Assembly: GCA_028280955.1 (NCBI GenBank) | Contig: JANQKU010000139.1 | Location: 1-56,491 of the forward strand | From: Opitutaceae bacterium | Lineage (GTDB): Bacteria > Verrucomicrobiota > Verrucomicrobiia > Opitutales > Opitutaceae | DNA length: 56,491 bases | Direction of reading: 5' to 3' | Shown: one piece after another, positions 1 through 56,491 of the stretch | How the letters are laid out: every line of letters starts with the position of its first letter | Position numbering within the stretch: position 1 is the stretch's first letter | The notes under the pieces: generated by a model | Told to the model about the DNA's origin: nothing | Seen by the model: only the letters and a program-made list of their open reading frames with translations | Database searches by the model: none | Program-made: the position numbers and the translations under genes

Positions 1-1
1 A

Positions 2-1477
2 AGAGAAACAATGAGCCTACAAACGGACTCCCTATCTTCAGACTCCAGCACCAGCACTCAAGCAATCACGGGACAGTGGATGAACGCTGACTCAAATACA
101 AGTGTTTCTCGTGATGAAACCGATACTCAATCTATAATCGAATGGGAACGGCAATTGGAGAGTCTAGCGTCACTAGAAGAAGAATTCGAGCAAAGTTTAA
201 AAGTGTTCAAACCCTCTCACCCTAAAATGGTGGAGATGAAATCTTCAATCGATATCCTTAGAAAGAGCCTTGAAGACAAAGCTGAGATATCCATCAAACG
301 ATTCCAGGCTTACTATGATGCCCTGGTCATGCAGGAAGCTGGTCTCGAAAAGGCCATAAGCGAATGGGAAAACGAACAAAGCATTTCAGTTCAATTGGTT
401 AATCGCTACAATCAGCTCAATTCCCAAGTTCAGTTTCTCGAAAGAAAATACCAAAACGTCTATGCTCGCATCCTTGAAAACTCGAGTGGAAACGATCTAT
501 TTTTTGTTCGCATTATCGAACCTACGACCACCTCTTACCCTAAGCCAGTCAAACCCGATCCAATTAAAATCATGATAGTTGCAGTTGTCGGTGGTTTAGC
601 ATTGGGGGCAGGATTCGTTGTCTTGTTTGTGTTGATGAAACCGAAAACATTAGATTTCGATGAGATCGAACAAGAATACCACATCCCCTACTTCACTGGT
701 ATTCCACAATGGAATCTCGTCATTCCCAAAAAACACTTTGATCCTTCTAGGGACAAACTGGTGGTCTCTCAGGATAGAAACAAAACGGCAACTGAGACCT
801 ATCGGGCCATACGCTCCAAAATCAATATCCAATATAAAGAAAAGAACTCCTGGGTAATGACTGTAACTTCCACTCGAAAAGGGGACGGAAAGACATTCAA
901 TTGTGCAAACTTGGCTCAATTGTTTAGCTGGGATTCTGTCAAAGTCGCTTTGCTCGACGCAGACTTCCGAAAAGGCTCACTTACTCGACATCTTATAGGA
1001 GAAAATCCGGAAAAAGGCTTGGCCGAGTGGTTTATAAATCAAGAGTGCGACTTGGAGCAACTGGCAATCAAACATGATGATTATGGCTTTGATCTTTATC
1101 CCGCAGGAGTTTTCCAGGATACTCTACCCGAATTAGTAAATGAGAGGAGCGCTCGACGACTCTACAAAACACTCAAAGAGAAATATGATGTGATCATAGT
1201 GGACACCGCTCCAGCGACTATGGTTGTTGAAACCCCCACCCTCTGCCAGGCCTCAGACGGAACTATGATTATCGCTGCCGAAAAGACACCCAAAAATGAT
1301 TTCCGATATCTGATCAGAGAACTCCACAATGTACGAATCATAGGCTTTTGTATCAATCACCTCTCTCCTCCCAAGAAAAGTGTAATGTCAAACTACAGTG
1401 GATACGGAGGCAAATACCACCACTACGGCTACGGTGAAACCTATCAGGACAAAGCGACCCACGGAGCGAATATTTAG
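2..1477 (+). CDS. Polysaccharide co-polymerase / BY-type tyrosine autokinase (Wzc/GumC-like), probably 5'-truncated by the window edge
   Basis: Frame is open back to nt 2. Coiled-coil periplasmic region, then 'VRIIEP...P..PVKPD' before a TM segment. P-loop-like 'TSTRKGDGKTF', Walker B 'DVIIVDTAP', and a Tyr-rich C-terminal tail 'YSGYGGKYHHYGYGETY' typical of BY-kinases. Confidence 0.8.
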   Translation, partial: RETMSLQTDSLSSDSSTSTQAITGQWMNADSNTSVSRDETDTQSIIEWERQLESLASLEEEFEQSLKVFKPSHPKMVEMKSSIDILRKSLEDKAEISIKRFQAYYDALVMQEAGLEKAISEWENEQSISVQLVNRYNQLNSQVQFLERKYQNVYARILENSSGNDLFFVRIIEPTTTSYPKPVKPDPIKIMIVAVVGGLALGAGFVVLFVLMKPKTLDFDEIEQEYHIPYFTGIPQWNLVIPKKHFDPSRDKLVVSQDRNKTATETYRAIRSKINIQYKEKNSWVMTVTSTRKGDGKTFNCANLAQLFSWDSVKVALLDADFRKGSLTRHLIGENPEKGLAEWFINQECDLEQLAIKHDDYGFDLYPAGVFQDTLPELVNERSARRLYKTLKEKYDVIIVDTAPATMVVETPTLCQASDGTMIIAAEKTPKNDFRYLIRELHNVRIIGFCINHLSPPKKSVMSNYSGYGGKYHHYGYGETYQDKATHGANI

Positions 1478-1609
1478 AGAACTAAATCGCTATTCGTCAA
1501 CTTCAACACCCTTGCTCGGGGAAGGCGGCCACTAGATGCTGTTGTTGAAATTCATTCTATCAGGAAAGCAATTCCAATCATCGAAAAGCTCAAAGTTTCA
1601 GTAGCTTGT

Positions 1610-3475
1610 TTGCTTCTAATTGTTTCCTTCTTCTGGGGCAGGTATGAAGGGTTAGTCCTTCTTTCATTCATCTTGAGCTCCACGTGCTTATTGCTGAGTA
1701 AGAAGAATACTAATTTAACTTCAACAGGGATAGTAGGCGTCCTGTTTTGCCTGTTCCTTCTAATCTATTTATTACCGATTCCGTCCTTCTTATTACCCGA
1801 GCGAAATGAATATCACGAAACAGCGTTCGAGACTTCGAGACGTATTCAAGAAATCCAACAAGAAGAGAGGAGCATCTCCACTCCATCTCAAGGCCCCAGC
1901 TTTGTTCCTATCACACTAAACAGAAGCGGTTCGTTGCGTTTCTTGATGTTCTCGGTTTCGATTGTGGCTATCTTTATTAGCTACGGTTGCCTTAAGGAGA
2001 GAGTCAGAGGAGAGGGTAATGTCCCACTTTTTTCACCAATATTTCTTTTCACTTATCTTCTTCTCAGCGCTTCCACATGCTGCGGATTAATATCGTTGTT
2101 TCTCGTTCCACAAGGAAAATTGATCCTTTGGCTGTTTCCGGTTCTCTATGGAAATCCCATAGGGCCATTCGTTAATCCAAATCATTTTGCTTACTCCAAC
2201 CTACTACTAATTGGTGCATCGATCTTTGTGCTCACACAACGACACTTTCAACCTAACAAATTCAATCAACCGCTGCGTTACTTGATTTCTGCGAGCCTCA
2301 CCAAGGCAGTTCCACTCTTTTTTATTTTGTTAGCGATCACCTCGATCGCAACAAGCTCATCACGGAGTGCCTTGATCGCGTTGCTAGGAGGACTTCTCTC
2401 GTCTAGCCTTTTCATTCTTTTCAAACGATCCATAAAAGGGTTTGCCTACTTGGCTATAATTCTCATCGCGGCAGTTTGGTTAGCACTCTTTGTCTCTTAC
2501 TCCGATAAATTCGAATTTAACGACAAGCTGCAAAGTCTCAAAGATCCGCTGGTTACCGACAGTGCTCAAACTCGAATCGAGTCCTGGATAAATAGTGCTC
2601 AAATTCTAAAATCGTTCCCGATGTTCGGAACAGGACCTGAAAGCTTCAGGAGTGTTTATCCACTTTTCCAAACGGTCAACAACCGCAAACATCTGGTTTA
2701 CGCTGAAAACGAATATGTTCAGACAATCATCGAATTCGGAATAGTCGGAATCCTTTTTATAGGAGTGCTGAGCATCTTTCCATTCGTTTCAAACTGGCGA
2801 AGGCGCAGGTTCGAATCACTCGCACCGAACGAAAGAGGCATCCCTTCAAACCTATCCCTCGTGTTTCTAGTGTCCGTGACTCTCTTTCATTGCATGTTTG
2901 ATTTCCCATTGAGACATCCTTTCAATGCATTGAGCTTTCTTTTCTTACTTCTCGTGACGAGAAATTGGAACTCAGATGGGGATAGAAAAATCCACCATCA
3001 TCTCAACCATATTCCTTTGGTGCTGGTGACATTGACCTCACTCGCCTTCCTGGCTAGTCTCATTTCAACTTGGTCAAAAGATTACTCTAACGATAAACCA
3101 AGTCACACGGTCCTAAACAAAATCGTTTATCCGATAGCTCTCGACAAATACGATCAACTCGAGGGCAAACCAATTTCCACTCTTCTCGACTGCCTCACAT
3201 CCGCACCCACCTCTCCTGCTGTTTGGAAGCAACTTGGATTGAGACTTATCGAATACAGCAATCATCAGGATACTGACTTCATAAATGCAGCGGAAGCGGC
3301 GGAAGCAGCGGTATACTGCATCGAAAAATCATGTGAATACAACCCCAGCAACTATCGGAATTGGCTCCTGCTGGCGGAAACTCAACATCTGCTTGGCTAT
3401 ACCAAGAACGCAAAAGAATCTTTCTCCAAAGCAAAGGAGCTTCGGCCCTATTTACGAGCCCCTTTTCCCAAATAG
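1610..3475 (+). CDS. O-antigen ligase/polymerase-family (Wzy_C-like) polytopic membrane protein with TPR-like C-terminus
   Basis: More than 10 predicted TM segments and a large loop containing 'ENEYVQTIIEFGIVG'. The soluble C-terminal helical repeat region resembles TPR. Start (TTG) uncertain. Confidence 0.6.
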   Translation: MLLIVSFFWGRYEGLVLLSFILSSTCLLLSKKNTNLTSTGIVGVLFCLFLLIYLLPIPSFLLPERNEYHETAFETSRRIQEIQQEERSISTPSQGPSFVPITLNRSGSLRFLMFSVSIVAIFISYGCLKERVRGEGNVPLFSPIFLFTYLLLSASTCCGLISLFLVPQGKLILWLFPVLYGNPIGPFVNPNHFAYSNLLLIGASIFVLTQRHFQPNKFNQPLRYLISASLTKAVPLFFILLAITSIATSSSRSALIALLGGLLSSSLFILFKRSIKGFAYLAIILIAAVWLALFVSYSDKFEFNDKLQSLKDPLVTDSAQTRIESWINSAQILKSFPMFGTGPESFRSVYPLFQTVNNRKHLVYAENEYVQTIIEFGIVGILFIGVLSIFPFVSNWRRRRFESLAPNERGIPSNLSLVFLVSVTLFHCMFDFPLRHPFNALSFLFLLLVTRNWNSDGDRKIHHHLNHIPLVLVTLTSLAFLASLISTWSKDYSNDKPSHTVLNKIVYPIALDKYDQLEGKPISTLLDCLTSAPTSPAVWKQLGLRLIEYSNHQDTDFINAAEAAEAAVYCIEKSCEYNPSNYRNWLLLAETQHLLGYTKNAKESFSKAKELRPYLRAPFPK

Positions 3476-3613
3476 AATGCCTCCACTTGCCAGCGACAAA
3501 AAGAGGTCAAATTTCCCACGATCAACTTTTGAACAGCCATTCATCAGCGCGTTTTCCATTGAACTATTTTATCAGCGAACTATGCTTAACAAACTTCAAA
3601 TCCGCTACTACAA

Positions 3614-4996
3614 ATGACCGCTAAAAAAGGACTTAGGCCCCTAGCGTCTAAATATGGTCGTCGATGGGTTGTATTTGATACCGTTCTGGGTTTTATCGCA
3701 ATGAGAGTTTCTCTCAGCTTGAGCCCATATGTCGATGTCTACTACGCGGCAAATCAGATATTCGTATCAATCGCTTTTGGATTCATACTCGCAGGCTGTC
3801 TTCGACTCGCGGGATTAAATACTCATCGCTTTGAACATGTTTTAAGCTATTACGAAATTATCATATCTACCATTATTGGTACATTAGCCGCCTTTTTGAT
3901 AGTCTCTCTAATGGTTACATTCACTCACGTCCATGTATTCGGTCGCTACGTAGTAATAGGCACTCTCTTGATATCCTCCCTCGGTATCATCACTCAGAGA
4001 TCCTTGGTAAAGCTCTTCTTAGGTAAATCGCCAATAAAATTATTTCTGCTGGGGTCCACTCCTGCAGCTCTCAAACTCATTGAACGCGTTCATGGCGATA
4101 AACATTTCCATTTAGTAGGTGTCGCATGTTCCGATTTTCAAGATGAAGATAACCCAAAAACAGCAACGGTGGAATATCAGATAGAGGACCCGATTTCGCT
4201 ATGTAAATATGTAAAAGATAATGATGTAGACCTAGTCGTGAGTTGCTACGGTGAGCAGGTTCCTGAAGCAATCTGTCAAGCGATCGAGAAAATGCCATTT
4301 TACGGAATAGACGTAATCAACAAGGGGTATTTCGTGGAAACTTACTTCAGAGAGATCAGTGTGGAATTCCAAAACTATCACTGGCTCACTTCCCACTCCT
4401 TCAGGCCAACGGAAGAATCCCATCTCGTTCTCAAACGTGGATTTGATATCGTCTTTGGAGCATTGATTGCCCTCCTGATCCTCCCCCTTTTTCCACTTTT
4501 TGCCCTCATCATCAAACTCGACAGTAAAGGCCCTGTCTTTTACACTCAAACTCGTGTCGGTTACCTTGGGAGGCCATTCAAAATCATCAAATTTCGCTCC
4601 ATGCGAACCGACGCAGAAACCGACGGTGCCGTCTGGGCAACACAAAAGGATCCACGAGTGACAAGGTGGGGCAATTTTATGAGGCGAACCCGAATTGACG
4701 AACTCCCCCAAATTTGGAATGTCTTGAAAGGAGAGATGTCGCTCATTGGTCCCCGACCAGAGCGACCAGAGTTCGTTGAAGAACTCAAAAAGGAAATACC
4801 ACTTTATGAGTGGCGTTACCTAATCCCTCCAGGATTAACAGGATGGGCTCAAATCCGATATAAATACGGTTCCACTGTCGAAGATGCCAAACGCAAACTC
4901 CAGTACGACCTCTATTACATCAAAAGAGCCTCTATCGCACTCGAAATTCAAATTCTACTGCAAACCATTCCCCTAATCATGAAAGGTAGTAGGTGA
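3614..4996 (+). CDS. Polyprenyl-phosphate hexose-1-phosphate transferase (WbaP/EpsB-like initiating sugar transferase)
   Basis: N-terminal TM block plus a conserved bacterial sugar-transferase domain: 'KRGFDIVFGALIALLILPLFP...DSKGPVFYTQTRVG..GRPFKIIKFRSM...DPRVTRWGNFMRRTRIDELPQIWNVLKGEMSLIGPRPERPEF'. Confidence 0.9.
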   Translation: MTAKKGLRPLASKYGRRWVVFDTVLGFIAMRVSLSLSPYVDVYYAANQIFVSIAFGFILAGCLRLAGLNTHRFEHVLSYYEIIISTIIGTLAAFLIVSLMVTFTHVHVFGRYVVIGTLLISSLGIITQRSLVKLFLGKSPIKLFLLGSTPAALKLIERVHGDKHFHLVGVACSDFQDEDNPKTATVEYQIEDPISLCKYVKDNDVDLVVSCYGEQVPEAICQAIEKMPFYGIDVINKGYFVETYFREISVEFQNYHWLTSHSFRPTEESHLVLKRGFDIVFGALIALLILPLFPLFALIIKLDSKGPVFYTQTRVGYLGRPFKIIKFRSMRTDAETDGAVWATQKDPRVTRWGNFMRRTRIDELPQIWNVLKGEMSLIGPRPERPEFVEELKKEIPLYEWRYLIPPGLTGWAQIRYKYGSTVEDAKRKLQYDLYYIKRASIALEIQILLQTIPLIMKGSR

Positions 4997-5182
4997 TACC
5001 TCTGAACACGAATTTGGCGAATTATTTACTCAATCCCAGAATATCGAATAATGCATAGCTCAATTCACTCGAAACGATTTCGTAACAAGATTAACATTTT
5101 GTTTGAAAATTATTGAACAAAATAAACACTTTATAGGATGAGCTTATTGAAATTGGTGTCAGCTTCCTGAAGACAACCGACT

Positions 5183-5193
5183 GCGGTAGCGTG
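5183..5193 (+). promoter_or_regulatory. ops-like element (GCGGTAGCGTG) in the 281-nt leader upstream of wzm
   Basis: Matches 11 of 12 nt of the enterobacterial ops sequence GGCGGTAGCGTG. It lies on the coding (non-template) strand about 85 nt upstream of the wzm ATG. Confidence 0.4.
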
Positions 5194-5277
5194 TAAAAAA
5201 TTCAAATACTCGAGACCTAACTTCCATCTCCCATCTTCGATCTACCAGCTCCGAACTCCCAACTACCATTTTAAACC

Positions 5278-6111
5278 ATGTCAGAGACATCGGAAAAAAC
5301 ACTTCTAATCAAACCGACCAAAGGTTTCTCTAGCCTTGGGCTTCACGAGCTGTGGGAATTTCGTGACTTACTCGGGTTTCAAATTCTCAAGGAGATAAAA
5401 GGCAAATACCGTCAAATGGCTCTCGGTCCCTTATGGATCGTTCTGCAACCTTTGATCAATATGATCATTCTTAGTCTTGTTTTTGGGAAGGTAGCGAAGC
5501 TCGATGCTGGAGGTATTCCATACCCTCTGCTCACCTATTCCGCTCTCATTCCCTGGACCTTCTTTCAAAATGCGTCCCAACTCTCATCCGCTTGCCTGGT
5601 CACAGAAATGAACGTCATTTCTAAGGTTTATTTCCCACGAATGATTCTCCCAGCCAGTTACATCATTGGCCGAATTGTAGATTTCTTAGCCACATTCAGT
5701 ATTTTAGTCATCATGTTAATTGCCTGGGGTTACTACCCTAGCCTTAAGTGGCTTGCGATACTCCCCTATCTCGCCCTCGCCGTTTTCACAACCTTGGCGA
5801 TAAGTACCTGGACAGCTAGTCTCACTGTTCAATTCCGCGACATGAAATTCCTCGTCCAATACGGCACACAAGCTGCCATGTACATTACCCCAGTTGCCTA
5901 CCTCGCTACGAATTTCCCCCCTGAATGGCTCTGGCTCCTCAAACTCAACCCCATGTTCTACGTATGCGAAGGCTTTAGGTGGAGTCTAATTGGGGTCGGC
6001 CAAGGACCTGAACTCTATATGCTCTGGCCTATTAGCATTGTGGTTATCATGACCATCAGCGGCATGTTTATGTTCCGCAAAACCGAACGCACAATCGTGG
6101 ATTTATTGTAG
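5278..6111 (+). CDS. wzm: ABC-2 type polysaccharide export permease (Wzm)
   Basis: Six-TM ABC-2 permease with the typical N-terminus 'LWEFRDLLGFQILKEIKGKYRQMALGPLWIVLQP'. Followed by wzt. Confidence 0.85.
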   Translation: MSETSEKTLLIKPTKGFSSLGLHELWEFRDLLGFQILKEIKGKYRQMALGPLWIVLQPLINMIILSLVFGKVAKLDAGGIPYPLLTYSALIPWTFFQNASQLSSACLVTEMNVISKVYFPRMILPASYIIGRIVDFLATFSILVIMLIAWGYYPSLKWLAILPYLALAVFTTLAISTWTASLTVQFRDMKFLVQYGTQAAMYITPVAYLATNFPPEWLWLLKLNPMFYVCEGFRWSLIGVGQGPELYMLWPISIVVIMTISGMFMFRKTERTIVDLL

Positions 6112-6120
6112 GAAAACGAA

Positions 6121-6146
6121 GATTGAAGTAAGTAGATGGAAGATGG
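6121..6146. repeat. Left arm of a 26-bp imperfect inverted repeat flanking the four-helix-bundle gene
   Basis: GATTGAAGTAAGTAGATGGAAGATGG versus the reverse complement of 6571-6596, GATTGAAGATGGTAGTTAGAAGATGG: 21/26 identical by hand alignment. Confidence 0.5.
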
Positions 6147-6195
6147 TCTCAGTCTGCAAACTTCCGACTCCAACAAGCCAACTCCTAAACAAGAT

Positions 6196-6552
6196 ATGCA
6201 ATTTGAAGATCTAGAAGCGTGGCAAAAGGCACGATTACTTGTATCTAACATTTATTCCATTACTCGTTCAGACCAGTTGAAAAACGATTTTGGATTATCT
6301 TCTCAAATCCAAAGATCAGCAGTTTCAACAATGACAAATATCTCAGAGGGCTTTGAAAGAACCCATATTCAAGAGAAAATTCAATTTTATAACATTGGTA
6401 GGGCATCATGCGGAGAAACTCGTTCGTTACTCTACGTCATACAAGACAACTACGAGTATCTTTCAGAGCAAACATCAACATTGATCAGAGAGTGCATTTC
6501 AGTTGGCAAGCTCATTTCAGGATTAATCAATTCCACCGAAAAGAGAAAATAG
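6196..6552 (+). CDS. Four-helix-bundle protein (23S rRNA intervening-sequence protein / Avd-like family)
   Basis: 'FEDLEAWQKARLL...IY..T...........QIQRSAVS...NISEGFER......FYNIGRASCGETRSLL' is the family signature. Family length favours the internal ATG at 6196 over the ORF-track start at 6136. Confidence 0.85.
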   Translation: MQFEDLEAWQKARLLVSNIYSITRSDQLKNDFGLSSQIQRSAVSTMTNISEGFERTHIQEKIQFYNIGRASCGETRSLLYVIQDNYEYLSEQTSTLIRECISVGKLISGLINSTEKRK

Positions 6553-6570
6553 TACAGCCACTCCTATCTC

Positions 6571-6596
6571 CCATCTTCTAACTACCATCTTCAATC
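6571..6596. repeat. Right arm of the 26-bp imperfect inverted repeat flanking the four-helix-bundle gene
   Basis: CCATCTTCTAACTACCATCTTCAATC. Contains two CCATCTTC copies and overlaps the leader motif shared with the wzm upstream region. Confidence 0.5.
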
Positions 6597-6599
6597 ACA

Positions 6600-7862
6600 A
6601 TGAGCACTAGCGAAACAGTGATCCGCGTTGAAAACCTTGGCAAACGCTATCGTATCGGTACCAACCAGCCTCCAGCTAAAACTTTAGGAGGAAAGCTTAA
6701 AAATACGCTAACCTCCCCTTTCGAGTGGCTGGAGAAACAAATGCGTCCTCCCACCGAAGAAGAAACACTCTGGGCTCTTAATGACGTATCTTTTGAAGTA
6801 AACAGAGGTGAAGTAGTAGGTGTCATCGGTAGAAATGGAGCAGGAAAATCCACCCTTCTTAAAATCCTCAGCCGCATTACCGAACCCTCCATCGGATTCG
6901 CCGAAATAAGAGGTAGAGTTGGAGCCCTGCTTGAGGTGGGCACCGGTATGCATCCAGAGTTAACCGGACGTGAGAACATCTACCAAAACGGCTGTATTCT
7001 CGGAATGCGGAAGTGGGAAATTGACAAAAAGTTTGATGAAATCGTCGATTTTTCAGGCATCAAAAAATTCATCGATACACCTGTTAAGCGTTATTCTTCG
7101 GGACAAAGAGTACGCCTCGGATTCGCCATCGCTGCCCATCTTGAACCGGAAATACTTGTAGTGGATGAAGTCTTGGCAGTTGGTGATATCGAATTTCAGA
7201 ATAAATGTCTTGGCAAAATGCAAGATATAGCTGACCGAGGAAGAACAGTTCTATTTGTAAGTCATAATATGGGTGCAGTTGAAAATCTCTGTTCAAGAGC
7301 AATATTATTAAATAATGGAACGATTTTTGAAAACGGCCCCGTCAATGACATACTGAAAAAGTATACTGGTTTTATAAATAATAAGCAGATATTAAATGCA
7401 TTATCAACAAATAAGGATCGTTCAGGAAACGGCATGCTAAGGATTAGAAATGTTAAAATTTTATCGAACCAATCATTAAGAACCAATTGTTCTTTCACAT
7501 TATCTATTTCTGTAGAAAATTGCTCAAAGAAACCTATATCTAAGATTAGCTTAGGTTATTCAATTTCAACATCAACTGGAACTATTTTGTTTATATCTTA
7601 CAGTGATTATTCAGATATTTATTTTTCCTGCCAAAGAGAAAACATTGAGTTTCACATAGAAGTTCGAAAATTGCCATTAACGCCTGGTCATTACGAGATT
7701 TCGGCTAGATTATTAGGTGAGAATATTGAGTTAGATTGGCCGAGGTATCCCGTGCTAAAATTTGAGATTTTAAACTCTGGAATACATGATGAATACAAGA
7801 ATCCACATAGTGGAAAAGGCCCCATAAGCTTATCATCTCACTGGAAAATCATCAGCAACTAA
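6600..7862 (+). CDS. wzt: Polysaccharide ABC exporter ATP-binding protein (Wzt) with extra C-terminal (glycan-binding-type) domain
   Basis: Walker A 'GRNGAGKST', signature 'YSSGQRVRL', Walker B 'ILVVDE'. About 170 aa follow the NBD, as in Wzt proteins that recognise capped O-glycans. Confidence 0.9.
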   Translation: MSTSETVIRVENLGKRYRIGTNQPPAKTLGGKLKNTLTSPFEWLEKQMRPPTEEETLWALNDVSFEVNRGEVVGVIGRNGAGKSTLLKILSRITEPSIGFAEIRGRVGALLEVGTGMHPELTGRENIYQNGCILGMRKWEIDKKFDEIVDFSGIKKFIDTPVKRYSSGQRVRLGFAIAAHLEPEILVVDEVLAVGDIEFQNKCLGKMQDIADRGRTVLFVSHNMGAVENLCSRAILLNNGTIFENGPVNDILKKYTGFINNKQILNALSTNKDRSGNGMLRIRNVKILSNQSLRTNCSFTLSISVENCSKKPISKISLGYSISTSTGTILFISYSDYSDIYFSCQRENIEFHIEVRKLPLTPGHYEISARLLGENIELDWPRYPVLKFEILNSGIHDEYKNPHSGKGPISLSSHWKIISN

Positions 7863-7866
7863 GGAT

Positions 7867-8598
7867 ATGTTTAAAACAATAAAGACAGCCGTGCACGCAG
7901 CAAAGAATGCAATATTACAAATAAATAGAAAAAAAGCATTTTTTAAGCACGTATATAATTACAATTACAATAGCGTTATTCTAGATATATCCCACGTTGA
8001 TACTAATATAAAGAATAGTTTTTTTGACAATTCATACGAAAGAAGTGAATTAGAATTAGCAAAAATCTATGTTTCAAGTGATGACCATATTTTGGAACTT
8101 GGATCAGGTTTAGGTTTTATATCTCTTTTTCTATTAAAAGAGAAAAATATAACAAATTATTGCGTTGTGGAGGCTAATCCAAAAACTGTTAAAAAATTGG
8201 AAATAAACTATTCAAAAAACAATCGGGTTCCAAATCTAATACAGTGCGCGGTGTCTAACACTACTGGCAAAATTCAATTTCTTGACAGCAATTCGTTTTG
8301 GTTAAACAGAATCAGTTCGACTGACTCAAGTAATACTATTGAAGTTGAGTGCGATACCTTACCAAATATAGTTTCAAAATCGGGTTTAAAACCTACAGTT
8401 ATAATATGTGATATTGAGGGTGGTGAATTAGTTATTAAACCCACTGACATACCAATAACAGTTAAACTGATAATTATAGAAATTCATCCTACCTTAGTAA
8501 GCTATCCTAAAGCTTATAAGCATTTATCACATTTTATAACAGACGGATGGCAAGTGAAAGATGTGCGCGCAAATACATTCGCACTAATACGCAATTAA
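7867..8598 (+). CDS. FkbM-family SAM-dependent methyltransferase
   Basis: 'ILELGSGLGFISL' SAM-binding motif and 'ICDIEGGE' motif typical of the FkbM family. Confidence 0.7.
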   Translation: MFKTIKTAVHAAKNAILQINRKKAFFKHVYNYNYNSVILDISHVDTNIKNSFFDNSYERSELELAKIYVSSDDHILELGSGLGFISLFLLKEKNITNYCVVEANPKTVKKLEINYSKNNRVPNLIQCAVSNTTGKIQFLDSNSFWLNRISSTDSSNTIEVECDTLPNIVSKSGLKPTVIICDIEGGELVIKPTDIPITVKLIIIEIHPTLVSYPKAYKHLSHFITDGWQVKDVRANTFALIRN

Positions 8599-8634
8599 AT
8601 CAATTTGCTAAAAATCAATAAAACCAAAATTTTT

Positions 8635-9546
8635 ATGAAAATTTCTGTCATCATTTGCACGCATAACCCACTAGAGGAATACTTAAAACAAGTATTAGAA
8701 GCTTTGAATCAGCAAAACTTACCTAAGGAACTATGGGAATTGCTAGTAGTAGACAACGCCTCAAAAGAAGACGTATCAGTGATTTACGACCTCGCATGGC
8801 ACAACAACGCTCGACACATAAGAGAAGACAATTTGGGCTTAACACCAGCTAGGTTAAGGGGAATCAAGGAATCGGTAGGAGATTTGCTTGTCTTTGTAGA
8901 TGATGATAATGTTTTGTCTCCCAACTATCTTGAAACAGTAATCAATATATCAAACGAATGGCCAAAAATTGGAATATGGGGTTCGGGAAGAATATCTCCG
9001 ATCTTTGAAAAGGAACCTGAAGAATGGACTAAACCTTATTGGGGGCAATTGGCAATCCGTAACAATACGTCGGACTATTGGTCAAACTTGCTGACCTACA
9101 ATGATTCATATCCTTGTGGTGCAGGATTATGTATTAGAAAAGAATGTGCTACCGAAGTATCAAAATTGTTTGAGTGCGATGTAACCGCACTTTCTCTGGA
9201 TCGGAAAGGTTCCTCCCTATCATCTTGCGGGGACAGTCATATGGTGTTTCTTACAGTTAAATCTGGTTACGGGTCGGGAGTTTTTGTAGACCTAGAGTTA
9301 AAACATCTTATACCCAGTAATCGAATTACTCTTGAGTATCTTTTGAACCTATCAGAATCGATAAATTACACTTCTCATGTGATGAATAAGCTACAGGGGA
9401 AGAATTTTCCTACGCGAATAGGACTGCAACATTACATTAATAAACTATTTAAAATATCTAGAATCAAAGGTATTGAAAGAAAATTCCTCATCCGCGAATA
9501 CACAGCATTTGAGCGTTTTCTAAAGGAGTCAGCAAAAGGTCAATAG
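8635..9546 (+). CDS. Glycosyltransferase family 2
   Basis: 'MKISVIICTHNP.......L..L..Q........LVVDNAS.ED' and 'FVDDDN' (DxD). ATG at 8635 preferred over the upstream TTG. Confidence 0.85.
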   Translation: MKISVIICTHNPLEEYLKQVLEALNQQNLPKELWELLVVDNASKEDVSVIYDLAWHNNARHIREDNLGLTPARLRGIKESVGDLLVFVDDDNVLSPNYLETVINISNEWPKIGIWGSGRISPIFEKEPEEWTKPYWGQLAIRNNTSDYWSNLLTYNDSYPCGAGLCIRKECATEVSKLFECDVTALSLDRKGSSLSSCGDSHMVFLTVKSGYGSGVFVDLELKHLIPSNRITLEYLLNLSESINYTSHVMNKLQGKNFPTRIGLQHYINKLFKISRIKGIERKFLIREYTAFERFLKESAKGQ

Positions 9547-9858
9547 AAGTGAAAGATATCCCAAATTCTATTCGCAACTTAGACTTTCTTCTCAAACTAG
9601 GAATAACCGAAACCTGAAACCACATAAGGAGCTTTTATTTTCAATAACATCGATAATGTAATCCATATCTACCTCAAAATTACTTCATAGCATGTCAACC
9701 TTCGTATATTTTTTTAAAGGCATTTCATGAGTCTCAATTTATTATGAGCTTATTTTATCAAATCCCCGAATAGAGCAATCATGTATAAACAATTTAAAAA
9801 CAATTTACATTTCTTGAACATATACAACTAAATTTTTGATTATAGTCACCTTCAATAA

Positions 9859-10644
9859 ATGAACAAACCAAAATTATCAGTAGTGCTTGGTACATTCAAC
9901 AGATTTGATCTTATTCCGACATGCATAGAGCATATCAGGCAATCTGTTGGAAACCTTTCCTACGAAATAATCGTTGTCGACGGAGGTTCTACCGATGGAA
10001 CAAGGGAGTGGTTAGCGTCACAACAAGATATTTTACTACTTGGTGAACGATCACTGGAGGGTGCATGTGCTGCTTTTAACAAAGCGTTTTCTTTAGCTAG
10101 AGCAGAATATGTTGCTCACATTAATGATGATGCGTATTGTCTTGGGAATTGTTTAGAAAAAGCAGTAATCAAACTTGATGAAAATAAACTAATTGGCCAA
10201 GTTTCTATTCCAATTAGATGGTCAACTGAGGAATATCGGGTTGATTATGCTGAAGGCATACTGTACTGCAATATGGGGATTACTCGCAAATGGCTTGGCG
10301 ATCTGGTTGGCTGGTGGAGTGATTATAGAACATATTATGGAGATATAGATTTATCTTTCAAAATACGTAGGTGCGGATATGAAATAGTTGAACTAAAAGG
10401 AGAACGCATAAATCATCTTGAACATATTGATGAGTTGCGGATAAATAACACTCAAAAATCTGATGCCGATTTGTTTTATAGCAGATGGAAATCATACAAA
10501 TTCCCCCAAAAACCGAAATTTTTTGAAAAAGACATAGAATGCAAACTACCTTGGGTTAATGATATTGGTATGAGATTCAGGCCTAAGTTTGGATTTTTTC
10601 AAAAGGTTTTACGAAAGATAAATCATGCCTCAGGTAATAGATGA
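9859..10644 (+). CDS. Glycosyltransferase family 2
   Basis: 'LSVVLGTFNR......C...I.........EIIVVDGGSTDGT' and 'INDDA'. Preceded by a 312-bp AT-rich gap. Confidence 0.8.
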   Translation: MNKPKLSVVLGTFNRFDLIPTCIEHIRQSVGNLSYEIIVVDGGSTDGTREWLASQQDILLLGERSLEGACAAFNKAFSLARAEYVAHINDDAYCLGNCLEKAVIKLDENKLIGQVSIPIRWSTEEYRVDYAEGILYCNMGITRKWLGDLVGWWSDYRTYYGDIDLSFKIRRCGYEIVELKGERINHLEHIDELRINNTQKSDADLFYSRWKSYKFPQKPKFFEKDIECKLPWVNDIGMRFRPKFGFFQKVLRKINHASGNR

Positions 10645-11549
10645 TTATAAATACATGGAATATAGGACAGCTTTGCAATAGATTGCTCACTAGTGCGGAC
10701 ATCATGGGATTTTGTATTGAACATCAAATCCCTTACTTGAATTTGGGTTTATCTAGCTACAAAAACCTTTTTCCAAGATTAAAAAATAATCCGTTTTGTC
10801 AACTAGATATTAGTCACGAACCTTCAAATAAACGAGTTTTTTCCTTCACTAAAGGTCATCATTTTGCACTAAAAACTTTTAAGGCTTTGGGGAAACTTCC
10901 GTTTAGACGTCAACTTTCATTTCAAACAAATAGTGATATATTCGATATCAATAGTAGATACTCAAGCTATTATCTAGACACATATGAGAAACTGCAAACT
11001 CTGATTAGTAATAATATTATTATAACGAATCACGGGTGGCCGAGATGTAAAAATAATTTAAAACTGAAGCATCGTTCCATTATCAATAGAGAATTATCTT
11101 TCAACTCAGATCATTATACACTTGTAAGCAGATTTATTTCTAAAAAAATTCCGAAAAATAATAAGTTATTAGGGATACACATTCGAAGAGGTGATTACAT
11201 AGATTTTGAAAATGGAAGATATTTTTGGGATATTAGAGATTACATTTCATTTATTAGACAAATTTCATTTGAGAATGTATGTTTTGTAATATGTTCAAAC
11301 GAGAATATTTCAGAAAGTGAATTCTCAGACATAAATGCAATAGTATCACCATTTAGTTCTGCGGTTGAAGACCTTATTTTATTATCTCATTGCAATCTAA
11401 TTATAGGACCACCTTCAACTTTTTCATATTGGGCTGGTTACATGGGAAACTCACCAACTTTGAAATTAGAATCCCTAGACAAAAAATCTTTGAATCTTGT
11501 TAAAAACAAAATATGTAATCTTGAAATTCCCTCCGGATTACCAGAATAA
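10641..11549 (+). CDS. GT11-like glycosyltransferase (alpha-1,2-fucosyltransferase family motifs)
   Basis: 'GIHIRRGDY' (GT11 motif I HxRRGDY) and 'DLILLSHCNLIIGPPSTFSYWAGYM'. ATGA start/stop overlap with the preceding gene. Confidence 0.6.
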   Translation: MIINTWNIGQLCNRLLTSADIMGFCIEHQIPYLNLGLSSYKNLFPRLKNNPFCQLDISHEPSNKRVFSFTKGHHFALKTFKALGKLPFRRQLSFQTNSDIFDINSRYSSYYLDTYEKLQTLISNNIIITNHGWPRCKNNLKLKHRSIINRELSFNSDHYTLVSRFISKKIPKNNKLLGIHIRRGDYIDFENGRYFWDIRDYISFIRQISFENVCFVICSNENISESEFSDINAIVSPFSSAVEDLILLSHCNLIIGPPSTFSYWAGYMGNSPTLKLESLDKKSLNLVKNKICNLEIPSGLPE

Positions 11550-11550
11550 A

Positions 11551-12459
11551 ATGGAGCCTAATTCCTCTGTAACTGTTATAGTATTTAATCGGCCGAGCAA
11601 GACTAAACTCGTTTTGGATCGCATCAAAAAAGCCAAACCAAAACGAGTATTCATAATAGCAGACGGTCCGCGTAACAACCATCCACTCGATTTAGAAAAC
11701 TGCAAGAAAGTTCGCAAATTATGTGATGAATTCCAAATCGATGGCGAAGTTTCAAGAAATTATACTGATAATAACCTTGGGTGTGGAGTTCGACCAGCAA
11801 CGGGTATCTCCTGGGTACTAGGGCAAGTTGACCGAACCATAATCCTCGAAGACGACTGCCTTCCCCATCCATCTTTTTTCCAATTTTGTGATGGATTATT
11901 AGAGAAATACAAGGATGAACCCCAAATTGGGATGATAGCTGGCACTAATTTGGGAATCCGAGATACATCAAATAACTCTTATTATCTGTCCAAATATGCA
12001 CAGATATGGGGATGGGCGACTTGGAGAAGAGCTTGGAGTCAATTCGATATATCTACACCTGACTGGGAATCAGTTCGAGAATCCAATTGGTTACATGAAT
12101 GGTTAGAATCTATAGAACTAGCCAATCATTACAAAAATGCATTTGATAGGCATTTCTACCGCAAGGATGTTTGGGACTATATGTGGCTTTACGCCATGTG
12201 GAGACAAAGCAGCTACTGCATCGTTCCTAACCAAAACTTAATTTCAAATATTGGATTTGATCCCTCTGCCACACATACTGGAAACAAAGACTACTTTTTC
12301 GCAAATGCTAAAACTAAATCGATGAATTTTCCTTTGGAACATCCAAAAGTTTCGAAACCCGATCCCCAAACTGAATTGAAATTATTTAAAACAATGACGA
12401 CTCGTCATACAAGTCTCCTCGCAAAGTTAAAACGACGTCTCAAGACATTCGTGAATTAG
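11551..12459 (+). CDS. GT-A fold glycosyltransferase (GNT-I/HlpA-like)
   Basis: 'VTVIVFNRP....VL..I....P...FIIADGPRN' and 'ILEDDCLPHPSFF'. ATG at 11551 lies directly after the upstream stop. Confidence 0.5.
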   Translation: MEPNSSVTVIVFNRPSKTKLVLDRIKKAKPKRVFIIADGPRNNHPLDLENCKKVRKLCDEFQIDGEVSRNYTDNNLGCGVRPATGISWVLGQVDRTIILEDDCLPHPSFFQFCDGLLEKYKDEPQIGMIAGTNLGIRDTSNNSYYLSKYAQIWGWATWRRAWSQFDISTPDWESVRESNWLHEWLESIELANHYKNAFDRHFYRKDVWDYMWLYAMWRQSSYCIVPNQNLISNIGFDPSATHTGNKDYFFANAKTKSMNFPLEHPKVSKPDPQTELKLFKTMTTRHTSLLAKLKRRLKTFVN

Positions 12460-12464
12460 TAATC

Positions 12465-14345
12465 ATGTGTGGAATTGCAGGACAGATTGGGTTAAACAAA
12501 AACAAAGAGCAATTACAGGATGAGTTGATTGCTATGTGCGATGCAATCATTCACCGTGGTCCAGATGATGCTGGTTATTACGTCGACTCCAAATTGTCTG
12601 TTGCAATTGGGATGCGTCGTCTAAGTATCATAGACTTGGCAGGTGGAAAACAACCTTTCTTCAGCGAATGCGGTAAAGTTGTTTGTGTGGTTAATGGTGA
12701 AATTTATAACTACCAATCACTTCGAAAAGAATTGATAGATCGCGGGCATACTTTTTCTACAAATTCAGATTGTGAAACAGTCTTACACGCCTATGAAACA
12801 TGGGGGAGTAGATGCCTTGAGAAGATTGAAGGAATGTTTGGGATAACCATCTGGGATTCCGATAGCGAAGAGCTTTTCCTTGCACGTGATAGATTTGGAA
12901 TAAAGCCACTATACTATTCATGTAGCTCGGATACATTCGCATTTGGTTCAGAAATCAAGAGCATCCTACAATTATCTGACGCCACTAGAAAGATCAATCA
13001 GCAAGCACTTGCTCATTATCTTTGGAATTGTGCGGTACCAGATCCATTGACAATTTTTCAGGGAATCAAGAAACTACCGCCTGGGCACTTTCTAACAGTT
13101 TCTTATAGAAATATAACGAATTGTGTTCCTAAACGATATTGGAGACTCGATGTACACTTAACAAAAGATGCTCCAGTAACTACGGATTCGATGGAATATG
13201 AATTTCGTTCAAGTATACGTACACACTTACAAAGTGATGTTCCAGTAGGGATTCTGCTATCTGGCGGAGTTGATTCAAGTGCTGTTACAGCTATTGCAAC
13301 AAGGGAATACTCTGGAGCACTTAACACATTTTCTGTCGAATTTGATCGACCCGGATATAGTGAATTTGAATATGCTAGAGAGGTCGCAAAACGCTATAAG
13401 ACCAAACACCACGAAGTAACGATCGCTCCTTCTGAGTATTTAAATCTGACCAAAAAGTCGATCTACCTCATGGATGAACCAATATGTGATCTTGCTATGC
13501 CTGCAATGTATCGCATATGTGATTACGCGAAAGATTATGTCAAAGTCCTACTCTCAGGAGAAGGAGCCGATGAAATGCTTGGAGGCTATGTTAATCGTAT
13601 AAACGAAGCACATTGTTCCCTTCAACCTTTAGAACGATTAAGGCATCTAATTAGAACAGAACGTGGTTCCAGAATTAAAAGGCTTCTAAATGGACTTAAA
13701 AATTGGCCGAATGCGTTATCGATTCCTCCAGAAATTTGGCTTTTAAAAAAGGAGAACCTAGGATGGAATTATCATGATGTAGCTAAATTATTAGCCGACT
13801 ATCCACCAAATATCTTGGAACCTTTTAATCATTGGCAGACATCAGATGAGATGATTGATCGGTGGAAAAACAATGCGCAAAGCATTCAGGAAAGATTACT
13901 GTATTTAGACACAAACGTGAATCTGCCTGCAATTCTTCTCATGAAAGCTGATAAGATGAGTATGGGTGCATCTATAGAACTCAGAGTGCCATTTCTTGGT
14001 GATCAATTTTCGAGATACACTACCCGACTTCCTGATTCTGCAAAGATCCAAAATGGCCATGGAAAATTTCTGCTAAAAAAATCACTGGAACCATATCTTG
14101 ACCAGAAGCTATTATATCGGCGCAAACAAGGCTGGCCAGTTCCTATAGGAGAATGGATTCGTGATGAATTAAAAGATTTCTCATATCAAATTTTGTTTGA
14201 TTCAAAAGCCATCACTCAAACTAAGATTTGCAAGAATCAATTAAAACAACACTGGCAGGCACATCAAGATGGTCAGAAAGATCTAGGCAAGCAACTATGG
14301 CAAATAGTTCTATTCGAAATCTTTTATAATTCACTAGAAAGCTAA
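12465..14345 (+). CDS. Asparagine synthase (glutamine-hydrolysing) family amidotransferase (AsnB/WbpS-like)
   Basis: N-terminal 'MCGIAG' Cys nucleophile and PP-loop 'LLSGGVDSS'. Full-length two-domain architecture inside a glycan locus. Confidence 0.9.
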   Translation: MCGIAGQIGLNKNKEQLQDELIAMCDAIIHRGPDDAGYYVDSKLSVAIGMRRLSIIDLAGGKQPFFSECGKVVCVVNGEIYNYQSLRKELIDRGHTFSTNSDCETVLHAYETWGSRCLEKIEGMFGITIWDSDSEELFLARDRFGIKPLYYSCSSDTFAFGSEIKSILQLSDATRKINQQALAHYLWNCAVPDPLTIFQGIKKLPPGHFLTVSYRNITNCVPKRYWRLDVHLTKDAPVTTDSMEYEFRSSIRTHLQSDVPVGILLSGGVDSSAVTAIATREYSGALNTFSVEFDRPGYSEFEYAREVAKRYKTKHHEVTIAPSEYLNLTKKSIYLMDEPICDLAMPAMYRICDYAKDYVKVLLSGEGADEMLGGYVNRINEAHCSLQPLERLRHLIRTERGSRIKRLLNGLKNWPNALSIPPEIWLLKKENLGWNYHDVAKLLADYPPNILEPFNHWQTSDEMIDRWKNNAQSIQERLLYLDTNVNLPAILLMKADKMSMGASIELRVPFLGDQFSRYTTRLPDSAKIQNGHGKFLLKKSLEPYLDQKLLYRRKQGWPVPIGEWIRDELKDFSYQILFDSKAITQTKICKNQLKQHWQAHQDGQKDLGKQLWQIVLFEIFYNSLES

Positions 14346-14410
14346 TATTATTAAAAAAACATTAGCATTAATCTTCTACAATTAGTATCCTTACACTAAC
14401 ACATTTAGCA

Positions 14411-15367
14411 ATGTCTTGTCCTATCATAATTCACCATCGTGGTGCTTCAACATACTTGATATACACGATTTTAACTGCTAAACACTCGAATCCAAATCGA
14501 AGAATCATTCTCATCGGAAACGATTCAAACAGTTTTTTTTCGGCAATATGTGAATACCATAATGAAGCTGATTATCTTGATCACAGAAACAAACTGGAAA
14601 ACGTTTACAAACACTTAAGTACGCATTCCATAAGATTCGAATTCAATGCATTAGCTAGATGGTTTGTAATTGAGGATTTTTGTCTCAAGCATAAAATCGA
14701 TAGATTTTTAGTTATAGATAGTGATATGTTGATTTTTCAAAACATATCAAAATTGGAAACTATAATTCCTAATGGCTCGATTGCGCTGTACCATGAACCT
14801 CGTCTCACATCAGGACATGCTGTCTATTTTTCAAATTTTAATCTATTGACAGAATACTGCGAATTCGTGATCGATCAATACAAATATAATCTCTCCCTAT
14901 TAGAATCAATGCAGAATGATATGCTCACAAGAATGAATGAATGTGGAATCTGTGATATGACATTTTGGGGTATGTATCGAAAAAGGATTATCGAAATGGC
15001 TGTAACGATTAATGCAGAACTCTTTGATGAAATTTGGGATTATAACATACGAAACGACAGAGTATTATACGAAAGCGGGAGTAGAGCTGTTTTATTCGAT
15101 AAACAAAATGGTATTAAAAGTATTCGAAAATATGAAAAAAAGCGATTCTTAATCGATTCAAAAACCGAAGAAAAAATTGAATTGGCAGCACTCCACTTTA
15201 ACGGTCGCAGCAAAAAATACATGAAGAACTATTCTTTAGTTAGAAAAGCACCTCTTTTGATTATGCTAAGGTGTATCATATCTGAAAAGACAAGAAAGAT
15301 ATGGATCATTTTGTACAGAATAAAAAATCTGCTTTTCTCTAAACTAGATCGATTTCTCACAATATGA
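14411..15367 (+). CDS. Hypothetical protein, possible nucleotide-sugar transferase
   Basis: Long ORF in operon context (ATGA overlap with the next gene). 'FLVIDSDMLIF' is DxD-like. No confident family assignment. Confidence 0.45.
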   Translation: MSCPIIIHHRGASTYLIYTILTAKHSNPNRRIILIGNDSNSFFSAICEYHNEADYLDHRNKLENVYKHLSTHSIRFEFNALARWFVIEDFCLKHKIDRFLVIDSDMLIFQNISKLETIIPNGSIALYHEPRLTSGHAVYFSNFNLLTEYCEFVIDQYKYNLSLLESMQNDMLTRMNECGICDMTFWGMYRKRIIEMAVTINAELFDEIWDYNIRNDRVLYESGSRAVLFDKQNGIKSIRKYEKKRFLIDSKTEEKIELAALHFNGRSKKYMKNYSLVRKAPLLIMLRCIISEKTRKIWIILYRIKNLLFSKLDRFLTI

Positions 15368-16281
15368 CCATATCATGCATTATTCCTGCCTACAATGCTG
15401 CGAGTTTTCTGAGATCAACTGTTGAGAGTGTGCTTAATCAAACTCGACAACCGGAAGAAATAATTATAATCGATGACGGTTCTACCGATAGTACACTCAA
15501 TATCGCATCCAAAATAGATGGGCCGATACGCGTAATATCTCAAGAAAACTCTGGAAGTGCTGTTGCTCGCAATAGAGGTCTTGATGTAGCAAACAGTAAA
15601 CTAATTGCGTTCCTGGATGCGGATGATCTATGGGAACAGGATTTCTTGGAGAAACAGCATTCAGCACTCAGTGATGAATCGTATGATCTCTCATTTTCAT
15701 CCTTTTCTAATATGGACACACTGACAGGGAAATTTTCACAATCGAATCGTCTTGAGAACTCCTTGCTCTTCAACGCTCCACACTATCGCCAAAATGAAAT
15801 AGCCTACTTTTATGAACCATTACTGAATAAGCTTTTAATGGAGTGCCCGATTGTTACAACCTCAACTGTAGTCGTAAAAAGGTCAGCAATAGCAAAGCAT
15901 AATGGCTTTAACCCTAAATTAAGACGAGGACAGGATTATGACCTATGGTTAAGAATGAGTGAAAAGCTCAATTTTTGCTGGATAAATGAAACCTTAGTCA
16001 AACGCAGGCTGCATGATAGCAATGTTACACGCGATAATTTACGTATTGATAGAGCTCAAATAGAGATTCTTAGCAAATGGGATTTTCCAGGTTACTTTTC
16101 ATTAAAATCTGAATATCAGGCATTTCGCAAACGACTTGCACAATTGAATTTCTCAGTCGGTTGGAGACTAATGAAAAAAGATCAAGTTAAGGAATCTCGC
16201 GAATATTTCAAAATCGCCTCAAAGCTAAACCTCAAATATAAAACTATCGCTTACCTTATTCTCTCCTATTTAAAATTTTAG
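15364..16281 (+). CDS. Glycosyltransferase family 2
   Basis: 'ISCIIPAYNAASFL...V.SVLNQT....EIIIIDDGSTD' and 'LDADD'. Confidence 0.85.
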   Translation: MTISCIIPAYNAASFLRSTVESVLNQTRQPEEIIIIDDGSTDSTLNIASKIDGPIRVISQENSGSAVARNRGLDVANSKLIAFLDADDLWEQDFLEKQHSALSDESYDLSFSSFSNMDTLTGKFSQSNRLENSLLFNAPHYRQNEIAYFYEPLLNKLLMECPIVTTSTVVVKRSAIAKHNGFNPKLRRGQDYDLWLRMSEKLNFCWINETLVKRRLHDSNVTRDNLRIDRAQIEILSKWDFPGYFSLKSEYQAFRKRLAQLNFSVGWRLMKKDQVKESREYFKIASKLNLKYKTIAYLILSYLKF

Positions 16282-17442
16282 ATGTCACACAAGAGTGATA
16301 AGCTACTTATTTTTTCTCAGCGTTTTCCCCCTTCTGTAGGAGGAACTCCAACTGTCATGGGAAATCTGATCGATTCTCTCATGGATCAAAATTTGACAGT
16401 CTTATCACTGGCGGAAATCGGTGAAAAATATGCCAACCAAGTGGAATTTGAACATTACCGCCTCAGACCAAATAATAAAATAATAAGGAAATTAGATCCG
16501 ATTGGATTGAGTATCATACCAAGAGTAATTGGGAAGGCAAAATTAGTTCACAAAAAGCATAATAGCAGTGCAGTATTGTCAGTATTTCCCGGAACGCCCT
16601 ACATGATTGCTAGTTATTTATTTTCGATAAAGCATGACATCCCGCTTTTTCCCTATTTTTTAGATACGTGGCCTGAAGCAAGATGGCGAAGAATTGAACG
16701 CGCAATCTCCAAATACTACGAAAGTAAAGTTATCGAGAGAGCACAAAAAGTATACGTGCTCACGCCCGCTTTGAGAGATCATTTTCTGGAAAAATATCCT
16801 AAATGTCGTAATAAACTAAAAATAATTCCCCATTCTGTTCGTTACCCGTTCGATCTCCCACCCCCTCAATCAAGATGGAATCATAACGGAACACATATTG
16901 TGTACACAGGGCAAATTTATCGAGCAACATTTGACCCTATAAAGCTTCTCCTCGAAAGCTTCCACCATATCGAAGAGCTAAATCCGAAACTTACAATATC
17001 ATCTCCCGAAACTGAGAAAACGCTAAAATCCTATGGACTTTGGAATGGTGAACGATTGACCGTTGTGAATCTTGAACATTCAAGCGACGTTGCAGGGTTA
17101 CAAGCTTCAGCTGACATCCTGTTCAACCCAGTTTCTTTTGACTTTGAAAACGATAAACAAACTCAAACACTATACCCAACAAAAACTTTTGAATATCTTA
17201 AGGCGAGAAAACCTATGTTAGTCTGCGGCCCAGGAACTACATCATTCGTGAAACAGGCTAAACTAGAAAAATTTGCATACGTTGTTGATAAAAAAGATGC
17301 TCAATTGCTCGCCCAAACGATAAAACTTATAGTCGAACAAAAACTCACGTCTGAAATGTCAAACACCTATCTTGATAAACTTTCTCAACACAGCACCGAG
17401 AATATTTCACATAAAATTCTCTCATCAATGCAAAAAATCTAA
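16282..17442 (+). CDS. GT-B fold glycosyltransferase (GT4-like)
   Basis: 'FSQRFPPSVGGTPTVM' N-terminus and a C-terminal 'YPTKTFEYLKARKPMLV' GT-B motif. Confidence 0.6.
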   Translation: MSHKSDKLLIFSQRFPPSVGGTPTVMGNLIDSLMDQNLTVLSLAEIGEKYANQVEFEHYRLRPNNKIIRKLDPIGLSIIPRVIGKAKLVHKKHNSSAVLSVFPGTPYMIASYLFSIKHDIPLFPYFLDTWPEARWRRIERAISKYYESKVIERAQKVYVLTPALRDHFLEKYPKCRNKLKIIPHSVRYPFDLPPPQSRWNHNGTHIVYTGQIYRATFDPIKLLLESFHHIEELNPKLTISSPETEKTLKSYGLWNGERLTVVNLEHSSDVAGLQASADILFNPVSFDFENDKQTQTLYPTKTFEYLKARKPMLVCGPGTTSFVKQAKLEKFAYVVDKKDAQLLAQTIKLIVEQKLTSEMSNTYLDKLSQHSTENISHKILSSMQKI

Positions 17443-17462
17443 ACTAGAAAATTTGGACAGCT

Positions 17463-18302
17463 ATGAGCGTGCAAAACTATTTCGAAAAAACCTTTCAAGA
17501 TGGCAACCTGAAAAGCCTGATTGATAGGTGCGACAATTATCCCCTCGCTGCTACTTTCCTCAAATATTTACCGGAAGGACACGTTTTAGAGGCGGGATCA
17601 GGTGACGGAAGGTGGGTAGGTTGGCTAATCTCAAAAGGTTGGAGAGCCACAGGTTTGGATTGGAGTGAAAAGTTGTGTAAAGAAGCAGAAAAATATATCC
17701 CGGACGGCCAATTTGCCTCTGGAGACATGCGCAAAATGCCTTTTGATGATAATAGCTTTTCTTCCCTTATTGCACTCGGTTCAATTGAACACGTAGTAGA
17801 AGGTCCGGTCCAAATCTTAAAGGAGTTCCGCAGAATATTAAAAACCGACGGTACAGCAATAATTACGGTTCCAGATCGCGCATCAGTTCGAAAACTAATT
17901 AGGATCATCAACTATCCTTTTCATAGATTAAGAACTTCTCTAATTCTACGTAAAATATTAGGCAAAAACACAAATGGTAAGTCCTATTCAAAAGCATACT
18001 CTACAACAGTAAAAAAATGGTCGGCAGACATCAATTATGCTCAAAACGGTTGGTTTTTTTATCAATACAATTTTACTCGCACACAAATGTTGGAACTGTT
18101 GAAGACATCATCATTTCATTTAGTCAAAGATTTCAATTTTCTTCCTGATGAAGGATTGATACAAACTTTTGGAAGACTGGCGGGTCACTATAGTGAAAAA
18201 AATGAACCTATATTATCGATATTTGGGAAAATTCTTAAAATGCTACTTCCCGACTCTTCTATAGGGCATATGCGCTGCTACATCGTAACAAATAAAAAAT
18301 GA
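17463..18302 (+). CDS. Class I SAM-dependent methyltransferase
   Basis: 'VLEAGSGDGRW' motif I, 'ASGDMRKMPFDDNSF' and 'LKTDGTAIITVP'. Confidence 0.8.
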   Translation: MSVQNYFEKTFQDGNLKSLIDRCDNYPLAATFLKYLPEGHVLEAGSGDGRWVGWLISKGWRATGLDWSEKLCKEAEKYIPDGQFASGDMRKMPFDDNSFSSLIALGSIEHVVEGPVQILKEFRRILKTDGTAIITVPDRASVRKLIRIINYPFHRLRTSLILRKILGKNTNGKSYSKAYSTTVKKWSADINYAQNGWFFYQYNFTRTQMLELLKTSSFHLVKDFNFLPDEGLIQTFGRLAGHYSEKNEPILSIFGKILKMLLPDSSIGHMRCYIVTNKK

Positions 18303-19444
18303 TAAATAGACTACTTTTAGTCTGCGACTACAATTTCAGAGGAGAAAGTCTTGTCTCAAATTTTTTCCTGCAATTATCTGAACAATTGAGAGGTAAAAAA
18401 GTCGAGATATCATTTATTCTTCCAATTTCACCCTCCTCATTTTATGTAGAAAAGTTTAAAGCACTAGGAGTCAAACTGATTATTGTTGAAGGGTGGCGAA
18501 GTAAACCTGCAGATGCACACTCTCGAAAATCAATTTTCACAATCAGTTTTGCTGTTTTAAAACAGATGAGGAAGTATTCAATTGGAACGATTGCTTTTCA
18601 TTTTTCAAGTCCTTTGCTCCCTGTTGTCACCGGAATCATTTCACAAATCACATTCGCGAAAATTCCATTCACTGTTTTCCACCAGCATAACGAAGTAAAA
18701 GATTCGAAAACCTCAATACCAATTCCTTTCTTACCTAAAACCGCTAGATTTAAACTGGGATGGACTTCTCACTATGTAGACAAAATTGCCATGGTATACA
18801 AAGAAGGTGTTAATCGACTTTTAAAAAAAGGGGTACCAAAAGGTAAAACGATGTATATACACAACGGATTAAAACCTCCTTCGAAAGAACCAAAGCGTCT
18901 ACATGAGAATGAAACAACCACATTTCTTTACGCAGGAAGACTGATACCTGGAAAGGGAGTTGACATAGTTTTAAATGCATTTGCCCTGCTGAAGAAAAAG
19001 GGCTATAAATTCATGTTTTTGATCGCAGGTGTCGGAACTGAAAGAAAAAGACTCGAAACACTCACCTCAAAGCTCAAGCTTGAAAAACACACCATTTTTC
19101 TAGGATATAAAAGAGACATCCTAGATTTATATCTAAAGACAGACGCATTGCTTTTACCCTCTCAAACAGAGGCCTTGCCAAGCGTAATTATAGAAGCCGC
19201 ATTTCAAAAAACCCCCAGCATAGCTTCAAAAGTTGGAGGAATACCTGAGCTGATAATTGAAAACGAGACCGGTATATTGGTTCACTCAGAAAATGCTGAG
19301 GTTTGGGCGGATAAATTGGAGGAAGTTCTTTCTGGAGAAACTAATCTGAAAAATTTGGGATCGGCGTCGTACAATTACGTCTCAGAAAACTTCACGTTGG
19401 ATAATATGGTAGACTCTTACACGAAACTGTATCTGGAAAGATAG
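18299..19444 (+). CDS. Glycosyltransferase family 4
   Basis: 'FLYAGRLIPGKGVD', 'LLLPSQTEALPSVIIEAAFQKTPSIASKVGGIPELI..ETGILV'. Confidence 0.85.
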   Translation: MINRLLLVCDYNFRGESLVSNFFLQLSEQLRGKKVEISFILPISPSSFYVEKFKALGVKLIIVEGWRSKPADAHSRKSIFTISFAVLKQMRKYSIGTIAFHFSSPLLPVVTGIISQITFAKIPFTVFHQHNEVKDSKTSIPIPFLPKTARFKLGWTSHYVDKIAMVYKEGVNRLLKKGVPKGKTMYIHNGLKPPSKEPKRLHENETTTFLYAGRLIPGKGVDIVLNAFALLKKKGYKFMFLIAGVGTERKRLETLTSKLKLEKHTIFLGYKRDILDLYLKTDALLLPSQTEALPSVIIEAAFQKTPSIASKVGGIPELIIENETGILVHSENAEVWADKLEEVLSGETNLKNLGSASYNYVSENFTLDNMVDSYTKLYLER

Positions 19445-19455
19445 CTTTGAGCACC

Positions 19456-20604
19456 ATGACAGGAACTCCTCATCGAAAAGACAAAATTTGCCACCTTTTG
19501 CTATCATTGAATCAGGGGGGAATGGAAAACGGAGTTGTCAATGTATCCAATACAATTGCTAAAAACTCCGATCAATTCGAACAGATCATCATATGTATTC
19601 GAAGTGAAGGATGCTTGGCAAAAAGACTTTCAAGTTCTATTCGAGTCTACTGTTTGAATCAGAAAAAGGGGATCAGTTTAGCAGCCCTTCTTAAACTAAA
19701 AACAATACTCAAAAATGAACGAGTTAGAATCTTATACACCCATAACCACGCCCCATTGATTTGGGGTGGTATAGTTCGATTGCTACTACCTGGAATGAAA
19801 TGGATTCATGGGGAACATGGTTTTGCTTTAAAAGAGGTCATTTACCGTTGGGTTTCTCGCTGGTTGATTAAGAAAGCTAATTTGGTTACAGTGGTGTCTG
19901 AAAATCTTCTGGCAGAAACAAGGCATGCATACAGTCTTCCCAGCTTAGTTATATCAGTGATCCCCAATGGAGTTAATACAACTTTTTATAAACCCATATC
20001 TTCTGAAAAAAAGAAAGCTTTCAAGAACTTACGAGGCATTTCTCCAGACTCATTTTTGCTACTTTGTTCAGGCCGCTTAGAAAGGCGCAAAAACCAACAA
20101 TTCGCAATTAGAGTTATCCATGAACTCAACAACAGAAGACCCGGCAGTTGTCATTTATTATTGGCGGGCACAGGTGACGACAAAGGAAGTTTAATCAGAT
20201 TAACTCAGGAGCTAAAAATTGAGAAAAATGTTCACTTCTTAGGTTATCGTGATGATATGCCTATGATTTATGGATCATCCGACATATTGTTACTTCCATC
20301 TCTTTGGGGAGAAGGAATGGCAAATGCAATTCTGGAAGCAAACGCCTGCGGAATTCCCGTCATCGCCTCCCCACTGGAAGGAAATCTATATGTAGTAGAG
20401 GAAGGGATGAATGGCTTTACAAGGGAAGTAAGCGGAACATGCACCTCTCTTCATTGGGCACAATTGATCCATCGTTTAATCAACAATCCTCGAGAACTTT
20501 CTTTGCTAAAAGCGCGATCTCGTAAAAAAATGCAAAAGGAATTTAGCCTCACTCAAATGGTCGAACGTTACTCCGAGATGTATAATAATCTAGCGTTAGG
20601 ATAA
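19456..20604 (+). CDS. Glycosyltransferase family 4
   Basis: 'ICHLLLSLNQGGMENGV', 'LLLPSLWGEGMANAILEANACGIPVIAS..EGN.YVV.EG.NGF'. ATG at 19456; a TTG at 19447 is also possible. Confidence 0.85.
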   Translation: MTGTPHRKDKICHLLLSLNQGGMENGVVNVSNTIAKNSDQFEQIIICIRSEGCLAKRLSSSIRVYCLNQKKGISLAALLKLKTILKNERVRILYTHNHAPLIWGGIVRLLLPGMKWIHGEHGFALKEVIYRWVSRWLIKKANLVTVVSENLLAETRHAYSLPSLVISVIPNGVNTTFYKPISSEKKKAFKNLRGISPDSFLLLCSGRLERRKNQQFAIRVIHELNNRRPGSCHLLLAGTGDDKGSLIRLTQELKIEKNVHFLGYRDDMPMIYGSSDILLLPSLWGEGMANAILEANACGIPVIASPLEGNLYVVEEGMNGFTREVSGTCTSLHWAQLIHRLINNPRELSLLKARSRKKMQKEFSLTQMVERYSEMYNNLALG

Positions 20605-20608
20605 AAGG

Positions 20609-21913
20609 ATGGGTTTGTTCATAACTATAACCTACATAATATTTTTGTTTATACGTCCACAGGATTGGTTGCCACTTCTTAAGTCCTTTCATCCTATGGA
20701 TATCATCATGCTGGGCGGAATCTATTTACTATTTACTGAGCTTTTTAAAACAGGTAGTAAAAAACGACTGACAGACTGCCCTCAATTGTGGCTATTGTTA
20801 GGTCTTTGGTCCATTTTAATACTTACTTTTCCTTCAGAAGCTCCTTCAACCTTTATGATGATGCTCCAACGTATTTTGCCATTTACAATGGTGGTTTTGT
20901 TCGTGAGGTCTCAAAAAGATTATGAACTACTATTAAACTGCCTACTAATTGGTCTAACCTTCTTATGCATTCACTGCACAAAACAACACTTCACTGGCAC
21001 GGGATTTGGCGGAGTTGATCCTCTTATGCGCCAGGCTCCTGACGGCTCAACAGTTAGGCAAGTAAGAGCTTTCGGCATCTTCAGTGGTCCAAATGAAATG
21101 GGAACGGTCTGTGGCATCGGCATGGTCATTACCCTTTCATTTATCCGCATATACAAAAATAATCTACTTAGGTTGATCACATACTCAGCGCTATTCCTTT
21201 TGATGATGAATGTGCTACTTTGGACTGACAGTCGGCAAGCGATACTCATCATGGCTGGAGGTATAGGAGGAGCATTTTTTTCATGGAAACGCAAGTGGAT
21301 CACACTTGCTGTTTTGCCAATTTTACTTATCGCGGGCATGGGGGCTTCAGTGCGCTGGGGAGGGGATATCGGATCAGACAGAAGTGTGGAAAAGCGTGTG
21401 ATGGCCATAACAGACGGTCTGCATATCTTCAAATCTAATCCAATTCAAGGGGTTGGTATAGGCAGATCTTATGATCGTGTCGGACAAAAAATGCCACTTC
21501 ATAATTCGTTTTTAATGCTACTTGTTGAGGCAGGAATAATTGGATTTACTGCTGCCATCGGAGCAATCTTCATCTCTTTTCTACAAAATATCTATTTACT
21601 ACGCTGCACCCCAGATTCTAAAGAAGATCAAAAGATGATCACGTTCGCAAAAACTAACATCGGCATCCTTGTAGCTCTATGCATAGGACTCTATTTCCAG
21701 AACCGACCTTACCACAACGATAATTATGTCTACGTGGGTGTGCTCACTGCATTTGCCATGAATGTAAAAGAACTATACTCGATCAAAAACCCAGGCTATT
21801 TCTCTCCATCATGGCTTCTAAAAAGAGGTGCAATTTTCATAGGATCTAGTGCAATTTTTGTGATACTAATGTTACACTTCACGAGTAAACTCTACTGGAT
21901 TAATTTCCGCTAA
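20609..21913 (+). CDS. O-antigen ligase/polymerase-family membrane protein (second copy)
   Basis: Polytopic membrane protein with a loop 'LHNSFLMLLVEAGIIG' typical of the Wzy_C/O-antigen ligase domain. Confidence 0.7.
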   Translation: MGLFITITYIIFLFIRPQDWLPLLKSFHPMDIIMLGGIYLLFTELFKTGSKKRLTDCPQLWLLLGLWSILILTFPSEAPSTFMMMLQRILPFTMVVLFVRSQKDYELLLNCLLIGLTFLCIHCTKQHFTGTGFGGVDPLMRQAPDGSTVRQVRAFGIFSGPNEMGTVCGIGMVITLSFIRIYKNNLLRLITYSALFLLMMNVLLWTDSRQAILIMAGGIGGAFFSWKRKWITLAVLPILLIAGMGASVRWGGDIGSDRSVEKRVMAITDGLHIFKSNPIQGVGIGRSYDRVGQKMPLHNSFLMLLVEAGIIGFTAAIGAIFISFLQNIYLLRCTPDSKEDQKMITFAKTNIGILVALCIGLYFQNRPYHNDNYVYVGVLTAFAMNVKELYSIKNPGYFSPSWLLKRGAIFIGSSAIFVILMLHFTSKLYWINFR

Positions 21914-21917
21914 AAGC

Positions 21918-22523
21918 ATGCCGACCAAATCTAACTACAACAGGAGGCTCAAATTCCTCACTGAAGAAGTTAAACGCGGAGAAGATGTTCTGGACGTGGG
22001 ATTCGGGGGTGCACACATCATGACTTTGTTGAGCAAAAATGGAGCTAATTGCACAGGAATTGAGATCGACAGAGAATTGGTTAACAAAGCATCAAATTTA
22101 GGTTTCAACGTGAAACTAGCAGGGGCGGAAAAACTACCCTTCGACGACGAATCATTTGACACTATAATATGTGCTGTTGCTCTTCCTTACACGGACGAAG
22201 AAATCGCGATTAAAGAGTGGCAAAGAGTATTAAAATCTACTGGAAAAGTCATCCTTACTACTCATGGCCTTGGCTTTGGATTACAAAGACTCTTATCCTT
22301 TGAAAAGCAATCCTATTATGGCTTTAGAATGCTCTTGAATACGCTCATCTATTCCTACAGCGGCAAACGTTTAAAAGGACATTGGGGAAATACACTCTGC
22401 CAGAGCAGATCATTCCTGAAAAAGCGCTATAAACGTATGAAATTAGAGCTAATTGAAGAACTCGTTGATGGAACATTTTGGGGTCTCCCAATTTACATAG
22501 GCCACAAACTTATTAAGCTTTAG
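21918..22523 (+). CDS. Class I SAM-dependent methyltransferase
   Basis: 'VLDVGFGGAH' motif I, 'AGAEKLPFDDESFD', 'LKSTGKVILT'. Confidence 0.8.
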   Translation: MPTKSNYNRRLKFLTEEVKRGEDVLDVGFGGAHIMTLLSKNGANCTGIEIDRELVNKASNLGFNVKLAGAEKLPFDDESFDTIICAVALPYTDEEIAIKEWQRVLKSTGKVILTTHGLGFGLQRLLSFEKQSYYGFRMLLNTLIYSYSGKRLKGHWGNTLCQSRSFLKKRYKRMKLELIEELVDGTFWGLPIYIGHKLIKL

Positions 22524-22565
22524 AAAAACCTGAGCAAACAAATCTATCCTTTTATTTCGGTAATA

Positions 22566-23624
22566 ATGCCGATCCGCAATGAGGCTGCTTTTATTGAACG
22601 CAGCTTTGGAGCAATATTGGAGCAAGACTATCCATCCGAGCGCTATGAAGTTCTCATTATTGATGGGATGAGTGACGATAAAACTCGCGACCTCATTCAT
22701 AGTCTATCAGAGTCGACTAGCGTATCAGTGAGGGTAATCGACAACCCTCAGAAAATTGTTCCACCCGCGATGAATCTTGGAATTAGGCATGCAAGAGGTG
22801 AAATTATCATTCGCATGGACGGGCACACTGTAGCTGCACTAGATTACCTTACAAAGTGCATTGAGGTTATGGAAAATACCAATGCTGATAATGTCGGTGG
22901 GCGGATGGATTGCGTATCAGATTCTTTGTTGGGGGATTCTATAGGAGTTGCGACTAGCCATCCATTTGGAATTGGTGGGGCTAAATTCCATTATGCTAAA
23001 GAAGCTCAAGAGGTAGATACTGTTTATTTGGGTTGCTGGAGGAAGGAGACCTTTCAACGGTATGGCCTATTCGATGAGTATTTTCTCAGAACTCAGGATT
23101 CCGAGTTCAATTACAGAACACGGATGTTAGGAGGGAAAATATGGTTAGATCCTAAAATTCAATCAAAATACCATAATCGTGCTTCAATACCGAAACTGTG
23201 GAAACAATATTTGCAATATGGGTATTGGAAGACTCGTTTGATGTATAAACTAGGTGGGAAGTTGAAATTAAGACATTTGGCAGCACCCTTTTTAGTTTCT
23301 GGGCTTCTCATTTCAACGATATTATCATTTATAGGAATAGCGATATACCTAAATCAACCAGAATTAGCATACATTGCTTACGCGTTTTTTTTCACATCTA
23401 TGATAACCCCAGTATCCTATGTCCTGGCACTATCAGTAGCAACATTATCATCGATTAGAAAATCGAATTTTAAAAAAGGTGTTCTGACTTTTTTCATTTT
23501 CCCAATCATACATTTTAGTTGGGGTTCCGGTTTTTTATGGGGACTACTAAATAGACCTGATTCTAGAAAATTTTCAGCTATTCCAGAGCTTAGCAATCAG
23601 CGACCTGAGAACACCAAGTTATAA
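22566..23624 (+). CDS. Glycosyltransferase family 2 with C-terminal TM segments (start codon uncertain)
   Basis: 'MPIRNEAAFIERS....L.QDYP....EVLIIDGMSDD' and 'RMDGH'. The conserved first strand 'PFISVI' is encoded upstream of this first ATG (see findings). Confidence 0.8.
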   Translation: MPIRNEAAFIERSFGAILEQDYPSERYEVLIIDGMSDDKTRDLIHSLSESTSVSVRVIDNPQKIVPPAMNLGIRHARGEIIIRMDGHTVAALDYLTKCIEVMENTNADNVGGRMDCVSDSLLGDSIGVATSHPFGIGGAKFHYAKEAQEVDTVYLGCWRKETFQRYGLFDEYFLRTQDSEFNYRTRMLGGKIWLDPKIQSKYHNRASIPKLWKQYLQYGYWKTRLMYKLGGKLKLRHLAAPFLVSGLLISTILSFIGIAIYLNQPELAYIAYAFFFTSMITPVSYVLALSVATLSSIRKSNFKKGVLTFFIFPIIHFSWGSGFLWGLLNRPDSRKFSAIPELSNQRPENTKL

Positions 23625-23753
23625 GGTATTTTGTTTCATGTAGAATACGTTCCCTAAAAATGCATACCCCTTTGTATCACCATAAAAGTTTGTCACTTTA
23701 GTTCAGTTCATAACGCATTTGATACTAGAATACTTTGGAAACAATGTATTGGT

Positions 23754-24812
23754 TTGTCAAAAGCAGGATATGAGGTCATTCTCATCGCTAAAATTAAAGA
23801 AGAGAATACTTGTGATCTTGTGCGGATCATACCATTCCCAGAATTCAACAACAAACTGACAAGGTTCATCTTCGCGCCAATATTGATTGGATGGAAAGCA
23901 TACAAAGTGAAGGCTGATATATATCAGTTTCATGACCCCGAGCTGATTCTTATTGGCGTATTATTGAAACTGTTGACACGAAAACCCGTGATATTTGACA
24001 TCCATGAGGATAATGTGACCGTAATCGAAAATCGTAATTATGTTACTGCGCTATTCAAACCATGCCTGAAGAAAATCTACCTATTGTTTGAGCTCATATC
24101 TAGAAAATACTTAGTCGTACTAATAGCAGAAAAATATTACAAAGAAAGGATTCCTGAAGGGGTTGAAATACTGAACTACCCTATTTTGTTAGAAACACAA
24201 AAGAAGGCATTTATTGAAAAGAGTCCTATTTCTTCACAAGCGAACAATTGGCTCCTATATACAGGCTCGACACGGAAGGATAGAGGCGCACTCCATCATG
24301 CAAACATAACTAGTTATTTACCAGATATCGGGGTTTATAGTGCCGGGAAGTGTAGCGCTGATTTATATGAAAAAATGAAAAATGTTTCAGATCCTGAAAG
24401 ACTCATCGTTGAAGGAAATAATAGCATAAATATTTCGCGAGAAAGGCTCGATTATCTGACTAGTAACTACAAATGGCTAGCTGGCTTAGCACTATTCCCG
24501 AAAACAAAACACTTTGAGAAGAAAGAACTTACAAAATTTTTTGAGTATATGCGAGATGGTATTCCCATTTTATGCTCAAACATGCCTGCATGGGAAGAGT
24601 TCGTCACCCGAAATAATGTTGGAATTGCAGTAGATCCCGAAGACGAGGAACAAATTGTAAGAGCAATTCAGTGGTTAACCGGTCATCCTGACCGGAGGCG
24701 TGTAATGGGGCAGAATGGCATCAGATTGATCAAAAAAAAATATAACTGGCAGAATGAGGAAAACAAGCTCATATCGCTTTATGAAAAACTTGATCGGCAG
24801 ACATTAGGCTAA
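23754..24812 (+). CDS. Glycosyltransferase family 4, 5' end apparently disrupted
   Basis: 'FEYMRDGIPILCSNMPAWEEFV..NNVGIAVDPED' GT4 C-domain. The conserved N-terminus 'KVCHFSSVHNAFDTRILWKQC' lies in-frame upstream of the TTG and has no canonical start. Confidence 0.65.
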   Translation: MSKAGYEVILIAKIKEENTCDLVRIIPFPEFNNKLTRFIFAPILIGWKAYKVKADIYQFHDPELILIGVLLKLLTRKPVIFDIHEDNVTVIENRNYVTALFKPCLKKIYLLFELISRKYLVVLIAEKYYKERIPEGVEILNYPILLETQKKAFIEKSPISSQANNWLLYTGSTRKDRGALHHANITSYLPDIGVYSAGKCSADLYEKMKNVSDPERLIVEGNNSINISRERLDYLTSNYKWLAGLALFPKTKHFEKKELTKFFEYMRDGIPILCSNMPAWEEFVTRNNVGIAVDPEDEEQIVRAIQWLTGHPDRRRVMGQNGIRLIKKKYNWQNEENKLISLYEKLDRQTLG

Positions 24813-24828
24813 GCAATTTACCTATTCA

Positions 24829-26022
24829 ATGCGTATATTCCTAATTAGTACTCTATATCCCAATTCAAAACAGCCGACTCGGGCTTTATACAATAAGAGG
24901 CATTTTGAAGCGCTCAAAACAATTGGGCATGAAGTGGAGGTTATTGCTCCGGTCCCATGGTATCCCGGAAAAACGAATCTGCCACCTGTGTGCGAATTTG
25001 TCGGAAAAATCTTGGTCCATCATCCAAGATTTTTTTATACGCCGGGTGTCATGATTGATCAGCACTGGAGATCCTATCGTTTTTTCGTCAAAAATATACT
25101 CGAAAGAGTGATAAAAGATGCAAGATGCAAGATGGAGGATGGGAAAATGAAAACTTCAAACTTCCAAAATAATGTCCACATCATCCTTGGATTTGTCTAC
25201 CCAGATGCTGTTGCAATGGCTTCCATTTGTAGAAATCTGGGTTTACATTACTCCGTTTTGGTCTTGGGCAGTGATTTTCGTGTCAGAACAAAACAGAAGA
25301 GATTCGCCAATAAAGTGATGATGTGCCTACAAGAGGCTCCAAGCATTTTTTGCCCTGGAAAAGCACTGAAAAACGACATGTCTGCAGCAGGAATTAATGA
25401 AGAAAAAATTTTTGCGTTTAACAATGGAACCAACAAAAAAGTGTTCTTTTATAATGAAGAAAAAATCCAAACAACACCCTACTCTCACCAAACCATATTG
25501 TTCGTAGGGAATTTGGTTGATATAAAAGCTCCGGAACGTCTGCTAAGGGCATTCGCAAAGTTTCAAACTAATAACGCTCCTACCGCCAAAGTTTTGATCG
25601 TTGGATTCGGACCACTCAAAGAACGAATGATAAGGCTCTGTGAAAAGCTGTCGATACATGACCTAGTTGAATTTCTTGGACGTCAACCACCTAACGAAAT
25701 AGCCAGAAGAATGAAACATGCTGATACTCTGTGCTTGTGTAGCAAATCAGAAGGAATGCCCAATGTCGTTATTGAGGCTCTTTCATGTGGATGTCCCGTC
25801 GTTGCCACTGCCGTAGGTGAAATACCGCATCTCATCGATGAAGGAGTCAATGGATATACTGTGCCAGTTGAAGGGCAGACGGAGGACCAAATCATTTCAT
25901 GCCTAAGCGTTAAGCTACATGAATGCACCAAAAACAACTGGAATAGGAAACAGATTGCGGAAGCGATGAATTCCTACTCTTGGGAGAATGCAGCCCAAGA
26001 AGTAACCAAAAGATTAATGTAA
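24829..26022 (+). CDS. Glycosyltransferase family 4
   Basis: 'ILFVGNLVDIKAPERLL', 'LCLCSKSEGMPNVVIEALSCGCPVVATAVGEIPHLIDEGVNGY'. Confidence 0.85.
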   Translation: MRIFLISTLYPNSKQPTRALYNKRHFEALKTIGHEVEVIAPVPWYPGKTNLPPVCEFVGKILVHHPRFFYTPGVMIDQHWRSYRFFVKNILERVIKDARCKMEDGKMKTSNFQNNVHIILGFVYPDAVAMASICRNLGLHYSVLVLGSDFRVRTKQKRFANKVMMCLQEAPSIFCPGKALKNDMSAAGINEEKIFAFNNGTNKKVFFYNEEKIQTTPYSHQTILFVGNLVDIKAPERLLRAFAKFQTNNAPTAKVLIVGFGPLKERMIRLCEKLSIHDLVEFLGRQPPNEIARRMKHADTLCLCSKSEGMPNVVIEALSCGCPVVATAVGEIPHLIDEGVNGYTVPVEGQTEDQIISCLSVKLHECTKNNWNRKQIAEAMNSYSWENAAQEVTKRLM

Positions 26023-26090
26023 ACGCAATAAAACCTATTCGTCCGTGAGCCTGAATCATCTCGTGAAAACCTTAACGTCGATTGCAAATA

Positions 26091-26858
26091 ATGTGCTCTA
26101 GAATTTGCCTAGCATTGTTGTTCGTCCTTTTTCAAAGCTCATGTATGAAGAGCGCTCCTAATGCATCAGTTCATCTTCTGACTGAGAACACTTGGCAAAA
26201 GAACTTCTCTGTTAAAAATGACATTTATGGGAAAAATGCCAAATGGTCTGAATTTGACGGAGAAGGATGCTTACGTGTGGATATTCCCAAAAATCAGCAT
26301 TACGGTGTAAGTGCTGAATATAAGTTCACACGCAAGTGGACCAACGAACCTGAAGAACTATACCTAAGTTATGAAATCATGTTTTTGAATAACTGGAATC
26401 CAAAATATGGTGGAAAACTTCCGGGGTTTTCAGGAACCTACGGCATCGCGGGATGGGGGGGGCGTCCTTCAGACGGCACCAATGGATGGTCTGCTAGATT
26501 AGGCTTTAGACCTCTTAATAATAAGACAGTAATCGGCTATTATGTCTACCATGCTGAGATGGAAGGAAATACGGGTGACGATTGGTATTTTAAGGAAGAA
26601 AACGTAAACGTATTATTGAGCAAAAATCAATGGTATAAATTACGACTACAAATAAAGCTCAACAGTATTGGAAATAAAGATGGCCGTTTAGAAGCATGGA
26701 TTGATGACCATAAGGTTTTTCAAAAAAGAGATATAGTTTTTCGAAAAACTGATCGTTTAAAAATAGAAAGTATCTGGTTGAATGTTTACATGGGTGGGAA
26801 ACAAACTGACGATATTGATAATTCCCTTCTTCTCAAAAACATGACTGTTATCAAGTGA
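26091..26858 (+). CDS. Secreted jelly-roll protein, polysaccharide-lyase-like (PL14/PF14099-type pattern)
   Basis: Signal peptide 'MCSRICLALLFVLFQSSC'. Also 'YGGKLPGFSG', 'GWSARLGFRP', 'YYVYH', 'WYKLRLQIKLNS...DGRLEAWIDD', 'IWLNVYMGG'. Assignment is by motif recall only. Confidence 0.45.
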   Translation: MCSRICLALLFVLFQSSCMKSAPNASVHLLTENTWQKNFSVKNDIYGKNAKWSEFDGEGCLRVDIPKNQHYGVSAEYKFTRKWTNEPEELYLSYEIMFLNNWNPKYGGKLPGFSGTYGIAGWGGRPSDGTNGWSARLGFRPLNNKTVIGYYVYHAEMEGNTGDDWYFKEENVNVLLSKNQWYKLRLQIKLNSIGNKDGRLEAWIDDHKVFQKRDIVFRKTDRLKIESIWLNVYMGGKQTDDIDNSLLLKNMTVIK

Positions 26859-26897
26859 ACGATTCATCTGTTAATTCCTTTACCTCTAATCACTTAA

Positions 26898-27047
26898 CTG
26901 CCATCCGAAGAACGAATCATTGCGGACTTAGCTTCTAAGTTCAAGCTCATGAAAACAACCTCATGGAATCGGAAAGCAATCGCTGATACCATGAGTGAGT
27001 ACACATGGGGAAGCGCTGCCAGTAAAATACTCACCGCAATCCAATAA
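26898..27047 (+). pseudogene. 3'-terminal remnant of a GT4 glycosyltransferase gene
   Basis: Translates to 'LPSEERIIADLASKFKLMKTTSWNRKAIADTMSEYTWGSAASKILTAIQ*'. This aligns to the C-terminus of the 24829-26022 GT4 ('TEDQIISCLSVKLHECTKNNWNRKQIAEAMNSYSWENAAQEVTKRLM*'). There is no upstream coding continuation (stop at 26895). Confidence 0.6.
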
Positions 27048-27072
27048 AACTCCATCATCTTTAAAACCTGAA

Positions 27073-28041
27073 ATGAAATACTTAGTCACCGGAGGGGCTG
27101 GATTTATAGGCTCCAACATCATTGAGCGACTTTTAGAGCTCGGACATTCAGTCGTGTGCTTGGATAATTTTGCGACTGGTAAAAGAGATAATCTTGCCGC
27201 ATTCGAAACAAACCCAAATTTCGAATCCATCGAAGGAGACATTCGTTCGTTCAAAACCTGCAACCAAGCCTGTGAGGGAATTGATATTGTCCTTCATCAA
27301 GCTGCATTAGGTTCGGTCCCGAGATCCATCAACGACCCAGCAACGAGCAACGAGGTCAACATCACCGGATTTCTAAACATGCTGATCGCCGCCAAAGAAC
27401 AACAATCCGTTCGTCGTTTTGTCTATGCGGCGAGTAGTTCGACTTACGGAGACAGTAACGGGCTACCCAAAGTAGAGGATGTCATTGGCAAGCCACTCTC
27501 TCCATATGCCGTCACCAAATATGTCAACGAGCTCTACGCTGACGTATTCTCGAAAACCTATGGAGTCGAGTGCATTGGTCTAAGATACTTCAACGTCTTT
27601 GGTCCGCGACAAGATCCGGATGGCGCCTACGCCGCGGTAATTCCAAAATTCATTTCTCTTTTTCTCAAAGGCGAATCTCCAACCATCAACGGTGATGGTT
27701 CGATCTCCAGAGATTTCACTTACATCGACAATGTAGTTCAGGCAAATCTCCTCGCCGCTGAAACTCAAAATCCAGAAGCGGTGAACCAAGTGTATAACAT
27801 CGCTTTCGGGGACAGCACTTCTCTCAATGAGATGGTCGAAGTTTTAAAACAGAAGCTCGCACAATTTAAACCCGAAGTGAGTGACATTGAAGTTCATCAC
27901 GGAGCAGACCGAATTGGCGACATCAAGCATTCTTTGGCAAGCATCGACAAAGCGAAGAGGCTATTAAAATACGATCCAAAGTTTAGTTTTTCCAAGGGTG
28001 TAGAGAAGTCCGTAAAATGGTATTTCGAAAACTTGTCATAG
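27073..28041 (+). CDS. NAD-dependent UDP-sugar 4-epimerase (WbpP/TviC-like SDR)
   Basis: 'MKYLVTGGAGFIGSN..E.LLELGHSVVCLDNFATGKRDNL', catalytic 'SPYAVTKYVNE'. The ORF-track start at 26995 runs through the upstream remnant. Confidence 0.9.
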   Translation: MKYLVTGGAGFIGSNIIERLLELGHSVVCLDNFATGKRDNLAAFETNPNFESIEGDIRSFKTCNQACEGIDIVLHQAALGSVPRSINDPATSNEVNITGFLNMLIAAKEQQSVRRFVYAASSSTYGDSNGLPKVEDVIGKPLSPYAVTKYVNELYADVFSKTYGVECIGLRYFNVFGPRQDPDGAYAAVIPKFISLFLKGESPTINGDGSISRDFTYIDNVVQANLLAAETQNPEAVNQVYNIAFGDSTSLNEMVEVLKQKLAQFKPEVSDIEVHHGADRIGDIKHSLASIDKAKRLLKYDPKFSFSKGVEKSVKWYFENLS

Positions 28042-29213
28042 CTTCTACTGCACTGATCGTCGTAGTTTGGGGAATCACGCTTGTTCATCGAAAATTCGAA
28101 AACGAAAAACTGCTAAAAGATCTCCAAATTCTCGCCCAAACACGGCTCGTTGAATTAAAAACTACTGCAGGTGCAGACGAAAGTTGGGTTTCACGTAAAA
28201 ACGGAATGTTGCAGATGATTCGAGTCGAAACAGACGATCAACTCCGGGATGCGTTGAAAGTGGCAACTCCAGGAACAAAAATAGTAATCAGTCCTGGCAA
28301 CTATTCACCGATTTCGTTCTCATTAAACGGCGAAAAAAATGCGCCCATACTCCTCGAAAGTGAAAACGGCGGTGTGACGTTTGATCACGGCCAAGACGGT
28401 ATCAATGTTGAAGGAAGTAGTTTTCTGGTTCTGTCTGGTTTGTCCGCCAACCGTAACGATCGAGCAGGCTTAAGGATCGTTAATTCGAACCACATTAAAA
28501 TCTCCAACTGCAGATTCTCTGAAAATGGGAAATGGGGTATTTTTACAGGTTTTGTTGAGCATTTGTCCATAGTTGGAAATCACTGTAATCAATCAAAAAC
28601 TCAACATGGAATCTATGTCTCTAACAGTGGTGATCACGTCACCATTCGCGAAAATCGATGCTCAGGAAACAGTGGTTCAGGTATTCAGATAAATGGAGAT
28701 CTCAATATGGGTGGAGACGGAATCATCTCAGACTGCAAAATCATTGGAAACACTCTCACTCAAAACGGGACACGAGGCGGTGCAGCGCTCAATTTCGACG
28801 GTTTGCAGAACTCGATTATCTCGAACAACTGCTTGGAGGGAAATCACGCAAGTGGCCTGGCTCTCTATCGAGTTGATGCTGCAGAAGGCGCCATAAACAA
28901 CTTGGTTTTGGAGAACAGAATCATACAACCTGAAGATGGCAGATGGTGTGTCACCATCAATAATGGAAGCTCTGGAAACATCCTTCATCGCAATACCTTT
29001 TACAACAACCACCCAACCAGGGGTTCCGTCACCATCGATGCCTCAAGTTCAGAAGGTTTTAAATCTTTCAAAAATAGCACTGGACTATGGTTTAGTGTGG
29101 ATGGAGGAGAGAGCCGAATTGAGATAGACAAATGGCAACGTCTCGGATTTGGATTGAAAAACACTCTCTTGTTTTCAGAACCAAACGCACAACCGTCAGG
29201 CGACAACAGCTAA
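28017..29213 (+). CDS. Membrane-anchored right-handed parallel beta-helix repeat protein
   Basis: N-terminal TM 'LVIASTALIVVVWGI'. Repeated 'N..I..N....N...GI' units such as 'IKISNCRFSENGKWGI', 'LSIVGNHCNQSKTQHGIYV', 'VTIRENRCSGNSGSGIQI'. Confidence 0.7.
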   Translation: MVFRKLVIASTALIVVVWGITLVHRKFENEKLLKDLQILAQTRLVELKTTAGADESWVSRKNGMLQMIRVETDDQLRDALKVATPGTKIVISPGNYSPISFSLNGEKNAPILLESENGGVTFDHGQDGINVEGSSFLVLSGLSANRNDRAGLRIVNSNHIKISNCRFSENGKWGIFTGFVEHLSIVGNHCNQSKTQHGIYVSNSGDHVTIRENRCSGNSGSGIQINGDLNMGGDGIISDCKIIGNTLTQNGTRGGAALNFDGLQNSIISNNCLEGNHASGLALYRVDAAEGAINNLVLENRIIQPEDGRWCVTINNGSSGNILHRNTFYNNHPTRGSVTIDASSSEGFKSFKNSTGLWFSVDGGESRIEIDKWQRLGFGLKNTLLFSEPNAQPSGDNS

Positions 29214-29232
29214 CTTTACTCACGAATTCCTA

Positions 29233-30537
29233 ATGAATACAGAAAATCAAAAAATCGCGATTGTTGGACTTGGATATGTTGGATTACCGCTGGCTATCAG
29301 ATTCGCGGAATCGGACGTTTCGGTAATAGGCCTGGATTTGGACTCTTCCAAAGTCGAGTCGATCAATCGAGGAGAATCCTACATCAAACACATTGAAGCT
29401 TCATCCATTAAGCCACTTGTCGAAGGCAAACTATTCGAAGCTTCTACAGATTTTGAGCGAATCAAGGAAGTCGAAGCGATTCTGATTTGTGTTCCCACTC
29501 CGCTAAATCAATACCGGGAGCCCAATATCGACTACGTGCTAGAAACCGGAAAATCAGTCGCACCATTTCTAGGAGAAAGAAGCAAGAAGCCAGGAACCAG
29601 GAAAAAATTGGTTGTCCTAGAAAGCACGACCTATCCTGGAACAACCGACACCGACCTTCGCCGAGTGTTGGAAAATGAATCAGGACTAAAGGCCGGTGTC
29701 GATTTTCACTTGGCATTTTCTCCGGAGAGAGAAGATCCAGGCCGAACCGATCACTCGGTAAAATCGATCCCAAAGGTGATGGGAGGTTTTTCTCCAGAGT
29801 GTCTCGAAAGGTGCCAGGAACTCTACTCCAAAGCCCTGGATTCCGTTTATCCGGTTGCAAACTGTCGGGTCGCTGAAGCCACGAAATTGACCGAAAATAT
29901 CTTCAGGTCAGTGAACATTGCACTCGTCAATGAGCTAAAGGTCGTTTTTGAAGCAATGGAAATTGATGTGTGGGACGTCGTGAACGCAGCAGCAACAAAG
30001 CCATTTGGCTTCATGCCTTTTTACCCTGGACCAGGTCTAGGAGGTCATTGCATACCGATCGACCCATTTTATCTGACGTGGAAGGCTCGGGAATATGAAA
30101 AACACACTCGCTTCATCGAACTCGCGGGAGAAATCAACACTTCGATGCCGGATTACGTCCTGGGCAAGGTTGCAGATGCCCTTAACGCAGAAAGCAAATC
30201 CATAAAAGGATCAAAAATACTGATCCTGGGAATGGCATATAAGCCTAATGTGGATGACGATCGCGAGTCGCCAAGCTATGTTCTGATGGAAAAGCTGGAA
30301 CAAAAAGGCGCTGTTGTGAGTTATAATGATCCTCATGTTCCAGTCATAAAACCCACTAGAGAATTCTCTCACTTTGCAGGAAAGAAATCCCAAGAAATTA
30401 CTGCCGATTACGATTGTATTCTCCTAGCAACTCACCACAGGGAATATGCCGATTTTGACTTCTCGGATTTCGACATACCCATCGTAGACACGCGCAACTG
30501 CATCAAGAAACGAAACTCAAAATACTACAAAAGCTGA
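29233..30537 (+). CDS. UDP-N-acetylhexosamine 6-dehydrogenase family (WbpA/WbpO/TviB-like nucleotide-sugar dehydrogenase)
   Basis: 'IAIVGLGYVGLPLAIRFAE', 'ILICVPTPL', 'GPGLGGHCIPIDPFYLTWKA', 'ILGMAYKPNVDDDRESPS'. Confidence 0.9.
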   Translation: MNTENQKIAIVGLGYVGLPLAIRFAESDVSVIGLDLDSSKVESINRGESYIKHIEASSIKPLVEGKLFEASTDFERIKEVEAILICVPTPLNQYREPNIDYVLETGKSVAPFLGERSKKPGTRKKLVVLESTTYPGTTDTDLRRVLENESGLKAGVDFHLAFSPEREDPGRTDHSVKSIPKVMGGFSPECLERCQELYSKALDSVYPVANCRVAEATKLTENIFRSVNIALVNELKVVFEAMEIDVWDVVNAAATKPFGFMPFYPGPGLGGHCIPIDPFYLTWKAREYEKHTRFIELAGEINTSMPDYVLGKVADALNAESKSIKGSKILILGMAYKPNVDDDRESPSYVLMEKLEQKGAVVSYNDPHVPVIKPTREFSHFAGKKSQEITADYDCILLATHHREYADFDFSDFDIPIVDTRNCIKKRNSKYYKS

Positions 30538-30601
30538 TGAAGTTCAGTCATCCGGAGAGGAAAAAGTCGAGGTCAAGAAAGCGTTAGCAAAACTCTAGTC
30601 T

Positions 30602-31729
30602 ATGATCAAAGCCATTGATAAATGGGGATATCCATTTCTTAAAAACATCCTCACCAAACCTTCTCCGAAGGGGGAGATCCATGTGATGATCGCACTCTGC
30701 GACCACTTCGAACCTCTCTCCCCAAATGCATCGAAAAGCATCCAACAAGGAGAAGAGAGAGTTCAAAGGTGGTTAGATCAATGGCCAACGATCGCCTCGG
30801 GAATCAAGGACTCAGACGGTCGCGAGCCAAAACACACTATTTTCTATCCAGCTGAAGAAGCTGAAAGACCAGATCACTTCATTCCAAAGATTAAACCTCT
30901 AGCGGAAAGCGGATACGCTGAAGTGGAAATCCACCTTCACCACGACAACGACACTGCTGACGGTCTAACCGCTACCTTAGAGAGATTCAGAGATTACCTT
31001 AGTCAGGAGCAGCTGCTGGGCTTAGATGAAGAAGGTAACGCAAAATACGGTTTCATCCACGGAAATTGGGCTCTTTGCAACAGTCGTCCGGATGGAAGAC
31101 ATTGCGGTGTAAATGAGGAGATCGAAATCCTTCTGAAAACGGGATGTTACGCAGACTTCACATTCCCTTCGCTACCCTCACCTACCCAACCTAGGAATTT
31201 CTGCAACAATATCTACTTTGCGAAAAACATTCCTGGCCGACCCAGATCTCACGACCATGGTCGCTTAGCCAAGGTCGGAATTGAAACTCGTCCCGAAGAA
31301 CTTCTGCTTTTTCAAGGTCCGGTTGCGTTGAACTGGTCTTGGAGAAAATGGGGAGTTATTCCTCGAATCGAACATGCGGATCTTTGTGGAACGAATCCTC
31401 CTTCTCCGCAACGCGCAGATCTTTGGATTCGGAAAGGGATTCATGTCGCTGGAAATCCGAACTGGATTTTTGTGAAACTACACACCCACGGCTGCCTCGA
31501 ATCCAACATGAAAGCGCTTCTGGATGGAAAGTGGGAAGAAACACTGACCTATTTGCAGAGCCTCCAAGAAGAAAACCCGGAGGTCAGCATACATTTCGTC
31601 TCTGCCCGCGAAATGTACAATATTTCGCAAGCAGCGATTTACGGACACAAAGACAATCCAGGAAATCACCGAGATTTCAAAATCAGCAAACCTCTGCTTC
31701 ACAACAGATTAGAGAAGCGACCCCAATAG
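30602..31729 (+). CDS. Hypothetical protein (possibly a carbohydrate-modifying hydrolase/deacetylase-like enzyme)
   Basis: Long ORF at the end of the glycan block. His/Asp-rich motifs 'IALCDHFEP', 'EIHLHHDND', 'FIHGNWALCNS', 'KLHTHG'. No confident family call. Confidence 0.45.
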   Translation: MIKAIDKWGYPFLKNILTKPSPKGEIHVMIALCDHFEPLSPNASKSIQQGEERVQRWLDQWPTIASGIKDSDGREPKHTIFYPAEEAERPDHFIPKIKPLAESGYAEVEIHLHHDNDTADGLTATLERFRDYLSQEQLLGLDEEGNAKYGFIHGNWALCNSRPDGRHCGVNEEIEILLKTGCYADFTFPSLPSPTQPRNFCNNIYFAKNIPGRPRSHDHGRLAKVGIETRPEELLLFQGPVALNWSWRKWGVIPRIEHADLCGTNPPSPQRADLWIRKGIHVAGNPNWIFVKLHTHGCLESNMKALLDGKWEETLTYLQSLQEENPEVSIHFVSAREMYNISQAAIYGHKDNPGNHRDFKISKPLLHNRLEKRPQ

Positions 31730-31825
31730 ATCACTTTATTTTAGGTAAATCCTCCAAAATTTGACTTGGAATTTCGTAAAAAAGAAGTCAAATTCCGTGG
31801 CTCTATCTTACCTACGCCACCCTTG

Positions 31826-32221
31826 ATGAAAAATTTCGGAACAACAGATATTTCTTACCTGAGCACCTTCTCATGGTGCTACGAAGAAAACCGATTTCAC
31901 AAGTTCAACGTCTACTCGATCGGAGAGGACTTAAACACAAACCCAGGTATCTATGTTCTAGCCGTGATTAATCACCAAAGATGGATTCCGCTGTTTGTTG
32001 GAATGACGGACGATCTTTCAAAACTCAGGGATGAGAAAAGGAAAACTTACAAAAAAGCACTCAAAATAGGTGCAACTCACGTACACGTCAGCACCGTACA
32101 TGAATATGATCTGAGAGAAGAGGTCTTTCTCGGAATGATTGACTTCTTCGAGCCTCCACTTAACGAAAAGCGTTTTTCAGCGGAAGCGATTCAAGCCATT
32201 TATTTAGCACTTAAAGTCTAA
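31826..32221 (+). CDS. Hypothetical protein
   Basis: ORF ending just before a hairpin terminator. 'GIYVLAV......IPLFVGMTDDLSKLR' is only faintly GIY-YIG-like. Start uncertain (TTG at 31766 or ATG at 31826). Confidence 0.35.
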   Translation: MKNFGTTDISYLSTFSWCYEENRFHKFNVYSIGEDLNTNPGIYVLAVINHQRWIPLFVGMTDDLSKLRDEKRKTYKKALKIGATHVHVSTVHEYDLREEVFLGMIDFFEPPLNEKRFSAEAIQAIYLALKV

Positions 32222-32314
32222 AGTTCGCTGTTGATGATGACTGAGACGTTCATGCCACTAAAAGTCTCATCATTTTAATCAAAGCAAGCGGACTTCTGGC
32301 TAAGAACTTTCATA

Positions 32315-32348
32315 AAACCTTCGGTTTTCACCGGAGGTTTTTTTGTTT
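32315..32348 (+). terminator. Rho-independent terminator closing the glycan block
   Basis: AAACCTTCGG-ttttca-CCGGAGGTTT stem followed by TTTTTTGTTT. Confidence 0.6.
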
Positions 32349-32586
32349 AACATTACTCTTAAGATCGGGTATGTATCGAACGCATGAAACCCCAATTTTA
32401 CCCCTCTTTTTGCGTACAAAACAAGAAAGTCACTCATAAACACTCAATGATATGTCTGAATTACTCTTCTTCAGAGTAAATGCTTTTCATATGAAATAAT
32501 TAAACTAAGAATAAGAAGCATTTGTCCAAACCGGTAAACCTCACATGAGAGCAAAAGTATCATAGTTTGGAGCTCATACAGTAAAC

Positions 32587-33951
32587 TTACATTGGTATCC
32601 GTAAGATATCTCCTACGGTAGAAAGTCCTCTCCTCAAATGAACTACATCATCCGGTCCACTCAGTGCGATTCTAACAGCGTTTATCGAGGAAGCGTGGCT
32701 AACGGTGAAATAGTCCTGAGGCGTAACGATCACACCGTGTTCACTCGCCTCGCGCGCGAAATCAGTCGAATTCCACTCCTCAGGAAGCTGCAACCAAACA
32801 AAATAACCAGTGTCTTGCATACTGAATTGATGACCCCCAAGAATCTCCTTCGCGACTTGATTGCGTTTGCGAGCTTCCTCCCTCTTAAGTCTGATCGTCT
32901 TGTCGGCAACACCATTTGCAATCCAGTGATTCATAACTTTTGCGGACAAAGGTGATACCATCCACATCAAATCTGCCAAGCATTGTTCGACACGTTTGAG
33001 ATATCCAGCTGGAAGCACCAAATAACCGTAACGAAGTCCGCAACACACTGCCTTCGAAAAGCTTGCCACGTAGAAAGTCCGATCAGGCAATATGCTAAAA
33101 ATTGGAAGAAATTGATCCTTCGACAACAGCGCGTAGGCGTCGTCTTCGATCACAAAAAGCTCCTCCTTTTCTGCAATTTCAGCAATCGCTCGGCGCCGTT
33201 CCACGCTCATGCTCGCCGCAGTCGGGTTGTGACAGGTAGGCATACAATAGATCCCTTTGAGCTTGTGCGTGTGCGCGATGCGCTCCAGATCCTCAGGTAG
33301 CATTCCTTCCTCGTCCATCTCAACCGAGACAAGCTTGATGCCGAATCGTCTTCCGAGAGTTTTGAATAAGGGATAAGTCACCTTCTCGACCGCGATTGAA
33401 TCTCCTGCGCTGAAAATGCTTCCCAATACCAACGCCAAGGCGTTTTGTCCACCAGCAGTGATTAAAACCTGATCTGCCTTCACGTCTAAGAAATATCTAG
33501 TGAGCCAGCGTGCTCCGATCTCCCGATCTTCCAACCTTCCTTTTGAAGGGTAGTATCTCAGAAGTCCCTGAAGATCGTTCTCTTCCGCCAAATACGCAAA
33601 AGCCTGAGACATCGGTGGGTCCAAATGGTGAAGAGGCAAAGTCATTCCCATGTCCACTGCGTTTTTGGGACTCTCCTCAGCGTGTGTGAGAAACGGCTCT
33701 CCGAATCCCTTACCCGCAACAAAGCTACCTCGGCCGGTTTCTCCCCTCAGAAGACCTCTTTTGGAAGCTTCGCTGTATGCCCGTGTTACAGTCCCGACTG
33801 TCACCCCTAATCGATCTGCCAGCTCACGATGTGGGGGAAGCTGAAATCCAGGAGATATTCTCTCCTTCACGATGTCTTCTTCAATCGCATCAGCGATCAT
33901 TTTATATTTTGGACCTTCAAAACAATCCAGATCAGGCAGCCACATTGTCAT
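32587..33951 (-). CDS. MocR/PdxR-type regulator (GntR HTH fused to a PLP aminotransferase-like domain)
   Basis: 'YKMIADAIEEDI...RISPGFQLPPHRELADRLGVTVGTVTRAYSEA' wHTH. The fold-type I aminotransferase body includes 'ASFSKAV'. Several candidate Met starts (33978, 33951, 33945). Confidence 0.85.
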   Translation of the reverse strand: MTMWLPDLDCFEGPKYKMIADAIEEDIVKERISPGFQLPPHRELADRLGVTVGTVTRAYSEASKRGLLRGETGRGSFVAGKGFGEPFLTHAEESPKNAVDMGMTLPLHHLDPPMSQAFAYLAEENDLQGLLRYYPSKGRLEDREIGARWLTRYFLDVKADQVLITAGGQNALALVLGSIFSAGDSIAVEKVTYPLFKTLGRRFGIKLVSVEMDEEGMLPEDLERIAHTHKLKGIYCMPTCHNPTAASMSVERRRAIAEIAEKEELFVIEDDAYALLSKDQFLPIFSILPDRTFYVASFSKAVCCGLRYGYLVLPAGYLKRVEQCLADLMWMVSPLSAKVMNHWIANGVADKTIRLKREEARKRNQVAKEILGGHQFSMQDTGYFVWLQLPEEWNSTDFAREASEHGVIVTPQDYFTVSHASSINAVRIALSGPDDVVHLRRGLSTVGDILRIPM

Positions 33952-34004
33952 AGTGACAATAAATACATTGACCCTCACTTTGTGTCAATCTAAAGAATTT
34001 CAGC

Positions 34005-34517
34005 GTGAATACTGAGATCATTCCATTTTCGAGCAAGTACAGATGCTACCTCAAATCTCTCAACGAAGCGTGGCTCAAAAAATATTTCTACGTAGAAGCA
34101 TCCGACGTCATTCAACTCGGCAATCCCGAGAAGGAAATAATCGAAAAAGGAGGTTTTATCTATTTCGCCAAGGTAGGGACAAAAGTCGTTGGAGTGTCCG
34201 CCCTCATGTTGCTTGAAGACGGTGTTTACGAGCTTAGCAAAATGGCCGTTGACGAAAACTACCAAGGCCAGGGAATCGGTAAAAAACTCGCTATCGTTTG
34301 CATCGAAAAAGCTAACGAAATTTTCGCGCGCAAAGTGATTCTTTACTCCAACCGGAAACTCAAGAGAGCGATCCGTCTTTATGAGCATTTGGGCTTTGAG
34401 GAAGTGGACCTGGTTGACCAGCATTACGATCGAGCAGACATCAAAATGGAGCTAGACCTACACTCTAAGAGGCACAAAGCACTTTCCTTTATGACGACAC
34501 ATTACTGGTATCGATGA
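34005..34517 (+). CDS. GNAT family N-acetyltransferase
   Basis: 'ELSKMAVDENYQGQGIGKKL' acetyl-CoA binding motif. Divergent from the MocR gene. Confidence 0.85.
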   Translation: MNTEIIPFSSKYRCYLKSLNEAWLKKYFYVEASDVIQLGNPEKEIIEKGGFIYFAKVGTKVVGVSALMLLEDGVYELSKMAVDENYQGQGIGKKLAIVCIEKANEIFARKVILYSNRKLKRAIRLYEHLGFEEVDLVDQHYDRADIKMELDLHSKRHKALSFMTTHYWYR

Positions 34518-35206
34518 ACATTTCAGTAAATTCATTTAACAAAGGGGCCCTTGCCAGCAGTCCTCTACTGACGGGAGTAATTCCCTTCGGAATTATTTGC
34601 GGCGTCACCTGTACCGAAACAGGGCTTAACCAATGGGAGGCGTTGGGAATGTCGAGCATCATTTTCGCGGGAGCGAGTCAAATCGTGGTGACTCAACTCA
34701 TGAATGAGCAAACACCGATCCTGATCATTGTCTTCACCGCCTTTCTCATCAATCTGAGGATGCTCATGTATAGCGCTTCGTTGGCACCCCACCTGAACCA
34801 TGAGACCCGACGCAAAAGGGCTTTTCTTTCCTACTTTTTGACAGATCAAGCATACGCAACATCTCTGCGAAGGTTTCTCGATGAAAACCAATCACCAGTC
34901 GACAAGCCCAGTTTCTATTTAGGAGCAGGATTACTGATGTGGACAGCTTTCAATGTCACCACATTTCTCGGCGCAAGTCTTGGCAACTTGATCCCTGATG
35001 AATGGGAGCTGGATTTTGCAATTCCCCTGACTTTTATCGCACTGCTCGTGCCGTTGATCAAGTCACGTATCGAACTAGTTACCTCTGTATTGGCGGGTGG
35101 CATTGCAATAGCAGCCTACGCTATCCCTCTCAACCTTGGGTTGCTTTTAGCGGCAGCTGCTGGAATCTCGGTAGGAAGCCTATTTGAATTGAAAAATGAA
35201 CAATAA
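34514..35206 (+). CDS. azlC: AzlC-family branched-chain amino acid exporter subunit
   Basis: 'GVIPFGIICGV.....GL..WEALGMSSIIFAGASQ' and 'YFLTDQAYA'. Confidence 0.85.
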   Translation: MNISVNSFNKGALASSPLLTGVIPFGIICGVTCTETGLNQWEALGMSSIIFAGASQIVVTQLMNEQTPILIIVFTAFLINLRMLMYSASLAPHLNHETRRKRAFLSYFLTDQAYATSLRRFLDENQSPVDKPSFYLGAGLLMWTAFNVTTFLGASLGNLIPDEWELDFAIPLTFIALLVPLIKSRIELVTSVLAGGIAIAAYAIPLNLGLLLAAAAGISVGSLFELKNEQ

Positions 35207-35525
35207 TCTTCAGTTCTGGATCGTGATCCTTGCTCTTGGACTACTTACATTCTCGATCCGGGCCTCATTTTTGGTGATGATGAAAAATCAGCAACTCCAC
35301 CCCCGAGTGTCGATCGGTCTGAAGTTCATCCCCACCTCTGTTTTGGCTGCACTCGCATTGCCAGCTGTTTTTCTGACAAGGACCAACGGTATTCAATTTA
35401 CTGAACCCGAGAGATGGTTAGCAGGATCAGTCGCACTCATGGTCGCGTGGCGTAGCAAGAACATCCTCGCCACAATCCTAAGCGGCATGCTAACCCTCTG
35501 GATTGCTAAGCACATCTTTGGCTGA
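35196..35525 (+). CDS. azlD: AzlD-family small membrane protein
   Basis: 109-aa four-TM protein overlapping the azlC stop. 'LLTFSIRASFLV'. Confidence 0.8.
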   Translation: MNNNLQFWIVILALGLLTFSIRASFLVMMKNQQLHPRVSIGLKFIPTSVLAALALPAVFLTRTNGIQFTEPERWLAGSVALMVAWRSKNILATILSGMLTLWIAKHIFG

Positions 35526-35531
35526 AAACAC

Positions 35532-38165
35532 CTAGAGCTCGCGCTTACTAAACATGTCTTTTGACTGTCCTTTGTCGCTACCAAAAACGATTCGTGATTC
35601 ATAAAGTTTTCGAATCGATTCGGCCAGTTTTTGCACGCGCACTGGCTTAGCAAGAAAGCCATCCATTCCCGCAGAGTAAGCATCAATGCGAGCTTGCTCA
35701 AACGCATTTGCCGTGACCGCCACGATATCGATATTTTTTTGGTCTTTGTTAATCTTGCCTGATCGGATTTGCTTCGTGGCTTCAATACCATCCATTTCTG
35801 GCATCAAATTGTCCATGAGAATCAAATCATAATGCTGAACCTCAAGACGGTTTAAGACCTCCACTCCATTCACTACAAAATGAGGATCGTAGCCCATTTT
35901 CTGGAGGATTTTACCGATTAGCTTCTGGTTAATCAGGTTATCTTCTGCAACCAATATGCGCGTTGGATAAAGCTTACCCCACTCGCTGAACTGACCCACT
36001 TTTTCCTTTTTCTTGCCGCGATCGAGAGTGGTTCTGTTCACGATCTTTTTTACCTCGATGGTAAAGGCAAACGAAGAGCCTACGCCAATTTCAGAGTTCA
36101 AAGTGATCTCACCGTTCATACCCTCGACTAAGCGTTTGCAGATGACCAATCCGAGACCGCTTCCCCCAAATTTTCGATAGGTCGAGGTGTCAGCCTGAGT
36201 AAATGGGCTAAAAAGCTTTTTCGCATTTTCTTGAGAAATACCGATTCCAGTATCTTTCACTTCAAACCTCAGTAGGTGATAATTCAAGTCACTGGCATTT
36301 CCTTCCGCCAAAGAGACCTTCAAGGAAACACAACCTTCCAAGGTAAATTTGACTGCGTTGGAGCATAGATTCATTAAAATCTGTCGGATCCTGCTTGAAT
36401 CACCATTCACCATCACTGGAACCATTTCATCAACAATGACTCGGTATTCCAACCCCTTGATCTTGGCCTGAGGTTCGATAATCCCACAAACATCTTCCAC
36501 ACACTCTCTAAGATCAAATGGATGCATTTCCAGCTCCAACTTATTGGACTCAATTTTGGAGAGATCTAAAATATCCTCGACGATGAATAATAGAGAGTCA
36601 CTGTTCGATATGATTGCTTCAACATACTCTTTTTGCTCCTTCGAGAGGCGGGTTTCTTCCATCAACTTCGCAAAGCCAGTGATACCATTGAGGGGAGTTC
36701 GGATCTCGTGGGTCATCGTTGCGAGAAACTCACTCTTCGCCTGGTTCGCCTTTTGAGCTTCTTCATTTGCAACTGAGAGCTTCTCCAATGTTTGATTAAG
36801 CAGGTTCGATCTTAAATTGAGCCAATGAACCAAAGTGCCTAATTCATCCTGTCTGGGCGTGCTAAAATAAACCGCCTTGTGTTCCTCGTTTTCTACCGCC
36901 GCTTCAAGCTCGTTTTGAACTTTTGCAAGGGGGGAAATATAACTTCTGTAAATTACCGCCAAAGCAAGCGCAGTAGCTATGACAAAAATGACCACAATCC
37001 AGAAAAGCAAAGATTGGTAAAACTCTCTAAATTGCTGATGAAAGTGCCTGTATTCGCTTACCAAGACGATTTTCCAGAAGGTCTCCGGAACGAGGTAAAT
37101 GGATACAATCGACCGACCATCAACCAAGATGTCAGCTTCGGCTACAAACTGCCTCACGGAACTCTCCCCGTGGGTCACAGGGTCATGTAACATGAAACTG
37201 ATCGTTTTTGCTTCGTCCTCCGCGATCTGATAACTCTCCGTGGCGATCAATTTAGCCTCCTCAAGTATCTCGTCAGTCCAGAGAGACAAATCGCTTCTAC
37301 TGCTAACGTCTTTGATCGATTCGGAAATGCTGAGGAACTCAGGGTCCATTTCGGCGAGATCAGATGCTTTTATATACTCTTTTTCACGGATGAGAGGATA
37401 CTTCTGATACTCTTTCGGAAAACTTAGAAACTTTCCATTCCTATCCACTGCAAATGCATACCCGGGTTGCGCCTGCGTAATTCGCTCCAGCAGTTGATTC
37501 ATCCCTGATAGCTTAATATCGATCGTCGCCACACCGTAAAAAAGCCCATCTCGGTACATCGGAGCAGTACATGTGACCATCGGCTCCATTGAATAGGGAT
37601 CCATGTAAGATTTTGACCAAAATACTTTCCTGTTTTTCAAATATTTGGCTGGAACATACCACTCTTCATTGTGGTATCCGTTACCTTCGGGATCGTTGTA
37701 ATCATCGTAGTATTCGAGAAGCCCTCTGCTATTTCTCCCCCAAAAGAAACTTCTACGCTCCAGCGCTGGATCAAATAACCACGGTTCCGGCCATATCCCT
37801 CCCCCAGCGATAATGTCGACCGACGCATTGTGATCGATGAGAGAAGAGAGCTGCTGACGGCTGTAATCGCTGTCTTCAAATATCGTTTCTCCGAGTCTGG
37901 CAAGTGAGATTGCGAGCGCCTCTGTTGCATGGATTTGCCCTTTTACTTTTGAGACAATCGCATCTCCTGACTTTTCGATAGATTGATAGGTCTGATCTTC
38001 CAGATAGTCCTTCACCCAAAATTCCATCAAAACGAAGAAAGAAGAAATGAGTAGAAGCAAGAGACCCAAAAAAATCAAAGGGATGCGGACCACCAATGAA
38101 TTTCTCCATTTCTTTCGATGTATTAAGGCTTTTTCAACCACTGAAATTGGTGCTTCTTTTTTCAC
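35532..38165 (-). CDS. Hybrid sensor histidine kinase / response regulator with Cache-like periplasmic domain
   Basis: Two TMs flank a ~330-aa sensor domain. H-box 'FLATMTHEIRTPLNGI', N/G boxes 'NLCSNAVKFT', 'DTGIGI', 'GGSGLGL'. C-terminal REC 'ILVAEDNLINQ...DLILMDNLMPEMDG'. Confidence 0.9.
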   Translation of the reverse strand: MKKEAPISVVEKALIHRKKWRNSLVVRIPLIFLGLLLLLISSFFVLMEFWVKDYLEDQTYQSIEKSGDAIVSKVKGQIHATEALAISLARLGETIFEDSDYSRQQLSSLIDHNASVDIIAGGGIWPEPWLFDPALERRSFFWGRNSRGLLEYYDDYNDPEGNGYHNEEWYVPAKYLKNRKVFWSKSYMDPYSMEPMVTCTAPMYRDGLFYGVATIDIKLSGMNQLLERITQAQPGYAFAVDRNGKFLSFPKEYQKYPLIREKEYIKASDLAEMDPEFLSISESIKDVSSRSDLSLWTDEILEEAKLIATESYQIAEDEAKTISFMLHDPVTHGESSVRQFVAEADILVDGRSIVSIYLVPETFWKIVLVSEYRHFHQQFREFYQSLLFWIVVIFVIATALALAVIYRSYISPLAKVQNELEAAVENEEHKAVYFSTPRQDELGTLVHWLNLRSNLLNQTLEKLSVANEEAQKANQAKSEFLATMTHEIRTPLNGITGFAKLMEETRLSKEQKEYVEAIISNSDSLLFIVEDILDLSKIESNKLELEMHPFDLRECVEDVCGIIEPQAKIKGLEYRVIVDEMVPVMVNGDSSRIRQILMNLCSNAVKFTLEGCVSLKVSLAEGNASDLNYHLLRFEVKDTGIGISQENAKKLFSPFTQADTSTYRKFGGSGLGLVICKRLVEGMNGEITLNSEIGVGSSFAFTIEVKKIVNRTTLDRGKKKEKVGQFSEWGKLYPTRILVAEDNLINQKLIGKILQKMGYDPHFVVNGVEVLNRLEVQHYDLILMDNLMPEMDGIEATKQIRSGKINKDQKNIDIVAVTANAFEQARIDAYSAGMDGFLAKPVRVQKLAESIRKLYESRIVFGSDKGQSKDMFSKREL

Positions 38166-38368
38166 CTTTCGGCTAACGAGTTAAAATAGTAAGAGATGAA
38201 AACTGCGGTTTTTGGCAAACCTCACGAACAGTTTGTAAAACGGCCCTTCCTATCTTGTCCTGGTTGATGAACGGCAAATTACTCTCAAGCCTAACTACAA
38301 AAGCTGGAGAACTCACAAAAATCTTCCAAATTCAGGAGATTCTTAAACAAGAAAACTCACCACAGCGC

Positions 38369-39664
38369 CTAAAATTTGATTCGAAGGAAGCCAATTAAGC
38401 ACATTTTGAATAGCTTAATGCTATCCCTAAAACGACTGATGTTGGTATCCCCATAAGTTCTAGCCCTGTAAGTGATTGGGATGTCGACGATTCCGAGTTT
38501 TAATACCGAAGCGGGAAATATCATTTCATAATCCCCAAATGGATCAAAATCTCCAAAATCTGTATTCCACTGCCTGATTCGATGATAGTCCTCCCTCGAA
38601 AACATCTTCGTTCCGCATAACGAATCACTAATCTGGATATCCAAAATCACACTTAACAATTTCGCGAAAAAAATGTTTCCCACATGATTGATAAAACGCA
38701 TCGCGTCTTTTTCCATGGGGTAGACCAACCTACTTCCGTTAACAAAATCAGCCAATCCACTTTGGTAAGCTTCATAATATCGAGGCAGATCCTCAGCAGG
38801 CATCGTTAGGTCCGCATCAAGAATGGTGACAATATCCTTCGTCGCGTGATGAAACCCTACTCTGACAGCATCCGCTTTTCCTTTTCCGGGTTGCTGAAAC
38901 GCCATCATTGAAAAACGTTCAGTAAACTCAGGCATTTGGATGCATTCATTAATCTTCGCCCAAGTGTGATCAGTAGAATTCCCCTCAACAAATATGACTT
39001 CGATATCTTTTGTAAAAGGAGGAATCGATTTTAGGATGTTCTCGATGTTTCCCTCTTCATTCCGAGCCGCAACGATGATGCTGATACTCTTTTCTTCAGA
39101 CTCGGGCTTCACAGGCCTGAGGTAAGCGATCGAAGTAATCGCCAAGCGATTGACAAGGGGAGTTACCCGAAACAACCGGTTGATAAAAGTGCCTATTCCT
39201 AACAGATGAAAGGGGAAGAAATAAAAACGTGAGATCCGCACAACCTCAAAACCTGAGATTTTGCAGAAGTTTTCCAAAACTGTCTGTGTTACGAAATTTT
39301 GCGTATCATTCGCTTTCGTGAGGCCGAGAGCATTAGTGATTCGATAGAGCCATTGGAGGTAAGGATTGTAGAGAATCGCCGCAACTCTGAAAGAACGATT
39401 TGCGTTTTTGTAGAGTGCATCGAGCTTAATCTGAATGTCCGAATCGACATTAAAATCACCATCAAGAATATGAAGGTGGGTGCCTTCACTACTTTGATCT
39501 ACCGAACCCGTTGACGCGAGAATCTTAAACTTTCGACTAAGGAATTCATACAACTTCTGCTTACCGGAATCCTGACCAATCGGTAGCGTAATCTTGTCAA
39601 AATAGGGACATATTTGGCTGACCTCTCTCGCAATTGCCCGTTTAAGATTTTTCTGAAAAAACAT
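38369..39664 (-). CDS. Glycosyltransferase family 2 with ~200-aa N-terminal extension
   Basis: 'ISIIVAARNEEGNIENIL.SIP....DIEVIFVEGNSTDHT', 'ILDADLT'. ATG at 39664 preferred over the longer ORF. Confidence 0.75.
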   Translation of the reverse strand: MFFQKNLKRAIAREVSQICPYFDKITLPIGQDSGKQKLYEFLSRKFKILASTGSVDQSSEGTHLHILDGDFNVDSDIQIKLDALYKNANRSFRVAAILYNPYLQWLYRITNALGLTKANDTQNFVTQTVLENFCKISGFEVVRISRFYFFPFHLLGIGTFINRLFRVTPLVNRLAITSIAYLRPVKPESEEKSISIIVAARNEEGNIENILKSIPPFTKDIEVIFVEGNSTDHTWAKINECIQMPEFTERFSMMAFQQPGKGKADAVRVGFHHATKDIVTILDADLTMPAEDLPRYYEAYQSGLADFVNGSRLVYPMEKDAMRFINHVGNIFFAKLLSVILDIQISDSLCGTKMFSREDYHRIRQWNTDFGDFDPFGDYEMIFPASVLKLGIVDIPITYRARTYGDTNISRFRDSIKLFKMCLIGFLRIKF

Positions 39665-39780
39665 GATGAATCGACAGGTGCTAAAGAGCACTGAATACTC
39701 GGGAATAGGCCTTTTGCGCAACAACTAATTTGTTCTTCTAAAAAAACACACCGACGATTAAGCGCTCCTGATTAGCCAAC

Positions 39781-40254
39781 TCAAAGCATAACCCATTTCG
39801 AAATTACGGCAGCCTGGCCGCAACAGTCACCCTCGGCGTTGATTAGATTCCACACAGTTGCCTCTTCAATCCGAAACCTTTTTCCAGTCGCTGACATTCT
39901 GACTCCCGAATAATTCTCAATGTAACCTTTCGCGGTCACCTCCGCCAATAGCCTTGCTCTTTCCTCCCTGTTGGGTAGTTCAGCAGATTTTCGAGAAGGA
40001 AGATTAGTAAGCTCCTCAAATGACATCTCAAAAAGCTCCAATGCGCACCGATTTCCGTAATTGAAAACAGGATCTTCCTCAGTTCCGTGGGAAACCAGTG
40101 CAAAATCCACTTTTTCAAACAGGATTGGAAGAGTATCGAGCTGATCATACTCAATTAGGATCTTCCCTGTCAGTCGCTCATAGGATTTTACTAGCAACTC
40201 CAAATGATCGGAAACCGAATCGTATCGATATTTTTCTACCTTTCTCATCATCAA
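39781..40254 (-). CDS. MEKHLA domain-containing protein
   Basis: 'DPVFNYGNRCALELFEMSFEELTNLPSRKSAE...REERARLL.EVT.KGYI.NYSGVR.S.TGKRF.IE.ATVWNL' matches the MEKHLA (PAS-like) pattern from memory. Confidence 0.65.
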   Translation of the reverse strand: MMMRKVEKYRYDSVSDHLELLVKSYERLTGKILIEYDQLDTLPILFEKVDFALVSHGTEEDPVFNYGNRCALELFEMSFEELTNLPSRKSAELPNREERARLLAEVTAKGYIENYSGVRMSATGKRFRIEEATVWNLINAEGDCCGQAAVISKWVML

Positions 40255-40268
40255 CCCTCTTTAGGAAA

Positions 40269-41729
40269 TTACATACCCACATACCGGTAAACACCTTCCA
40301 GGTCCAAATGCTCCTCAAGGAGATCCGCCATCTGCGAATAGGTCTGCTGCTTGTGCTCCCACCAATCCTGCACCCCGACCTCATAACCTGATATCCCAGC
40401 AACTTCGCAAAGAGCCAAACGCGTGCAAGAGTTCTCAAAAAGGCCGTGAAGATAAGTTCCCCACACGCTTCTGTCCTGACTTCCCTCTTCCCTCGCCCCA
40501 TCACCATCTTTCACTTTCAGCAAGGCATTCAAAGTGCATATCGCTCGGGAATGTCCCATGTGGATCTCGTAGCAATTCCAATTTTCAGCACCCCAGATCG
40601 CCTGAACCTGAGTCAGTCGTTTTTCCTTAGAAAACTCAGTTACAATCGGGAGTAAACTAAGGCCTTCCACCTCGCCGGAACGCCCAGCTTCACCGCCTGG
40701 GTCCAGCAATCTTTCACCAAGCATCTGATAGCCACCGCAAATCCCAACCACGGGAATCCCTTCCCTAGCTTTACGGATGACCATGTCGGCAATACCTGAA
40801 TCACGAAGCCACTGCAAATCTGCAATCGTGTTTTTTGATCCAGGCAAAACAATTGCACTCGCCTGCTCCAGCTCGTCTATGCTCCTCACCCATCTGGCCT
40901 GCACACCTTCATCCAGGCTCCAGGGCTGAATATCCTGAGTGTTGGAAACCCTTGGATAGCACACCCAAGCGATCAGTGGTTTGTGGCTTTGACTTCGGGA
41001 AATTCTCGATTCGACTGTAAATCCATCCTCCGTCTCCGGCTGAAGATCATAACGCATCGGAAGCACTCCCAAATACGGGGTCGAAACGTGTTTGCTGAAA
41101 TATTCAGCTGCACCATCAAACAACGTGGGATCCCCTCGAAACTTGTTCACAACCAAACCCAATCCCCTGCTCTGGTCCTCCTCAGGCATGAGTTTCACTG
41201 TGCCCGTTGCCTGAGCAAAAACTCCTCCTCTCTCGATATCGCAAGCCAACAGCCATTTTCCGTCTAGATATCGAATCGGCATGAGATTCACTATATCTCG
41301 GTCCATCAGGTTCAGCTCCACAGGGCTACCCGCTCCTTCCAGCAACAATAAATCACAACGACTCTTCCACCACTCGAGAGTCTCCTGAACCGTTTCCCAG
41401 AGCGGATGAATGCCCTCGTAAAAGCTCTGTGCTTTCATGTGAGGTCCGGGAGCCCCCAATCGAACAACTTGCGAGGTGGTGTCACCGCTAGGTTTCAAGA
41501 GAACAGGATTCATCTCGGCGATCGGGCGGAGTCCGCACGCTTCCGCCTGCACCGCCTGTGCGCGTCCGATTTCACCACCCTCGACCGTCACGAACGAATT
41601 GTTCGACATGTTTTGCGCCTTGAACGGAGCGACCTTCACTCCTTTTCGACGCATCAAGGCACAAAAGGCGGTGTTCAACCAGCTTTTCCCGGCATCTGAT
41701 GAAGTACCCAATATCGAAATTGACTTCAT
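40269..41729 (-). CDS. cobQ: Cobyric acid synthase
   Basis: '[18 protein letters not shown]....[19 protein letters not shown]' and a C-terminal GATase domain '[10 protein letters not shown]'. The alternative start at 41747 would overlap the upstream gene. Confidence 0.9.
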
Positions 41730-41733
41730 CCGA

Positions 41734-42744
41734 CTATTTCTCATCAAACATGCCCGACAAGATGCGATTCAGAGCCTCCAAAGTATCGCATTTTCGCTCA
41801 CCGATACTCCATTCAAATCTCCCCGCATCGACTTTTGACACCAAAACAGACGGTTCCACCTCCGACTCGGCCACACCAACACCAATCTTCTCCAAAGCAT
41901 GTTTGGTCCACTTCACACCGACCGAATCACCTTCAAGACTCACTTGGTGCTTCAGCTCAGTTTTGCCTTTGAAATGTCCGCTTTCCGAATCAAACCCAAG
42001 CTCCTCATTCCCAAACACTTCAGCAATCGAACCATCCAGAAGCAAATCTTCAGGCAAACCCTTCTTCACACCAGACACACGATTCATCAGCCACAATTCG
42101 TCCGAGTATTGAAGCGCTAGTTGCAGGTCGTGAGTACTGATCAACAGGGTCAAATTACACTCCTTCACCAGCTTTCGAAGGATATGCATCAATTCGATTT
42201 TGTGCATCAGGTCCAGAAAGGCTGTCGGCTCATCCATGTAGATCAGTGGAGTTTCCTGAGCTAATGCTCTGGCAATCGAAACCCGTTGCTTTTCACCATC
42301 ACTGAGCGTATGGATCATGCGGTCTTTTAGCAGCTCCAGTCGCACCGCAGAAATCGCCCATTCCACTTTTTCTTGATCCTCCTCACTGTAACGTCCCGTC
42401 CACTTGGTGTAGGGATGGCGCCCCAGCGCAACCAGTTCCCACACCCGCAAAAGTCCTGAAAAGCTTTGATTCGTGAGAACTACGCTGAAGACCTTCGCCC
42501 TCCTCGCAGGATTTCTAAATAAGGATTCATCGCCATTGTAAGCAATCCTGCCACTCATCTCAGGGATTAATCCTGTGAGGGTTTTGATGAGTGTGCTTTT
42601 CCCAGTGCCATTAGTCCCCATCAAACAGGTCAGAGAGCCCGAATCCAGTGACAAATCGAGTGATTCGTACAGAGGAGCCCCACCTGTCTTCGCGTAACCG
42701 ATGGAAAGATCTTCAGTCCTTAAAATCTCTTTTGTCGCACTCAT
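41734..42744 (-). CDS. Iron-siderophore/cobalamin-type ABC importer ATP-binding protein with ~90-aa C-terminal extension
   Basis: '[10 protein letters not shown]', '[17 protein letters not shown]', '[12 protein letters not shown]'. Overlaps the permease gene by 4 nt. Confidence 0.85.
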
Positions 42745-43808
42745 CCGTTACCAAAAGCGCTTCTTAAGCTTCTTCTTCCCAGCAATATCCAAATCACCAC
42801 CGGAGCCCCAATCAGCGAGGTGATGGAGTTGAGTGGCAAAACCAATCGGCTACCCGGGACTTGAGCAATAAAATCTGCCATCAGAGTCAACAGCCCACCA
42901 TAAAGGATTACCGCGGGATACAAAATACGATGATTCGAGGTTTGAAACATCGATCGGCACAAGTGAGGAACAGCCACTCCAATGAAGCCTACCGGTCCGC
43001 AAAATCCTACTACCACACCCGTCAGCAGCGAGGTGCTGATCAATACCCAAGTCCTCCACTTGATAATCGATACACCCATGCTTCTGGCGTAAGCCTCTCC
43101 CAGCAAAAACGCATTCATCGCCTTGCCAGCGATCCAAGCCATCAATATCCCGAGCACAACCACTGGGGCAAGGATACTGATCTGATCCCAGGTCACGTGA
43201 CTTAAATTGCCGTAACCCCACGCGAAAAAGGTCTGAAGTCGTTCGGGAATAGCAAAAAACACAAGCACCATCACGAGAGCAGAGGTCGCATAACCCATCA
43301 TGAGTCCAACGATCAACAAGGTCATCAGGTCCACCCGGAAGGAAAGCACCATGATCAAAGTCAACACCATTGCCGAACCGAGCGAGGACGCCACGACCAC
43401 GGCATAGTTTCCCGCAACTCCCATTCCACTCAGCAAAGAAGCCAGGCCAGGTCCAGTGATGAGTACCACGATGGCCACTCCCAGGCTTGCTCCGGAATTA
43501 ACGCCCAGGACAAACGGGTCCGCCAGGGGATTTCGAAACAAGGTCTGCATCTGTAGACCCGCTACCGCTAAAGCAGCCCCGGCAAGAACCGCAGTCAATG
43601 CCTTGGGAAAACGGATCGACCAAATGATGTTCGCCAGGCCCTGGTTTTCGTATCCGGATCGATCGAGGAGAATGGAACTCACATCGCCAATCGGGATCTT
43701 CACCGAACCAAACGAAAGACTAACTCCCAGAAGCGCCACAAGAAGCAACACTCCGGCTATCCAAAAATAAAAATGTCTTCGGTGATGAGCTGACGAAAAC
43801 CGTTCCAC
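42741..43808 (-). CDS. FecCD/BtuC-family ABC importer permease
   Basis: About 10 TM segments. 'RFPKALTAVLAGAALAVAGLQMQTLFRNPLADPFVLGV', 'GVVVGFCGPVGFIGVAVPHLCR'. Confidence 0.9.
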   Translation of the reverse strand: MERFSSAHHRRHFYFWIAGVLLLVALLGVSLSFGSVKIPIGDVSSILLDRSGYENQGLANIIWSIRFPKALTAVLAGAALAVAGLQMQTLFRNPLADPFVLGVNSGASLGVAIVVLITGPGLASLLSGMGVAGNYAVVVASSLGSAMVLTLIMVLSFRVDLMTLLIVGLMMGYATSALVMVLVFFAIPERLQTFFAWGYGNLSHVTWDQISILAPVVVLGILMAWIAGKAMNAFLLGEAYARSMGVSIIKWRTWVLISTSLLTGVVVGFCGPVGFIGVAVPHLCRSMFQTSNHRILYPAVILYGGLLTLMADFIAQVPGSRLVLPLNSITSLIGAPVVIWILLGRRSLRSAFGNG

Positions 43809-43817
43809 AAAAAACGA

Positions 43818-44933
43818 TTATTCCAAATTTCGATAATAGTAAAGTTCCGGTTCCGGAAATTGCTCTGGATGAAGAATTTGGATCAAATCATGGAGCACCA
43901 CATCGGGCCGGACCGATCCGGATTCGAAAAAATCACGGCCACCGCGTTCGTGAATTCTCTTATTGTTGTTAAAAACCTTTCCGTTCTTCACGACGTCCAA
44001 AGCAGCAAATCGCGCATCCTGAGAACACAACTCCGTAATGCTGCTCGACTGTCCCGTGTTGAGCCAGTAGTCCGCTTTCAAAACGCGCTCATAAGCGACC
44101 TCAAACGCGACCGGAATCGCTCGATTACCATCCAGATCATCCCAGAGGTAGTCACCACCTGCGTCACGAACCAAATGCGCGGCATAGGTGTCTGTCTGTC
44201 CGACATACCAAGCGTCACCCCAGGGGGCATTCAGCATGACTTTCGGTCGATCCTCGACTGATGACCATTCCGACTTCAGCTGAAGATACTTTTCTTCGAC
44301 ATCTGAGAAAAACACCTCTGCTTCCTCTGTTTTATCAAAAAACATCGCGAAAAACTTGATCCATTCCGCACGACCCAGCGGACTTTGCTCCATCCACGAA
44401 GAAGTAAGGATCATCGGAATCCCCATTCTCTGAAATTTGGAAAACAAGGGAGAGTCGGTTTCACCACTCGCGCTCAGGAAAACTCCATCGGAATTCATCG
44501 CAACCACCATTTCAGAGTTCATTGCAGGCCCCATCCCAATTTCCGCGATTTTTCCCTCGTCGATCAGTCGATGGACATTCTCGTCATTTACAAATTTCTT
44601 CGATGAGAAACCCACCATGCGATCATGGAGATCCAGAACGTTGAACTTACCCAGATGGGTGGAAGAAAACAAAACTGCCCGCTGCAGAGGAATCCTCACG
44701 ATCTGAGTATCTACATCCGAATTCACGTCAGTCGTTTCACCTTCGCGAAGTAAGATGTAGCTCATCACAAGATCATTCGGATCACAGTTTTGATAAACTT
44801 CCATCCGAGTCGGCTCACCTTCTTCTTCAAATACCTTAAAATTCAAAGCGTGCCGAACTTCGACCGCACTCAGAGCCAGCCCCATACTCAACGTCGCTAA
44901 CAATGATGCCCAACTGGTAATCTTTTTAATCAT
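43818..44933 (-). CDS. Periplasmic substrate-binding protein of the B12/siderophore (cluster A/class 8) type
   Basis: Signal peptide 'WASLLATLSMGLALSA'. Positioned upstream of the FecCD permease and ATPase genes. Family call rests mostly on context. Confidence 0.7.
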   Translation of the reverse strand: MIKKITSWASLLATLSMGLALSAVEVRHALNFKVFEEEGEPTRMEVYQNCDPNDLVMSYILLREGETTDVNSDVDTQIVRIPLQRAVLFSSTHLGKFNVLDLHDRMVGFSSKKFVNDENVHRLIDEGKIAEIGMGPAMNSEMVVAMNSDGVFLSASGETDSPLFSKFQRMGIPMILTSSWMEQSPLGRAEWIKFFAMFFDKTEEAEVFFSDVEEKYLQLKSEWSSVEDRPKVMLNAPWGDAWYVGQTDTYAAHLVRDAGGDYLWDDLDGNRAIPVAFEVAYERVLKADYWLNTGQSSSITELCSQDARFAALDVVKNGKVFNNNKRIHERGGRDFFESGSVRPDVVLHDLIQILHPEQFPEPELYYYRNLE

Positions 44934-44952
44934 GCCTACATAAAGTGAATAA

Positions 44953-45134
44953 TGGATGAGTGCTGGTTAACAAAATCGCGGAAGATCTGCCCTCTCGAAC
45001 TACGTCGAACCGAGGACGATCCGCCCTACCCGATCTTCCGTGGATCCACTCTCAGGTAGGGCTGACTGTCCCCAGTCAGCCGCATGTTTTACGAACATCC
45101 TGTCCAGCTGCATTTTGAAACCAACACTCATCCA
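44953..45134 (-). other. Highly structured ~180-nt intergenic element between the TonB-dependent receptor and binding-protein genes
   Basis: A 16-bp closing helix (44953-44968 / 45119-45134, 15/16, where the mismatch becomes G.U only in the minus-strand transcript). Nested or interleaved helices CGGAAGATC/GATCTTCCG, GCCCTACC/GGTAGGGC and GGCTGACTG/CAGTCAGCC, plus the palindrome GTGGATCCAC. Confidence 0.4.
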
Positions 45135-45173
45135 CGTTGACGGCAATCTCGTTCTCACGAACGAAAATTAAAG

Positions 45174-47012
45174 TTAAAAGTCCAAATTGATACCCGCTGA
45201 AAACGCCTGCGGAGCTCCATTGTAGCCAAACACCTCAGAGTATTCCTCATCCAACAAGTTATCCACTCTCACCCAGAGGTCAGTGGTTTCGCTCAAGCGA
45301 TAAGTCACAGCAAGATCCACAGTGGTGAAACTATCGAGAGGTCCCGACCAGTCTTCACGGTCGTCCATGTAGTTCGCAGCCAAACGCACGAGCAGGTCGT
45401 CATTCAAGAACTCCTGATCGATGATGATGCTCGTAGAGGTCTCTGGAGACTGGAGAATAAGCGAATCCCCGGTTTTTTGACGCTCAGTGTCGGCAAAGGT
45501 CTGAGAAACCTTGATTCGAGTATCCGCCCCCAGGTCATAGTGCACAAAAACCTCCACTCCCGAGCTCACCCAGTCCACGTTTGCAAAGCTGAAAGTGCTA
45601 CGCAAAAATTCAACTTTGTCACTCACATCGATGTTAAAATAAGCCACCCCAGCGGTCAGCGCACCACTCTCAGAGGTCCATTCGACACCAAGGTCGTAAC
45701 TGGCACCTGTTTCAGCCACGAGATCAGGATTTCCAAAGGATCCGAACAACTGGGAAATCTCAGGAGCGTCGAAACCCGTTCCATAGGTCCCGCGGACGCG
45801 GATTCCTGAATCAGCGACTTGATAGGAAAAAGAAGTCCGCCAAGTCGTCTCACTTCCAAAAGCGTCGTTGTCATCGATGCGTGCGCCCAAGGTCACAGTA
45901 AGCGCATCATTTACATCATACACATTTTCAAGAAATAGAGATTGCGTCTCCATTTCGTAGTCACCCATCACATCCTTTGCCATTTCGCTTTCCGCTCCAA
46001 CGAACAACGCATAATTGTCGGCGATCACGATGTTATTTAGCAGTTCAAATTTCAGCATCTCTGCTTCACTGTCACTTGCACCCCATCCATCGTTACGGAA
46101 ACTGTCCAGGTTAGTATAAGTGACGGCCACTGACGCATTCCAATTTTCATTCAGCTCCGCATTAGCTTCACCCTTTACGAGCAGCTGCTTGTCGTGTGTG
46201 TAGTTGTCCGCAATCGGAGTGGACCAAGGTGACGGTGTGCCCGGATCATAGTCACTCTCAGAGTCGCGATAGTGAAGGACGAGCGAAAGATCGATTGTTT
46301 CGGTTACCTCGGCACCCAGGCGGCCGTGCAGCACGGTGTTACGGTAGGCATCATTGTCCGCCCACTCAGGTCCATATTCCTCAGGCTGCGAAGAATATCC
46401 GTCGGTCTCGTAATGACTCAGTTGAATCTGATAATCGAACTGGCCAAGATCGGCGGATGTTCCCAAATACGCGGAATAGGTCTTGTGTGAACCATAACTC
46501 AGACCTGCTTGCGTGGTCGTTTCTCCCTCTACTGCTCGCTTGCTTTGAAGGCTGATCACACCTGTCAATGCGTTCGCACCGTAAAGCGCACTCTGCGCAC
46601 CATGCAAAACCTCCACTCTCTCAAGCAACGAAGCAGGCATGTTTCCAAAATTATAAACAAATCCGCTCGCTGGATTATTGATTTCGATTCCGTCTAACAA
46701 CACGAGAGGCGCGATCGGCAATCCTCTCATGGAGATTCCCGGTGAGTTTCCCGCACCACCAGTGTTACGGATGTAAACACCCGTCACGTGACGAAGAGTT
46801 TCACTCGCAAGTTGAGCTTGGTGAAACTCGATCTCCTCAGCATCAAAAACGGTAACTGATGCTCCCACCTTCCCCAATGGTAGTTCAAAGCGGCTTGCTA
46901 CAACCGTGTAACTCTCGAGATCTACGATCTTTTCATTCTCCTGAGCCGACAAGTGAGAGGCAATCGCCACAAAACCTGTTAAAACCCATTTTCCGATATT
47001 CTTTCTTTGCAT
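45174..47012 (-). CDS. TonB-dependent outer-membrane receptor (BtuB-like by context)
   Basis: Signal peptide, TonB-box-like 'ESYTVVASRFE', plug motifs 'IRNTGGAGNSPGISMRGL', C-terminal '...AFSAGINLDF' ending in Phe. Confidence 0.9.
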   Translation of the reverse strand: MQRKNIGKWVLTGFVAIASHLSAQENEKIVDLESYTVVASRFELPLGKVGASVTVFDAEEIEFHQAQLASETLRHVTGVYIRNTGGAGNSPGISMRGLPIAPLVLLDGIEINNPASGFVYNFGNMPASLLERVEVLHGAQSALYGANALTGVISLQSKRAVEGETTTQAGLSYGSHKTYSAYLGTSADLGQFDYQIQLSHYETDGYSSQPEEYGPEWADNDAYRNTVLHGRLGAEVTETIDLSLVLHYRDSESDYDPGTPSPWSTPIADNYTHDKQLLVKGEANAELNENWNASVAVTYTNLDSFRNDGWGASDSEAEMLKFELLNNIVIADNYALFVGAESEMAKDVMGDYEMETQSLFLENVYDVNDALTVTLGARIDDNDAFGSETTWRTSFSYQVADSGIRVRGTYGTGFDAPEISQLFGSFGNPDLVAETGASYDLGVEWTSESGALTAGVAYFNIDVSDKVEFLRSTFSFANVDWVSSGVEVFVHYDLGADTRIKVSQTFADTERQKTGDSLILQSPETSTSIIIDQEFLNDDLLVRLAANYMDDREDWSGPLDSFTTVDLAVTYRLSETTDLWVRVDNLLDEEYSEVFGYNGAPQAFSAGINLDF

Positions 47013-47032
47013 TTGTAGTCAGTTGAAAATCC

Positions 47033-47088
47033 TTAATGACAATTAAATGTCATTTACACTAAAACACTTTAATGACACTTCCATGTCA
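47033..47088. promoter_or_regulatory. Two copies of a TTAATGACA-N5-ATGTCA palindromic operator-like site in the divergent receptor/regulator intergenic region
   Basis: TGACA-ATTAAA-TGTCA (47037-47052) and TGACA-CTTCCA-TGTCA (47073-47088), centres 36 bp apart. On the minus strand, site 2 contains a perfect TTGACA. Confidence 0.35.
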
Positions 47089-47213
47089 AATAATTTTCCT
47101 CAGAATTTTGAAGGTTTTTTGGGAATTGTCTCTATAAAGTGCTTTGAGTATCCTGCTCACATCAATTCCATTTAGTTTGGCATTCTTGAGATTCTAAATT
47201 CTGTATTCTGCGT

Positions 47214-48587
47214 ATGACCACCACCCCAGCCCCTCAGATATCTTTGTTACTCGCAGATGACGATGCGGGCATCATCACTTCTGGTAAAATGCTTTTTGAA
47301 GATGAGGGTTGGTCCGTAAGCGTCGCGAAATCGGTCGCAGAGGTGATTCGTAAGGTCGAAAAGCAGGAGTTCGATGTTGCGTTGGTGGACATGAACTACA
47401 CGCGCGACACCACCAGCGGCGCTGAAGGACTTGAGCTGATTTCCAAAGTCCACGAGATTGACCCGGATCTACCCATACTCGTCATGACGGCGTGGGCGAC
47501 TATCGACATCGCAGTCGAAGCTCTCAAGCGCGGCGCTAGTGATTTCATTCCCAAGCCTTGGGAAAACGACAGGGTGGTTCAAAAAGTCTCCAAAATGGCG
47601 CTGAACACACGTTCCCTACGCAAGGGACGCCTTCTCCAGGCGGAGGCCGAGCTCCACCGACAAGAAAATATTCCTGACGACTTCATTGCCCACTCACCCG
47701 CCATGCAAAACGTCATGCAAATCGTCAACAGCATCGGTCCATCCGAAGCGAATGTAATGATTCTCGGAGAAAACGGCACTGGCAAAAGCGTGATCGCGCA
47801 GTTGATTCACGGAATTTCCCATCGAGCGGAAGGTCCTTTTATCAGTGTCAACATGGGCGGTCTCGCAGAGGGGCTTTTTGAAAGTGAGATCTTTGGCCAT
47901 GTAAAAGGAGCATTCACCGACGCCAAGGCAGACCGAGCTGGCAGATTCGAGATCGCACGCGGCGGCACCATCTTCCTCGATGAGATTGGAAACATCACTT
48001 TAAACCAACAAAACCGTCTGCTCCGGTTGCTTGAAACGGGCGAATTCGAACGTGTTGGTTCCTCCCGCACGATCAAAACAGACGCTCGTGTGATTTCGGC
48101 CACCAACGCTCCGCTCAAAGAGAAAGTCGCAGATAAGTCCTTCCGAGAGGATCTCTACTACCGGCTCAACACGGTCATCATCGACATGCCACCGATGCGG
48201 GACCGTCGGGAGGATGTCCTTCCCCTCGCCCACCATTTCCTCTCCCGCCTGAATCGCAAGTATCGCAAATCGATCCGCAAATTCAGTTCACAGGCGGAAA
48301 AAGTGCTGCTCGACTACCACTGGCCGGGAAATGTGAGGGAGATGAATCACGCCATCGAGCGAGCAGTCCTCATGTGCCACACCGACGAGATCCACGCACA
48401 GCAACTCATGCTGGAAGCGACGACTTCCAGCCCGGCAGACATCGAATCCATGAGCATGGAGGACATCGAGAAGCTCCTGATCCAAAAAGCCCTCAAACGC
48501 AACGGAGGCAACGTCACCGCAGCCGCCAAACAACTCGGTCTCAGCAGAGCCACCTTCTACCGCCGTTTACAGGACTACGGAATATGA
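47214..48587 (+). CDS. Sigma-54-dependent response regulator (NtrC family: REC-AAA+-Fis HTH)
   Basis: 'LLADDD...DVALVDMNY', 'GENGTGKS', 'GAFTDA', 'ETGEFERVGSS', C-terminal 'AAKQLGLSRATFYRRL'. Confidence 0.9.
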   Translation: MTTTPAPQISLLLADDDAGIITSGKMLFEDEGWSVSVAKSVAEVIRKVEKQEFDVALVDMNYTRDTTSGAEGLELISKVHEIDPDLPILVMTAWATIDIAVEALKRGASDFIPKPWENDRVVQKVSKMALNTRSLRKGRLLQAEAELHRQENIPDDFIAHSPAMQNVMQIVNSIGPSEANVMILGENGTGKSVIAQLIHGISHRAEGPFISVNMGGLAEGLFESEIFGHVKGAFTDAKADRAGRFEIARGGTIFLDEIGNITLNQQNRLLRLLETGEFERVGSSRTIKTDARVISATNAPLKEKVADKSFREDLYYRLNTVIIDMPPMRDRREDVLPLAHHFLSRLNRKYRKSIRKFSSQAEKVLLDYHWPGNVREMNHAIERAVLMCHTDEIHAQQLMLEATTSSPADIESMSMEDIEKLLIQKALKRNGGNVTAAAKQLGLSRATFYRRLQDYGI

Positions 48588-49927
48588 GAAAAAACAGTAG
48601 CTTCTTTCGCTTCATCCCGCTACAGCTCCAGCTATTCATTCTCGGGATTTTGCTAGCGGTCCCGGCGCTGCTTATCATTTGGTATCTTTACACGACCAGG
48701 CGACCCAGCGACGAACTCATGGCCGTTTTCTGGTTTGCCTACCTCCTCTGGAGCGCAGGCATTCTTTTTCAGATGTGGCGCGCCTGCCACGAGCCCTTTT
48801 ACACACTTACCAACCTCGTTCGCTCCCTGCACCAGGGCGACTACAGCCAGAGGCTCATTCAGTACCCCAAATGGCACGCCATCGGATACCTTCACGAGGA
48901 ACTCAACACGCTCGCCGACGTCCTTCAGAACAACCGCATCGCGACCATCGAATCCGTGAGGAGATTTCAGTACCTCATCGACCAACTTGAGATCGGTGTC
49001 GTCGCATTTGATGAGCAGAAAAAGCTCACCATGATCAACTCGCACCTTTCCAAATATTTCGGCAAGCATTCTTCCGAACTTAATGAAAAACACATAAGCG
49101 ACCTTTCACTGGAATCCCTCTGGGAATGCAAAAGCGGCCGCACTTTGTGGCTCACGTTCGAGCAACGCACTTCACGTTTTCTGATCCACAGTTCCGTTTT
49201 CAGAGACGATGGAAAACCTCATCGACTCTTTCTCCTCACGGACGTCAATGCACCTCTTCGTGAAGAAGAACGCTTCGCGTGGAAGCGCCTCATCCGAGTC
49301 CTCGGGCATGAGCTCAACAACTCCCTCACCCCCATCATCTCACTCACTTCCTCTCTGAAATCCCGTTTTGAAAAGCTCGACATGCCTGAGCAGCAAAACG
49401 AATCCACGATGGAAGCGCTCGACGTCATTCGGGAACGCGCTCTTGGCATGAATCGCTTCGTGGAGGACTATTCCAAACTTGCGAAACTCCCCGAACCGAA
49501 CCGTCAGATATCTTCGCTCACTGAGATCGCACGAAAGCTGCGACAACTGATGGAGACTAACCACTTCAAAGTCGTCGAAGGTCCCGATTGCGAACTCCAC
49601 GTCGACACCGATCAGATCACCCAACTTTTCATCAACTTAATCAAAAACGCCGAGGAATCTGTAGATCCACAAAACGGCGAAATTATGATGACGTGGCGCC
49701 GCGAATCGACGGACGCAGTCATCACCGTCGACGACAACGGCCCCGGCATCGAAAAACTGGAAAACCTCTTTGTCCCCTTCTTCTCCACCAAACCCGGCGG
49801 CAGCGGAATCGGCCTCGTACTCTGTCGTCAAATCGCCGAAGTCAACGGCGGCTCTATCGACATCCAAAACCGCGATTCCGGCGGCTGCCGCGCGACCATC
49901 TGTCTGCCTATTTACTCTGAGAAATAG
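48584..49927 (+). CDS. Sensor histidine kinase (NtrB-like partner)
   Basis: ATGA overlap with the regulator stop. Two TMs, H-box 'LGHELNNSLTPI', 'DDNGPGI', 'GGSGIGLVLCRQI'. The longer ORF-track start at 48374 overlaps the regulator out of frame and is rejected. Confidence 0.85.
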   Translation: MRKNSSFFRFIPLQLQLFILGILLAVPALLIIWYLYTTRRPSDELMAVFWFAYLLWSAGILFQMWRACHEPFYTLTNLVRSLHQGDYSQRLIQYPKWHAIGYLHEELNTLADVLQNNRIATIESVRRFQYLIDQLEIGVVAFDEQKKLTMINSHLSKYFGKHSSELNEKHISDLSLESLWECKSGRTLWLTFEQRTSRFLIHSSVFRDDGKPHRLFLLTDVNAPLREEERFAWKRLIRVLGHELNNSLTPIISLTSSLKSRFEKLDMPEQQNESTMEALDVIRERALGMNRFVEDYSKLAKLPEPNRQISSLTEIARKLRQLMETNHFKVVEGPDCELHVDTDQITQLFINLIKNAEESVDPQNGEIMMTWRRESTDAVITVDDNGPGIEKLENLFVPFFSTKPGGSGIGLVLCRQIAEVNGGSIDIQNRDSGGCRATICLPIYSEK

Positions 49928-50168
49928 AAGTTCATTTATTAATGAACAAGCGGGTTTTCGCAGTTTCGATATTTTTATATTTCATCAAATCAAGACTCTA
50001 CTGACAGCAAGATCATAATCAAATATCCTGTTGATAATCAATATCTTACAACTTTTATTTGCATTAGAATAATACTTCCTTAAAATCCAACTTAATGCCT
50101 CTAAACACCTTTCAAATTCTCCAATATACCCGCTAAAAAGTGGGTTATAACTACTGTTGTAAACAAAA

Positions 50169-50582
50169 ATGAAAAAAATGAAGATAGAAGTGTCTTTGAA
50201 GCAGGCTTGCACTTCCCTTTTCAAAAATCAGCCGAACCTCTATTCCTTTACCAGTCTCACTGGCCAAACCGAATGGAATTTGACGCATCATCTTTCCAAT
50301 GAGATCAGAACGTTTTTTGAAGATTACGATTGTGATCTCGATATATCAAAAAGGAATTTAGGAAATAAACGCCCAGATATCGTAATTCACAAACGAGACT
50401 CGAATACCGACAATCTGTTGGTGGTCGAAGTTAAAAGAAATGGAAAAAAATCAAAAATAAATGATGACATCAAAAAGATTAAAATAGACTGGTTTAATTC
50501 GGACCTTTCTTATCATTTTGGGGCGACGATTAATTTGAAAGATGATATGGATTTTGAAGTGAAAGTCTTTGAAAATAAATAG
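50169..50582 (+). CDS. Cassette 1: small PD-(D/E)xK nuclease-fold protein (hypothetical)
   Basis: 'KRPDIVIHKR(7)LLVVEVKR' fits the D...(D/E)xK restriction-endonuclease-like motif. 137 aa, followed directly by an attC. Confidence 0.5.
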   Translation: MKKMKIEVSLKQACTSLFKNQPNLYSFTSLTGQTEWNLTHHLSNEIRTFFEDYDCDLDISKRNLGNKRPDIVIHKRDSNTDNLLVVEVKRNGKKSKINDDIKKIKIDWFNSDLSYHFGATINLKDDMDFEVKVFENK

Positions 50583-50649
50583 TTGTAACAAGACGGCGGA
50601 GAGGAACTGCCAGACCTCCGGCCTCTTGTCCCTCACCTTAACGTTCGCA
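50583..50649 (+). repeat. attC site 1
   Basis: TTGTAAC-AAGACGGCGGAGAGG...CCCTCACCTTAAC-GTTCGCA. Arms pair imperfectly with bulged bases. Shares AACAAGACGG and GTCCCTCACCTT(A/G)ACGTT with attC 7. Confidence 0.7.
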
Positions 50650-50657
50650 AAAAATAA

Positions 50658-51350
50658 ATGCCTCAACGAATCACAGGTAAGCTCCTCTCTCAAAAGTGGA
50701 AAGTTGATGTAAAGCATGCCCTCTACAGTCATGATGGAACATGGTACCATCGCCTTAAAGATTTTCCTGGAGCATTGTTTGATTCATCTGGTTTCGTGAT
50801 ATTCAACACAAAGGATGAGTTTGAAGGGTGTCCAAGTTTGAGACTGAAGAAAGATTGCGGTTGCAGGTTTGGCATTTCGACCATCGACGGATATGTCAGA
50901 GTTCGAAACTTCGAAGCGTCTGATGTCAAAGATGATCAAGAAATTGAAAGAAAAGAGACTTTCGTTTCGAGGATTATTAGAGATACGAACCTCAGCAGAG
51001 AATTGAAATTAGAGTATGAAGATCAGTGTCAGATCTGTGGTGTCACAGTCAAATTATTCGACGGAAGTTATTCCGAGGCTCATCATATCATTCCTTTAGG
51101 ATCACCACATAATGGAACAGATAACAAAGATAATTTGATAGTGGTTTGTCCCACGTGTCACGTAAAGATGGATTATTTTTCTATCCCTCTTTCATTGATG
51201 GATTTGAAAGTTCTAGGTCATACCATTTCAGAAGAATCTGTAGAATATCACAACAATCAATACGCGAACAAGATAGGCGAGAGGGATTCTGAACCGCTCC
51301 GCGTGTCATCAATCCCTCCCTTTGAGGTTGTCTCCAAAAAAAGAATCTAA
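50658..51350 (+). CDS. Cassette 2: HNH endonuclease with uncharacterised ~130-aa N-terminal domain (McrA-like architecture)
   Basis: 'CQICGVTV(10)EAHHIIPLGSPHNGTDNKDNLIVVCPTCH' HNH/His-Me finger. The 3' end of the ORF runs through attC 2. Confidence 0.85.
   Translation: MPQRITGKLLSQKWKVDVKHALYSHDGTWYHRLKDFPGALFDSSGFVIFNTKDEFEGCPSLRLKKDCGCRFGISTIDGYVRVRNFEASDVKDDQEIERKETFVSRIIRDTNLSRELKLEYEDQCQICGVTVKLFDGSYSEAHHIIPLGSPHNGTDNKDNLIVVCPTCHVKMDYFSIPLSLMDLKVLGHTISEESVEYHNNQYANKIGERDSEPLRVSSIPPFEVVSKKRI
51263..51333 (+). repeat. attC site 2
   Basis: CGCGAAC-AAGATAGGCGAGAGGGATT...AATCCCTCCCTTTGAG-GTTGTCT. R'' GCGAAC is the reverse complement of GTTCGC at the start of this cassette (50643-50648). 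Confidence 0.7.
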
Positions 51351-51394
51351 ACGAATAAAGTCCTCAGAATTTCATATAACTAAACCAAGAAAAC

Positions 51395-51859
51395 ATGAAA
51401 AAAACAATCATCCTTCTAGCATATATTCTCCTGGCCAGCATACTAAATGCTGGTAGTGGCAGTGCAACTGCTCCTTATTGGCAAAAACTCGAAACGTTTC
51501 AATTAACGACAATCTCGCTTACAAACATAAGTAGTGAAAATGTTACTGTCTTTATCATGCTAAAAGACATAGATGGTATCGCCTACGATGAAAGCTCTGA
51601 AAATGGAACAAACATTGAAATTGGGTCAAATTTTTCGGGTGATCCTCTGTCTAATAACGGAGCCTTGCTTGAAGCTGGAAAAACGGGAACATTAACGATT
51701 AAGGATACCGGTAATCTGAAAACCGGCTACAGCACAATTGAGTGGGTTTCAAACGGAAGTAACATTAGAGCCCTTGTGGGAGTAACGACTCATGTTGTTA
51801 AAGGAGACGCCTCACATGACTTCAATCACATGTTGATAAACAACGGATTGCCTTTCTAA
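51395..51859 (+). CDS. Cassette 3: secreted hypothetical protein
   Basis: Signal peptide 'MKKTIILLAYILLASILNAGSGSA' and a beta-rich mature part. No family recognised. Confidence 0.6.
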   Translation: MKKTIILLAYILLASILNAGSGSATAPYWQKLETFQLTTISLTNISSENVTVFIMLKDIDGIAYDESSENGTNIEIGSNFSGDPLSNNGALLEAGKTGTLTIKDTGNLKTGYSTIEWVSNGSNIRALVGVTTHVVKGDASHDFNHMLINNGLPF

Positions 51860-51868
51860 AAAAAGACC

Positions 51869-51934
51869 CGACAACAAGGTGCTTGAGGTAATCCTGCTCA
51901 CTTGTTCGCGGATTACCTCAGCTAGACATTAGTG
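51869..51934 (+). repeat. attC site 3 (core G replaced by A)
   Basis: CGACAAC-AAGGTGCTTGAGGTAATCC...GGATTACCTCAGCTAGAC-ATTAGTG. Perfect 10-bp inner stem. R'' GACAAC complements GTTGTC at 51327-51332. R' reads ATT instead of GTT. Confidence 0.65.
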
Positions 51935-51966
51935 TGAAAGATTTCTCAAATTCGTCATAAATATTC

Positions 51967-52058
51967 GGTCAAAGCAGTACTGACCACGTTGTCAAAGGGG
52001 TTTTGAACGAACGGTCAAAGCCCATTTGACTGAGTGGTCAAAGAGCATTTGAAAAAGA
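51967..52058 (+). repeat. Four tandem 23-bp direct repeats (iteron-like) inside ORF-less cassette 4
   Basis: Units start at 51967, 51990, 52013 and 52036: GGTCAAAGCAGTACTGACCACGT / TGTCAAAGGGGTTTTGAACGAAC / GGTCAAAGCCCATTTGACTGAGT / GGTCAAAGAGCATTTGAAAAAGA. Each has an internal GTCAAA..TTTGA(C/A) dyad. Confidence 0.75.
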
Positions 52059-52175
52059 GTAAAAATTGAAAAGAAGCCACTCCTCTGTTAAAAAGAATTG
52101 ATCCCGTACCACGCTAAAAGTTTATTGGTTCTGCTCCACGAATCACATCAACCTCATCCCCAATTTTACAAAAAG

Positions 52176-52234
52176 CACTAACAAGACGGTGGGTTAAACT
52201 CTGCTTTGCTCCGTTCACCACATTGACGTTGGCA
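52176..52234 (+). repeat. attC site 4
   Basis: CACTAAC-AAGACGGTGGGTTAAAC...GTTCACCACATTGAC-GTTGGCA. R'' CACTAAC is the exact reverse complement of (G)TTAGTG at the start of cassette 4. Confidence 0.65.
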
Positions 52235-52285
52235 GAAATAATAGAAGACTTGAGAAATCTTTGGAATTCCACGATATTTAAAAAT

Positions 52286-52492
52286 ATGAGCATCACTGAA
52301 ATAAAAAAACTCCCCGTCGGCGAACGGATTGAGGTGATGGAGCAGATCTGGGATTCTTTGAGAGATGAAGATCAGGAAATATCGTCACCTGCCTGGCATG
52401 GCGAAGTATTGGAGGAAAGAAGAAAAAAAATAGAGGAAGGAAAAGCTACCTTCATCACCCTCGATCAGCTAAAATCTAGATTTCGCAGATGA
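52286..52492 (+). CDS. Cassette 5: addiction-module antitoxin (TIGR02574-like)
   Basis: 'MSITEIKKLPVGERIEVMEQIWDSL...SPAWHGEVLEERRKKIEEGKATFITLDQL' pattern. 4-nt overlap with the toxin ORF. Confidence 0.7.
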   Translation: MSITEIKKLPVGERIEVMEQIWDSLRDEDQEISSPAWHGEVLEERRKKIEEGKATFITLDQLKSRFRR

Positions 52493-52794
52493 AAATAAAA
52501 GAAGTCATTATCCTCGATGACGCCTCCGAAGATCTTGAAGCAGGCAAGCTTTTCTATGATGAAAGAGAATTTGGTATTGGTGATTACTTCATCGATTGTC
52601 TTTTATCAGATTTAACCTCCCTCAAACTCTACGCAGGAATTCATAATTTCCACTTCGGTTACCAACGGATGCTATCAAAATGATTTCAGTTTGCGATTTA
52701 CTACGACATTGAAGATGAGATTGCCCGAGTCATAGCTATTTTGGATATGCGGATGAATCCTGACAGCATCCGAAAAATCCTCAAACAAAGATAG
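52489..52794 (+). pseudogene. Cassette 5: RelE/ParE-family toxin interrupted by an in-frame TGA (52681-52683)
   Basis: Same-frame continuation after the stop encodes 'FQFAIYYDIEDEIARVIAILDMRMNPDSIRKILKQR*'. The TGA aligns with the conserved Arg in 'RRFPYTIIY' of the paralogue at 53127, consistent with CGA>TGA. Confidence 0.7.
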
Positions 52795-52795
52795 A

Positions 52796-52859
52796 CGCCA
52801 ACAAGTAGGTTAAGTAAATGCCGAGCACGCTTGCCATCTACTCACCTCAGACGTTAGGA
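52796..52859 (+). repeat. attC site 5
   Basis: CGCCAAC-AAGTAGGTTAAGTAAATG...CATCTACTCACCTCAGAC-GTTAGGA. R'' GCCAAC complements GTTGGC at 52228-52233. Confidence 0.7.
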
Positions 52860-52908
52860 AAAAACAAAAATGATTTGAGATAATTTTACGATTCAAGATA
52901 ATCAAACC

Positions 52909-53130
52909 ATGGATGCAGCAATATTAGAAAAGGAAGCTCTTTCACTTCCTGAATCAGCCAGAGCAGTTTTGGCAGATCGACTAATCGAAAGTATATCTCC
53001 TATTCCCCCCACAATTTTAGACTCATGGATAGAAGAATCAGAAAGTAGATTAAAGGCATTTGAACGAGGAGAAATTGAAGCCGTTGACGGAGAGGAAGCT
53101 TTGAGCCTATTAAAGAATAAATATAAATGA
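52909..53130 (+). CDS. Cassette 6: addiction-module antitoxin (TIGR02574-like)
   Basis: 'EALSLPESARAVLADRLIESI.......LDSWIEESESRLKAFERGEIEAVDGEEAL'. 4-nt overlap with the toxin gene. Confidence 0.75.
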   Translation: MDAAILEKEALSLPESARAVLADRLIESISPIPPTILDSWIEESESRLKAFERGEIEAVDGEEALSLLKNKYK

Positions 53131-53423
53131 ATTTCAGATTTCTTACTCCAGCCCTCAGTGAGATATCTGACGCCTCAGAGTATTATGAAAATGAAGTATC
53201 GGGACTAGGTATTGATTTCATTGACGAAGTCGATTCAACGATACACCGAATTTTGAAATATCCTCGTGCTTGGAGTAAGATCTCGGATGAATTTCGTCAC
53301 TGCAATTTAAGAAGATTTCCATATACGATCATTTACCATCAACCTCAAGAAAACGAAGTCCTCATAGTTTCGGTATTCCATCAAAGCAGAAAACCGAACT
53401 CATGGAAAAACAACCTAAAATAA
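53127..53423 (+). CDS. Cassette 6: RelE/ParE-family toxin
   Basis: 'A..EI.DA..YYE.......DF..EV...I..I..YP.AW.......R...LRRFPYTIIY......VLIVSVFHQSRKP'. Confidence 0.8.
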   Translation: MNFRFLTPALSEISDASEYYENEVSGLGIDFIDEVDSTIHRILKYPRAWSKISDEFRHCNLRRFPYTIIYHQPQENEVLIVSVFHQSRKPNSWKNNLK

Positions 53424-53471
53424 TACTAACAGGAATTCTGAACCGCTCCGCTCCTCACCCTGGCGTTGGGT
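53424..53471 (+). repeat. attC site 6 (short, 48 bp)
   Basis: TACTAAC-AGGAATTCTGAACCGCTCCGCTCCTCACCCTGGC-GTTGGGT. Shares the 18-mer ATTCTGAACCGCTCCGC with attC 2. Arms pair poorly, so it may be degenerate. Confidence 0.5.
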
Positions 53472-53485
53472 AGATATAATCGAAA

Positions 53486-53893
53486 ATGTACTCATTCATA
53501 GCAGATTTCATTCTCCTGCTTCATTTTGCATTCATTGTTTTTGTTGTTGGTGGAGAGATCTGCGTGATTGTCGGATTCTTTAGGAATTGGTCCTGGGTAC
53601 GTAATTTCAAATTTCGCATCTTCCATGTTTGCGCCATTGGATTTGTAGTTGTCCAAAGTTGGGTCAATCAGGTATGTCCGCTCACAATCTGGGAGAACGC
53701 ACTTCGAAATGCTGCGGGTGAAGAAAAGTATTCTGGGACTTTCATCGGACATTGGGTTGGGCAAATAGTTTTCTATGACGTACCTCAGTGGATTTTTGTA
53801 ACTGCATACTCGATGTTTGGAGCATTAGTTATTCTTACTTGGATTTGGGTAAGACCTAGACGAATCAATAGGAAAACTTCTGAGGATAATTGA
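53486..53893 (+). CDS. Cassette 7: DUF2784-like membrane protein
   Basis: 'DFILLLHFAFIVFVVGGE', 'VCPLTIWENALRNAAGE', four TM segments. Confidence 0.7.
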   Translation: MYSFIADFILLLHFAFIVFVVGGEICVIVGFFRNWSWVRNFKFRIFHVCAIGFVVVQSWVNQVCPLTIWENALRNAAGEEKYSGTFIGHWVGQIVFYDVPQWIFVTAYSMFGALVILTWIWVRPRRINRKTSEDN

Positions 53894-53899
53894 TTCATG

Positions 53900-53969
53900 G
53901 CCCAACAAGACGGTCGAGGTGAGGAACCGTAAAGGCTACGCCCTCTGGTCCCTCACCTTGACGTTGTAT
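53900..53969 (+). repeat. attC site 7
   Basis: GCCCAAC-AAGACGGTCGAGGTGAGG...CCTCACCTTGAC-GTTGTAT. TCGAGGTGAGG pairs with CCTCACCTTGA (one G.T) with bulged bases nearer the R boxes. R'' CCCAAC complements GTTGGG at 53465-53470. Confidence 0.75.
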
Positions 53970-54199
53970 AAAATGAAGTAGGATACCTGGTCTTCGACAA
54001 GCTCGTGTGCGAATCCGTGGATGATTCCCATCACGCTTAGGATTCTGATGATTCGATACTTTGGCTGGCTCACTCCGACGTAGACATTAAAAACTGAATA
54101 GAATGAACCACGGAAAACACTGAAATCACAGAAACGATTTTTTTTCACAGTCGTTACCCAACAGCATATAAAATTCCGTGCCTTCGGTGGTTCCATTCA

Positions 54200-54264
54200 G
54201 TACAACCCGTCAGAGTAATCCATTAATCCGCAGTCAGATCATTCTCTCACAGCATTTGTTTCAA
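54200..54264 (+). repeat. attC site 8 (last in array)
   Basis: GTACAAC-CC-GTCAGAGTAAT...ATTCTCTCAC-AGCATTT-GTTTCAA. R'' TACAAC complements GTTGTA at 53963-53968. L arms pair with one mismatch and one bulged T. Confidence 0.55.
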
Positions 54265-54418
54265 ATTGAGATCATCGCGTCTCATTTTGATACAGCTGTG
54301 CTTTCATTCTAAATCCTTACCAAATTCCTCCATTTCCTTCTCATTGATTCAGAGTCAGTTACAAATTTCGGAACGAATTGGTATGCATCCTGTTTAATTG
54401 TGAGCTAACATCACAAAC

Positions 54419-55675
54419 ATGGACATCGAACGCCCCGAAAGATACGCAAGAAAACAACGGCAACGCCGCATCCTCTACTCCGTCGCTGGAGTGATCGTTG
54501 TGGCTCTGTTTGTCTATGTGTTCACCCTCGCCAGTCCTCTCCCTCGAGTAGAGCGCAATGAAATCTGGCTCGGTGAAGTGAAACGCGGCGACATGCTTCG
54601 CAATGTGCGAGGGCTTGGTCGACTCATCCCAGCCGACATGCGCTGGATCACCTCCCAAACTTCAGGTCGTGTGGAAGAGAAATTCGTGAAGTCCGGAGCA
54701 CTCGTTCAGCCGGACACGGTCATTCTTCAACTTTCAAATCCACAACTCGAACAACAGTACCAAAACGCAAAGCTTGAGCTGGAAGCGGCTGAGGCTGAGT
54801 TGATCAGCACTCGCGTGCGTCTCCAGAGCGACTTACTCTCGATGAAGAGTAACTACACACGCCTCAAGGAGCAAACCGAGATGGCCGAGCTTGAGGAAGA
54901 AATCAACGACCAGCTCTTCGAAGATGGTCTCGTCTCCGAACTCAATCGCAAACGTTCCAAACTCAGCGCCCAGCACCTTCGTTCCCGCCTCGCGATGGAA
55001 ACAGAGCGTCTCAACTTTCAGGAACAAGCCATCGAGCCCCAACTCGCGACACAGAAGACTTACGTAGATCGTGCACAGGCAAGACTCGATTTACTGCAGA
55101 CTCAAGTCGACGCGCTCAAAGTCCGCGCGGGGTCTAACGGAGTAGTCCAGCAACTCGACTTAGAACAAGGCATGCAGGTCGCCGAAGGGCAGCAAATCGC
55201 ACTGGTATCGGATCCCCAAAATTTGGATGCGATGCTCGAGATTCAGGAAAGCCAGGCAAGAGAAGTTCGCATTGGACAAAGAGCGGAGATCGACACCCGC
55301 ACATCCGGAATCGTTCAGGCGTCAGTGACGCGAATCGATCCAAACGTCGAACGCGGCATCGTTCGCGTGGATCTGGAGTTTACAGACAGTTTGCCTGAAG
55401 GTTGCCGTGCCGACCAAACGGTGCAAGGGAACATCGAACTACAGCGACTGGATGACGTCATCTACGTGGATCGTCCTTCCACTGTGAAGGAAAACACCAA
55501 AGCATCCGTTTTCGTCATGAGTGCCGATGGAAAACAAGCACTGCGCACGCCAGTGGAATTTGGTCGATCTTCAGTGACCTTAGTCGAAATCGTATCCGGA
55601 CTTCGCCCAGGCCAACAGATCATCCTTTCCGACTCATCCAGATGGCAATCCTCTGAAGCTATCGAGATACGCTAA
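54419..55675 (+). CDS. HlyD/MacA-family periplasmic adaptor (membrane-fusion) protein
   Basis: N-terminal TM, long coiled-coil ('QQYQNAKLELEAAEAELISTR...'), beta-barrel C-terminus. Followed by a MacB/LolD-type ATPase. Confidence 0.85.
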   Translation: MDIERPERYARKQRQRRILYSVAGVIVVALFVYVFTLASPLPRVERNEIWLGEVKRGDMLRNVRGLGRLIPADMRWITSQTSGRVEEKFVKSGALVQPDTVILQLSNPQLEQQYQNAKLELEAAEAELISTRVRLQSDLLSMKSNYTRLKEQTEMAELEEEINDQLFEDGLVSELNRKRSKLSAQHLRSRLAMETERLNFQEQAIEPQLATQKTYVDRAQARLDLLQTQVDALKVRAGSNGVVQQLDLEQGMQVAEGQQIALVSDPQNLDAMLEIQESQAREVRIGQRAEIDTRTSGIVQASVTRIDPNVERGIVRVDLEFTDSLPEGCRADQTVQGNIELQRLDDVIYVDRPSTVKENTKASVFVMSADGKQALRTPVEFGRSSVTLVEIVSGLRPGQQIILSDSSRWQSSEAIEIR

Positions 55676-55911
55676 ATTTTAAAATCAAGATTCAAAATTA
55701 CAGAAAACAAAAAGGTGATAATACAGCACAGACACTTTAACAGGAGAGTCCGGCAACTGCCTGATCATTGCAGCATGCGAGACTTAAAGAACGGCAATGA
55801 CGGAGCATTGCCCTCCAGATAAAATCAGCTCAGATACCAAATTTTTACAACCAACCCCCCTAAACATCTTCAACAGCAGTCCCAATCTACATCACCACAA
55901 CCGACATAGAC

Positions 55912-56491
55912 ATGAGCACCACAACGACAGAACCAGCCGAAAACCAAACGGAAACCGCAGCAAAGGCGAAACACATCATCCAGCTAGAGGATGTCTGTCG
56001 TGTCTTCCATACCGACAGGATGGAAACGCGTGCACTCAACGGCATCTACCTGAACATCGACGAGGGCGATTTCCTTTCGATCTCAGGCCCGTCCGGTTGC
56101 GGCAAGTCCACTCTACTCTCCATCATCGGTCTCCTCGACCGCAGCAGTAGCGGCCGGTATCTTCTCGAAGGACAGGAAGTGCACGCCATCCACGGCCGCG
56201 CCAGAGCGTTACTGAGGAACCGGACGATCGGATTTATCTTTCAGAACTTCAATCTCATCGGCGAAATGAATGTCGCCGAGAACGTCGAGCTCCCACTGGT
56301 TTACCGCGACGTGCCCTACAAGCAACGCAAAATCATGGTGAAAGAAGCTCTTGAACAGGTTGAGATGGACCATCGCGAGGGGCATTTACCGAGCCAGCTT
56401 TCCGGTGGACAGCAACAACGTGTGGCAGTCGCGCGAGCCCTTGTTGGAAAACCCCGAATTCTACTCGCAGACGAGCCAACCGGTAACCTCG
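55912..56491 (+). CDS. ABC transporter ATP-binding protein (MacB/LolD family), 3'-partial at window edge
   Basis: My translation from ATG 55912: '...[37 protein letters not shown]...[22 protein letters not shown]...[31 protein letters not shown]'. Not in the ORF track because no stop is reached. Confidence 0.9.

Follow-up and report, generated by a model that had tools for sequence, protein, structure and literature searches.

Does a densely folding stretch of about 180 nt, lodged between a TonB-dependent receptor gene and the importer genes that follow it, sense a ligand, control the operon's message in some other way, or represent repeat DNA? We used a computational approach to address this question for one such element in an Opitutaceae assembly (G000), where it occupies most of a 240-nt intergenic gap on contig C175; this contig, analysed at its full length of 56,491 nt, is referred to below as the window. 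The original prediction, drawn from the letters alone, had offered a variant ligand-sensing leader, an internal attenuator or processing site, and a REP/MITE-like insertion as possible explanations. The reading that we favour, with a probability of roughly 0.78 for the element's origin together with its inferred effect on the RNA, is that two GTAG-tagged REPs (repetitive extragenic palindromes) form a dimer here, nested in a longer, locus-specific palindrome. GTAG-tagged REPs, which are small selfish palindromes of 20 to 40 bp, are a known and ordinary bacterial repeat, and nothing marks the element as a vitamin B12 sensor.

The palindrome between receptor and importer genes

According to a Pfam scan, the cluster contains btuFCD-like genes and cobQ, the binding-protein gene being followed by a FecCD permease, an ABC ATPase, CobQ, a MEKHLA protein and a GT2 glycosyltransferase (Pfam and ORF calls). 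The genes are co-directional, and the element lies 26 nt past the receptor stop and 19 nt ahead of the binding-protein ATG (Table 1). The same gap holds a small hairpin in which the sole substitution between the window and the related strain L033 falls in the loop; no U-tract follows this hairpin, and no minus-strand terminator was called there. Scanning the 240-nt gap for promoters and terminators returned none on the minus strand, the sole terminator-like call being the first REP unit (REP1) read on the antisense strand. Small ORFs of 31 to 52 aa in the gap overlap the palindrome on both strands.

Table 1. Genes and sequence features at the receptor-importer gap (window coordinates)
Feature	Position	Strand	Basis and remarks
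TonB-dependent receptor gene, 612 aa	45174..47012	-	Pfam Plug 1.2e-22, TonB_dep_Rec_b-barrel 1.6e-34; upstream of the element
Small 8-bp hairpin	45147..45166	-	RNA folds; GNRA-type tetraloop (GUGA; GCGA in L033); starts 7 nt past the receptor stop
Whole 182-bp imperfect palindrome	44953..45134	-	Arm alignment, RNA folds; centre near GGATCC (45042-45047)
Closing helix, 5' arm (sense RNA)	45119..45134	-	Followed by CAAAAU (45112-45117, plus-strand coordinates); same in L033
REP unit 1 (REP1)	45055..45081	+	GGTAG tag, 9-bp stem GGCTGACTG / CAGTCAGCC, loop TCCC; first of 33 aligned copies
Spacer between the facing GTAG tags, 24 nt	45031..45054		Palindrome GTGGATCCAC (45040-45049) and segment B' GATCTTCCG
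REP unit 2 (REP2)	45004..45030	-	GGTAG tag, GGCGGATCG, loop TCCT, CGGTTCGAC; stem differs from REP1; window and L033 sequences
Segment B CGGAAGATC	44979..44987		Inverted-repeat search; 9/9 complementary to B' GATCTTCCG (45032-45040) in the spacer
Closing helix, 3' arm	44953..44968	-	Preceded by AUUUUG (44971-44976, plus-strand coordinates)
Periplasmic binding protein gene (BtuF/FhuD-like), 371 aa	43818..44933	-	Pfam and ORF; downstream of the element

The helices and the central palindrome on which the original prediction was built are all in place, both when read directly and in an independent inverted-repeat search. That search recovered the 16-nt closing helix at 94% complementarity, the inverted repeat formed by GCCCTACC (45023-45030) and GGTAGGGC (45055-45062), and the hairpin 45060-45068/45073-45081, which is paired at all nine positions around a 4-nt loop. 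Aligning one arm of the palindrome against the other gave 65 Watson-Crick pairs, 7 pairs that are G.U in the sense RNA, 2 A.C pairs, 10 transversion mismatches and 15 gap columns. The fold that pairs B with B' is an alternative lying about 9 kcal/mol above the rod formed by the whole palindrome (constrained, -80.1 versus -89.4). On the minus strand, the 240-nt gap folds at -101 kcal/mol, compared with -71.0 ± 4.7 for shuffled sequences (z -6.4; 0 of 200 as good), and on the plus strand at -82.3, compared with -55.4 ± 4.5 (z -6.0); the structure of the gap is far beyond chance on either strand.

Base pairing had also been claimed to be strand specific. This holds for the one mismatched position in the closing helix: C44963/A45124 on the plus strand becomes G.U in the minus-strand, operon-sense RNA, in L033 as well. 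It does not extend to the element overall. The two strands differ by 19 kcal/mol; since the shuffled controls alone already differ by 15.7 kcal/mol and the minus strand is richer in G (57 versus 40), this difference is mostly one of base composition. The 7 G.U against 2 A.C pairs in the arms correspond to a one-sided binomial probability of about 0.09. The overall strand difference is not beyond chance, and the strand-specific claim is weak.

Two GTAG-tagged hairpins and their family

At the core of the palindrome (45004-45081) are two inverted GTAG-tagged hairpins, whose GGTAGGG tags face each other 24 nt apart and whose stems both have GGTAG directly on their 5' side. REP1 is 27 nt long, and all nine pairs of its stem form around a 4-nt loop. 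REP2 is also 27 nt long; its stem in the window needs two G.U pairs in the sense RNA, the L033 version (CGGATCG/CGATCCG) forms a perfect 7-bp stem, and the versions in G167, the nearest genome, fit the family pattern. The interleaved segments C and C', from which a pseudoknot-like order or mutually exclusive folds had been proposed, are the two GTAG tags of this dimer, which in the terms used by Di Nocera et al. (2013) is a tail-to-tail (TT) heterodimer.

Similar units recur across the order. Exact matches to GGTAGSGC-N6-TCCY-N6-GCS number 52 in G130, 18 in G167, 8 in G300 and 1 each in G239 and G000, with reversed-pattern controls of 0, 1, 3, 1 and 0, respectively, and the N6 blocks, which the pattern leaves unconstrained, pair fully or almost fully in most of the matches listed. 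With up to two mismatches allowed, GGCYGACNGNNNNCNGTCRGCCCTACC is found 19 times in G239, 8 times each in G300 and G167, and 4 times each in G414 and G130 (reversed-pattern controls 0, 1, 0, 0 and 0). The strict REP1 pattern occurs in 8 of the 401 genomes of the order, its control in 1 of 401. Of the cells in an alignment of 33 copies, 96.2% are paired, against 43% or less in every slid register; five of the nine stem pairs vary on both sides (19 cells), and 0 of 500 shuffles reached the covariation score. The tag, which reads CTACC on the other strand, is invariant in 33 of 33 copies (columns 27-31), the pattern used to collect them having required CTACC with up to two mismatches allowed.

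The copies are arranged in several ways: (i) TT dimers in G167 on contigs C215, C305 and C389, the second of which has a different spacer sequence; (ii) a dimer with its tags outside, placed between a stop and the next start, on G167 contig C69; (iii) arrays on G130 contig C26 in which two types alternate, the period being about 158 nt; and (iv) single copies at other loci. Fourteen of 17 copies (10 loci examined) fall outside ORFs of at least 120 aa, and the family's copies sit in unrelated genomic contexts. In several Opitutales genomes, then, the REP units are hairpins that covary and are present in multiple, dispersed copies, which fits the REP part of the insertion proposed for this locus; copies elsewhere in unrelated contexts, which the original prediction had named as refuting it, were found for the REP units and not for the 182-bp element as a whole.

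The window's own assembly gives a different picture. In G000, the single match to the family patterns is REP1 itself, GGTAGGG is not enriched (216 observed versus 319 expected), and BLAST of the element, the test suggested for multicopy behaviour, returned the self match and chance fragments at E ≥ 0.66; against 60 relatives it returned two chance-level fragments. The single family match is weakened as counter-evidence because contig C175 appears to belong with G167. The contig is 94 to 97% identical to G167 contigs over matching parts (88% in one stretch) and unlike the congeners of G000. By composition it is not clearly set apart, with a GC content of 42.9% versus 44.8 ± 1.6 and a tetranucleotide distance that ranks 34 out of 130. 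This 56-kb contig probably lies outside its assigned bin and closer to G167.

Genes resembling those of REP-associated tyrosine transposases (RAYTs) were found in some of these genomes. A 163-aa gene on G414 contig C27 matches NF047646 over the full profile length with 71.6 bits (E 6e-20), below the equivalog cut-off of 80 bits; on both sides of it lie inverted hairpins that carry the GGTAGGG tag but have a stem different from the window's. RAYT-like genes are also present in G167 and G000, the one on G167 contig C225 being flanked by another family, GTAG-CCGAATCG, and G239 and G300 carry REP copies yet no Y1_Tnp match at E ≤ 0.001.

The window's repeats share many features with the GTAG-tagged REPs treated in the accessible portion of Di Nocera, De Gregorio and Rocco (2013, BMC Genomics 14:522; PMC3733652): a short hairpin that leaves a GTAG tag unpaired at one end; a 7- to 9-bp stem with compensatory variation; occurrence as singles, HH and TT dimers and clusters, including heterodimers with unlike stems; a place between unidirectional genes; and the option of folding separately or as a single stem-loop. 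That portion describes HH and TT homo- and heterodimers with spacers of 20 to 100 bp, whose two units may form hairpins of their own or a single large stem-loop. Most REPs are found there where neighbouring genes are unidirectional or convergent, and in some species REP dimers sit inside long palindromes. It also names families GTAG-17 to GTAG-20 from Opitutus terrae, a member of the same phylum (Verrucomicrobia), so that GTAG REPs were already known in a verrucomicrobium like this Opitutales MAG (PMC3733652). Our GGTAGGGCTGAYYG-TCCY unit may belong to one of these four families or represent a further one; its motif has no match in the supplements of PMC3733652. Unlike the O. terrae REPs, as far as that portion describes them, the window dimer sits in a long palindrome particular to its locus, an arrangement reported there for other species.

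A second relationship is to REPINs and their RAYTs, as covered by the accessible parts of Bertels and Rainey (2011, PLoS Genet 7:e1002132) and Nunvar et al. (2010, BMC Genomics 11:44). Like a REPIN, the window element joins two inverted REPs and a spacer into a long hairpin, would be a non-autonomous unit presumably moved by a single-copy tyrosine transposase, and has a parallel in G414, where the RAYT-like gene lies between inverted GGTAGGG-tagged REPs. Unlike a REPIN as described in those parts, its two REPs have different stems, so that their mutual pairing is only partial, its spacer is short (24 nt) with the GTAG tags inside, and no RAYT was found beside any copy of the CTGAYYG subfamily, G167 included.

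Strain comparison and competing readings

The whole element can be compared between two sequences only, which are about 96 to 97% identical. Covariation among orthologues is out of reach because, these two apart, relatives of the binding protein are too distant, with 33 to 38% identity in 60 related genomes, 31 to 39% in metagenome contigs (7 loci) and 28 to 42% at 20 loci in species genomes, except for L033 at 98%. Between the window and L033, the element carries 8 substitutions in 182 nt, all of them in its inner part, and the aligned flanking blocks differ by 3.2 to 3.3%, so that the inner part changes about as fast as its flanks. The outer 16+6 bp helices are unchanged, B/B' has undergone one compensatory change from G-C to A-U and one disruption, and the rod energies (-89.4 and -91.3) are kept despite the changes. 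A single base change breaks the REP1 hairpin in L033, and another strain has a 4-nt deletion within it; such changes point to decay of the REP hairpins rather than to their conservation. In four metagenome runs, every strain contig spanning the gap retains the element, and no empty-site allele was found. In other strains, a related one among them, the gap holds a second, unrelated palindromic insertion of 94 bp beside the element (MFE -40.1), for which a search of five genomes returned the self match only.

The element might instead be an exapted intercistronic stem-loop under selection, one that would set the receptor:importer ratio through processing by RNase III or RNase E, by blocking decay or by terminating part of the transcripts. 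The G.U bias in the sense RNA, the unchanged arms and the compensatory B/B' change would also fit selection on RNA, as would the preserved rod energy, the retention in every strain contig covering the gap and the position between co-directional genes, near the receptor stop and the next start; transport operons are reported to be the setting in which REPs were originally recognised, as intercistronic elements (Higgins 1982; Stern 1988). With two such close sequences, however, chance alone would leave about 46 outer nt unchanged, the G.U excess falls short of significance, and composition explains the strand energy difference. The REP1 deletion and the neighbouring 94-nt insert look like drift in a tolerant spacer. 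We therefore regard selection of this kind as unlikely. A bolder form of it, in which a captured and extended REP dimer became a sense-optimised 182-nt stem-loop that is the main post-transcriptional control of a riboswitch-less corrinoid-uptake operon, sets a high receptor:importer ratio or answers an RNase or a RAYT-like factor, and owes its outer helix to selection rather than insertion, is improbable.

REP biology by itself does not account for the whole 182-bp palindrome, because its outer 50-nt arms and 16-bp helix were found at no other REP copy, and the complete element turned up only at the window locus and its G167 counterpart. One possibility is that a MITE or foldback element of low copy number, with the closing helix as its 16-bp TIRs, carried the REP dimer or received it later. 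The terminal inverted repeats are there, with one mismatch; the 94-bp insertion indicates that palindromic indels arise in this gap; and REP dimers within long palindromes are reported for Anabaena variabilis and Halothiobacillus neapolitanus in the accessible portion of PMC3733652. Further signs of a MITE were sought and not found: searches of G000, of 60 relatives and of a further 400 genomes of the order returned no second copy of the outer arms, no direct duplication is visible in the flanks (...GAATAA and CGTTGA...), and the four metagenome runs yielded no empty site. We consider a MITE or foldback element quite improbable.

As for a variant ligand-sensing leader, similar to a cobalamin or cobinamide riboswitch and acting on the importer and cobQ genes, what the locus shares with the cobalamin riboswitches (RF00174, RF01482 and RF01689) is genomic context only, namely the TonB receptor, the btuFCD-like genes and cobQ. 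The observation that no canonical cobalamin riboswitch is present was confirmed, with 0 Rfam matches at gathering scores over the whole window, so that another form of control might be expected here, and the B-C-B'-C' interleaving would allow alternative folds within about 9 kcal/mol. Against this, four chance-level matches to eukaryotic families and none to a cobalamin family were obtained even at E ≤ 10 over positions 44600 to 47500, no B12-box-like core is present, and the element lies between genes rather than in a leader. Moreover, C and C' are tags of a REP dimer type present at many unrelated loci, the palindrome is rod-like, without a conserved unpaired core, and drift of its inner part at about the flank rate and hairpin-breaking changes among strains, the REP1 deletion included, do not suggest a sensor. 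The sole RF00174 match in the assembly scores 20.4 bits (cut-off 31.5) and lies on another contig, C201, where a paralogous binding-protein gene is about 2.4 kb away. Ligand sensing finds no support in these data and is very improbable.

Integron attC sites are imperfect, strand-specific palindromes too, and a candidate cassette array lies about 5 kb away. The element shares this palindromic character, but no RYYYAAC...GTTRRRY pair surrounds it (the same regular expression found none in the array either and thus had no positive control), no repeat within the array resembles it by eye, it is not at a cassette boundary, and GTAG-tagged hairpins account for its core. An attC-like recombination site is hardly credible here.

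A probable REP dimer in a B12-type uptake cluster

For the favoured reading, a GTAG-tagged REP dimer within a longer palindrome, the REP literature suggests that the units would have spread as single-stranded DNA hairpins handled by RAYTs. Given the co-directional cluster, the dimer is probably co-transcribed with the receptor gene, and its transcript would fold as a stem-loop of about 180 nt or with the outer helix closing a pair of local hairpins. Such a structure could act as a barrier to 3'-to-5' decay, as a processing site or as a site of partial termination, and the receptor message would be favoured over those of the importer genes, with no ligand sensing implied. The attenuator or processing site of the original prediction would, on this view, be a mere by-product of a transcribed REP dimer.

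We infer this barrier or processing role between receptor and importer by analogy with enterobacterial REPs. In E. coli and Salmonella, REP/BIME elements lie between genes of transport operons (hisJ-hisQ, malE-malF), and their effects were measured there. The window likewise has a REP dimer inside a binding-protein-dependent importer operon, where it follows a gene for a product possibly required in larger quantity and where a barrier to mRNA decay would be expected. The sequences are unrelated except for the GTAG tag.

These results amount to a clean negative, in that a strongly folding element in a B12-type uptake cluster is repeat DNA and not a new riboswitch class. This spares follow-up effort and serves as a warning for scans of intergenic structure, in which a REP dimer can pass for a "pseudoknot-like" regulatory RNA. 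They also flag the doubtful bin assignment of contig C175, reveal an intergenic gap that gathers palindromic insertions varying between strains, and document a family of GGTAGGG-tagged REPs from uncultured marine Opitutales, together with its dimers, its arrays and a RAYT-like gene. Should the balance between receptor and importer expression indeed be tuned by the stem-loop, the classic case of REPs in enterobacterial transport operons would be repeated in a distant phylum.

The core of the element belongs to a dispersed, covarying REP family

When the 182-bp element at 44953-45134 was compared by BLAST with 400 other genomes of the order, the same locus in another Opitutales genome, G167, matched over the full length with 96% identity, a second, partial copy in that genome matched over the inner 86 nt (78% identity), and ~30-nt fragments with 88-91% identity were found in four further genomes. 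All of these fragments span the 9-bp hairpin and CCCTACC, and on the other strand they read GGTAG-GGCTGACYG-TCCC-CRGTCAGCC. Such a hairpin with a preceding GTAG tag has, by its sequence, the architecture of a repetitive extragenic palindrome (REP). Multicopy behavior, for which a BLASTN search had been proposed, holds for the inner REP fragments in other genomes but not for the whole element, whose only full-length match is at the same locus in G167. The element contains two such units, REP1 and REP2, in inverted order, with tags facing inward and 24 nt between them.

Allowing up to two mismatches, the REP1 pattern occurs 19 times in G239, eight times each in G300 and G167, and four times each in G414 and G130, compared to one match in G300 and none in the other four for the reversed control pattern; the strict pattern is present in 8 of 401 genomes of the order, with a single match for the control. 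A looser exact pattern, with tag, loop, and stem ends fixed and the N6 blocks free, gave 18 matches in G167, 52 in G130, 8 in G300, 1 in G239, and 1 in the window's own assembly, G000 (controls 1, 0, 3, 1, and 0), and in most of the matches listed the free blocks are complementary or nearly so. Across an alignment of 33 copies, 96.2% of the stem is paired and, in five of the nine pairs, both partners vary (19 cells); the covariation score was reached by none of 500 shuffles, and all slid registers collapse. Some copies stand alone. Others form dimers, either with the tags inside and unrelated 15-25-nt spacers or, in one case between a stop and the following start, with the tags outside, and yet others form arrays in which two REP types alternate with a period of ~158 nt. 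By a crude ORF test, 14 of 17 copies (ten loci) lie outside ORFs of at least 120 aa. The core of the element is REP DNA, and the REP part of the REP- or MITE-like insertion considered in the original prediction is supported by the pattern matches above control, the covariation, and the dimers and arrays.

A variant ligand-sensing leader had been put forward as another option. No Rfam family reached its gathering score in the whole window, a permissive scan of 44600-47500 (E up to 10) returned four chance-level matches to eukaryotic families and none to the cobalamin clan, and the region upstream of the receptor (47013-47213) held no cobalamin riboswitch even at E up to 10. With no match at the gathering score or at permissive E, a riboswitch identity for the element is unsupported, and so is the leader. 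The only RF00174 match in the whole assembly (20.4 bits compared to a cutoff of 31.5; G000:C201:6047-6201) has a paralogous binding-protein gene (38% identity) ~2.4 kb away.

Coordinates of the element, its helices, and the flanking genes
Feature	Position	Strand	Details
Gap holding the element	44934-45173	between two minus-strand genes	240 bp
TonB-dependent receptor, upstream	45174-47012	minus	612 aa; Plug and beta-barrel domains
Periplasmic binding protein, downstream	43818-44933	minus	371 aa; Peripla_BP_2
REP1	45055-45081	plus	
REP2	45030-45004	minus	GGTAG-GGCGGATCG-TCCT-CGGTTCGAC
Closing pair	44953-44968 with 45119-45134		16 nt; 94% complementary; independent repeat search
Inner pair	44979 / 45032		CGGAAGATC / GATCTTCCG; independent repeat search
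Perfect 9-bp hairpin	45060-45081		independent repeat search
Inverted pair			25 nt; contains GCCCTACC and GGTAGGGC; independent repeat search

Fold, strain variation, and outer arms

All 182 bp form a single imperfect palindrome centered near GGATCC, and each of the predicted helices was recovered by the independent repeat search. Aligning one arm with the reverse complement of the other gives 65 Watson-Crick pairs, 7 G.U pairs in the sense RNA, and 2 A.C oppositions. The operon-sense (minus) strand of the gap folds at -101 kcal/mol (z -6.4) and the opposite strand at -82.3 kcal/mol (z -6.0), with none of 200 shuffles as good in either case. The difference between strands is mostly base composition, since the shuffled means are already 15.7 kcal/mol apart, with 57 G in the sense strand and 40 in the other. 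The strand-specific pairing of the original prediction stands for the closing helix, whose sole mismatch, C/A on the plus strand, does become G.U in operon-sense RNA, but not for the fold energy, and the excess of G.U over A.C (~0.09 by our own arithmetic) is suggestive only. Likewise, the order B-C-B'-C' (B/B', 44979-44987 with 45032-45040; C/C', 45023-45030 with 45055-45062) is present, but what had looked pseudoknot-like is a pair of GTAG tags (C and C') that face each other and a spacer segment that coincidentally matches an outer one.

Relative to the closely related strain's version of the locus (L033 of G167), 8 of 182 positions differ in the element, all in its inner part; the aligned flanking blocks, mostly coding, are 96.7-96.8% identical. 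An A-to-C change at 45063 (sense RNA) breaks REP1's own hairpin and lengthens the REP1-REP2 pairing. In B/B', a G-C to A-U double change preserves one pair, and a separate substitution disrupts a pair. A third strain carries REP1 with an internal 4-nt deletion. The minimum-energy folds of the 183-nt RNA are rod-like in both window and L033 (-89.4 and -91.3 kcal/mol); in the window RNA, a local REP1 hairpin costs 1.4 kcal/mol relative to the rod, both REPs local 8.4, and the B/B' alternative 9.3.

In searches of G000, 60 relatives, and 400 other genomes of the order, no other copy was found to have the 16-bp helix, the 6-bp helix next to it, or the weakly paired 30-nt stretches that separate these helices from the REPs. 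These outer arms may derive from a low-copy foldback or MITE, from a palindrome that built up around the REP dimer, or from an older intercistronic hairpin. The gap itself tolerates and accumulates palindromic indels, because in G167 (L033 3673-3766) and in one metagenome strain (run X5) the receptor stop codon is immediately followed by 94 nt of inserted sequence, at 45167-45171 in window terms; this insert, single-copy in G167, is an imperfect palindrome with an RNA minimum free energy of -40.1 kcal/mol. The gap also holds an 8-bp hairpin capped by a GNRA-type loop (45147-45166; GUGA in the window, GCGA in L033), which starts 7 nt past the receptor stop and is not followed by a U-tract. An 11-nt exact direct repeat, ATCCACTCTCA, is common to the REP-dimer spacer (45044-45054) and the receptor gene toward its 3' end (45261-45271) and may be due to chance, with ~0.03 such repeats expected per 500 bp by our own arithmetic.

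Transposase-like genes and placement of the contig

From the literature, REP units would spread as single-stranded DNA hairpins through REP-associated tyrosine transposases (RAYTs). A 163-aa gene of G414 (L097, G414:C27, 1294-1884) matches the NCBIfam RAYT family NF047646 over the full profile with 71.6 bits (E 6e-20), below the equivalog cutoff of 80 bits, and is flanked by two inverted tagged hairpins of the family GGTAGGG-ACAGCACCA. G167 has three Y1_Tnp-type genes, one with a different GTAG family, GTAG-CCGAATCG-GTGA, on its flanks (L101, G167:C225, 822-1590), and G000 has one. In G130 (L102, G130:C16), arrays of GTAG-GACAGGCWGC flank a RAYT-like gene. No RAYT-like gene was found beside the window's exact REP subfamily, and G239 and G300 gave no Y1_Tnp match at E up to 0.001. 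Proteins of 300-400 aa with an N-terminal RAYT-like/Y1_Tnp domain of ~130 aa are encoded at L094 (1465-2448, G000:C9), L096 (1468-2382, G167:C148), and several G130 loci; the long C-terminal part of the L094 and L096 proteins has no Pfam or NCBIfam match. Several open frames of 323-400 aa in G130 show partial Y1_Tnp matches.

Where they match, the window's contig (C175) and contigs of G167 share 94-97% identity (88% in one stretch); these matches take in nearly all of 30001-50000 and only ~7.3 kb of 1-20000. G167 itself is assigned to a different family, and neither of G000's two congeners, G001 and G002, matches the first 20 kb. Two other G000 contigs show the opposite pattern, matching G001/G002 at 71-79% and G167 in at most two short fragments (69-72%). 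For seven further G167 loci, six of which carry REP copies and one a RAYT-like gene, G000 has no equivalent. Composition does not decide the placement. C175 is probably mis-binned or a large transferred region, so that a single copy in its own genome is not evidence against a repeat.

Gene cluster, possible role, and published GTAG repeats

Onward from the binding-protein gene, the cluster encodes a FecCD permease, an ABC ATPase, CobQ, a MEKHLA-domain protein, and a family-2 glycosyltransferase. The MEKHLA-domain protein (157 aa, 8.6e-52; 39781-40254) lies directly 3' of cobQ in the same orientation and is an unusual partner in a corrinoid uptake/salvage cluster. An Opitutales bacterium MAG encodes a binding protein that is 98% identical to this one, and DNA runs containing the stretch are labeled as coral, coral reef, and marine metagenomes. 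A crude search of 50046-54264 found no integron core-site motifs.

Judging from its position, the element would be cotranscribed with the receptor gene, and the transcript would form a very stable stem-loop whose end lies 19 nt short of the following start codon; a promoter and terminator scan of the gap found no minus-strand terminator and no promoter. REPs so placed in enterobacterial transport operons are reported to stabilize the upstream message. By analogy, the stem-loop might favor the receptor over the importer. We regard co-option of the composite stem-loop as the operon's post-transcriptional control as improbable.

GTAG-tagged REPs have been described in eight phyla, with dimers named HH (tags outside) or TT (tags inside), heterodimers whose partners differ in their stems, spacers of 20-100 bp, and a tendency to lie where the neighboring genes are unidirectional or convergent (Di Nocera et al. 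2013, PMC3733652). The same paper calls Opitutus terrae (Verrucomicrobia) "highly enriched in GTAG repeats" and names A. variabilis, H. neapolitanus, and T. roseum as species in which REP dimers are inserted into long palindromes. The REP motif had no match in its supplements, and the window's units may belong to one of the published O. terrae families or to a further one. In these published terms, the window's element is a TT heterodimer within a longer palindrome, and every trait of this arrangement is already in print in PMC3733652.

Follow-up and report, generated by a model that had tools for sequence, protein, structure and literature searches.

The class of element to which the locus described here belongs was defined with IntegronFinder in 2016 (PMC4889954): a CALIN has two or more attC sites in the same orientation that mark off cassettes, and lacks an intI gene within 4 kb. 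Integrons and integron integrases were already annotated in Verrucomicrobiota (Cury 2016, PMC4889954), thus the novelty of the array studied here is lower than the earlier note on this DNA had implied. One proposed origin of both CALINs and SALINs is the insertion of cassettes by IntI at genomic GWT sites, the attG route (Loot et al., bioRxiv 10.1101/2022.09.11.507474); that work was experimental, using E. coli, IntI1 and single cassettes, and the further attG consensus motifs that it reports may be IntI1-specific.

The window analyzed, a stretch of 56,491 nt of an Opitutales (Verrucomicrobiota) chromosome, carries, between the gene of a sensor kinase and an efflux operon, a 4.3-kb row of mobile integron cassettes. 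It is an element of an ordinary, already-known kind, and the block at ~49931-54258 is with high probability an integron cassette array without its own integrase, presumably served by IntI in trans and founded by the attG route. As in other CALINs, the co-oriented attCs delimit few cassettes (~8), the cargo consists mostly of genes without annotated function plus toxin-antitoxin pairs, and there are neither antibiotic-resistance genes nor flanking IS. It departs from the usual CALIN in its Opitutales host, in having both ends fixed at GTT by relatives with an empty site, and in cassette replacement in a sister strain; such end mapping and replacement provide detail not usually available for a CALIN. 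With attG insertions it shares a G|TT at both ends, a non-att intergenic site and cassettes co-oriented with the flanking genes, which might therefore be expressed by transcripts reading through from the kinase operon upstream; it differs in that several cassettes form an array of natural origin, headed by a conserved leader of 226 bp. The complete verrucomicrobial integron L008 has attCs of the same family (AAC-AAGAC-GGTGGAGGCA...TGCCTCACC-TTTGAC-GTT), the same rule at the cassette junctions and the same ORF orientation relative to the attCs, but it has a divergent intI, which the window lacks, and the attCs of the window are more heterogeneous and partly degraded. The earlier note had likened the attCs to those of sedentary chromosomal integrons. 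Like the Vibrio superintegron, the array has family-specific attCs, a chromosomal location, toxin-antitoxin cassettes and strain-variable content; it has no intI, however, and its ~8 cassettes and heterogeneous attCs fall short of the usual size and attC-homogeneity criteria.

attC sites and the G|TT junction rule

Eight sites of 48-71 nt had been proposed and were found where they had been placed, all on the plus strand; only six of them (S1-S5 and S7) can be regarded as sound, S6 being truncated and S8 doubtful. The sites were scanned with a covariance model, R1, built from 15 attCs of other genomes only, the window sites being left out of training; its architecture comprises an R box, an L box with one extrahelical base, and unpaired spacers of 6/5 nt. 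R1 matched the six sites with exact end points, on one strand, at E values from 6e-13 to 3.5e-5, and gave no further significant match in the 56-kb window; being sequence-rich, the model mainly shows by these matches that the sites belong to one PVC attC family. The strongest match was S1 (TTGTAAC...GTTCGCA, 50583-50649; 47.4 bits, E = 5.8e-13), which has 90% identity to the attC of another cassette in L010, the second array of a relative. It was followed by S4 (CACTAAC...GTTGGCA, 52176-52234; 43.9 bits, E = 8.3e-12), a short attC of the Luteolibacter type, and by S7 (GCCCAAC...GTTGTAT, 53900-53969; 43.5 bits, E = 1.1e-11; fold z = -2.0), S2 (CGCGAAC...GTTGTCT, 51263-51333; 32.4 bits, E = 4.8e-8), S5 (CGCCAAC...GTTAGGA, 52796-52859; 27.5 bits, E = 1.9e-6) and S3 (CGACAAC...ATTAGTG, 51869-51934; 23.7 bits, E = 3.5e-5). 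In alignment, the crossover triplet of S3 is ATT in the window versus GTT in the close strain L022.

The 48-nt S6 (53424-53471; E = 0.23 with R1) has a 12-nt deletion in the L'' side and the spacer, while its orthologues are intact at 60 nt (L022, 10786-10845; L002, 5392-5451). Given this loss S6 is probably not recombinogenic, in which case cassettes 6 and 7 are joined into one. S8 (GTACAAC...GTTTCAA, 54200-54264) is an atypical or decayed terminal attC: R1 did not match it in the window scan, its R'' agrees with the S7 junction at 3/4 bases, and this R'' is not kept in L022, where it reads GGACTAC.

Among 41 family members, all nine L-box pairs showed compensatory changes (9/9), and 92% of cells were paired versus 74% in shuffles. 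Within the 56 kb the family is also not dispersed but limited to the array: AACAAG..CACC..RMCGTT has 4 copies in the window, all within the array, where 0.01 would be expected, and AACAAGNNGG has 5 copies, all at the locus and only in attCs and the 226-bp leader.

IntI acts on the bottom strand of attC in its folded form and cuts it between G and TT. The earlier note claimed that the bases after each G|TT are the reverse complement of the R'' box of the next site, a rule which is borne out: the four bases after the GTT of one site, compared as reverse complement with the four before the AAC of the following one, agree at 22/28 positions (p = 3e-5 by permutation), against 8/32 when each site is compared with its own R''. 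The S5-to-S6 junction, missing from the original list, matches at 3/4 bases, and for cassette 1 its own attC R'' (TTGTAAC) agrees with the cassette start (TTGTAA) at only 2/4 variable bases. Elsewhere the rule is followed at 23/24 positions in L021 and 13/16 in L010.

The sites might instead be intergenic palindromes of the REP kind, or hairpins of terminators, within an island rich in toxin-antitoxin genes, as they are short imperfect palindromes directly 3' of ORFs, and MFE folding of single sites gave mostly weak z-scores (from +1.4 to -3.3). This reading is already contradicted by the evidence and we regard it as scarcely tenable: the junction rule, perfect (16/16) in the intI-linked array L008, is not expected of REPs, as the earlier note had also argued, the family does not occur elsewhere in the window, the coding strand shows no enrichment of terminator-like sites, and whole cassettes are swapped between strains.

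Cassettes and their cargo

According to the model favored here, each unit would be a promoterless cassette beginning with TT... and ending in an attC (R''-L''...L'-R'). Measured from G|TT to G|TT, the units span 295-684 bp, the same range as first reported. Their content is typical of integron cassettes: two toxin-antitoxin pairs and genes for an HNH nuclease and a DUF protein, besides units without any ORF. All eight units are on the plus strand.

Cassette 1 (50157..50643) holds an ORF (50169-50582, 137 aa) with no assigned function, whose residues suggest a PD-(D/E)xK-like nuclease motif and which gave a weak PADLOC match to PD-Lambda-3_A (E = 5e-5). Cassette 2 (50644..51327) encodes an HNH endonuclease (50658-51350, 230 aa; Pfam HNH, E = 7.6e-10), with weak PADLOC matches to type IV REase and ZorE; this ORF runs through attC S2 and stops 23 nt into cassette 3. 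The translated ORF of cassette 3 (51328..51928; ORF 51395-51859, 154 aa) had no family match, and its N-terminus, judged from the letters alone, looks like a putative signal peptide. Cassette 4 (51929..52228) is a 300-bp unit without ORF, common to the close strains L022 and L023, containing repeats of GGTCAAAG as well as a hairpin (51981-52040; RNA fold z = -2.4); it had no match in Rfam.

Both cassettes 5 and 6 carry toxin-antitoxin pairs. In cassette 5 (52229..52853) an antitoxin (~52286-52492; Unstab_antitox, E = 1.3e-16) precedes a ParE/RelE-like toxin pseudogene (52489-52794) with an in-frame TGA at 52681-52683; comparison of translations showed that the toxin is intact in L022 (101 aa). 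Cassette 6 (52854..53465), 99.3% identical to that of L022, encodes an antitoxin (52909-53130; Unstab_antitox, E = 5e-13) and a ParE toxin (53127-53423; ParE_toxin, E = 5e-8). Cassette 7 (53466..53963) encodes a DUF2784 membrane protein (53486-53893; Pfam, E = 3.9e-30). The last unit, cassette 8 (53964..54258, 295 bp), was compared with L022 and is probably non-coding; in its 86-aa minus-strand ORF the substitutions are mostly amino-acid-changing, with indels of 48 nt and 9 nt.

Borders of the inserted block and absence of a local integrase

On the left the block is flanked by an NtrY/NtrB-like histidine kinase gene (48584..49927, plus strand; Pfam HisKA/HATPase_c; homologues P0001-P0120), whose start overlaps the stop of a sigma54-activator response regulator gene (47214-48587), and on the right by macA (54419-55675, plus strand; Pfam HlyD). 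GC content falls from ~0.50 outside to 0.37-0.41 across the block. The locus is not invariant across relatives: in four more distant ones (L024, L025, L028 and L029) macA follows the kinase gene directly, 152-182 nt apart, and this arrangement is the empty site. Similarity between the window and these spacers starts at S8, whose G|TT at 54258/54259 marks the right end of the insert, at a GTT that is part of a conserved enhancer-like motif. The motif TGTTTCA..TGAGA lies just past the kinase stop codon or overlaps it in the four relatives, and the window copy begins exactly at this G|TT. The native right flank (54257..54294, plus strand) contains conserved enhancer-like dyads, TGTTTCAaatTGAGA ... 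GTCTCAttttGATACA, kept at equal distance from macA in the same relatives, and a sigma54-like element (TGGTAT...CTGT, 54379-54393, plus strand) lies upstream of macA. At the other end, the whole insert probably starts at the G|TT at 49930/49931, 3 nt past the kinase stop codon, giving an extent of about 49931 to 54258.

The first 226 bp of the block (49931..50156, plus strand) form an ORF-less, AT-rich leader, 90% conserved in L022 and not present in the 152-182-nt empty-site spacers. The leader gave no R1 match and no fold signal. Within it are the ghost of an attC 5' half (AATGAAC-AAGCGGG, 49941-49954) and, at 50046-50052, the box TTACAAC, exactly complementary to the GTTGTAA of 50156-50162. 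The left boundary of the array had been placed at either 50046 or 50156; as alignment with L022 and blastn place the strain break at the first-cassette junction, G|TTGTAA (50156..50162, plus strand), the ambiguity is settled in favor of the G|TT at 50156/50157 and against 50046.

No intI gene or fragment was detected in the window, L022, L002 or L010, using tblastn with verrucomicrobial IntI (E<=10) and a box-II motif scan, in agreement with the original observation that the window has no tyrosine recombinase. With no integrase or remnant on the contig, the locus falls within the CALIN definition. The attC family itself is linked to integrases: L008 (Luteolibacter, JBDSNC010000010.1) has its divergent intI (TIGR02249, 340.7 bits, cut-off 265) beside attCs of the window family, and L051 provides a second, weaker linkage (237 bits).

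It is accepted that CALINs can arise when intI is lost (PMC4889954), and the block could be what is left of a complete integron whose intI-attI platform stood at this site, the leader ending in GTTGTAA being a surviving attI at which cassettes still enter. The leader is conserved in both strains, which differ directly downstream of its terminal G|TT, where attI-proximal insertion would put new cassettes. We consider this origin unlikely, though: tblastn finds no intI fragment, the block starts 3 nt from the kinase stop with just 226 bp for a platform, and the G|TT and attC-like 5' half at its left edge suggest decayed cassette material and not an integrase-side platform. Moreover, the leader has no similarity to the intI-to-first-cassette region of L008 nor to the leader of the L010 array.

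Strain variation and assembly of the array

L022 and L023 have flanks 96% identical to those of the window and three different proximal cassettes, so that the presence/absence variation proposed as a check does exist. Homology by alignment and blastn ends at GTTGTAAA (50156-50163), beyond which the cassettes differ; cassettes 1, 2 and 3 of the window were not found in L022. The attC sites have 74-97% identity between the window and L022 and are generally more diverged than the cassette bodies, therefore the breakpoint at S3 cannot be placed to the base. The earlier identification of a CALIN-type array is thus supported by the covariance model, L-box pairing, the junction rule, an intI-linked attC family, empty sites, strain variation and the lack of intI.

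Instead of IntI, RecA may have caused these differences, by deletion or exchange where two attCs are alike (S3 and a3 of L022). More broadly, the array may be real but inert since its founding, the strain differences being due to homologous recombination, slippage during replication or the acquisition of a divergent allele of the entire locus. Recurring attCs of the same subfamily would be RecA substrates (S3/a3, 82% identity over the R''-to-G span; S4/a2, 87.5%; loops of S2/S6, 95%), and the faster evolution of attC sites and the signs of decay fit such a history. Indeed, the array is partly decaying in the window strain, as seen in the truncated S6, the change of GTT to ATT in S3, the toxin nonsense codon and degenerate sites at both ends. 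We hold inertness possible but doubtful, as the break on the left coincides exactly with a G|TT that has nothing homologous to an attC on its left, and the R'' box upstream of cassette 4 fits each strain's own preceding junction, the covariation predicted by site-specific cassette exchange.

We favor an array that IntI-type recombination in trans first established and afterwards remodelled, through an integrase encoded elsewhere in the genome or only transiently present, and that may still be active. The first cassette or cassettes would have entered a genomic GTT just past the kinase stop codon (attC x attG), within the enhancer that precedes the sigma54-type macAB operon, consistent with the proposal that IntI insertion at GWT sites is a source of CALINs (bioRxiv 10.1101/2022.09.11.507474). 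Later insertions and excisions at G|TT junctions would have produced the strain-specific proximal cassettes. The conserved 226-bp leader before the variable junction would not be expected if a single cassette had simply inserted at a genomic GTT.

Attachment sites and cassette junctions

A histidine-kinase gene (48584-49927) and macA (54419-55675) flank a block with a GC content of 0.37-0.41, against about 0.50 on either side. It holds short ORFs that all point the same way, and behind each stands an imperfect palindrome, 48-71 nt long, that reads xxxxAAC...GTTxxxx. The eight attC-like sites claimed by the earlier note were recovered with the same coordinates: S1 50583-50649, S2 51263-51333, S3 51869-51934, S4 52176-52234, S5 52796-52859, S6 53424-53471, S7 53900-53969 and S8 54200-54264. 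From G|TT to G|TT the units measured 487, 684, 601, 300, 625, 612, 498 and 295 bp, spanning the same 295-684 bp that had been proposed for them. The loose pattern AACAAG..CACC..RMCGTT had four matches in the window, all within the array (0.01 expected), and AACAAGNNGG occurs five times in the 56 kb, every time at the array locus.

The four variable bases after the GTT of one site are the reverse complement of the four before the AAC of the next at 22 of 28 positions, versus 8 of 32 when each site was compared with itself (permutation p = 3e-5); the detail that the earlier note considered decisive, namely that the junctions complement the R'' of the next site, is thus correct. In other words, the first bases of a cassette are complementary to the R'' of its own downstream attC, as at cassette boundaries. 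The rule also holds in the sister-strain contig L022, in the Luteolibacter contig L008 (16/16), in L021, a further locus of the same attC family (23/24), and in L010, a contig of the close relative Opitutales MAG.200 (13/16), and at the array both the repeats and the junction rule exceed chance. Being identical on the reverse complement, the rule shows cassette-like units and not their orientation; this was deduced from the ORFs, whose ends lie at or within the sites, and from L008, the relative linked to intI.

The inverse core sites of an attC, R'' (RYYYAAC) and R' (G|TTRRRY), are present: all eight sites begin with xxxxAAC and seven end with GTTxxxx, S3 ending with ATT (GTT in L022), with the distal bases fitting RYYY/RRRY only loosely. 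Rfam, from which the attC family is absent, gave no matches at either the gathering or the E<=1 threshold. A motif common to S1 and S7, searched in 185,579 species genomes, returned 20 matches, 13 of them in Verrucomicrobiota or Lentisphaerae; the remaining seven lacked the dyad, a number that agrees with a rough chance estimate. The attC family of the array is common to these two phyla, and the viral contigs searched contained no attC belonging to it.

We trained a covariance model, R1, on 15 such attCs from other genomes, none from the locus of the window. Its bottom-strand architecture (xxxxAAC, 6-nt spacer, 9-bp L box with one bulged base, 5-nt spacer, GTTxxxx) has the layout of classical attCs, for example attC-aadA7. 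When run without filters, R1 matched S1, S4, S7, S2, S5 and S3 (E values from 5.8e-13 to 3.5e-5). These matches share a strand, and their end points are identical to those in the earlier note; there was no other significant match in the window. Across 41 members the family has a 3-bp R box, 6/5-nt spacers, a 9-bp L box and one bulge, with compensatory changes at 9/9 L-box pairs and 92% of cells paired versus 74% in shuffles, counts tilted in favour of the model by the alignment having been fitted to it. An imperfect dyad with an extrahelical base and an unpaired spacer was found for S1-S5 and S7. The bulged base of the family is C on the bottom strand; in classical class 1 attCs it is G or T.

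The two other sites are weaker. On its L'' side, S6 (R1 E = 0.23) has a loss of 12 nt, whereas two relatives have the orthologous site complete, with 60 nt; S8, undetected by R1, has a dyad of 7/9, no 3' spacer, a different spacer geometry and an R'' that is not conserved in the sister strain. The bottom-strand folding that had been proposed for the eight sites gave minimum free energies with z <= -1.9 for S3, S7, S2 and S8 and higher values for the others, a measure that is not decisive for imperfect attC hairpins.

Empty sites and turnover between strains

The locus is not invariant among distant relatives. In four of them (L024, L025, L028 and L029; 58-60% identity to the window for the kinase and 63-70% for MacA) the kinase gene is followed directly by macA-macB-OMP, with spacers of 152-182 nt; the dyads and the -24-like element described below are in L024 9342-9523, L025 9345-9505, L028 4368-4539 and L029 1324-1488. 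Window positions 53092-56491 are 95.6% identical to L002, another contig of 'Opitutales bacterium MAG.200' (MacA 99%), and the array insertion is restricted to one species-level lineage.

In the window (54257-54294) and in the four relatives, macA is preceded at a distance of about 155 nt by an enhancer-like dyad pair (TGTTTCA-N-TGAGA ... TGTTTCA-N4-TGAAACA), and a -24-like TGGCA(T/C) about 40 nt upstream of macA is conserved in all of them (54379-54393 in the window), which suggests sigma54-dependent expression of macAB under the adjacent NtrC-type regulator and kinase. The first dyad of the relatives is near the kinase stop, from overlapping it in L025 to about 30 nt downstream in L024, while in the window it starts at 54257 and contains the G|TT of S8 (54258/54259); the sequence from just past the kinase stop to 54258 is therefore an insertion. 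Its left edge is most simply placed at the G|TT 49930/49931, 3 nt past the kinase stop, and the reconstructed empty site reads TAGAAG|TTTCAAATTGAGA. In the species of the window, the regulator operon and the site that it probably targets lie on opposite sides of the array.

Presence/absence variation of cassettes, which the earlier note proposed to look for in related strains, was found in L022 and L023, contigs of two ENA metagenome assemblies whose flanks are 96% identical to the window (kinase protein 98%). Their 226-bp leader is that of the window, but the next three cassettes are others (174 aa; 106 aa; 124 aa + ParE + Phd), and cassettes 4-8 are common to both strains; thus, the proximal three differ, the distal five are kept, and the cassettes behave as independent mobile units at their boundaries. 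The left homology between the window and L022 stops at GTTGTAAA (50156-50163). Of the two left boundaries between which the earlier note had wavered, the G|TT at 50156 stands and C|TTACAA at 50046 was rejected as a junction, because this stretch is conserved in a strain with different cassettes.

At the right edge of the variable segment, whose breakpoint is not placeable to the base, the R'' is CGACAAC in the window and TCAGAAC in L022, each fitting the preceding junction of its own strain, as expected if an attC travels with its upstream cassette. Between the strains the attCs are 74-97% identical, with indels, and the cassette bodies 97-99% (window 51869-54264 vs L022 9226-11346); this excess divergence is consistent with hairpin-prone sites being hotspots of mutation or slippage. 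Exact-protein look-ups of the cassette proteins returned contigs from the same sample or species and no other contexts.

Integrase linkage, leader and origin of the array

Contig L008 (JBDSNC010000010.1), from a Luteolibacter MAG, encodes a 425-aa tyrosine recombinase (1996-3273) scoring 340.7 bits on TIGR02249 'integron integrase' (cut-off 265), divergent from five attCs of the same family as those of the window; this gene linkage points to use of the family by an integron integrase. The L008 integrase has more than 6,000 metagenome homologues, many already annotated as integron integrase, and the homologues returned by an IntI protein search were close ones from Verrucomicrobiales. Contig L051 (JGI Ga0075163_10017018) has an integron-integrase-like gene (6510-7625) adjoining same-family attCs (8187-8907); with 36% identity to the L008 IntI and 237 bits on TIGR02249, under the cut-off of 265, this is a more divergent and weaker case.

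No integrase was detected in the window, L022, L002 or L010 by tblastn with the L008 IntI (E<=10) and a scan for the box-II motif, and the earlier statement that the window, a whole contig of 56,491 bp, has no tyrosine recombinase thus holds. The array ends 2.2 kb from the right contig end; L002 runs 2.4 kb beyond, also without intI. With no IntI-like sequence on the whole contig or the L002 extension, the locus falls under the definition of a CALIN, an attC array without a nearby intI (Cury et al. 2016, PMC4889954). The CALIN reading of the earlier note stands on features observed directly in the sequence: attC identity, the junction rule, empty sites, cassette polymorphism and the lack of a local intI.

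A complete integron comprises an intI with the IntI-specific insertion, an attI and a Pc promoter, whereas the locus of the window has no intI; promoter-like sites there did not exceed the shuffled expectation, nor did a terminator scan of the coding strand exceed the shuffled background. Its attCs, likened earlier to those of sedentary chromosomal integrons, have heterogeneous loops. Such integrons have tens of cassettes, highly homogeneous attCs and an adjoining, vertically inherited intI; the window has about eight cassettes and no intI.

The 226-bp leader (49931-50156), conserved between the two strains, contains no ORF, and its fold (243 nt) showed no structure (z = -0.4). That it is the surviving attI of a lost integron seems quite improbable, as the stretch next to intI in L008 and the leader of the L010 array have only chance 7-14-mers in common with it, and no shared attI could be defined. 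We read the leader instead, from its sequence, as probably decayed cassette material. Directly past the kinase stop, 49930-49954 is GTTCATT-TATT-AATGAAC-AAGCGGG, a perfect R'/R''-like inverted pair and then the family 5' motif, which looks like a cassette start running straight into an attC 5' half. A ghost attC marking where the insert begins on the left is one possible reading, a terminator hairpin another. The leader copy of AACAAGNNGG is the sole one in the 56 kb outside four recognised attCs. The TTACAAC at 50046, the exact complement of the terminal GTTGTAA at 50156, could be a remnant R'' from a site that has decayed, or a chance occurrence. A conserved leader fits neither simple model, insertion at a genomic site or a lost integron.

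Knowledge of integrons comes mostly from Proteobacteria, and there is continuing debate on how integrase-less arrays arise. For the array of the window, the best-supported route appears to be recombination of attC with a genomic site, in which a cassette array made by IntI, with no integrase of its own, would have been inserted at a genomic GTT and afterwards remodelled at G|TT junctions; the recent turnover of content seen against the sister strain fits this route. Such insertion has been shown experimentally and proposed to generate CALINs (Loot et al., bioRxiv 10.1101/2022.09.11.507474). We infer past action of an integrase in trans and continuing activity of the locus. Decay in the strain of the window is shown by the truncated S6, the ATT of S3, a nonsense codon in a toxin gene and the degenerate ends.

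We tentatively raise the possibility, itself rather doubtful, of a natural 'attG' case, in which cassettes were captured at a genomic GTT in the enhancer that lies between the genes of a sigma54 two-component activator and macAB, its target, with later exchange at the fixed junction 50156 without a local integrase. If so, the locus would capture cassettes as a platform that has no integrase and is served in trans, and read-through from the kinase operon might transcribe them. As a CALIN the locus reveals no new mechanism, and integrons have already been annotated in its phylum, although few studies deal with them there; it is a clean, well-bounded array in Opitutales for which the empty sites and the sister strain give unusually direct natural evidence of location at a genomic GTT and not at an integron platform, and of recent turnover. 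Its empty sites, the GTT boundaries within an enhancer and the differences between strains make it a useful natural illustration of how such arrays originate.

Cassette content and other loci

The 137-aa product of cassette 1 (ORF 50169-50582) weakly resembles a candidate defence protein (PD-Lambda-3_A, E = 5e-5), and cassette 2 (ORF 50658-51350) encodes an HNH nuclease weakly matching type IV restriction and ZorE HNH models (E = 2e-7 to 2e-6); these two strain-specific proximal cassettes hold nuclease-like proteins with weak anti-phage defence matches. The HNH ORF crosses its own attC (S2) and stops 23 nt into cassette 3, so that its C-terminus depends on the neighbouring cassette. Cassette 3 encodes a 154-aa protein with an N-terminus that looks like a signal peptide.

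Cassette 4 (51929-52228, 300 bp) has no ORF; it contains four GGTCAAAG repeats and a hairpin with 29-nt arms (51981-52040), is conserved in the sister strain, has an RNA fold with z = -2.4 and matched nothing in Rfam. A small RNA or a protein-binding cassette is possible. Cassette 5 carries an antitoxin and the toxin with the in-frame nonsense codon, intact in L022, cassette 6 an intact antitoxin-ParE pair, and cassette 7 a DUF2784 membrane protein. Cassette 8 (295 bp) is probably non-coding; an 86-aa ORF on its minus strand was rejected as coding, since most differences from L022 change the amino acid. The array adds no resistance genes.

A second cassette array was noticed in L010 (JAKSBQ010000360.1, 1-5733), adjoining tRNA-Leu(CAA) and a gene that by eye we take to be an arginine decarboxylase, with at least five attCs and no intI on the contig. 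One of its attCs is 90% identical to S1 and lies behind a different ORF; the next cassette starts with TTCGCAAAAA as in the window, ends with CGCGAAC and encodes a different HNH protein.

Finally, positions 1-32000 of the window hold a large polysaccharide or O-antigen-type cluster, with Wzy-like proteins, an initiating sugar transferase, a Wzm/Wzt ABC transporter, many GT2/GT4/GT11 glycosyltransferases and an asparagine synthase. The GC content of its core (7-27 kb) is markedly lower, 0.34-0.39, which suggests a horizontally exchanged, serotype-like region.

Follow-up and report, generated by a model that had tools for sequence, protein, structure and literature searches.

Modification-dependent nucleases are barriers to phage and reagents for the mapping of DNA modification, and with every newly found reader domain a further specificity has become accessible. 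EcoKMcrA, a solitary enzyme of this kind, resides on the mobile element e14. TagI is an NTP-independent dimer joined via its HNH domains (PMC6212794). PD-lambda-3 of Escherichia coli ECOR28, described in the supplement of Vassallo 2022 and not in its main text, comprises three genes ("Nuclease, HEPN"), acts by abortive infection, and requires its partner genes (PMC9519451 and supplement). That integron cassettes confer phage resistance has been established experimentally, in keeping with the preliminary description of the present locus, which had called such cassettes a reservoir of compact defense genes; homologues of these BRiCs occur both inside and outside integrons (bioRxiv 10.1101/2024.07.02.601719).

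We analyzed a window of 56,491 nt (the whole stretch of DNA examined), in which ORF1 and ORF2 occupy the first two units of an array of attC-like sites (Table 1). Both are, on sequence evidence, real genes and not chance ORFs; homologues number 23 for ORF1 (E values down to 5e-45) and 82 for ORF2 (down to 1e-85). We consider both genes to be defense candidates and lean, by a little, toward reading them as two single-gene cassettes heading an integrase-less attC array, each encoding a DNA endonuclease that acts autonomously against phage or MGEs: ORF2 a TagI-like enzyme, ORF1 a minimal PD-(D/E)xK effector.

Table 1. Coordinates of the array, the two genes, and the attC-like sites within the window
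Feature	Position	Strand	Description
attC-like array	49.9-54.0 kb		Low GC; seven attC-like sites; ORF1 and ORF2 cassettes are the first two units
Array upstream edge	49928..50168	.	AT-rich, noncoding; from histidine-kinase stop codon to ORF1
ORF1	50169..50582	+	137 aa (134 aa if the start is M4); predicted stand-alone PD-(D/E)xK nuclease
attC-like site, cassette 1	50583..50649	+	R'' TTGTAAC 50583-50589; R' GTTCGCA 50643-50649
ORF2	50658..51350	+	230 aa; N-domain, linker, HNH
ORF2 N-domain	50658..50912	+	Residues 1-85; predicted, uncharacterized, sensor type
McrA/TagI-type HNH module	50949..51272	+	ORF2 residues 98-205
attC-like site, cassette 2	51263..51333	+	R'' CGCGAAC 51263-51269; R' GTTGTCT 51327-51333; overlaps ORF2 3' end
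Rest of array	51395..53969	+	Context; cassettes beyond the first two
Further attC-like sites	51870-51935, 52176-52234, 52796-52859, 53424-53471, 53900-53969		

The GC content is 0.37 to 0.41 in the island and ~0.50 in its flanks, and a histidine-kinase gene adjoins the array upstream. On the plus strand, AACAAG occurs 7 times in the 4.5-kb island versus 31 times in the whole 56-kb window. One attC-like site follows each of ORF1 and ORF2, with the layout of an AAC inverse core, an imperfect hairpin, and then GTT; sites were called manually, by direct sequence reading together with folding. The bottom strand of the cassette 1 site forms a bulged hairpin (−9.7 kcal/mol), folding of the cassette 2 site gives −12.7 kcal/mol, and the bulged fold is found in 4 to 5 of the seven sites. 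The cassette 1 site is ~77% identical to the site at 53918-53965, and a 21-nt stretch of the cassette 2 site is 95% identical to part of that at 53424-53471. A strict regular-expression search of the window for attC did not outperform chance, the cores being degenerate, and no attC or attI hairpin folds in the upstream edge of the array. Beyond ORF2 lie a cassette for a 154-aa secreted-type protein, one whose plus strand has no ORF of 40 aa or more, two Unstab_antitox/ParE-type toxin-antitoxin cassettes, and one DUF2784 cassette.

We found no intI gene: Pfam analysis of the ORFs at 32-49 kb revealed no recombinase, and tblastn with IntI1 and a fetched tyrosine integrase gave a best E value of 0.12 anywhere in the window (the same IntI1 probe detected IntI at 46 to 48% identity in other loci). 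A 79-aa minus-strand ORF (49985-50224), faintly similar by eye to the IntI N terminus, was considered as an integrase remnant and rejected, its Pfam matches being noise. Because the window contains no integrase gene, we class the array as CALIN-like and not as a complete integron, with at least two attC sites flanking promoterless ORFs in a single orientation. Both genes had at first been described as integron cassettes; with the attC-like site after each ORF, that cassette description stands, corrected in that no integrase gene was found in the window. Promoter and terminator scans yielded nothing above chance, no integrase-associated Pc promoter was found at the array, and Rfam returned nothing in the island; both genes may be expressed.

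ORF2 carries the motifs CQICG...EAHHIIPLG...NLIVVCPTCH downstream of HALYSHDGTWYHRLKDFPGALFDSSGFVIFNT. Pfam recognizes this region as HNH (7.6e-10), bearing out the canonical HNH finger reported at the outset for this 230-aa protein; the first ~95 residues have no Pfam match. The module comprises an RIIRDT helix, zinc ligands C124/C127/C164/C167, and a C-terminal helix with YHN, and H143, N159, H168, and D172, like the zinc ligands, are intact and conserved in the family. Its closest solved relatives, by sequence as well as by fold, are the HNH domains of TagI and EcoKMcrA, as expected from the McrA-like architecture originally suggested for ORF2: searches of PDB sequences matched TagI (6ghs) at an E value of 1.5e-14 over residues 97-187 and EcoKMcrA (6ghc) at 1.4e-7, and Foldseek with the ORF2 model placed the same two enzymes first (5.5e-7 and 1.4e-4, respectively). 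Residues 98-205 are 39% identical to an annotated YDG/SRA-HNH protein (E value of 7e-26), and D172 aligns with the TagI Asp that is described as the binder of the catalytic metal (PMC6212794). With PADLOC, which like Foldseek had been recommended in the preliminary description, the top match was the type IV methyl-directed REase model. The best reading of ORF2, judged from these similarities, is a TagI-like type IV enzyme whose reader domain has been swapped for an uncharacterized one.

The last ~28 codons of ORF2 (residues ~203-230) lie within its own attC and the 21 nt that open the next cassette, the stop codon lying 21 nt past the G|TT crossover point; homologues mostly stop near query residue 205-215, and the ORF2 model is of low confidence there. 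Relatives of ORF2 are solitary genes next to a resolvase or integrase, and the nearest genome relatives, from Chthoniobacter flavus and a Verrucomicrobiaceae MAG, likewise have flanking attC-like sites. The ORF2-type HNH module, with other N-domains, is present in complete integrons of Vibrio and Pseudomonas. Methyltransferase is absent from the recurrent families listed among 144 neighbors of 18 full-length ORF2 relatives, and Pfam detected no methyltransferase domain in eight proteins of the 4-kb array; with one gene per cassette, neither ORF has a cognate methyltransferase in its own cassette, as had been noted before.

The N-domain of ORF2 is modeled with high confidence (pLDDT of 90 to 97) over ~85 aa and is followed by a low-confidence linker. 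It had been described as an unplaceable domain of ~130 aa; the length needs revision, and the domain is indeed without a match in Pfam, NCBIfam, PHROGs, or PDB sequences. Tectonin and antibody-framework matches of its profile to PDB sequences were discarded as spurious, repeat-level similarity, and both Foldseek runs with whole ORF2 were dominated by HNH. Among 22 family N-domains there was no Pfam match to SRA or PUA, and hhalign of the N-domain against the N-terminal, SRA-bearing portion of an annotated SRA-HNH protein gave a probability of 0.7%. Its invariant residues are W14, H20, Y23, G27, W29, F36-P37-G38, D42, G45, and Y79.

The N-domain is found in 807 proteins and 757 clusters at 50% identity. 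Most often (46 of 80 metagenome loci) it makes up a protein of 83 to 100 aa by itself; at these loci we found no conserved neighbor or partner gene and, checking for frameshifted fusions, no TagI-type HNH in another frame. Because this form is the commonest and has no conserved neighbor, the role of the domain is perhaps not tied to nucleases. Among the best 150 matches, the N-domain is fused to HNH or HNH_2 (24 and 21 proteins) and NOV_C (7 proteins), and in single cases to GmrSD, NucS_C, DUF1016_N, SduA_C, T5orf172/MUG113, and an HSDR_N-like domain; PDB sequence searches with two large fusion proteins without Pfam domains returned nothing. In a 1004-aa protein, the N-domain (residues 2-86) precedes a true McrB GTPase (E value of 1e-94 to 6hz4/6ut6). 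McrB proteins carry a modified-base reader at that N-terminal position. Joined to several nuclease types and to a McrB GTPase, the N-domain behaves in sequence comparisons as a swappable sensor module, and by analogy of domain architecture we infer that it may read DNA modification.

Alternatively, the N-domain could sense a sequence, a structure, or a protein and no modified base, the nuclease being otherwise controlled, for example, as an abortive-infection effector or toxin. The lack of similarity to the SRA part or to any Pfam or PDB entry, the dominance of stand-alone forms without a conserved partner, and the fusion to the Shedu nuclease SduA_C would agree with this (the N-terminal domains of Shedu are not known to read modifications). 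We nevertheless find it rather doubtful, since the fusions to a true McrB GTPase and to GmrSD are hallmarks of modification-dependent systems, the nuclease module is common to SRA-HNH enzymes, and the cassette contains no immunity or antitoxin gene.

In the reading that we prefer, ORF2 would dimerize via its HNH module; the 85-aa N-domain would sense some property of the DNA that enters, the likeliest being a base modification absent from the host genome; and the tethered, zinc-stabilized beta-beta-alpha-Me HNH site would nick or cut close by, without methyltransferase or NTP. We offer a broader proposal more tentatively, as one that is possible and short of probable: the N-domain may represent an undescribed family of nucleic-acid modification readers, widespread as small stand-alone proteins and recruited repeatedly for the targeting of six or more types of effector (TagI-type HNH, NOV_C, GmrSD, Shedu, GIY-YIG-like, and McrB), which would place ORF2 among the most compact type IV enzymes, aimed at modifications beyond those read by SRA, EVE, and YTH domains and moving as an integron cassette.

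As for ORF1, it contains RPDIVIHKRDSNTDNLLVVEVKR; the PD-(D/E)xK motif first recognized in this 137-aa protein was confirmed. Nothing in ORF1 rose above the Pfam threshold, and ORF1 belongs to a small family without a Pfam model. Candidate catalytic residues are E35 or E45, D70, E87, and K89, all invariant or nearly so in the family; E35, P69-D70, and E87-x-K89 are invariant and map onto the canonical fold in the model (pLDDT of 87, pTM of 0.84), whose elements run in the order alpha-alpha-beta-beta-beta-alpha-beta-beta. By sequence and predicted structure, then, ORF1 is a member of the PD-(D/E)xK superfamily, with the E...PD...(D/E)xK motif on an alpha-beta-beta-beta-alpha-beta core. The informative Foldseek matches were all to PD-(D/E)xK nucleases and all weak (best E value of 0.013). 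The PADLOC model PD-Lambda-3_A matched 21 of the 23 family members (best E value of 1.4e-9), its match to ORF1 spanning the catalytic core only (residues 68-123, ~55 residues).

Defense or restriction-modification (R-M) genes adjoin ORF1 relatives in 9 of 11 independent loci, and the relatives have no conserved partner gene. The neighbors include SIR2 and HerA with a D12 methyltransferase, HsdR, AbiEi/AbiEii, a C5 methyltransferase with a GHKL ATPase, Hachiman HamA/HamB, an AbiJ-type protein, a type IIG enzyme, a retron RT with a CHAT protein, and a TOPRIM-UvrD pair. Since a methyltransferase or R-M gene lies near three relatives, ORF1 might be an orphan type II enzyme, that is, the endonuclease of a classical R-M pair whose methyltransferase is elsewhere or lost (in the latter case, the cassette would be silent or decaying). 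One relative begins 7 bp after a D12-class adenine methyltransferase gene, a second lies 56 bp downstream of a gene for a type IIG MmeI/Eco57I-type enzyme, and a third is ~2 kb downstream of a C5 methyltransferase gene; in addition, models of type IIG enzymes match a tail at the C terminus of the longer family members. We judge this origin unlikely, given that three different classes are represented among the nearby methyltransferases, that at most loci there is none, that ORF1 matches no PADLOC REase_II model, and that its catalytic residues are intact in a cassette without a partner. The initial preference for type IV-like or abortive-infection logic over classical R-M is upheld by the ORF2 relatives, with their lack of a recurrent methyltransferase, and tempered by these three ORF1 relatives. 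We favor ORF1 as a minimal, oligomeric PD-(D/E)xK DNA endonuclease acting as a stand-alone defense effector, which could spare host DNA in either of two ways: by modification dependence or by activation upon infection.

One or both genes might instead serve the mobile element itself, for example, as an HNH active in homing or nicking, as a resolvase or repair nuclease of VRR-NUC-like type, or as an addiction gene stabilizing the array. Phage families do give generic HNH matches to ORF2, the VRR_NUC matches of five ORF1 family members fall below threshold, and toxin-antitoxin cassettes, which are typical stabilizers, are present in the same array. However, the phage HNH matches of ORF2 (PHROGs, none better than 3.7e-8) and its matches to BFVD viral structures (best 1.8e-3) are much weaker than that to TagI, neither the ORF1 family nor relatives of the ORF2 N-domain were found in the 2.9 million viral contigs of IMG/VR, and ORF1 relatives reside in defense islands, not in replication or recombination modules. 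Across PHROGs, BFVD, and IMG/VR, ORF2 does not have the profile of a phage homing HNH, whose closest relatives would be phage encoded or associated with introns or inteins. We consider a role in serving the element quite improbable; the placement in nondefense families that the preliminary description had allowed for did not materialize, the homing-HNH matches being weak and generic, and each of the checks suggested there that we ran came out in its favor.

Integrons were known before to carry defense cassettes; what is new here, as a lead, is the reader-type domain of ORF2. Present in hundreds of protein clusters and on many effectors, yet outside Pfam, NCBIfam, PHROGs, and PDB sequences, it is a concrete candidate, and a cheap one to test because ORF2 has only ~210 functional residues. 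The locus would extend the recently demonstrated phage-defense cassettes to nonclinical, probably verrucomicrobial chromosomes, with a single nuclease module that travels in cassettes and has exchangeable sensors, and ORF1 adds a small, unannotated nuclease family tied to defense islands.

Compared with PD-lambda-3, ORF1 and most of its relatives match the small nuclease component over the PD...ExK core; however, the ORF1 cassette holds no second gene, no partner is conserved among the relatives, only ~55 residues are matched, and the HEPN and third components are absent, as neither ORF2, ORF3, nor the DUF2784 protein matches a PADLOC PD-lambda-3 model. Like BRiCs and CALINs, the array consists of compact genes, each with an attC-like site, in one direction and in the company of toxin-antitoxin cassettes, and the genes have homologues in and out of integrons; it differs in having no integrase in the window, in a host that is probably verrucomicrobial and not a clinical proteobacterium, and in that phage resistance is here a prediction. 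The readers of McrB proteins (DUF3578 in EcoKMcrB, YTH in Thermococcus gammatolerans) have no Pfam sequence similarity to the N-domain, which in ORF2 is attached to HNH and not to an McrBC motor, yet in a true McrB GTPase homologue it is the N-domain that sits at their N-terminal position. EcoKMcrA (PDB 6GHC) shares the McrA-type HNH and the lifestyle of a solitary modification-dependent enzyme on a mobile element, but the alignment is limited to ORF2 residues 106-182, and the N-terminal 5mC-reading domain of EcoKMcrA has no counterpart in ORF2. As for the SRA-HNH enzymes TagI/ScoA3IV (PDB 6GHS), the ORF2 sensor is an unrelated 85-aa domain, not SRA or PUA, and ORF2 is shorter by ~80 to 190 residues; nevertheless, homology of the HNH extends to the helix before it, the zinc ligands, the catalytic His/Asn/His/Asp residues, and the C-terminal helix, and in both an N-terminal sensor, a flexible linker, and HNH make up one polypeptide that has neither methyltransferase nor NTPase.

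ORF1, a stand-alone PD-(D/E)xK nuclease gene, and ORF2, which joins an N-terminal domain (N-domain) to an HNH module, lie on the positive strand exactly where the preliminary description placed them, with the motifs it quoted. Homology marks both as genuine genes: database searches gave 82 homologues for ORF2 (best E 1e-85) and 23 for ORF1 (best E 5e-45). The pair opens a 4-kb island with a GC content of 0.37-0.41, versus ~0.50 in surrounding DNA, bordered by a histidine-kinase gene on one side and an HlyD-type gene on the other.

Every positive-strand ORF of the island has an attC-like site downstream, in which an AAC inverse core and a GTT core enclose an imperfect inverted repeat; folding gave bulged bottom-strand hairpins for four or five of the seven, and two sites are weak. 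We recognized no attC-like site upstream of ORF1. Pfam identified no integrase among the ORFs of 32-49 kb, and tblastn with IntI1 found no match in the window; the same probe detected IntI elsewhere, in other loci examined (46-48% identity). Because an integrase is absent there, the array is CALIN-like (attC sites without integrase) within the window. ORF2 runs through its own attC, and its stop codon falls 21 nt past the crossover point, inside the next cassette (window 51263-51350). The last ~28 residues of ORF2, unconserved among homologues and poorly modeled, are read-through and therefore depend on the identity of the downstream cassette.

The remaining cassettes encode a secreted-type protein of unplaced family, two Unstab_antitox/ParE toxin-antitoxin pairs, and a DUF2784 protein (Pfam), content typical of chromosomal cassette arrays. 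Searches of Pfam, NCBIfam, PADLOC, and PHROGs gave no match for the cassette 3 protein. Two attC-like sites enclose an interval the size of a cassette that contains three copies of GGTCAAAG and an inverted repeat; it yielded nothing in Rfam and may be a non-coding cassette. In the first toxin-antitoxin cassette an in-frame TGA breaks the toxin; the frame stays open past it for another 36 codons, which encode a C-terminus typical of such toxins.

Features of the window and integron loci carrying related HNH fusions
Feature	Position	Strand	Length	Remarks
Low-GC region	7000-26000			GC 0.34-0.39; co-directional genes; composition differs from rest of window
ORF1	50169-50582	+	137 aa	PD-(D/E)xK motif
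attC-like site	50583-50649			read from sequence
ORF2	50658-51350	+	230 aa	HNH motif
attC-like site	51263-51333			read from sequence
Cassette 3	51395-51859		154 aa	signal-peptide-like N-terminus
attC-like site	51870-51935			read from sequence
Cassette-sized interval	51936-52228			no + strand ORF of at least 40 aa
Inverted repeat	51981-52040		29 nt	within interval
attC-like site	52176-52234			read from sequence
Antitoxin gene, first pair	52223-52492			intact
ParE/RelE-like toxin, first pair	52489-52795			broken
In-frame TGA	52681-52683			within toxin
attC-like site	52796-52859			read from sequence
attC-like site	53424-53471			read from sequence
attC-like site	53900-53969			read from sequence
Vibrio sp. 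M260118 integron	L037 294-2294			TagI-type HNH fusion, first cassette after intI
Pseudomonas sp. NCCP-436 integron	L032 4389-8378			TagI-type HNH fusion, one cassette

The nuclease half of ORF2 most resembles modification-dependent enzymes. Pfam assigns HNH (7.6e-10) and HNH_2, and the best sequence matches among solved structures are TagI (1.5e-14, residues 97-187) and EcoKMcrA (1.4e-7), both modification-dependent. The same two lead the Foldseek search with the AlphaFold model (pLDDT 87.5), which fits the McrA-like architecture proposed earlier, and the top PADLOC match is a type IV methyl-directed REase model. Residues 98-205 share 39% identity (E 7e-26) with the nuclease portion of a Janthinobacterium plasmid protein annotated as YDG/SRA-HNH; SRA-HNH enzymes are already characterized (PMC6212794). 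The family alignment preserves the zinc ligands as well as the catalytic His, Asn, His, and Asp. Phage HNH families (PHROGs) and viral structure models match ORF2 only generically.

The N-domain had been described as ~130 aa long and unplaceable. It stays unplaced by profile searches, but its conserved part spans only residues 1 to ~85 (pLDDT 90-97), and the linker after it is modeled with low confidence. Searches of Pfam, NCBIfam, PHROGs, and PDB sequences gave no match for the domain, and hhalign against the portion of an SRA-HNH protein that includes its SRA domain gave a probability of 0.7%. SRA, EVE, and YTH readers of type IV systems are promiscuous fusion modules, and the N-domain shows the same pattern. 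When 1.84 billion representative proteins were searched with its profile, the N-domain appeared in 757 clusters, at the N- or C-terminal end of proteins 78-1004 aa long. Pfam on the best 150 matches identified as partners HNH (24 proteins), HNH_2 (21), NOV_C (7), and, once each, GmrSD, NucS_C, DUF1016_N, Shedu SduA_C, T5orf172/MUG113, HSDR_N-like, and AAA_5. The AAA_5 fusion (P0197, metagenomic, 1004 aa) is a true McrB: its residues 713-1001 align with the E. coli McrB GTPase (E 1e-94), and the N-domain occupies residues 2-86. Some 620 residues without an assigned domain separate the two. Most often the N-domain makes up a whole protein, 83-100 aa long. Of 80 metagenome loci, 46 have this stand-alone form and 14 a fusion with a TagI-type HNH; no conserved neighbor was found, nor an HNH concealed in a different reading frame. 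This dominance of the stand-alone form calls for caution in viewing the N-domain as a reader.

Full-length ORF2 relatives are spread over Verrucomicrobiota, Abditibacteriota, Acidobacteriota, Bacteroidota, Chloroflexota, Gemmatimonadota, and Cyanobacteria. In a Verrucomicrobiaceae MAG and in Chthoniobacter flavus, which carry the two closest genome relatives, attC-like sites again flank the gene, with clear hairpins in three of four folded; others are solitary genes that adjoin a resolvase, or a Rep gene and tyrosine integrase. The recurrent families listed among 144 ORFs neighboring 18 relatives include no methyltransferase, in line with the earlier remark that the ORF2 cassette lacks a cognate one. 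The HNH module also occurs with a different, winged-helix-like N-domain in cassettes of complete Vibrio and Pseudomonas integrons. We observed directly both the nuclease homology of ORF2 and the modular behavior of its N-domain. The favored mechanism is TagI-like: the enzyme would dimerize via its HNH domains, the N-domain would recognize a feature of foreign DNA, probably a modification, and cleavage would follow nearby without NTP or methyltransferase.

ORF1 matches no Pfam family above threshold; five family members match VRR_NUC below threshold, and single members match other PD-(D/E)xK families. The proposed signature is borne out by invariant residues (E35, H41, K61, R68, P69, D70, H74, E87, and K89) and by a model (pLDDT 87, pTM 0.84) with the canonical core, in which D70 opens the second strand and E87-x-K89 lies in the third. 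Foldseek matches are weak (E 0.013 or worse), yet are PD-(D/E)xK nucleases throughout: SPARDA nuclease, EcoRV, 3IJM, and Cas4.

Neighbors of ORF1 relatives (fetched loci, L-numbers) include a D12 methyltransferase 7 bp upstream, SIR2, and HerA (L006); HsdR (L007-L009); AbiEi/AbiEii (L010); Hachiman HamA/HamB (L094); an AbiJ-type protein (L096); a type IIG enzyme (L097); on Bacillus plasmids, a retron RT and CHAT protein (L098) or helicases and a TOPRIM+UvrD pair (L099); and, on a further contig, a C5 methyltransferase and GHKL ATPase. Two further loci lack defense genes around the relative, one contig is too short to judge, and no relative was found in viral contigs. Longer relatives (P0093-P0100, ~210-219 aa) end in a tail ('QIDxLVYKLYGLTxEEIKIVE') with matches to the C-terminal ends of type IIG restriction-methylase models. 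At L097 a short, probably truncated member lies directly downstream of the type IIG enzyme. The favored reading of ORF1 is an autonomous PD-(D/E)xK DNA endonuclease serving defense.

Defense genes in integron cassettes are established (bioRxiv 10.1101/2024.07.02.601719), which agrees with the view of cassettes as a phage-defense reservoir. Within the literature searched, the ORF2 sensor domain and its distribution are new, although the domain may be named elsewhere; also new is the small, unannotated ORF1 nuclease family tied to defense islands. Promiscuity of SRA, EVE, and YTH readers comparable to that of the N-domain is known from type IV systems (PMC6765204 and PMC7641849). For ORF1, the PADLOC PD-Lambda-3_A model matches at 4.9e-5; the model also matches 21 of 23 relatives, the strongest at 1.4e-9. 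The PD-lambda-3 system comprises three genes, has an entry in PMC9519451 that reads 'Nuclease, HEPN', and works through abortive infection (PMC13190303); its partner genes are absent beside ORF1.
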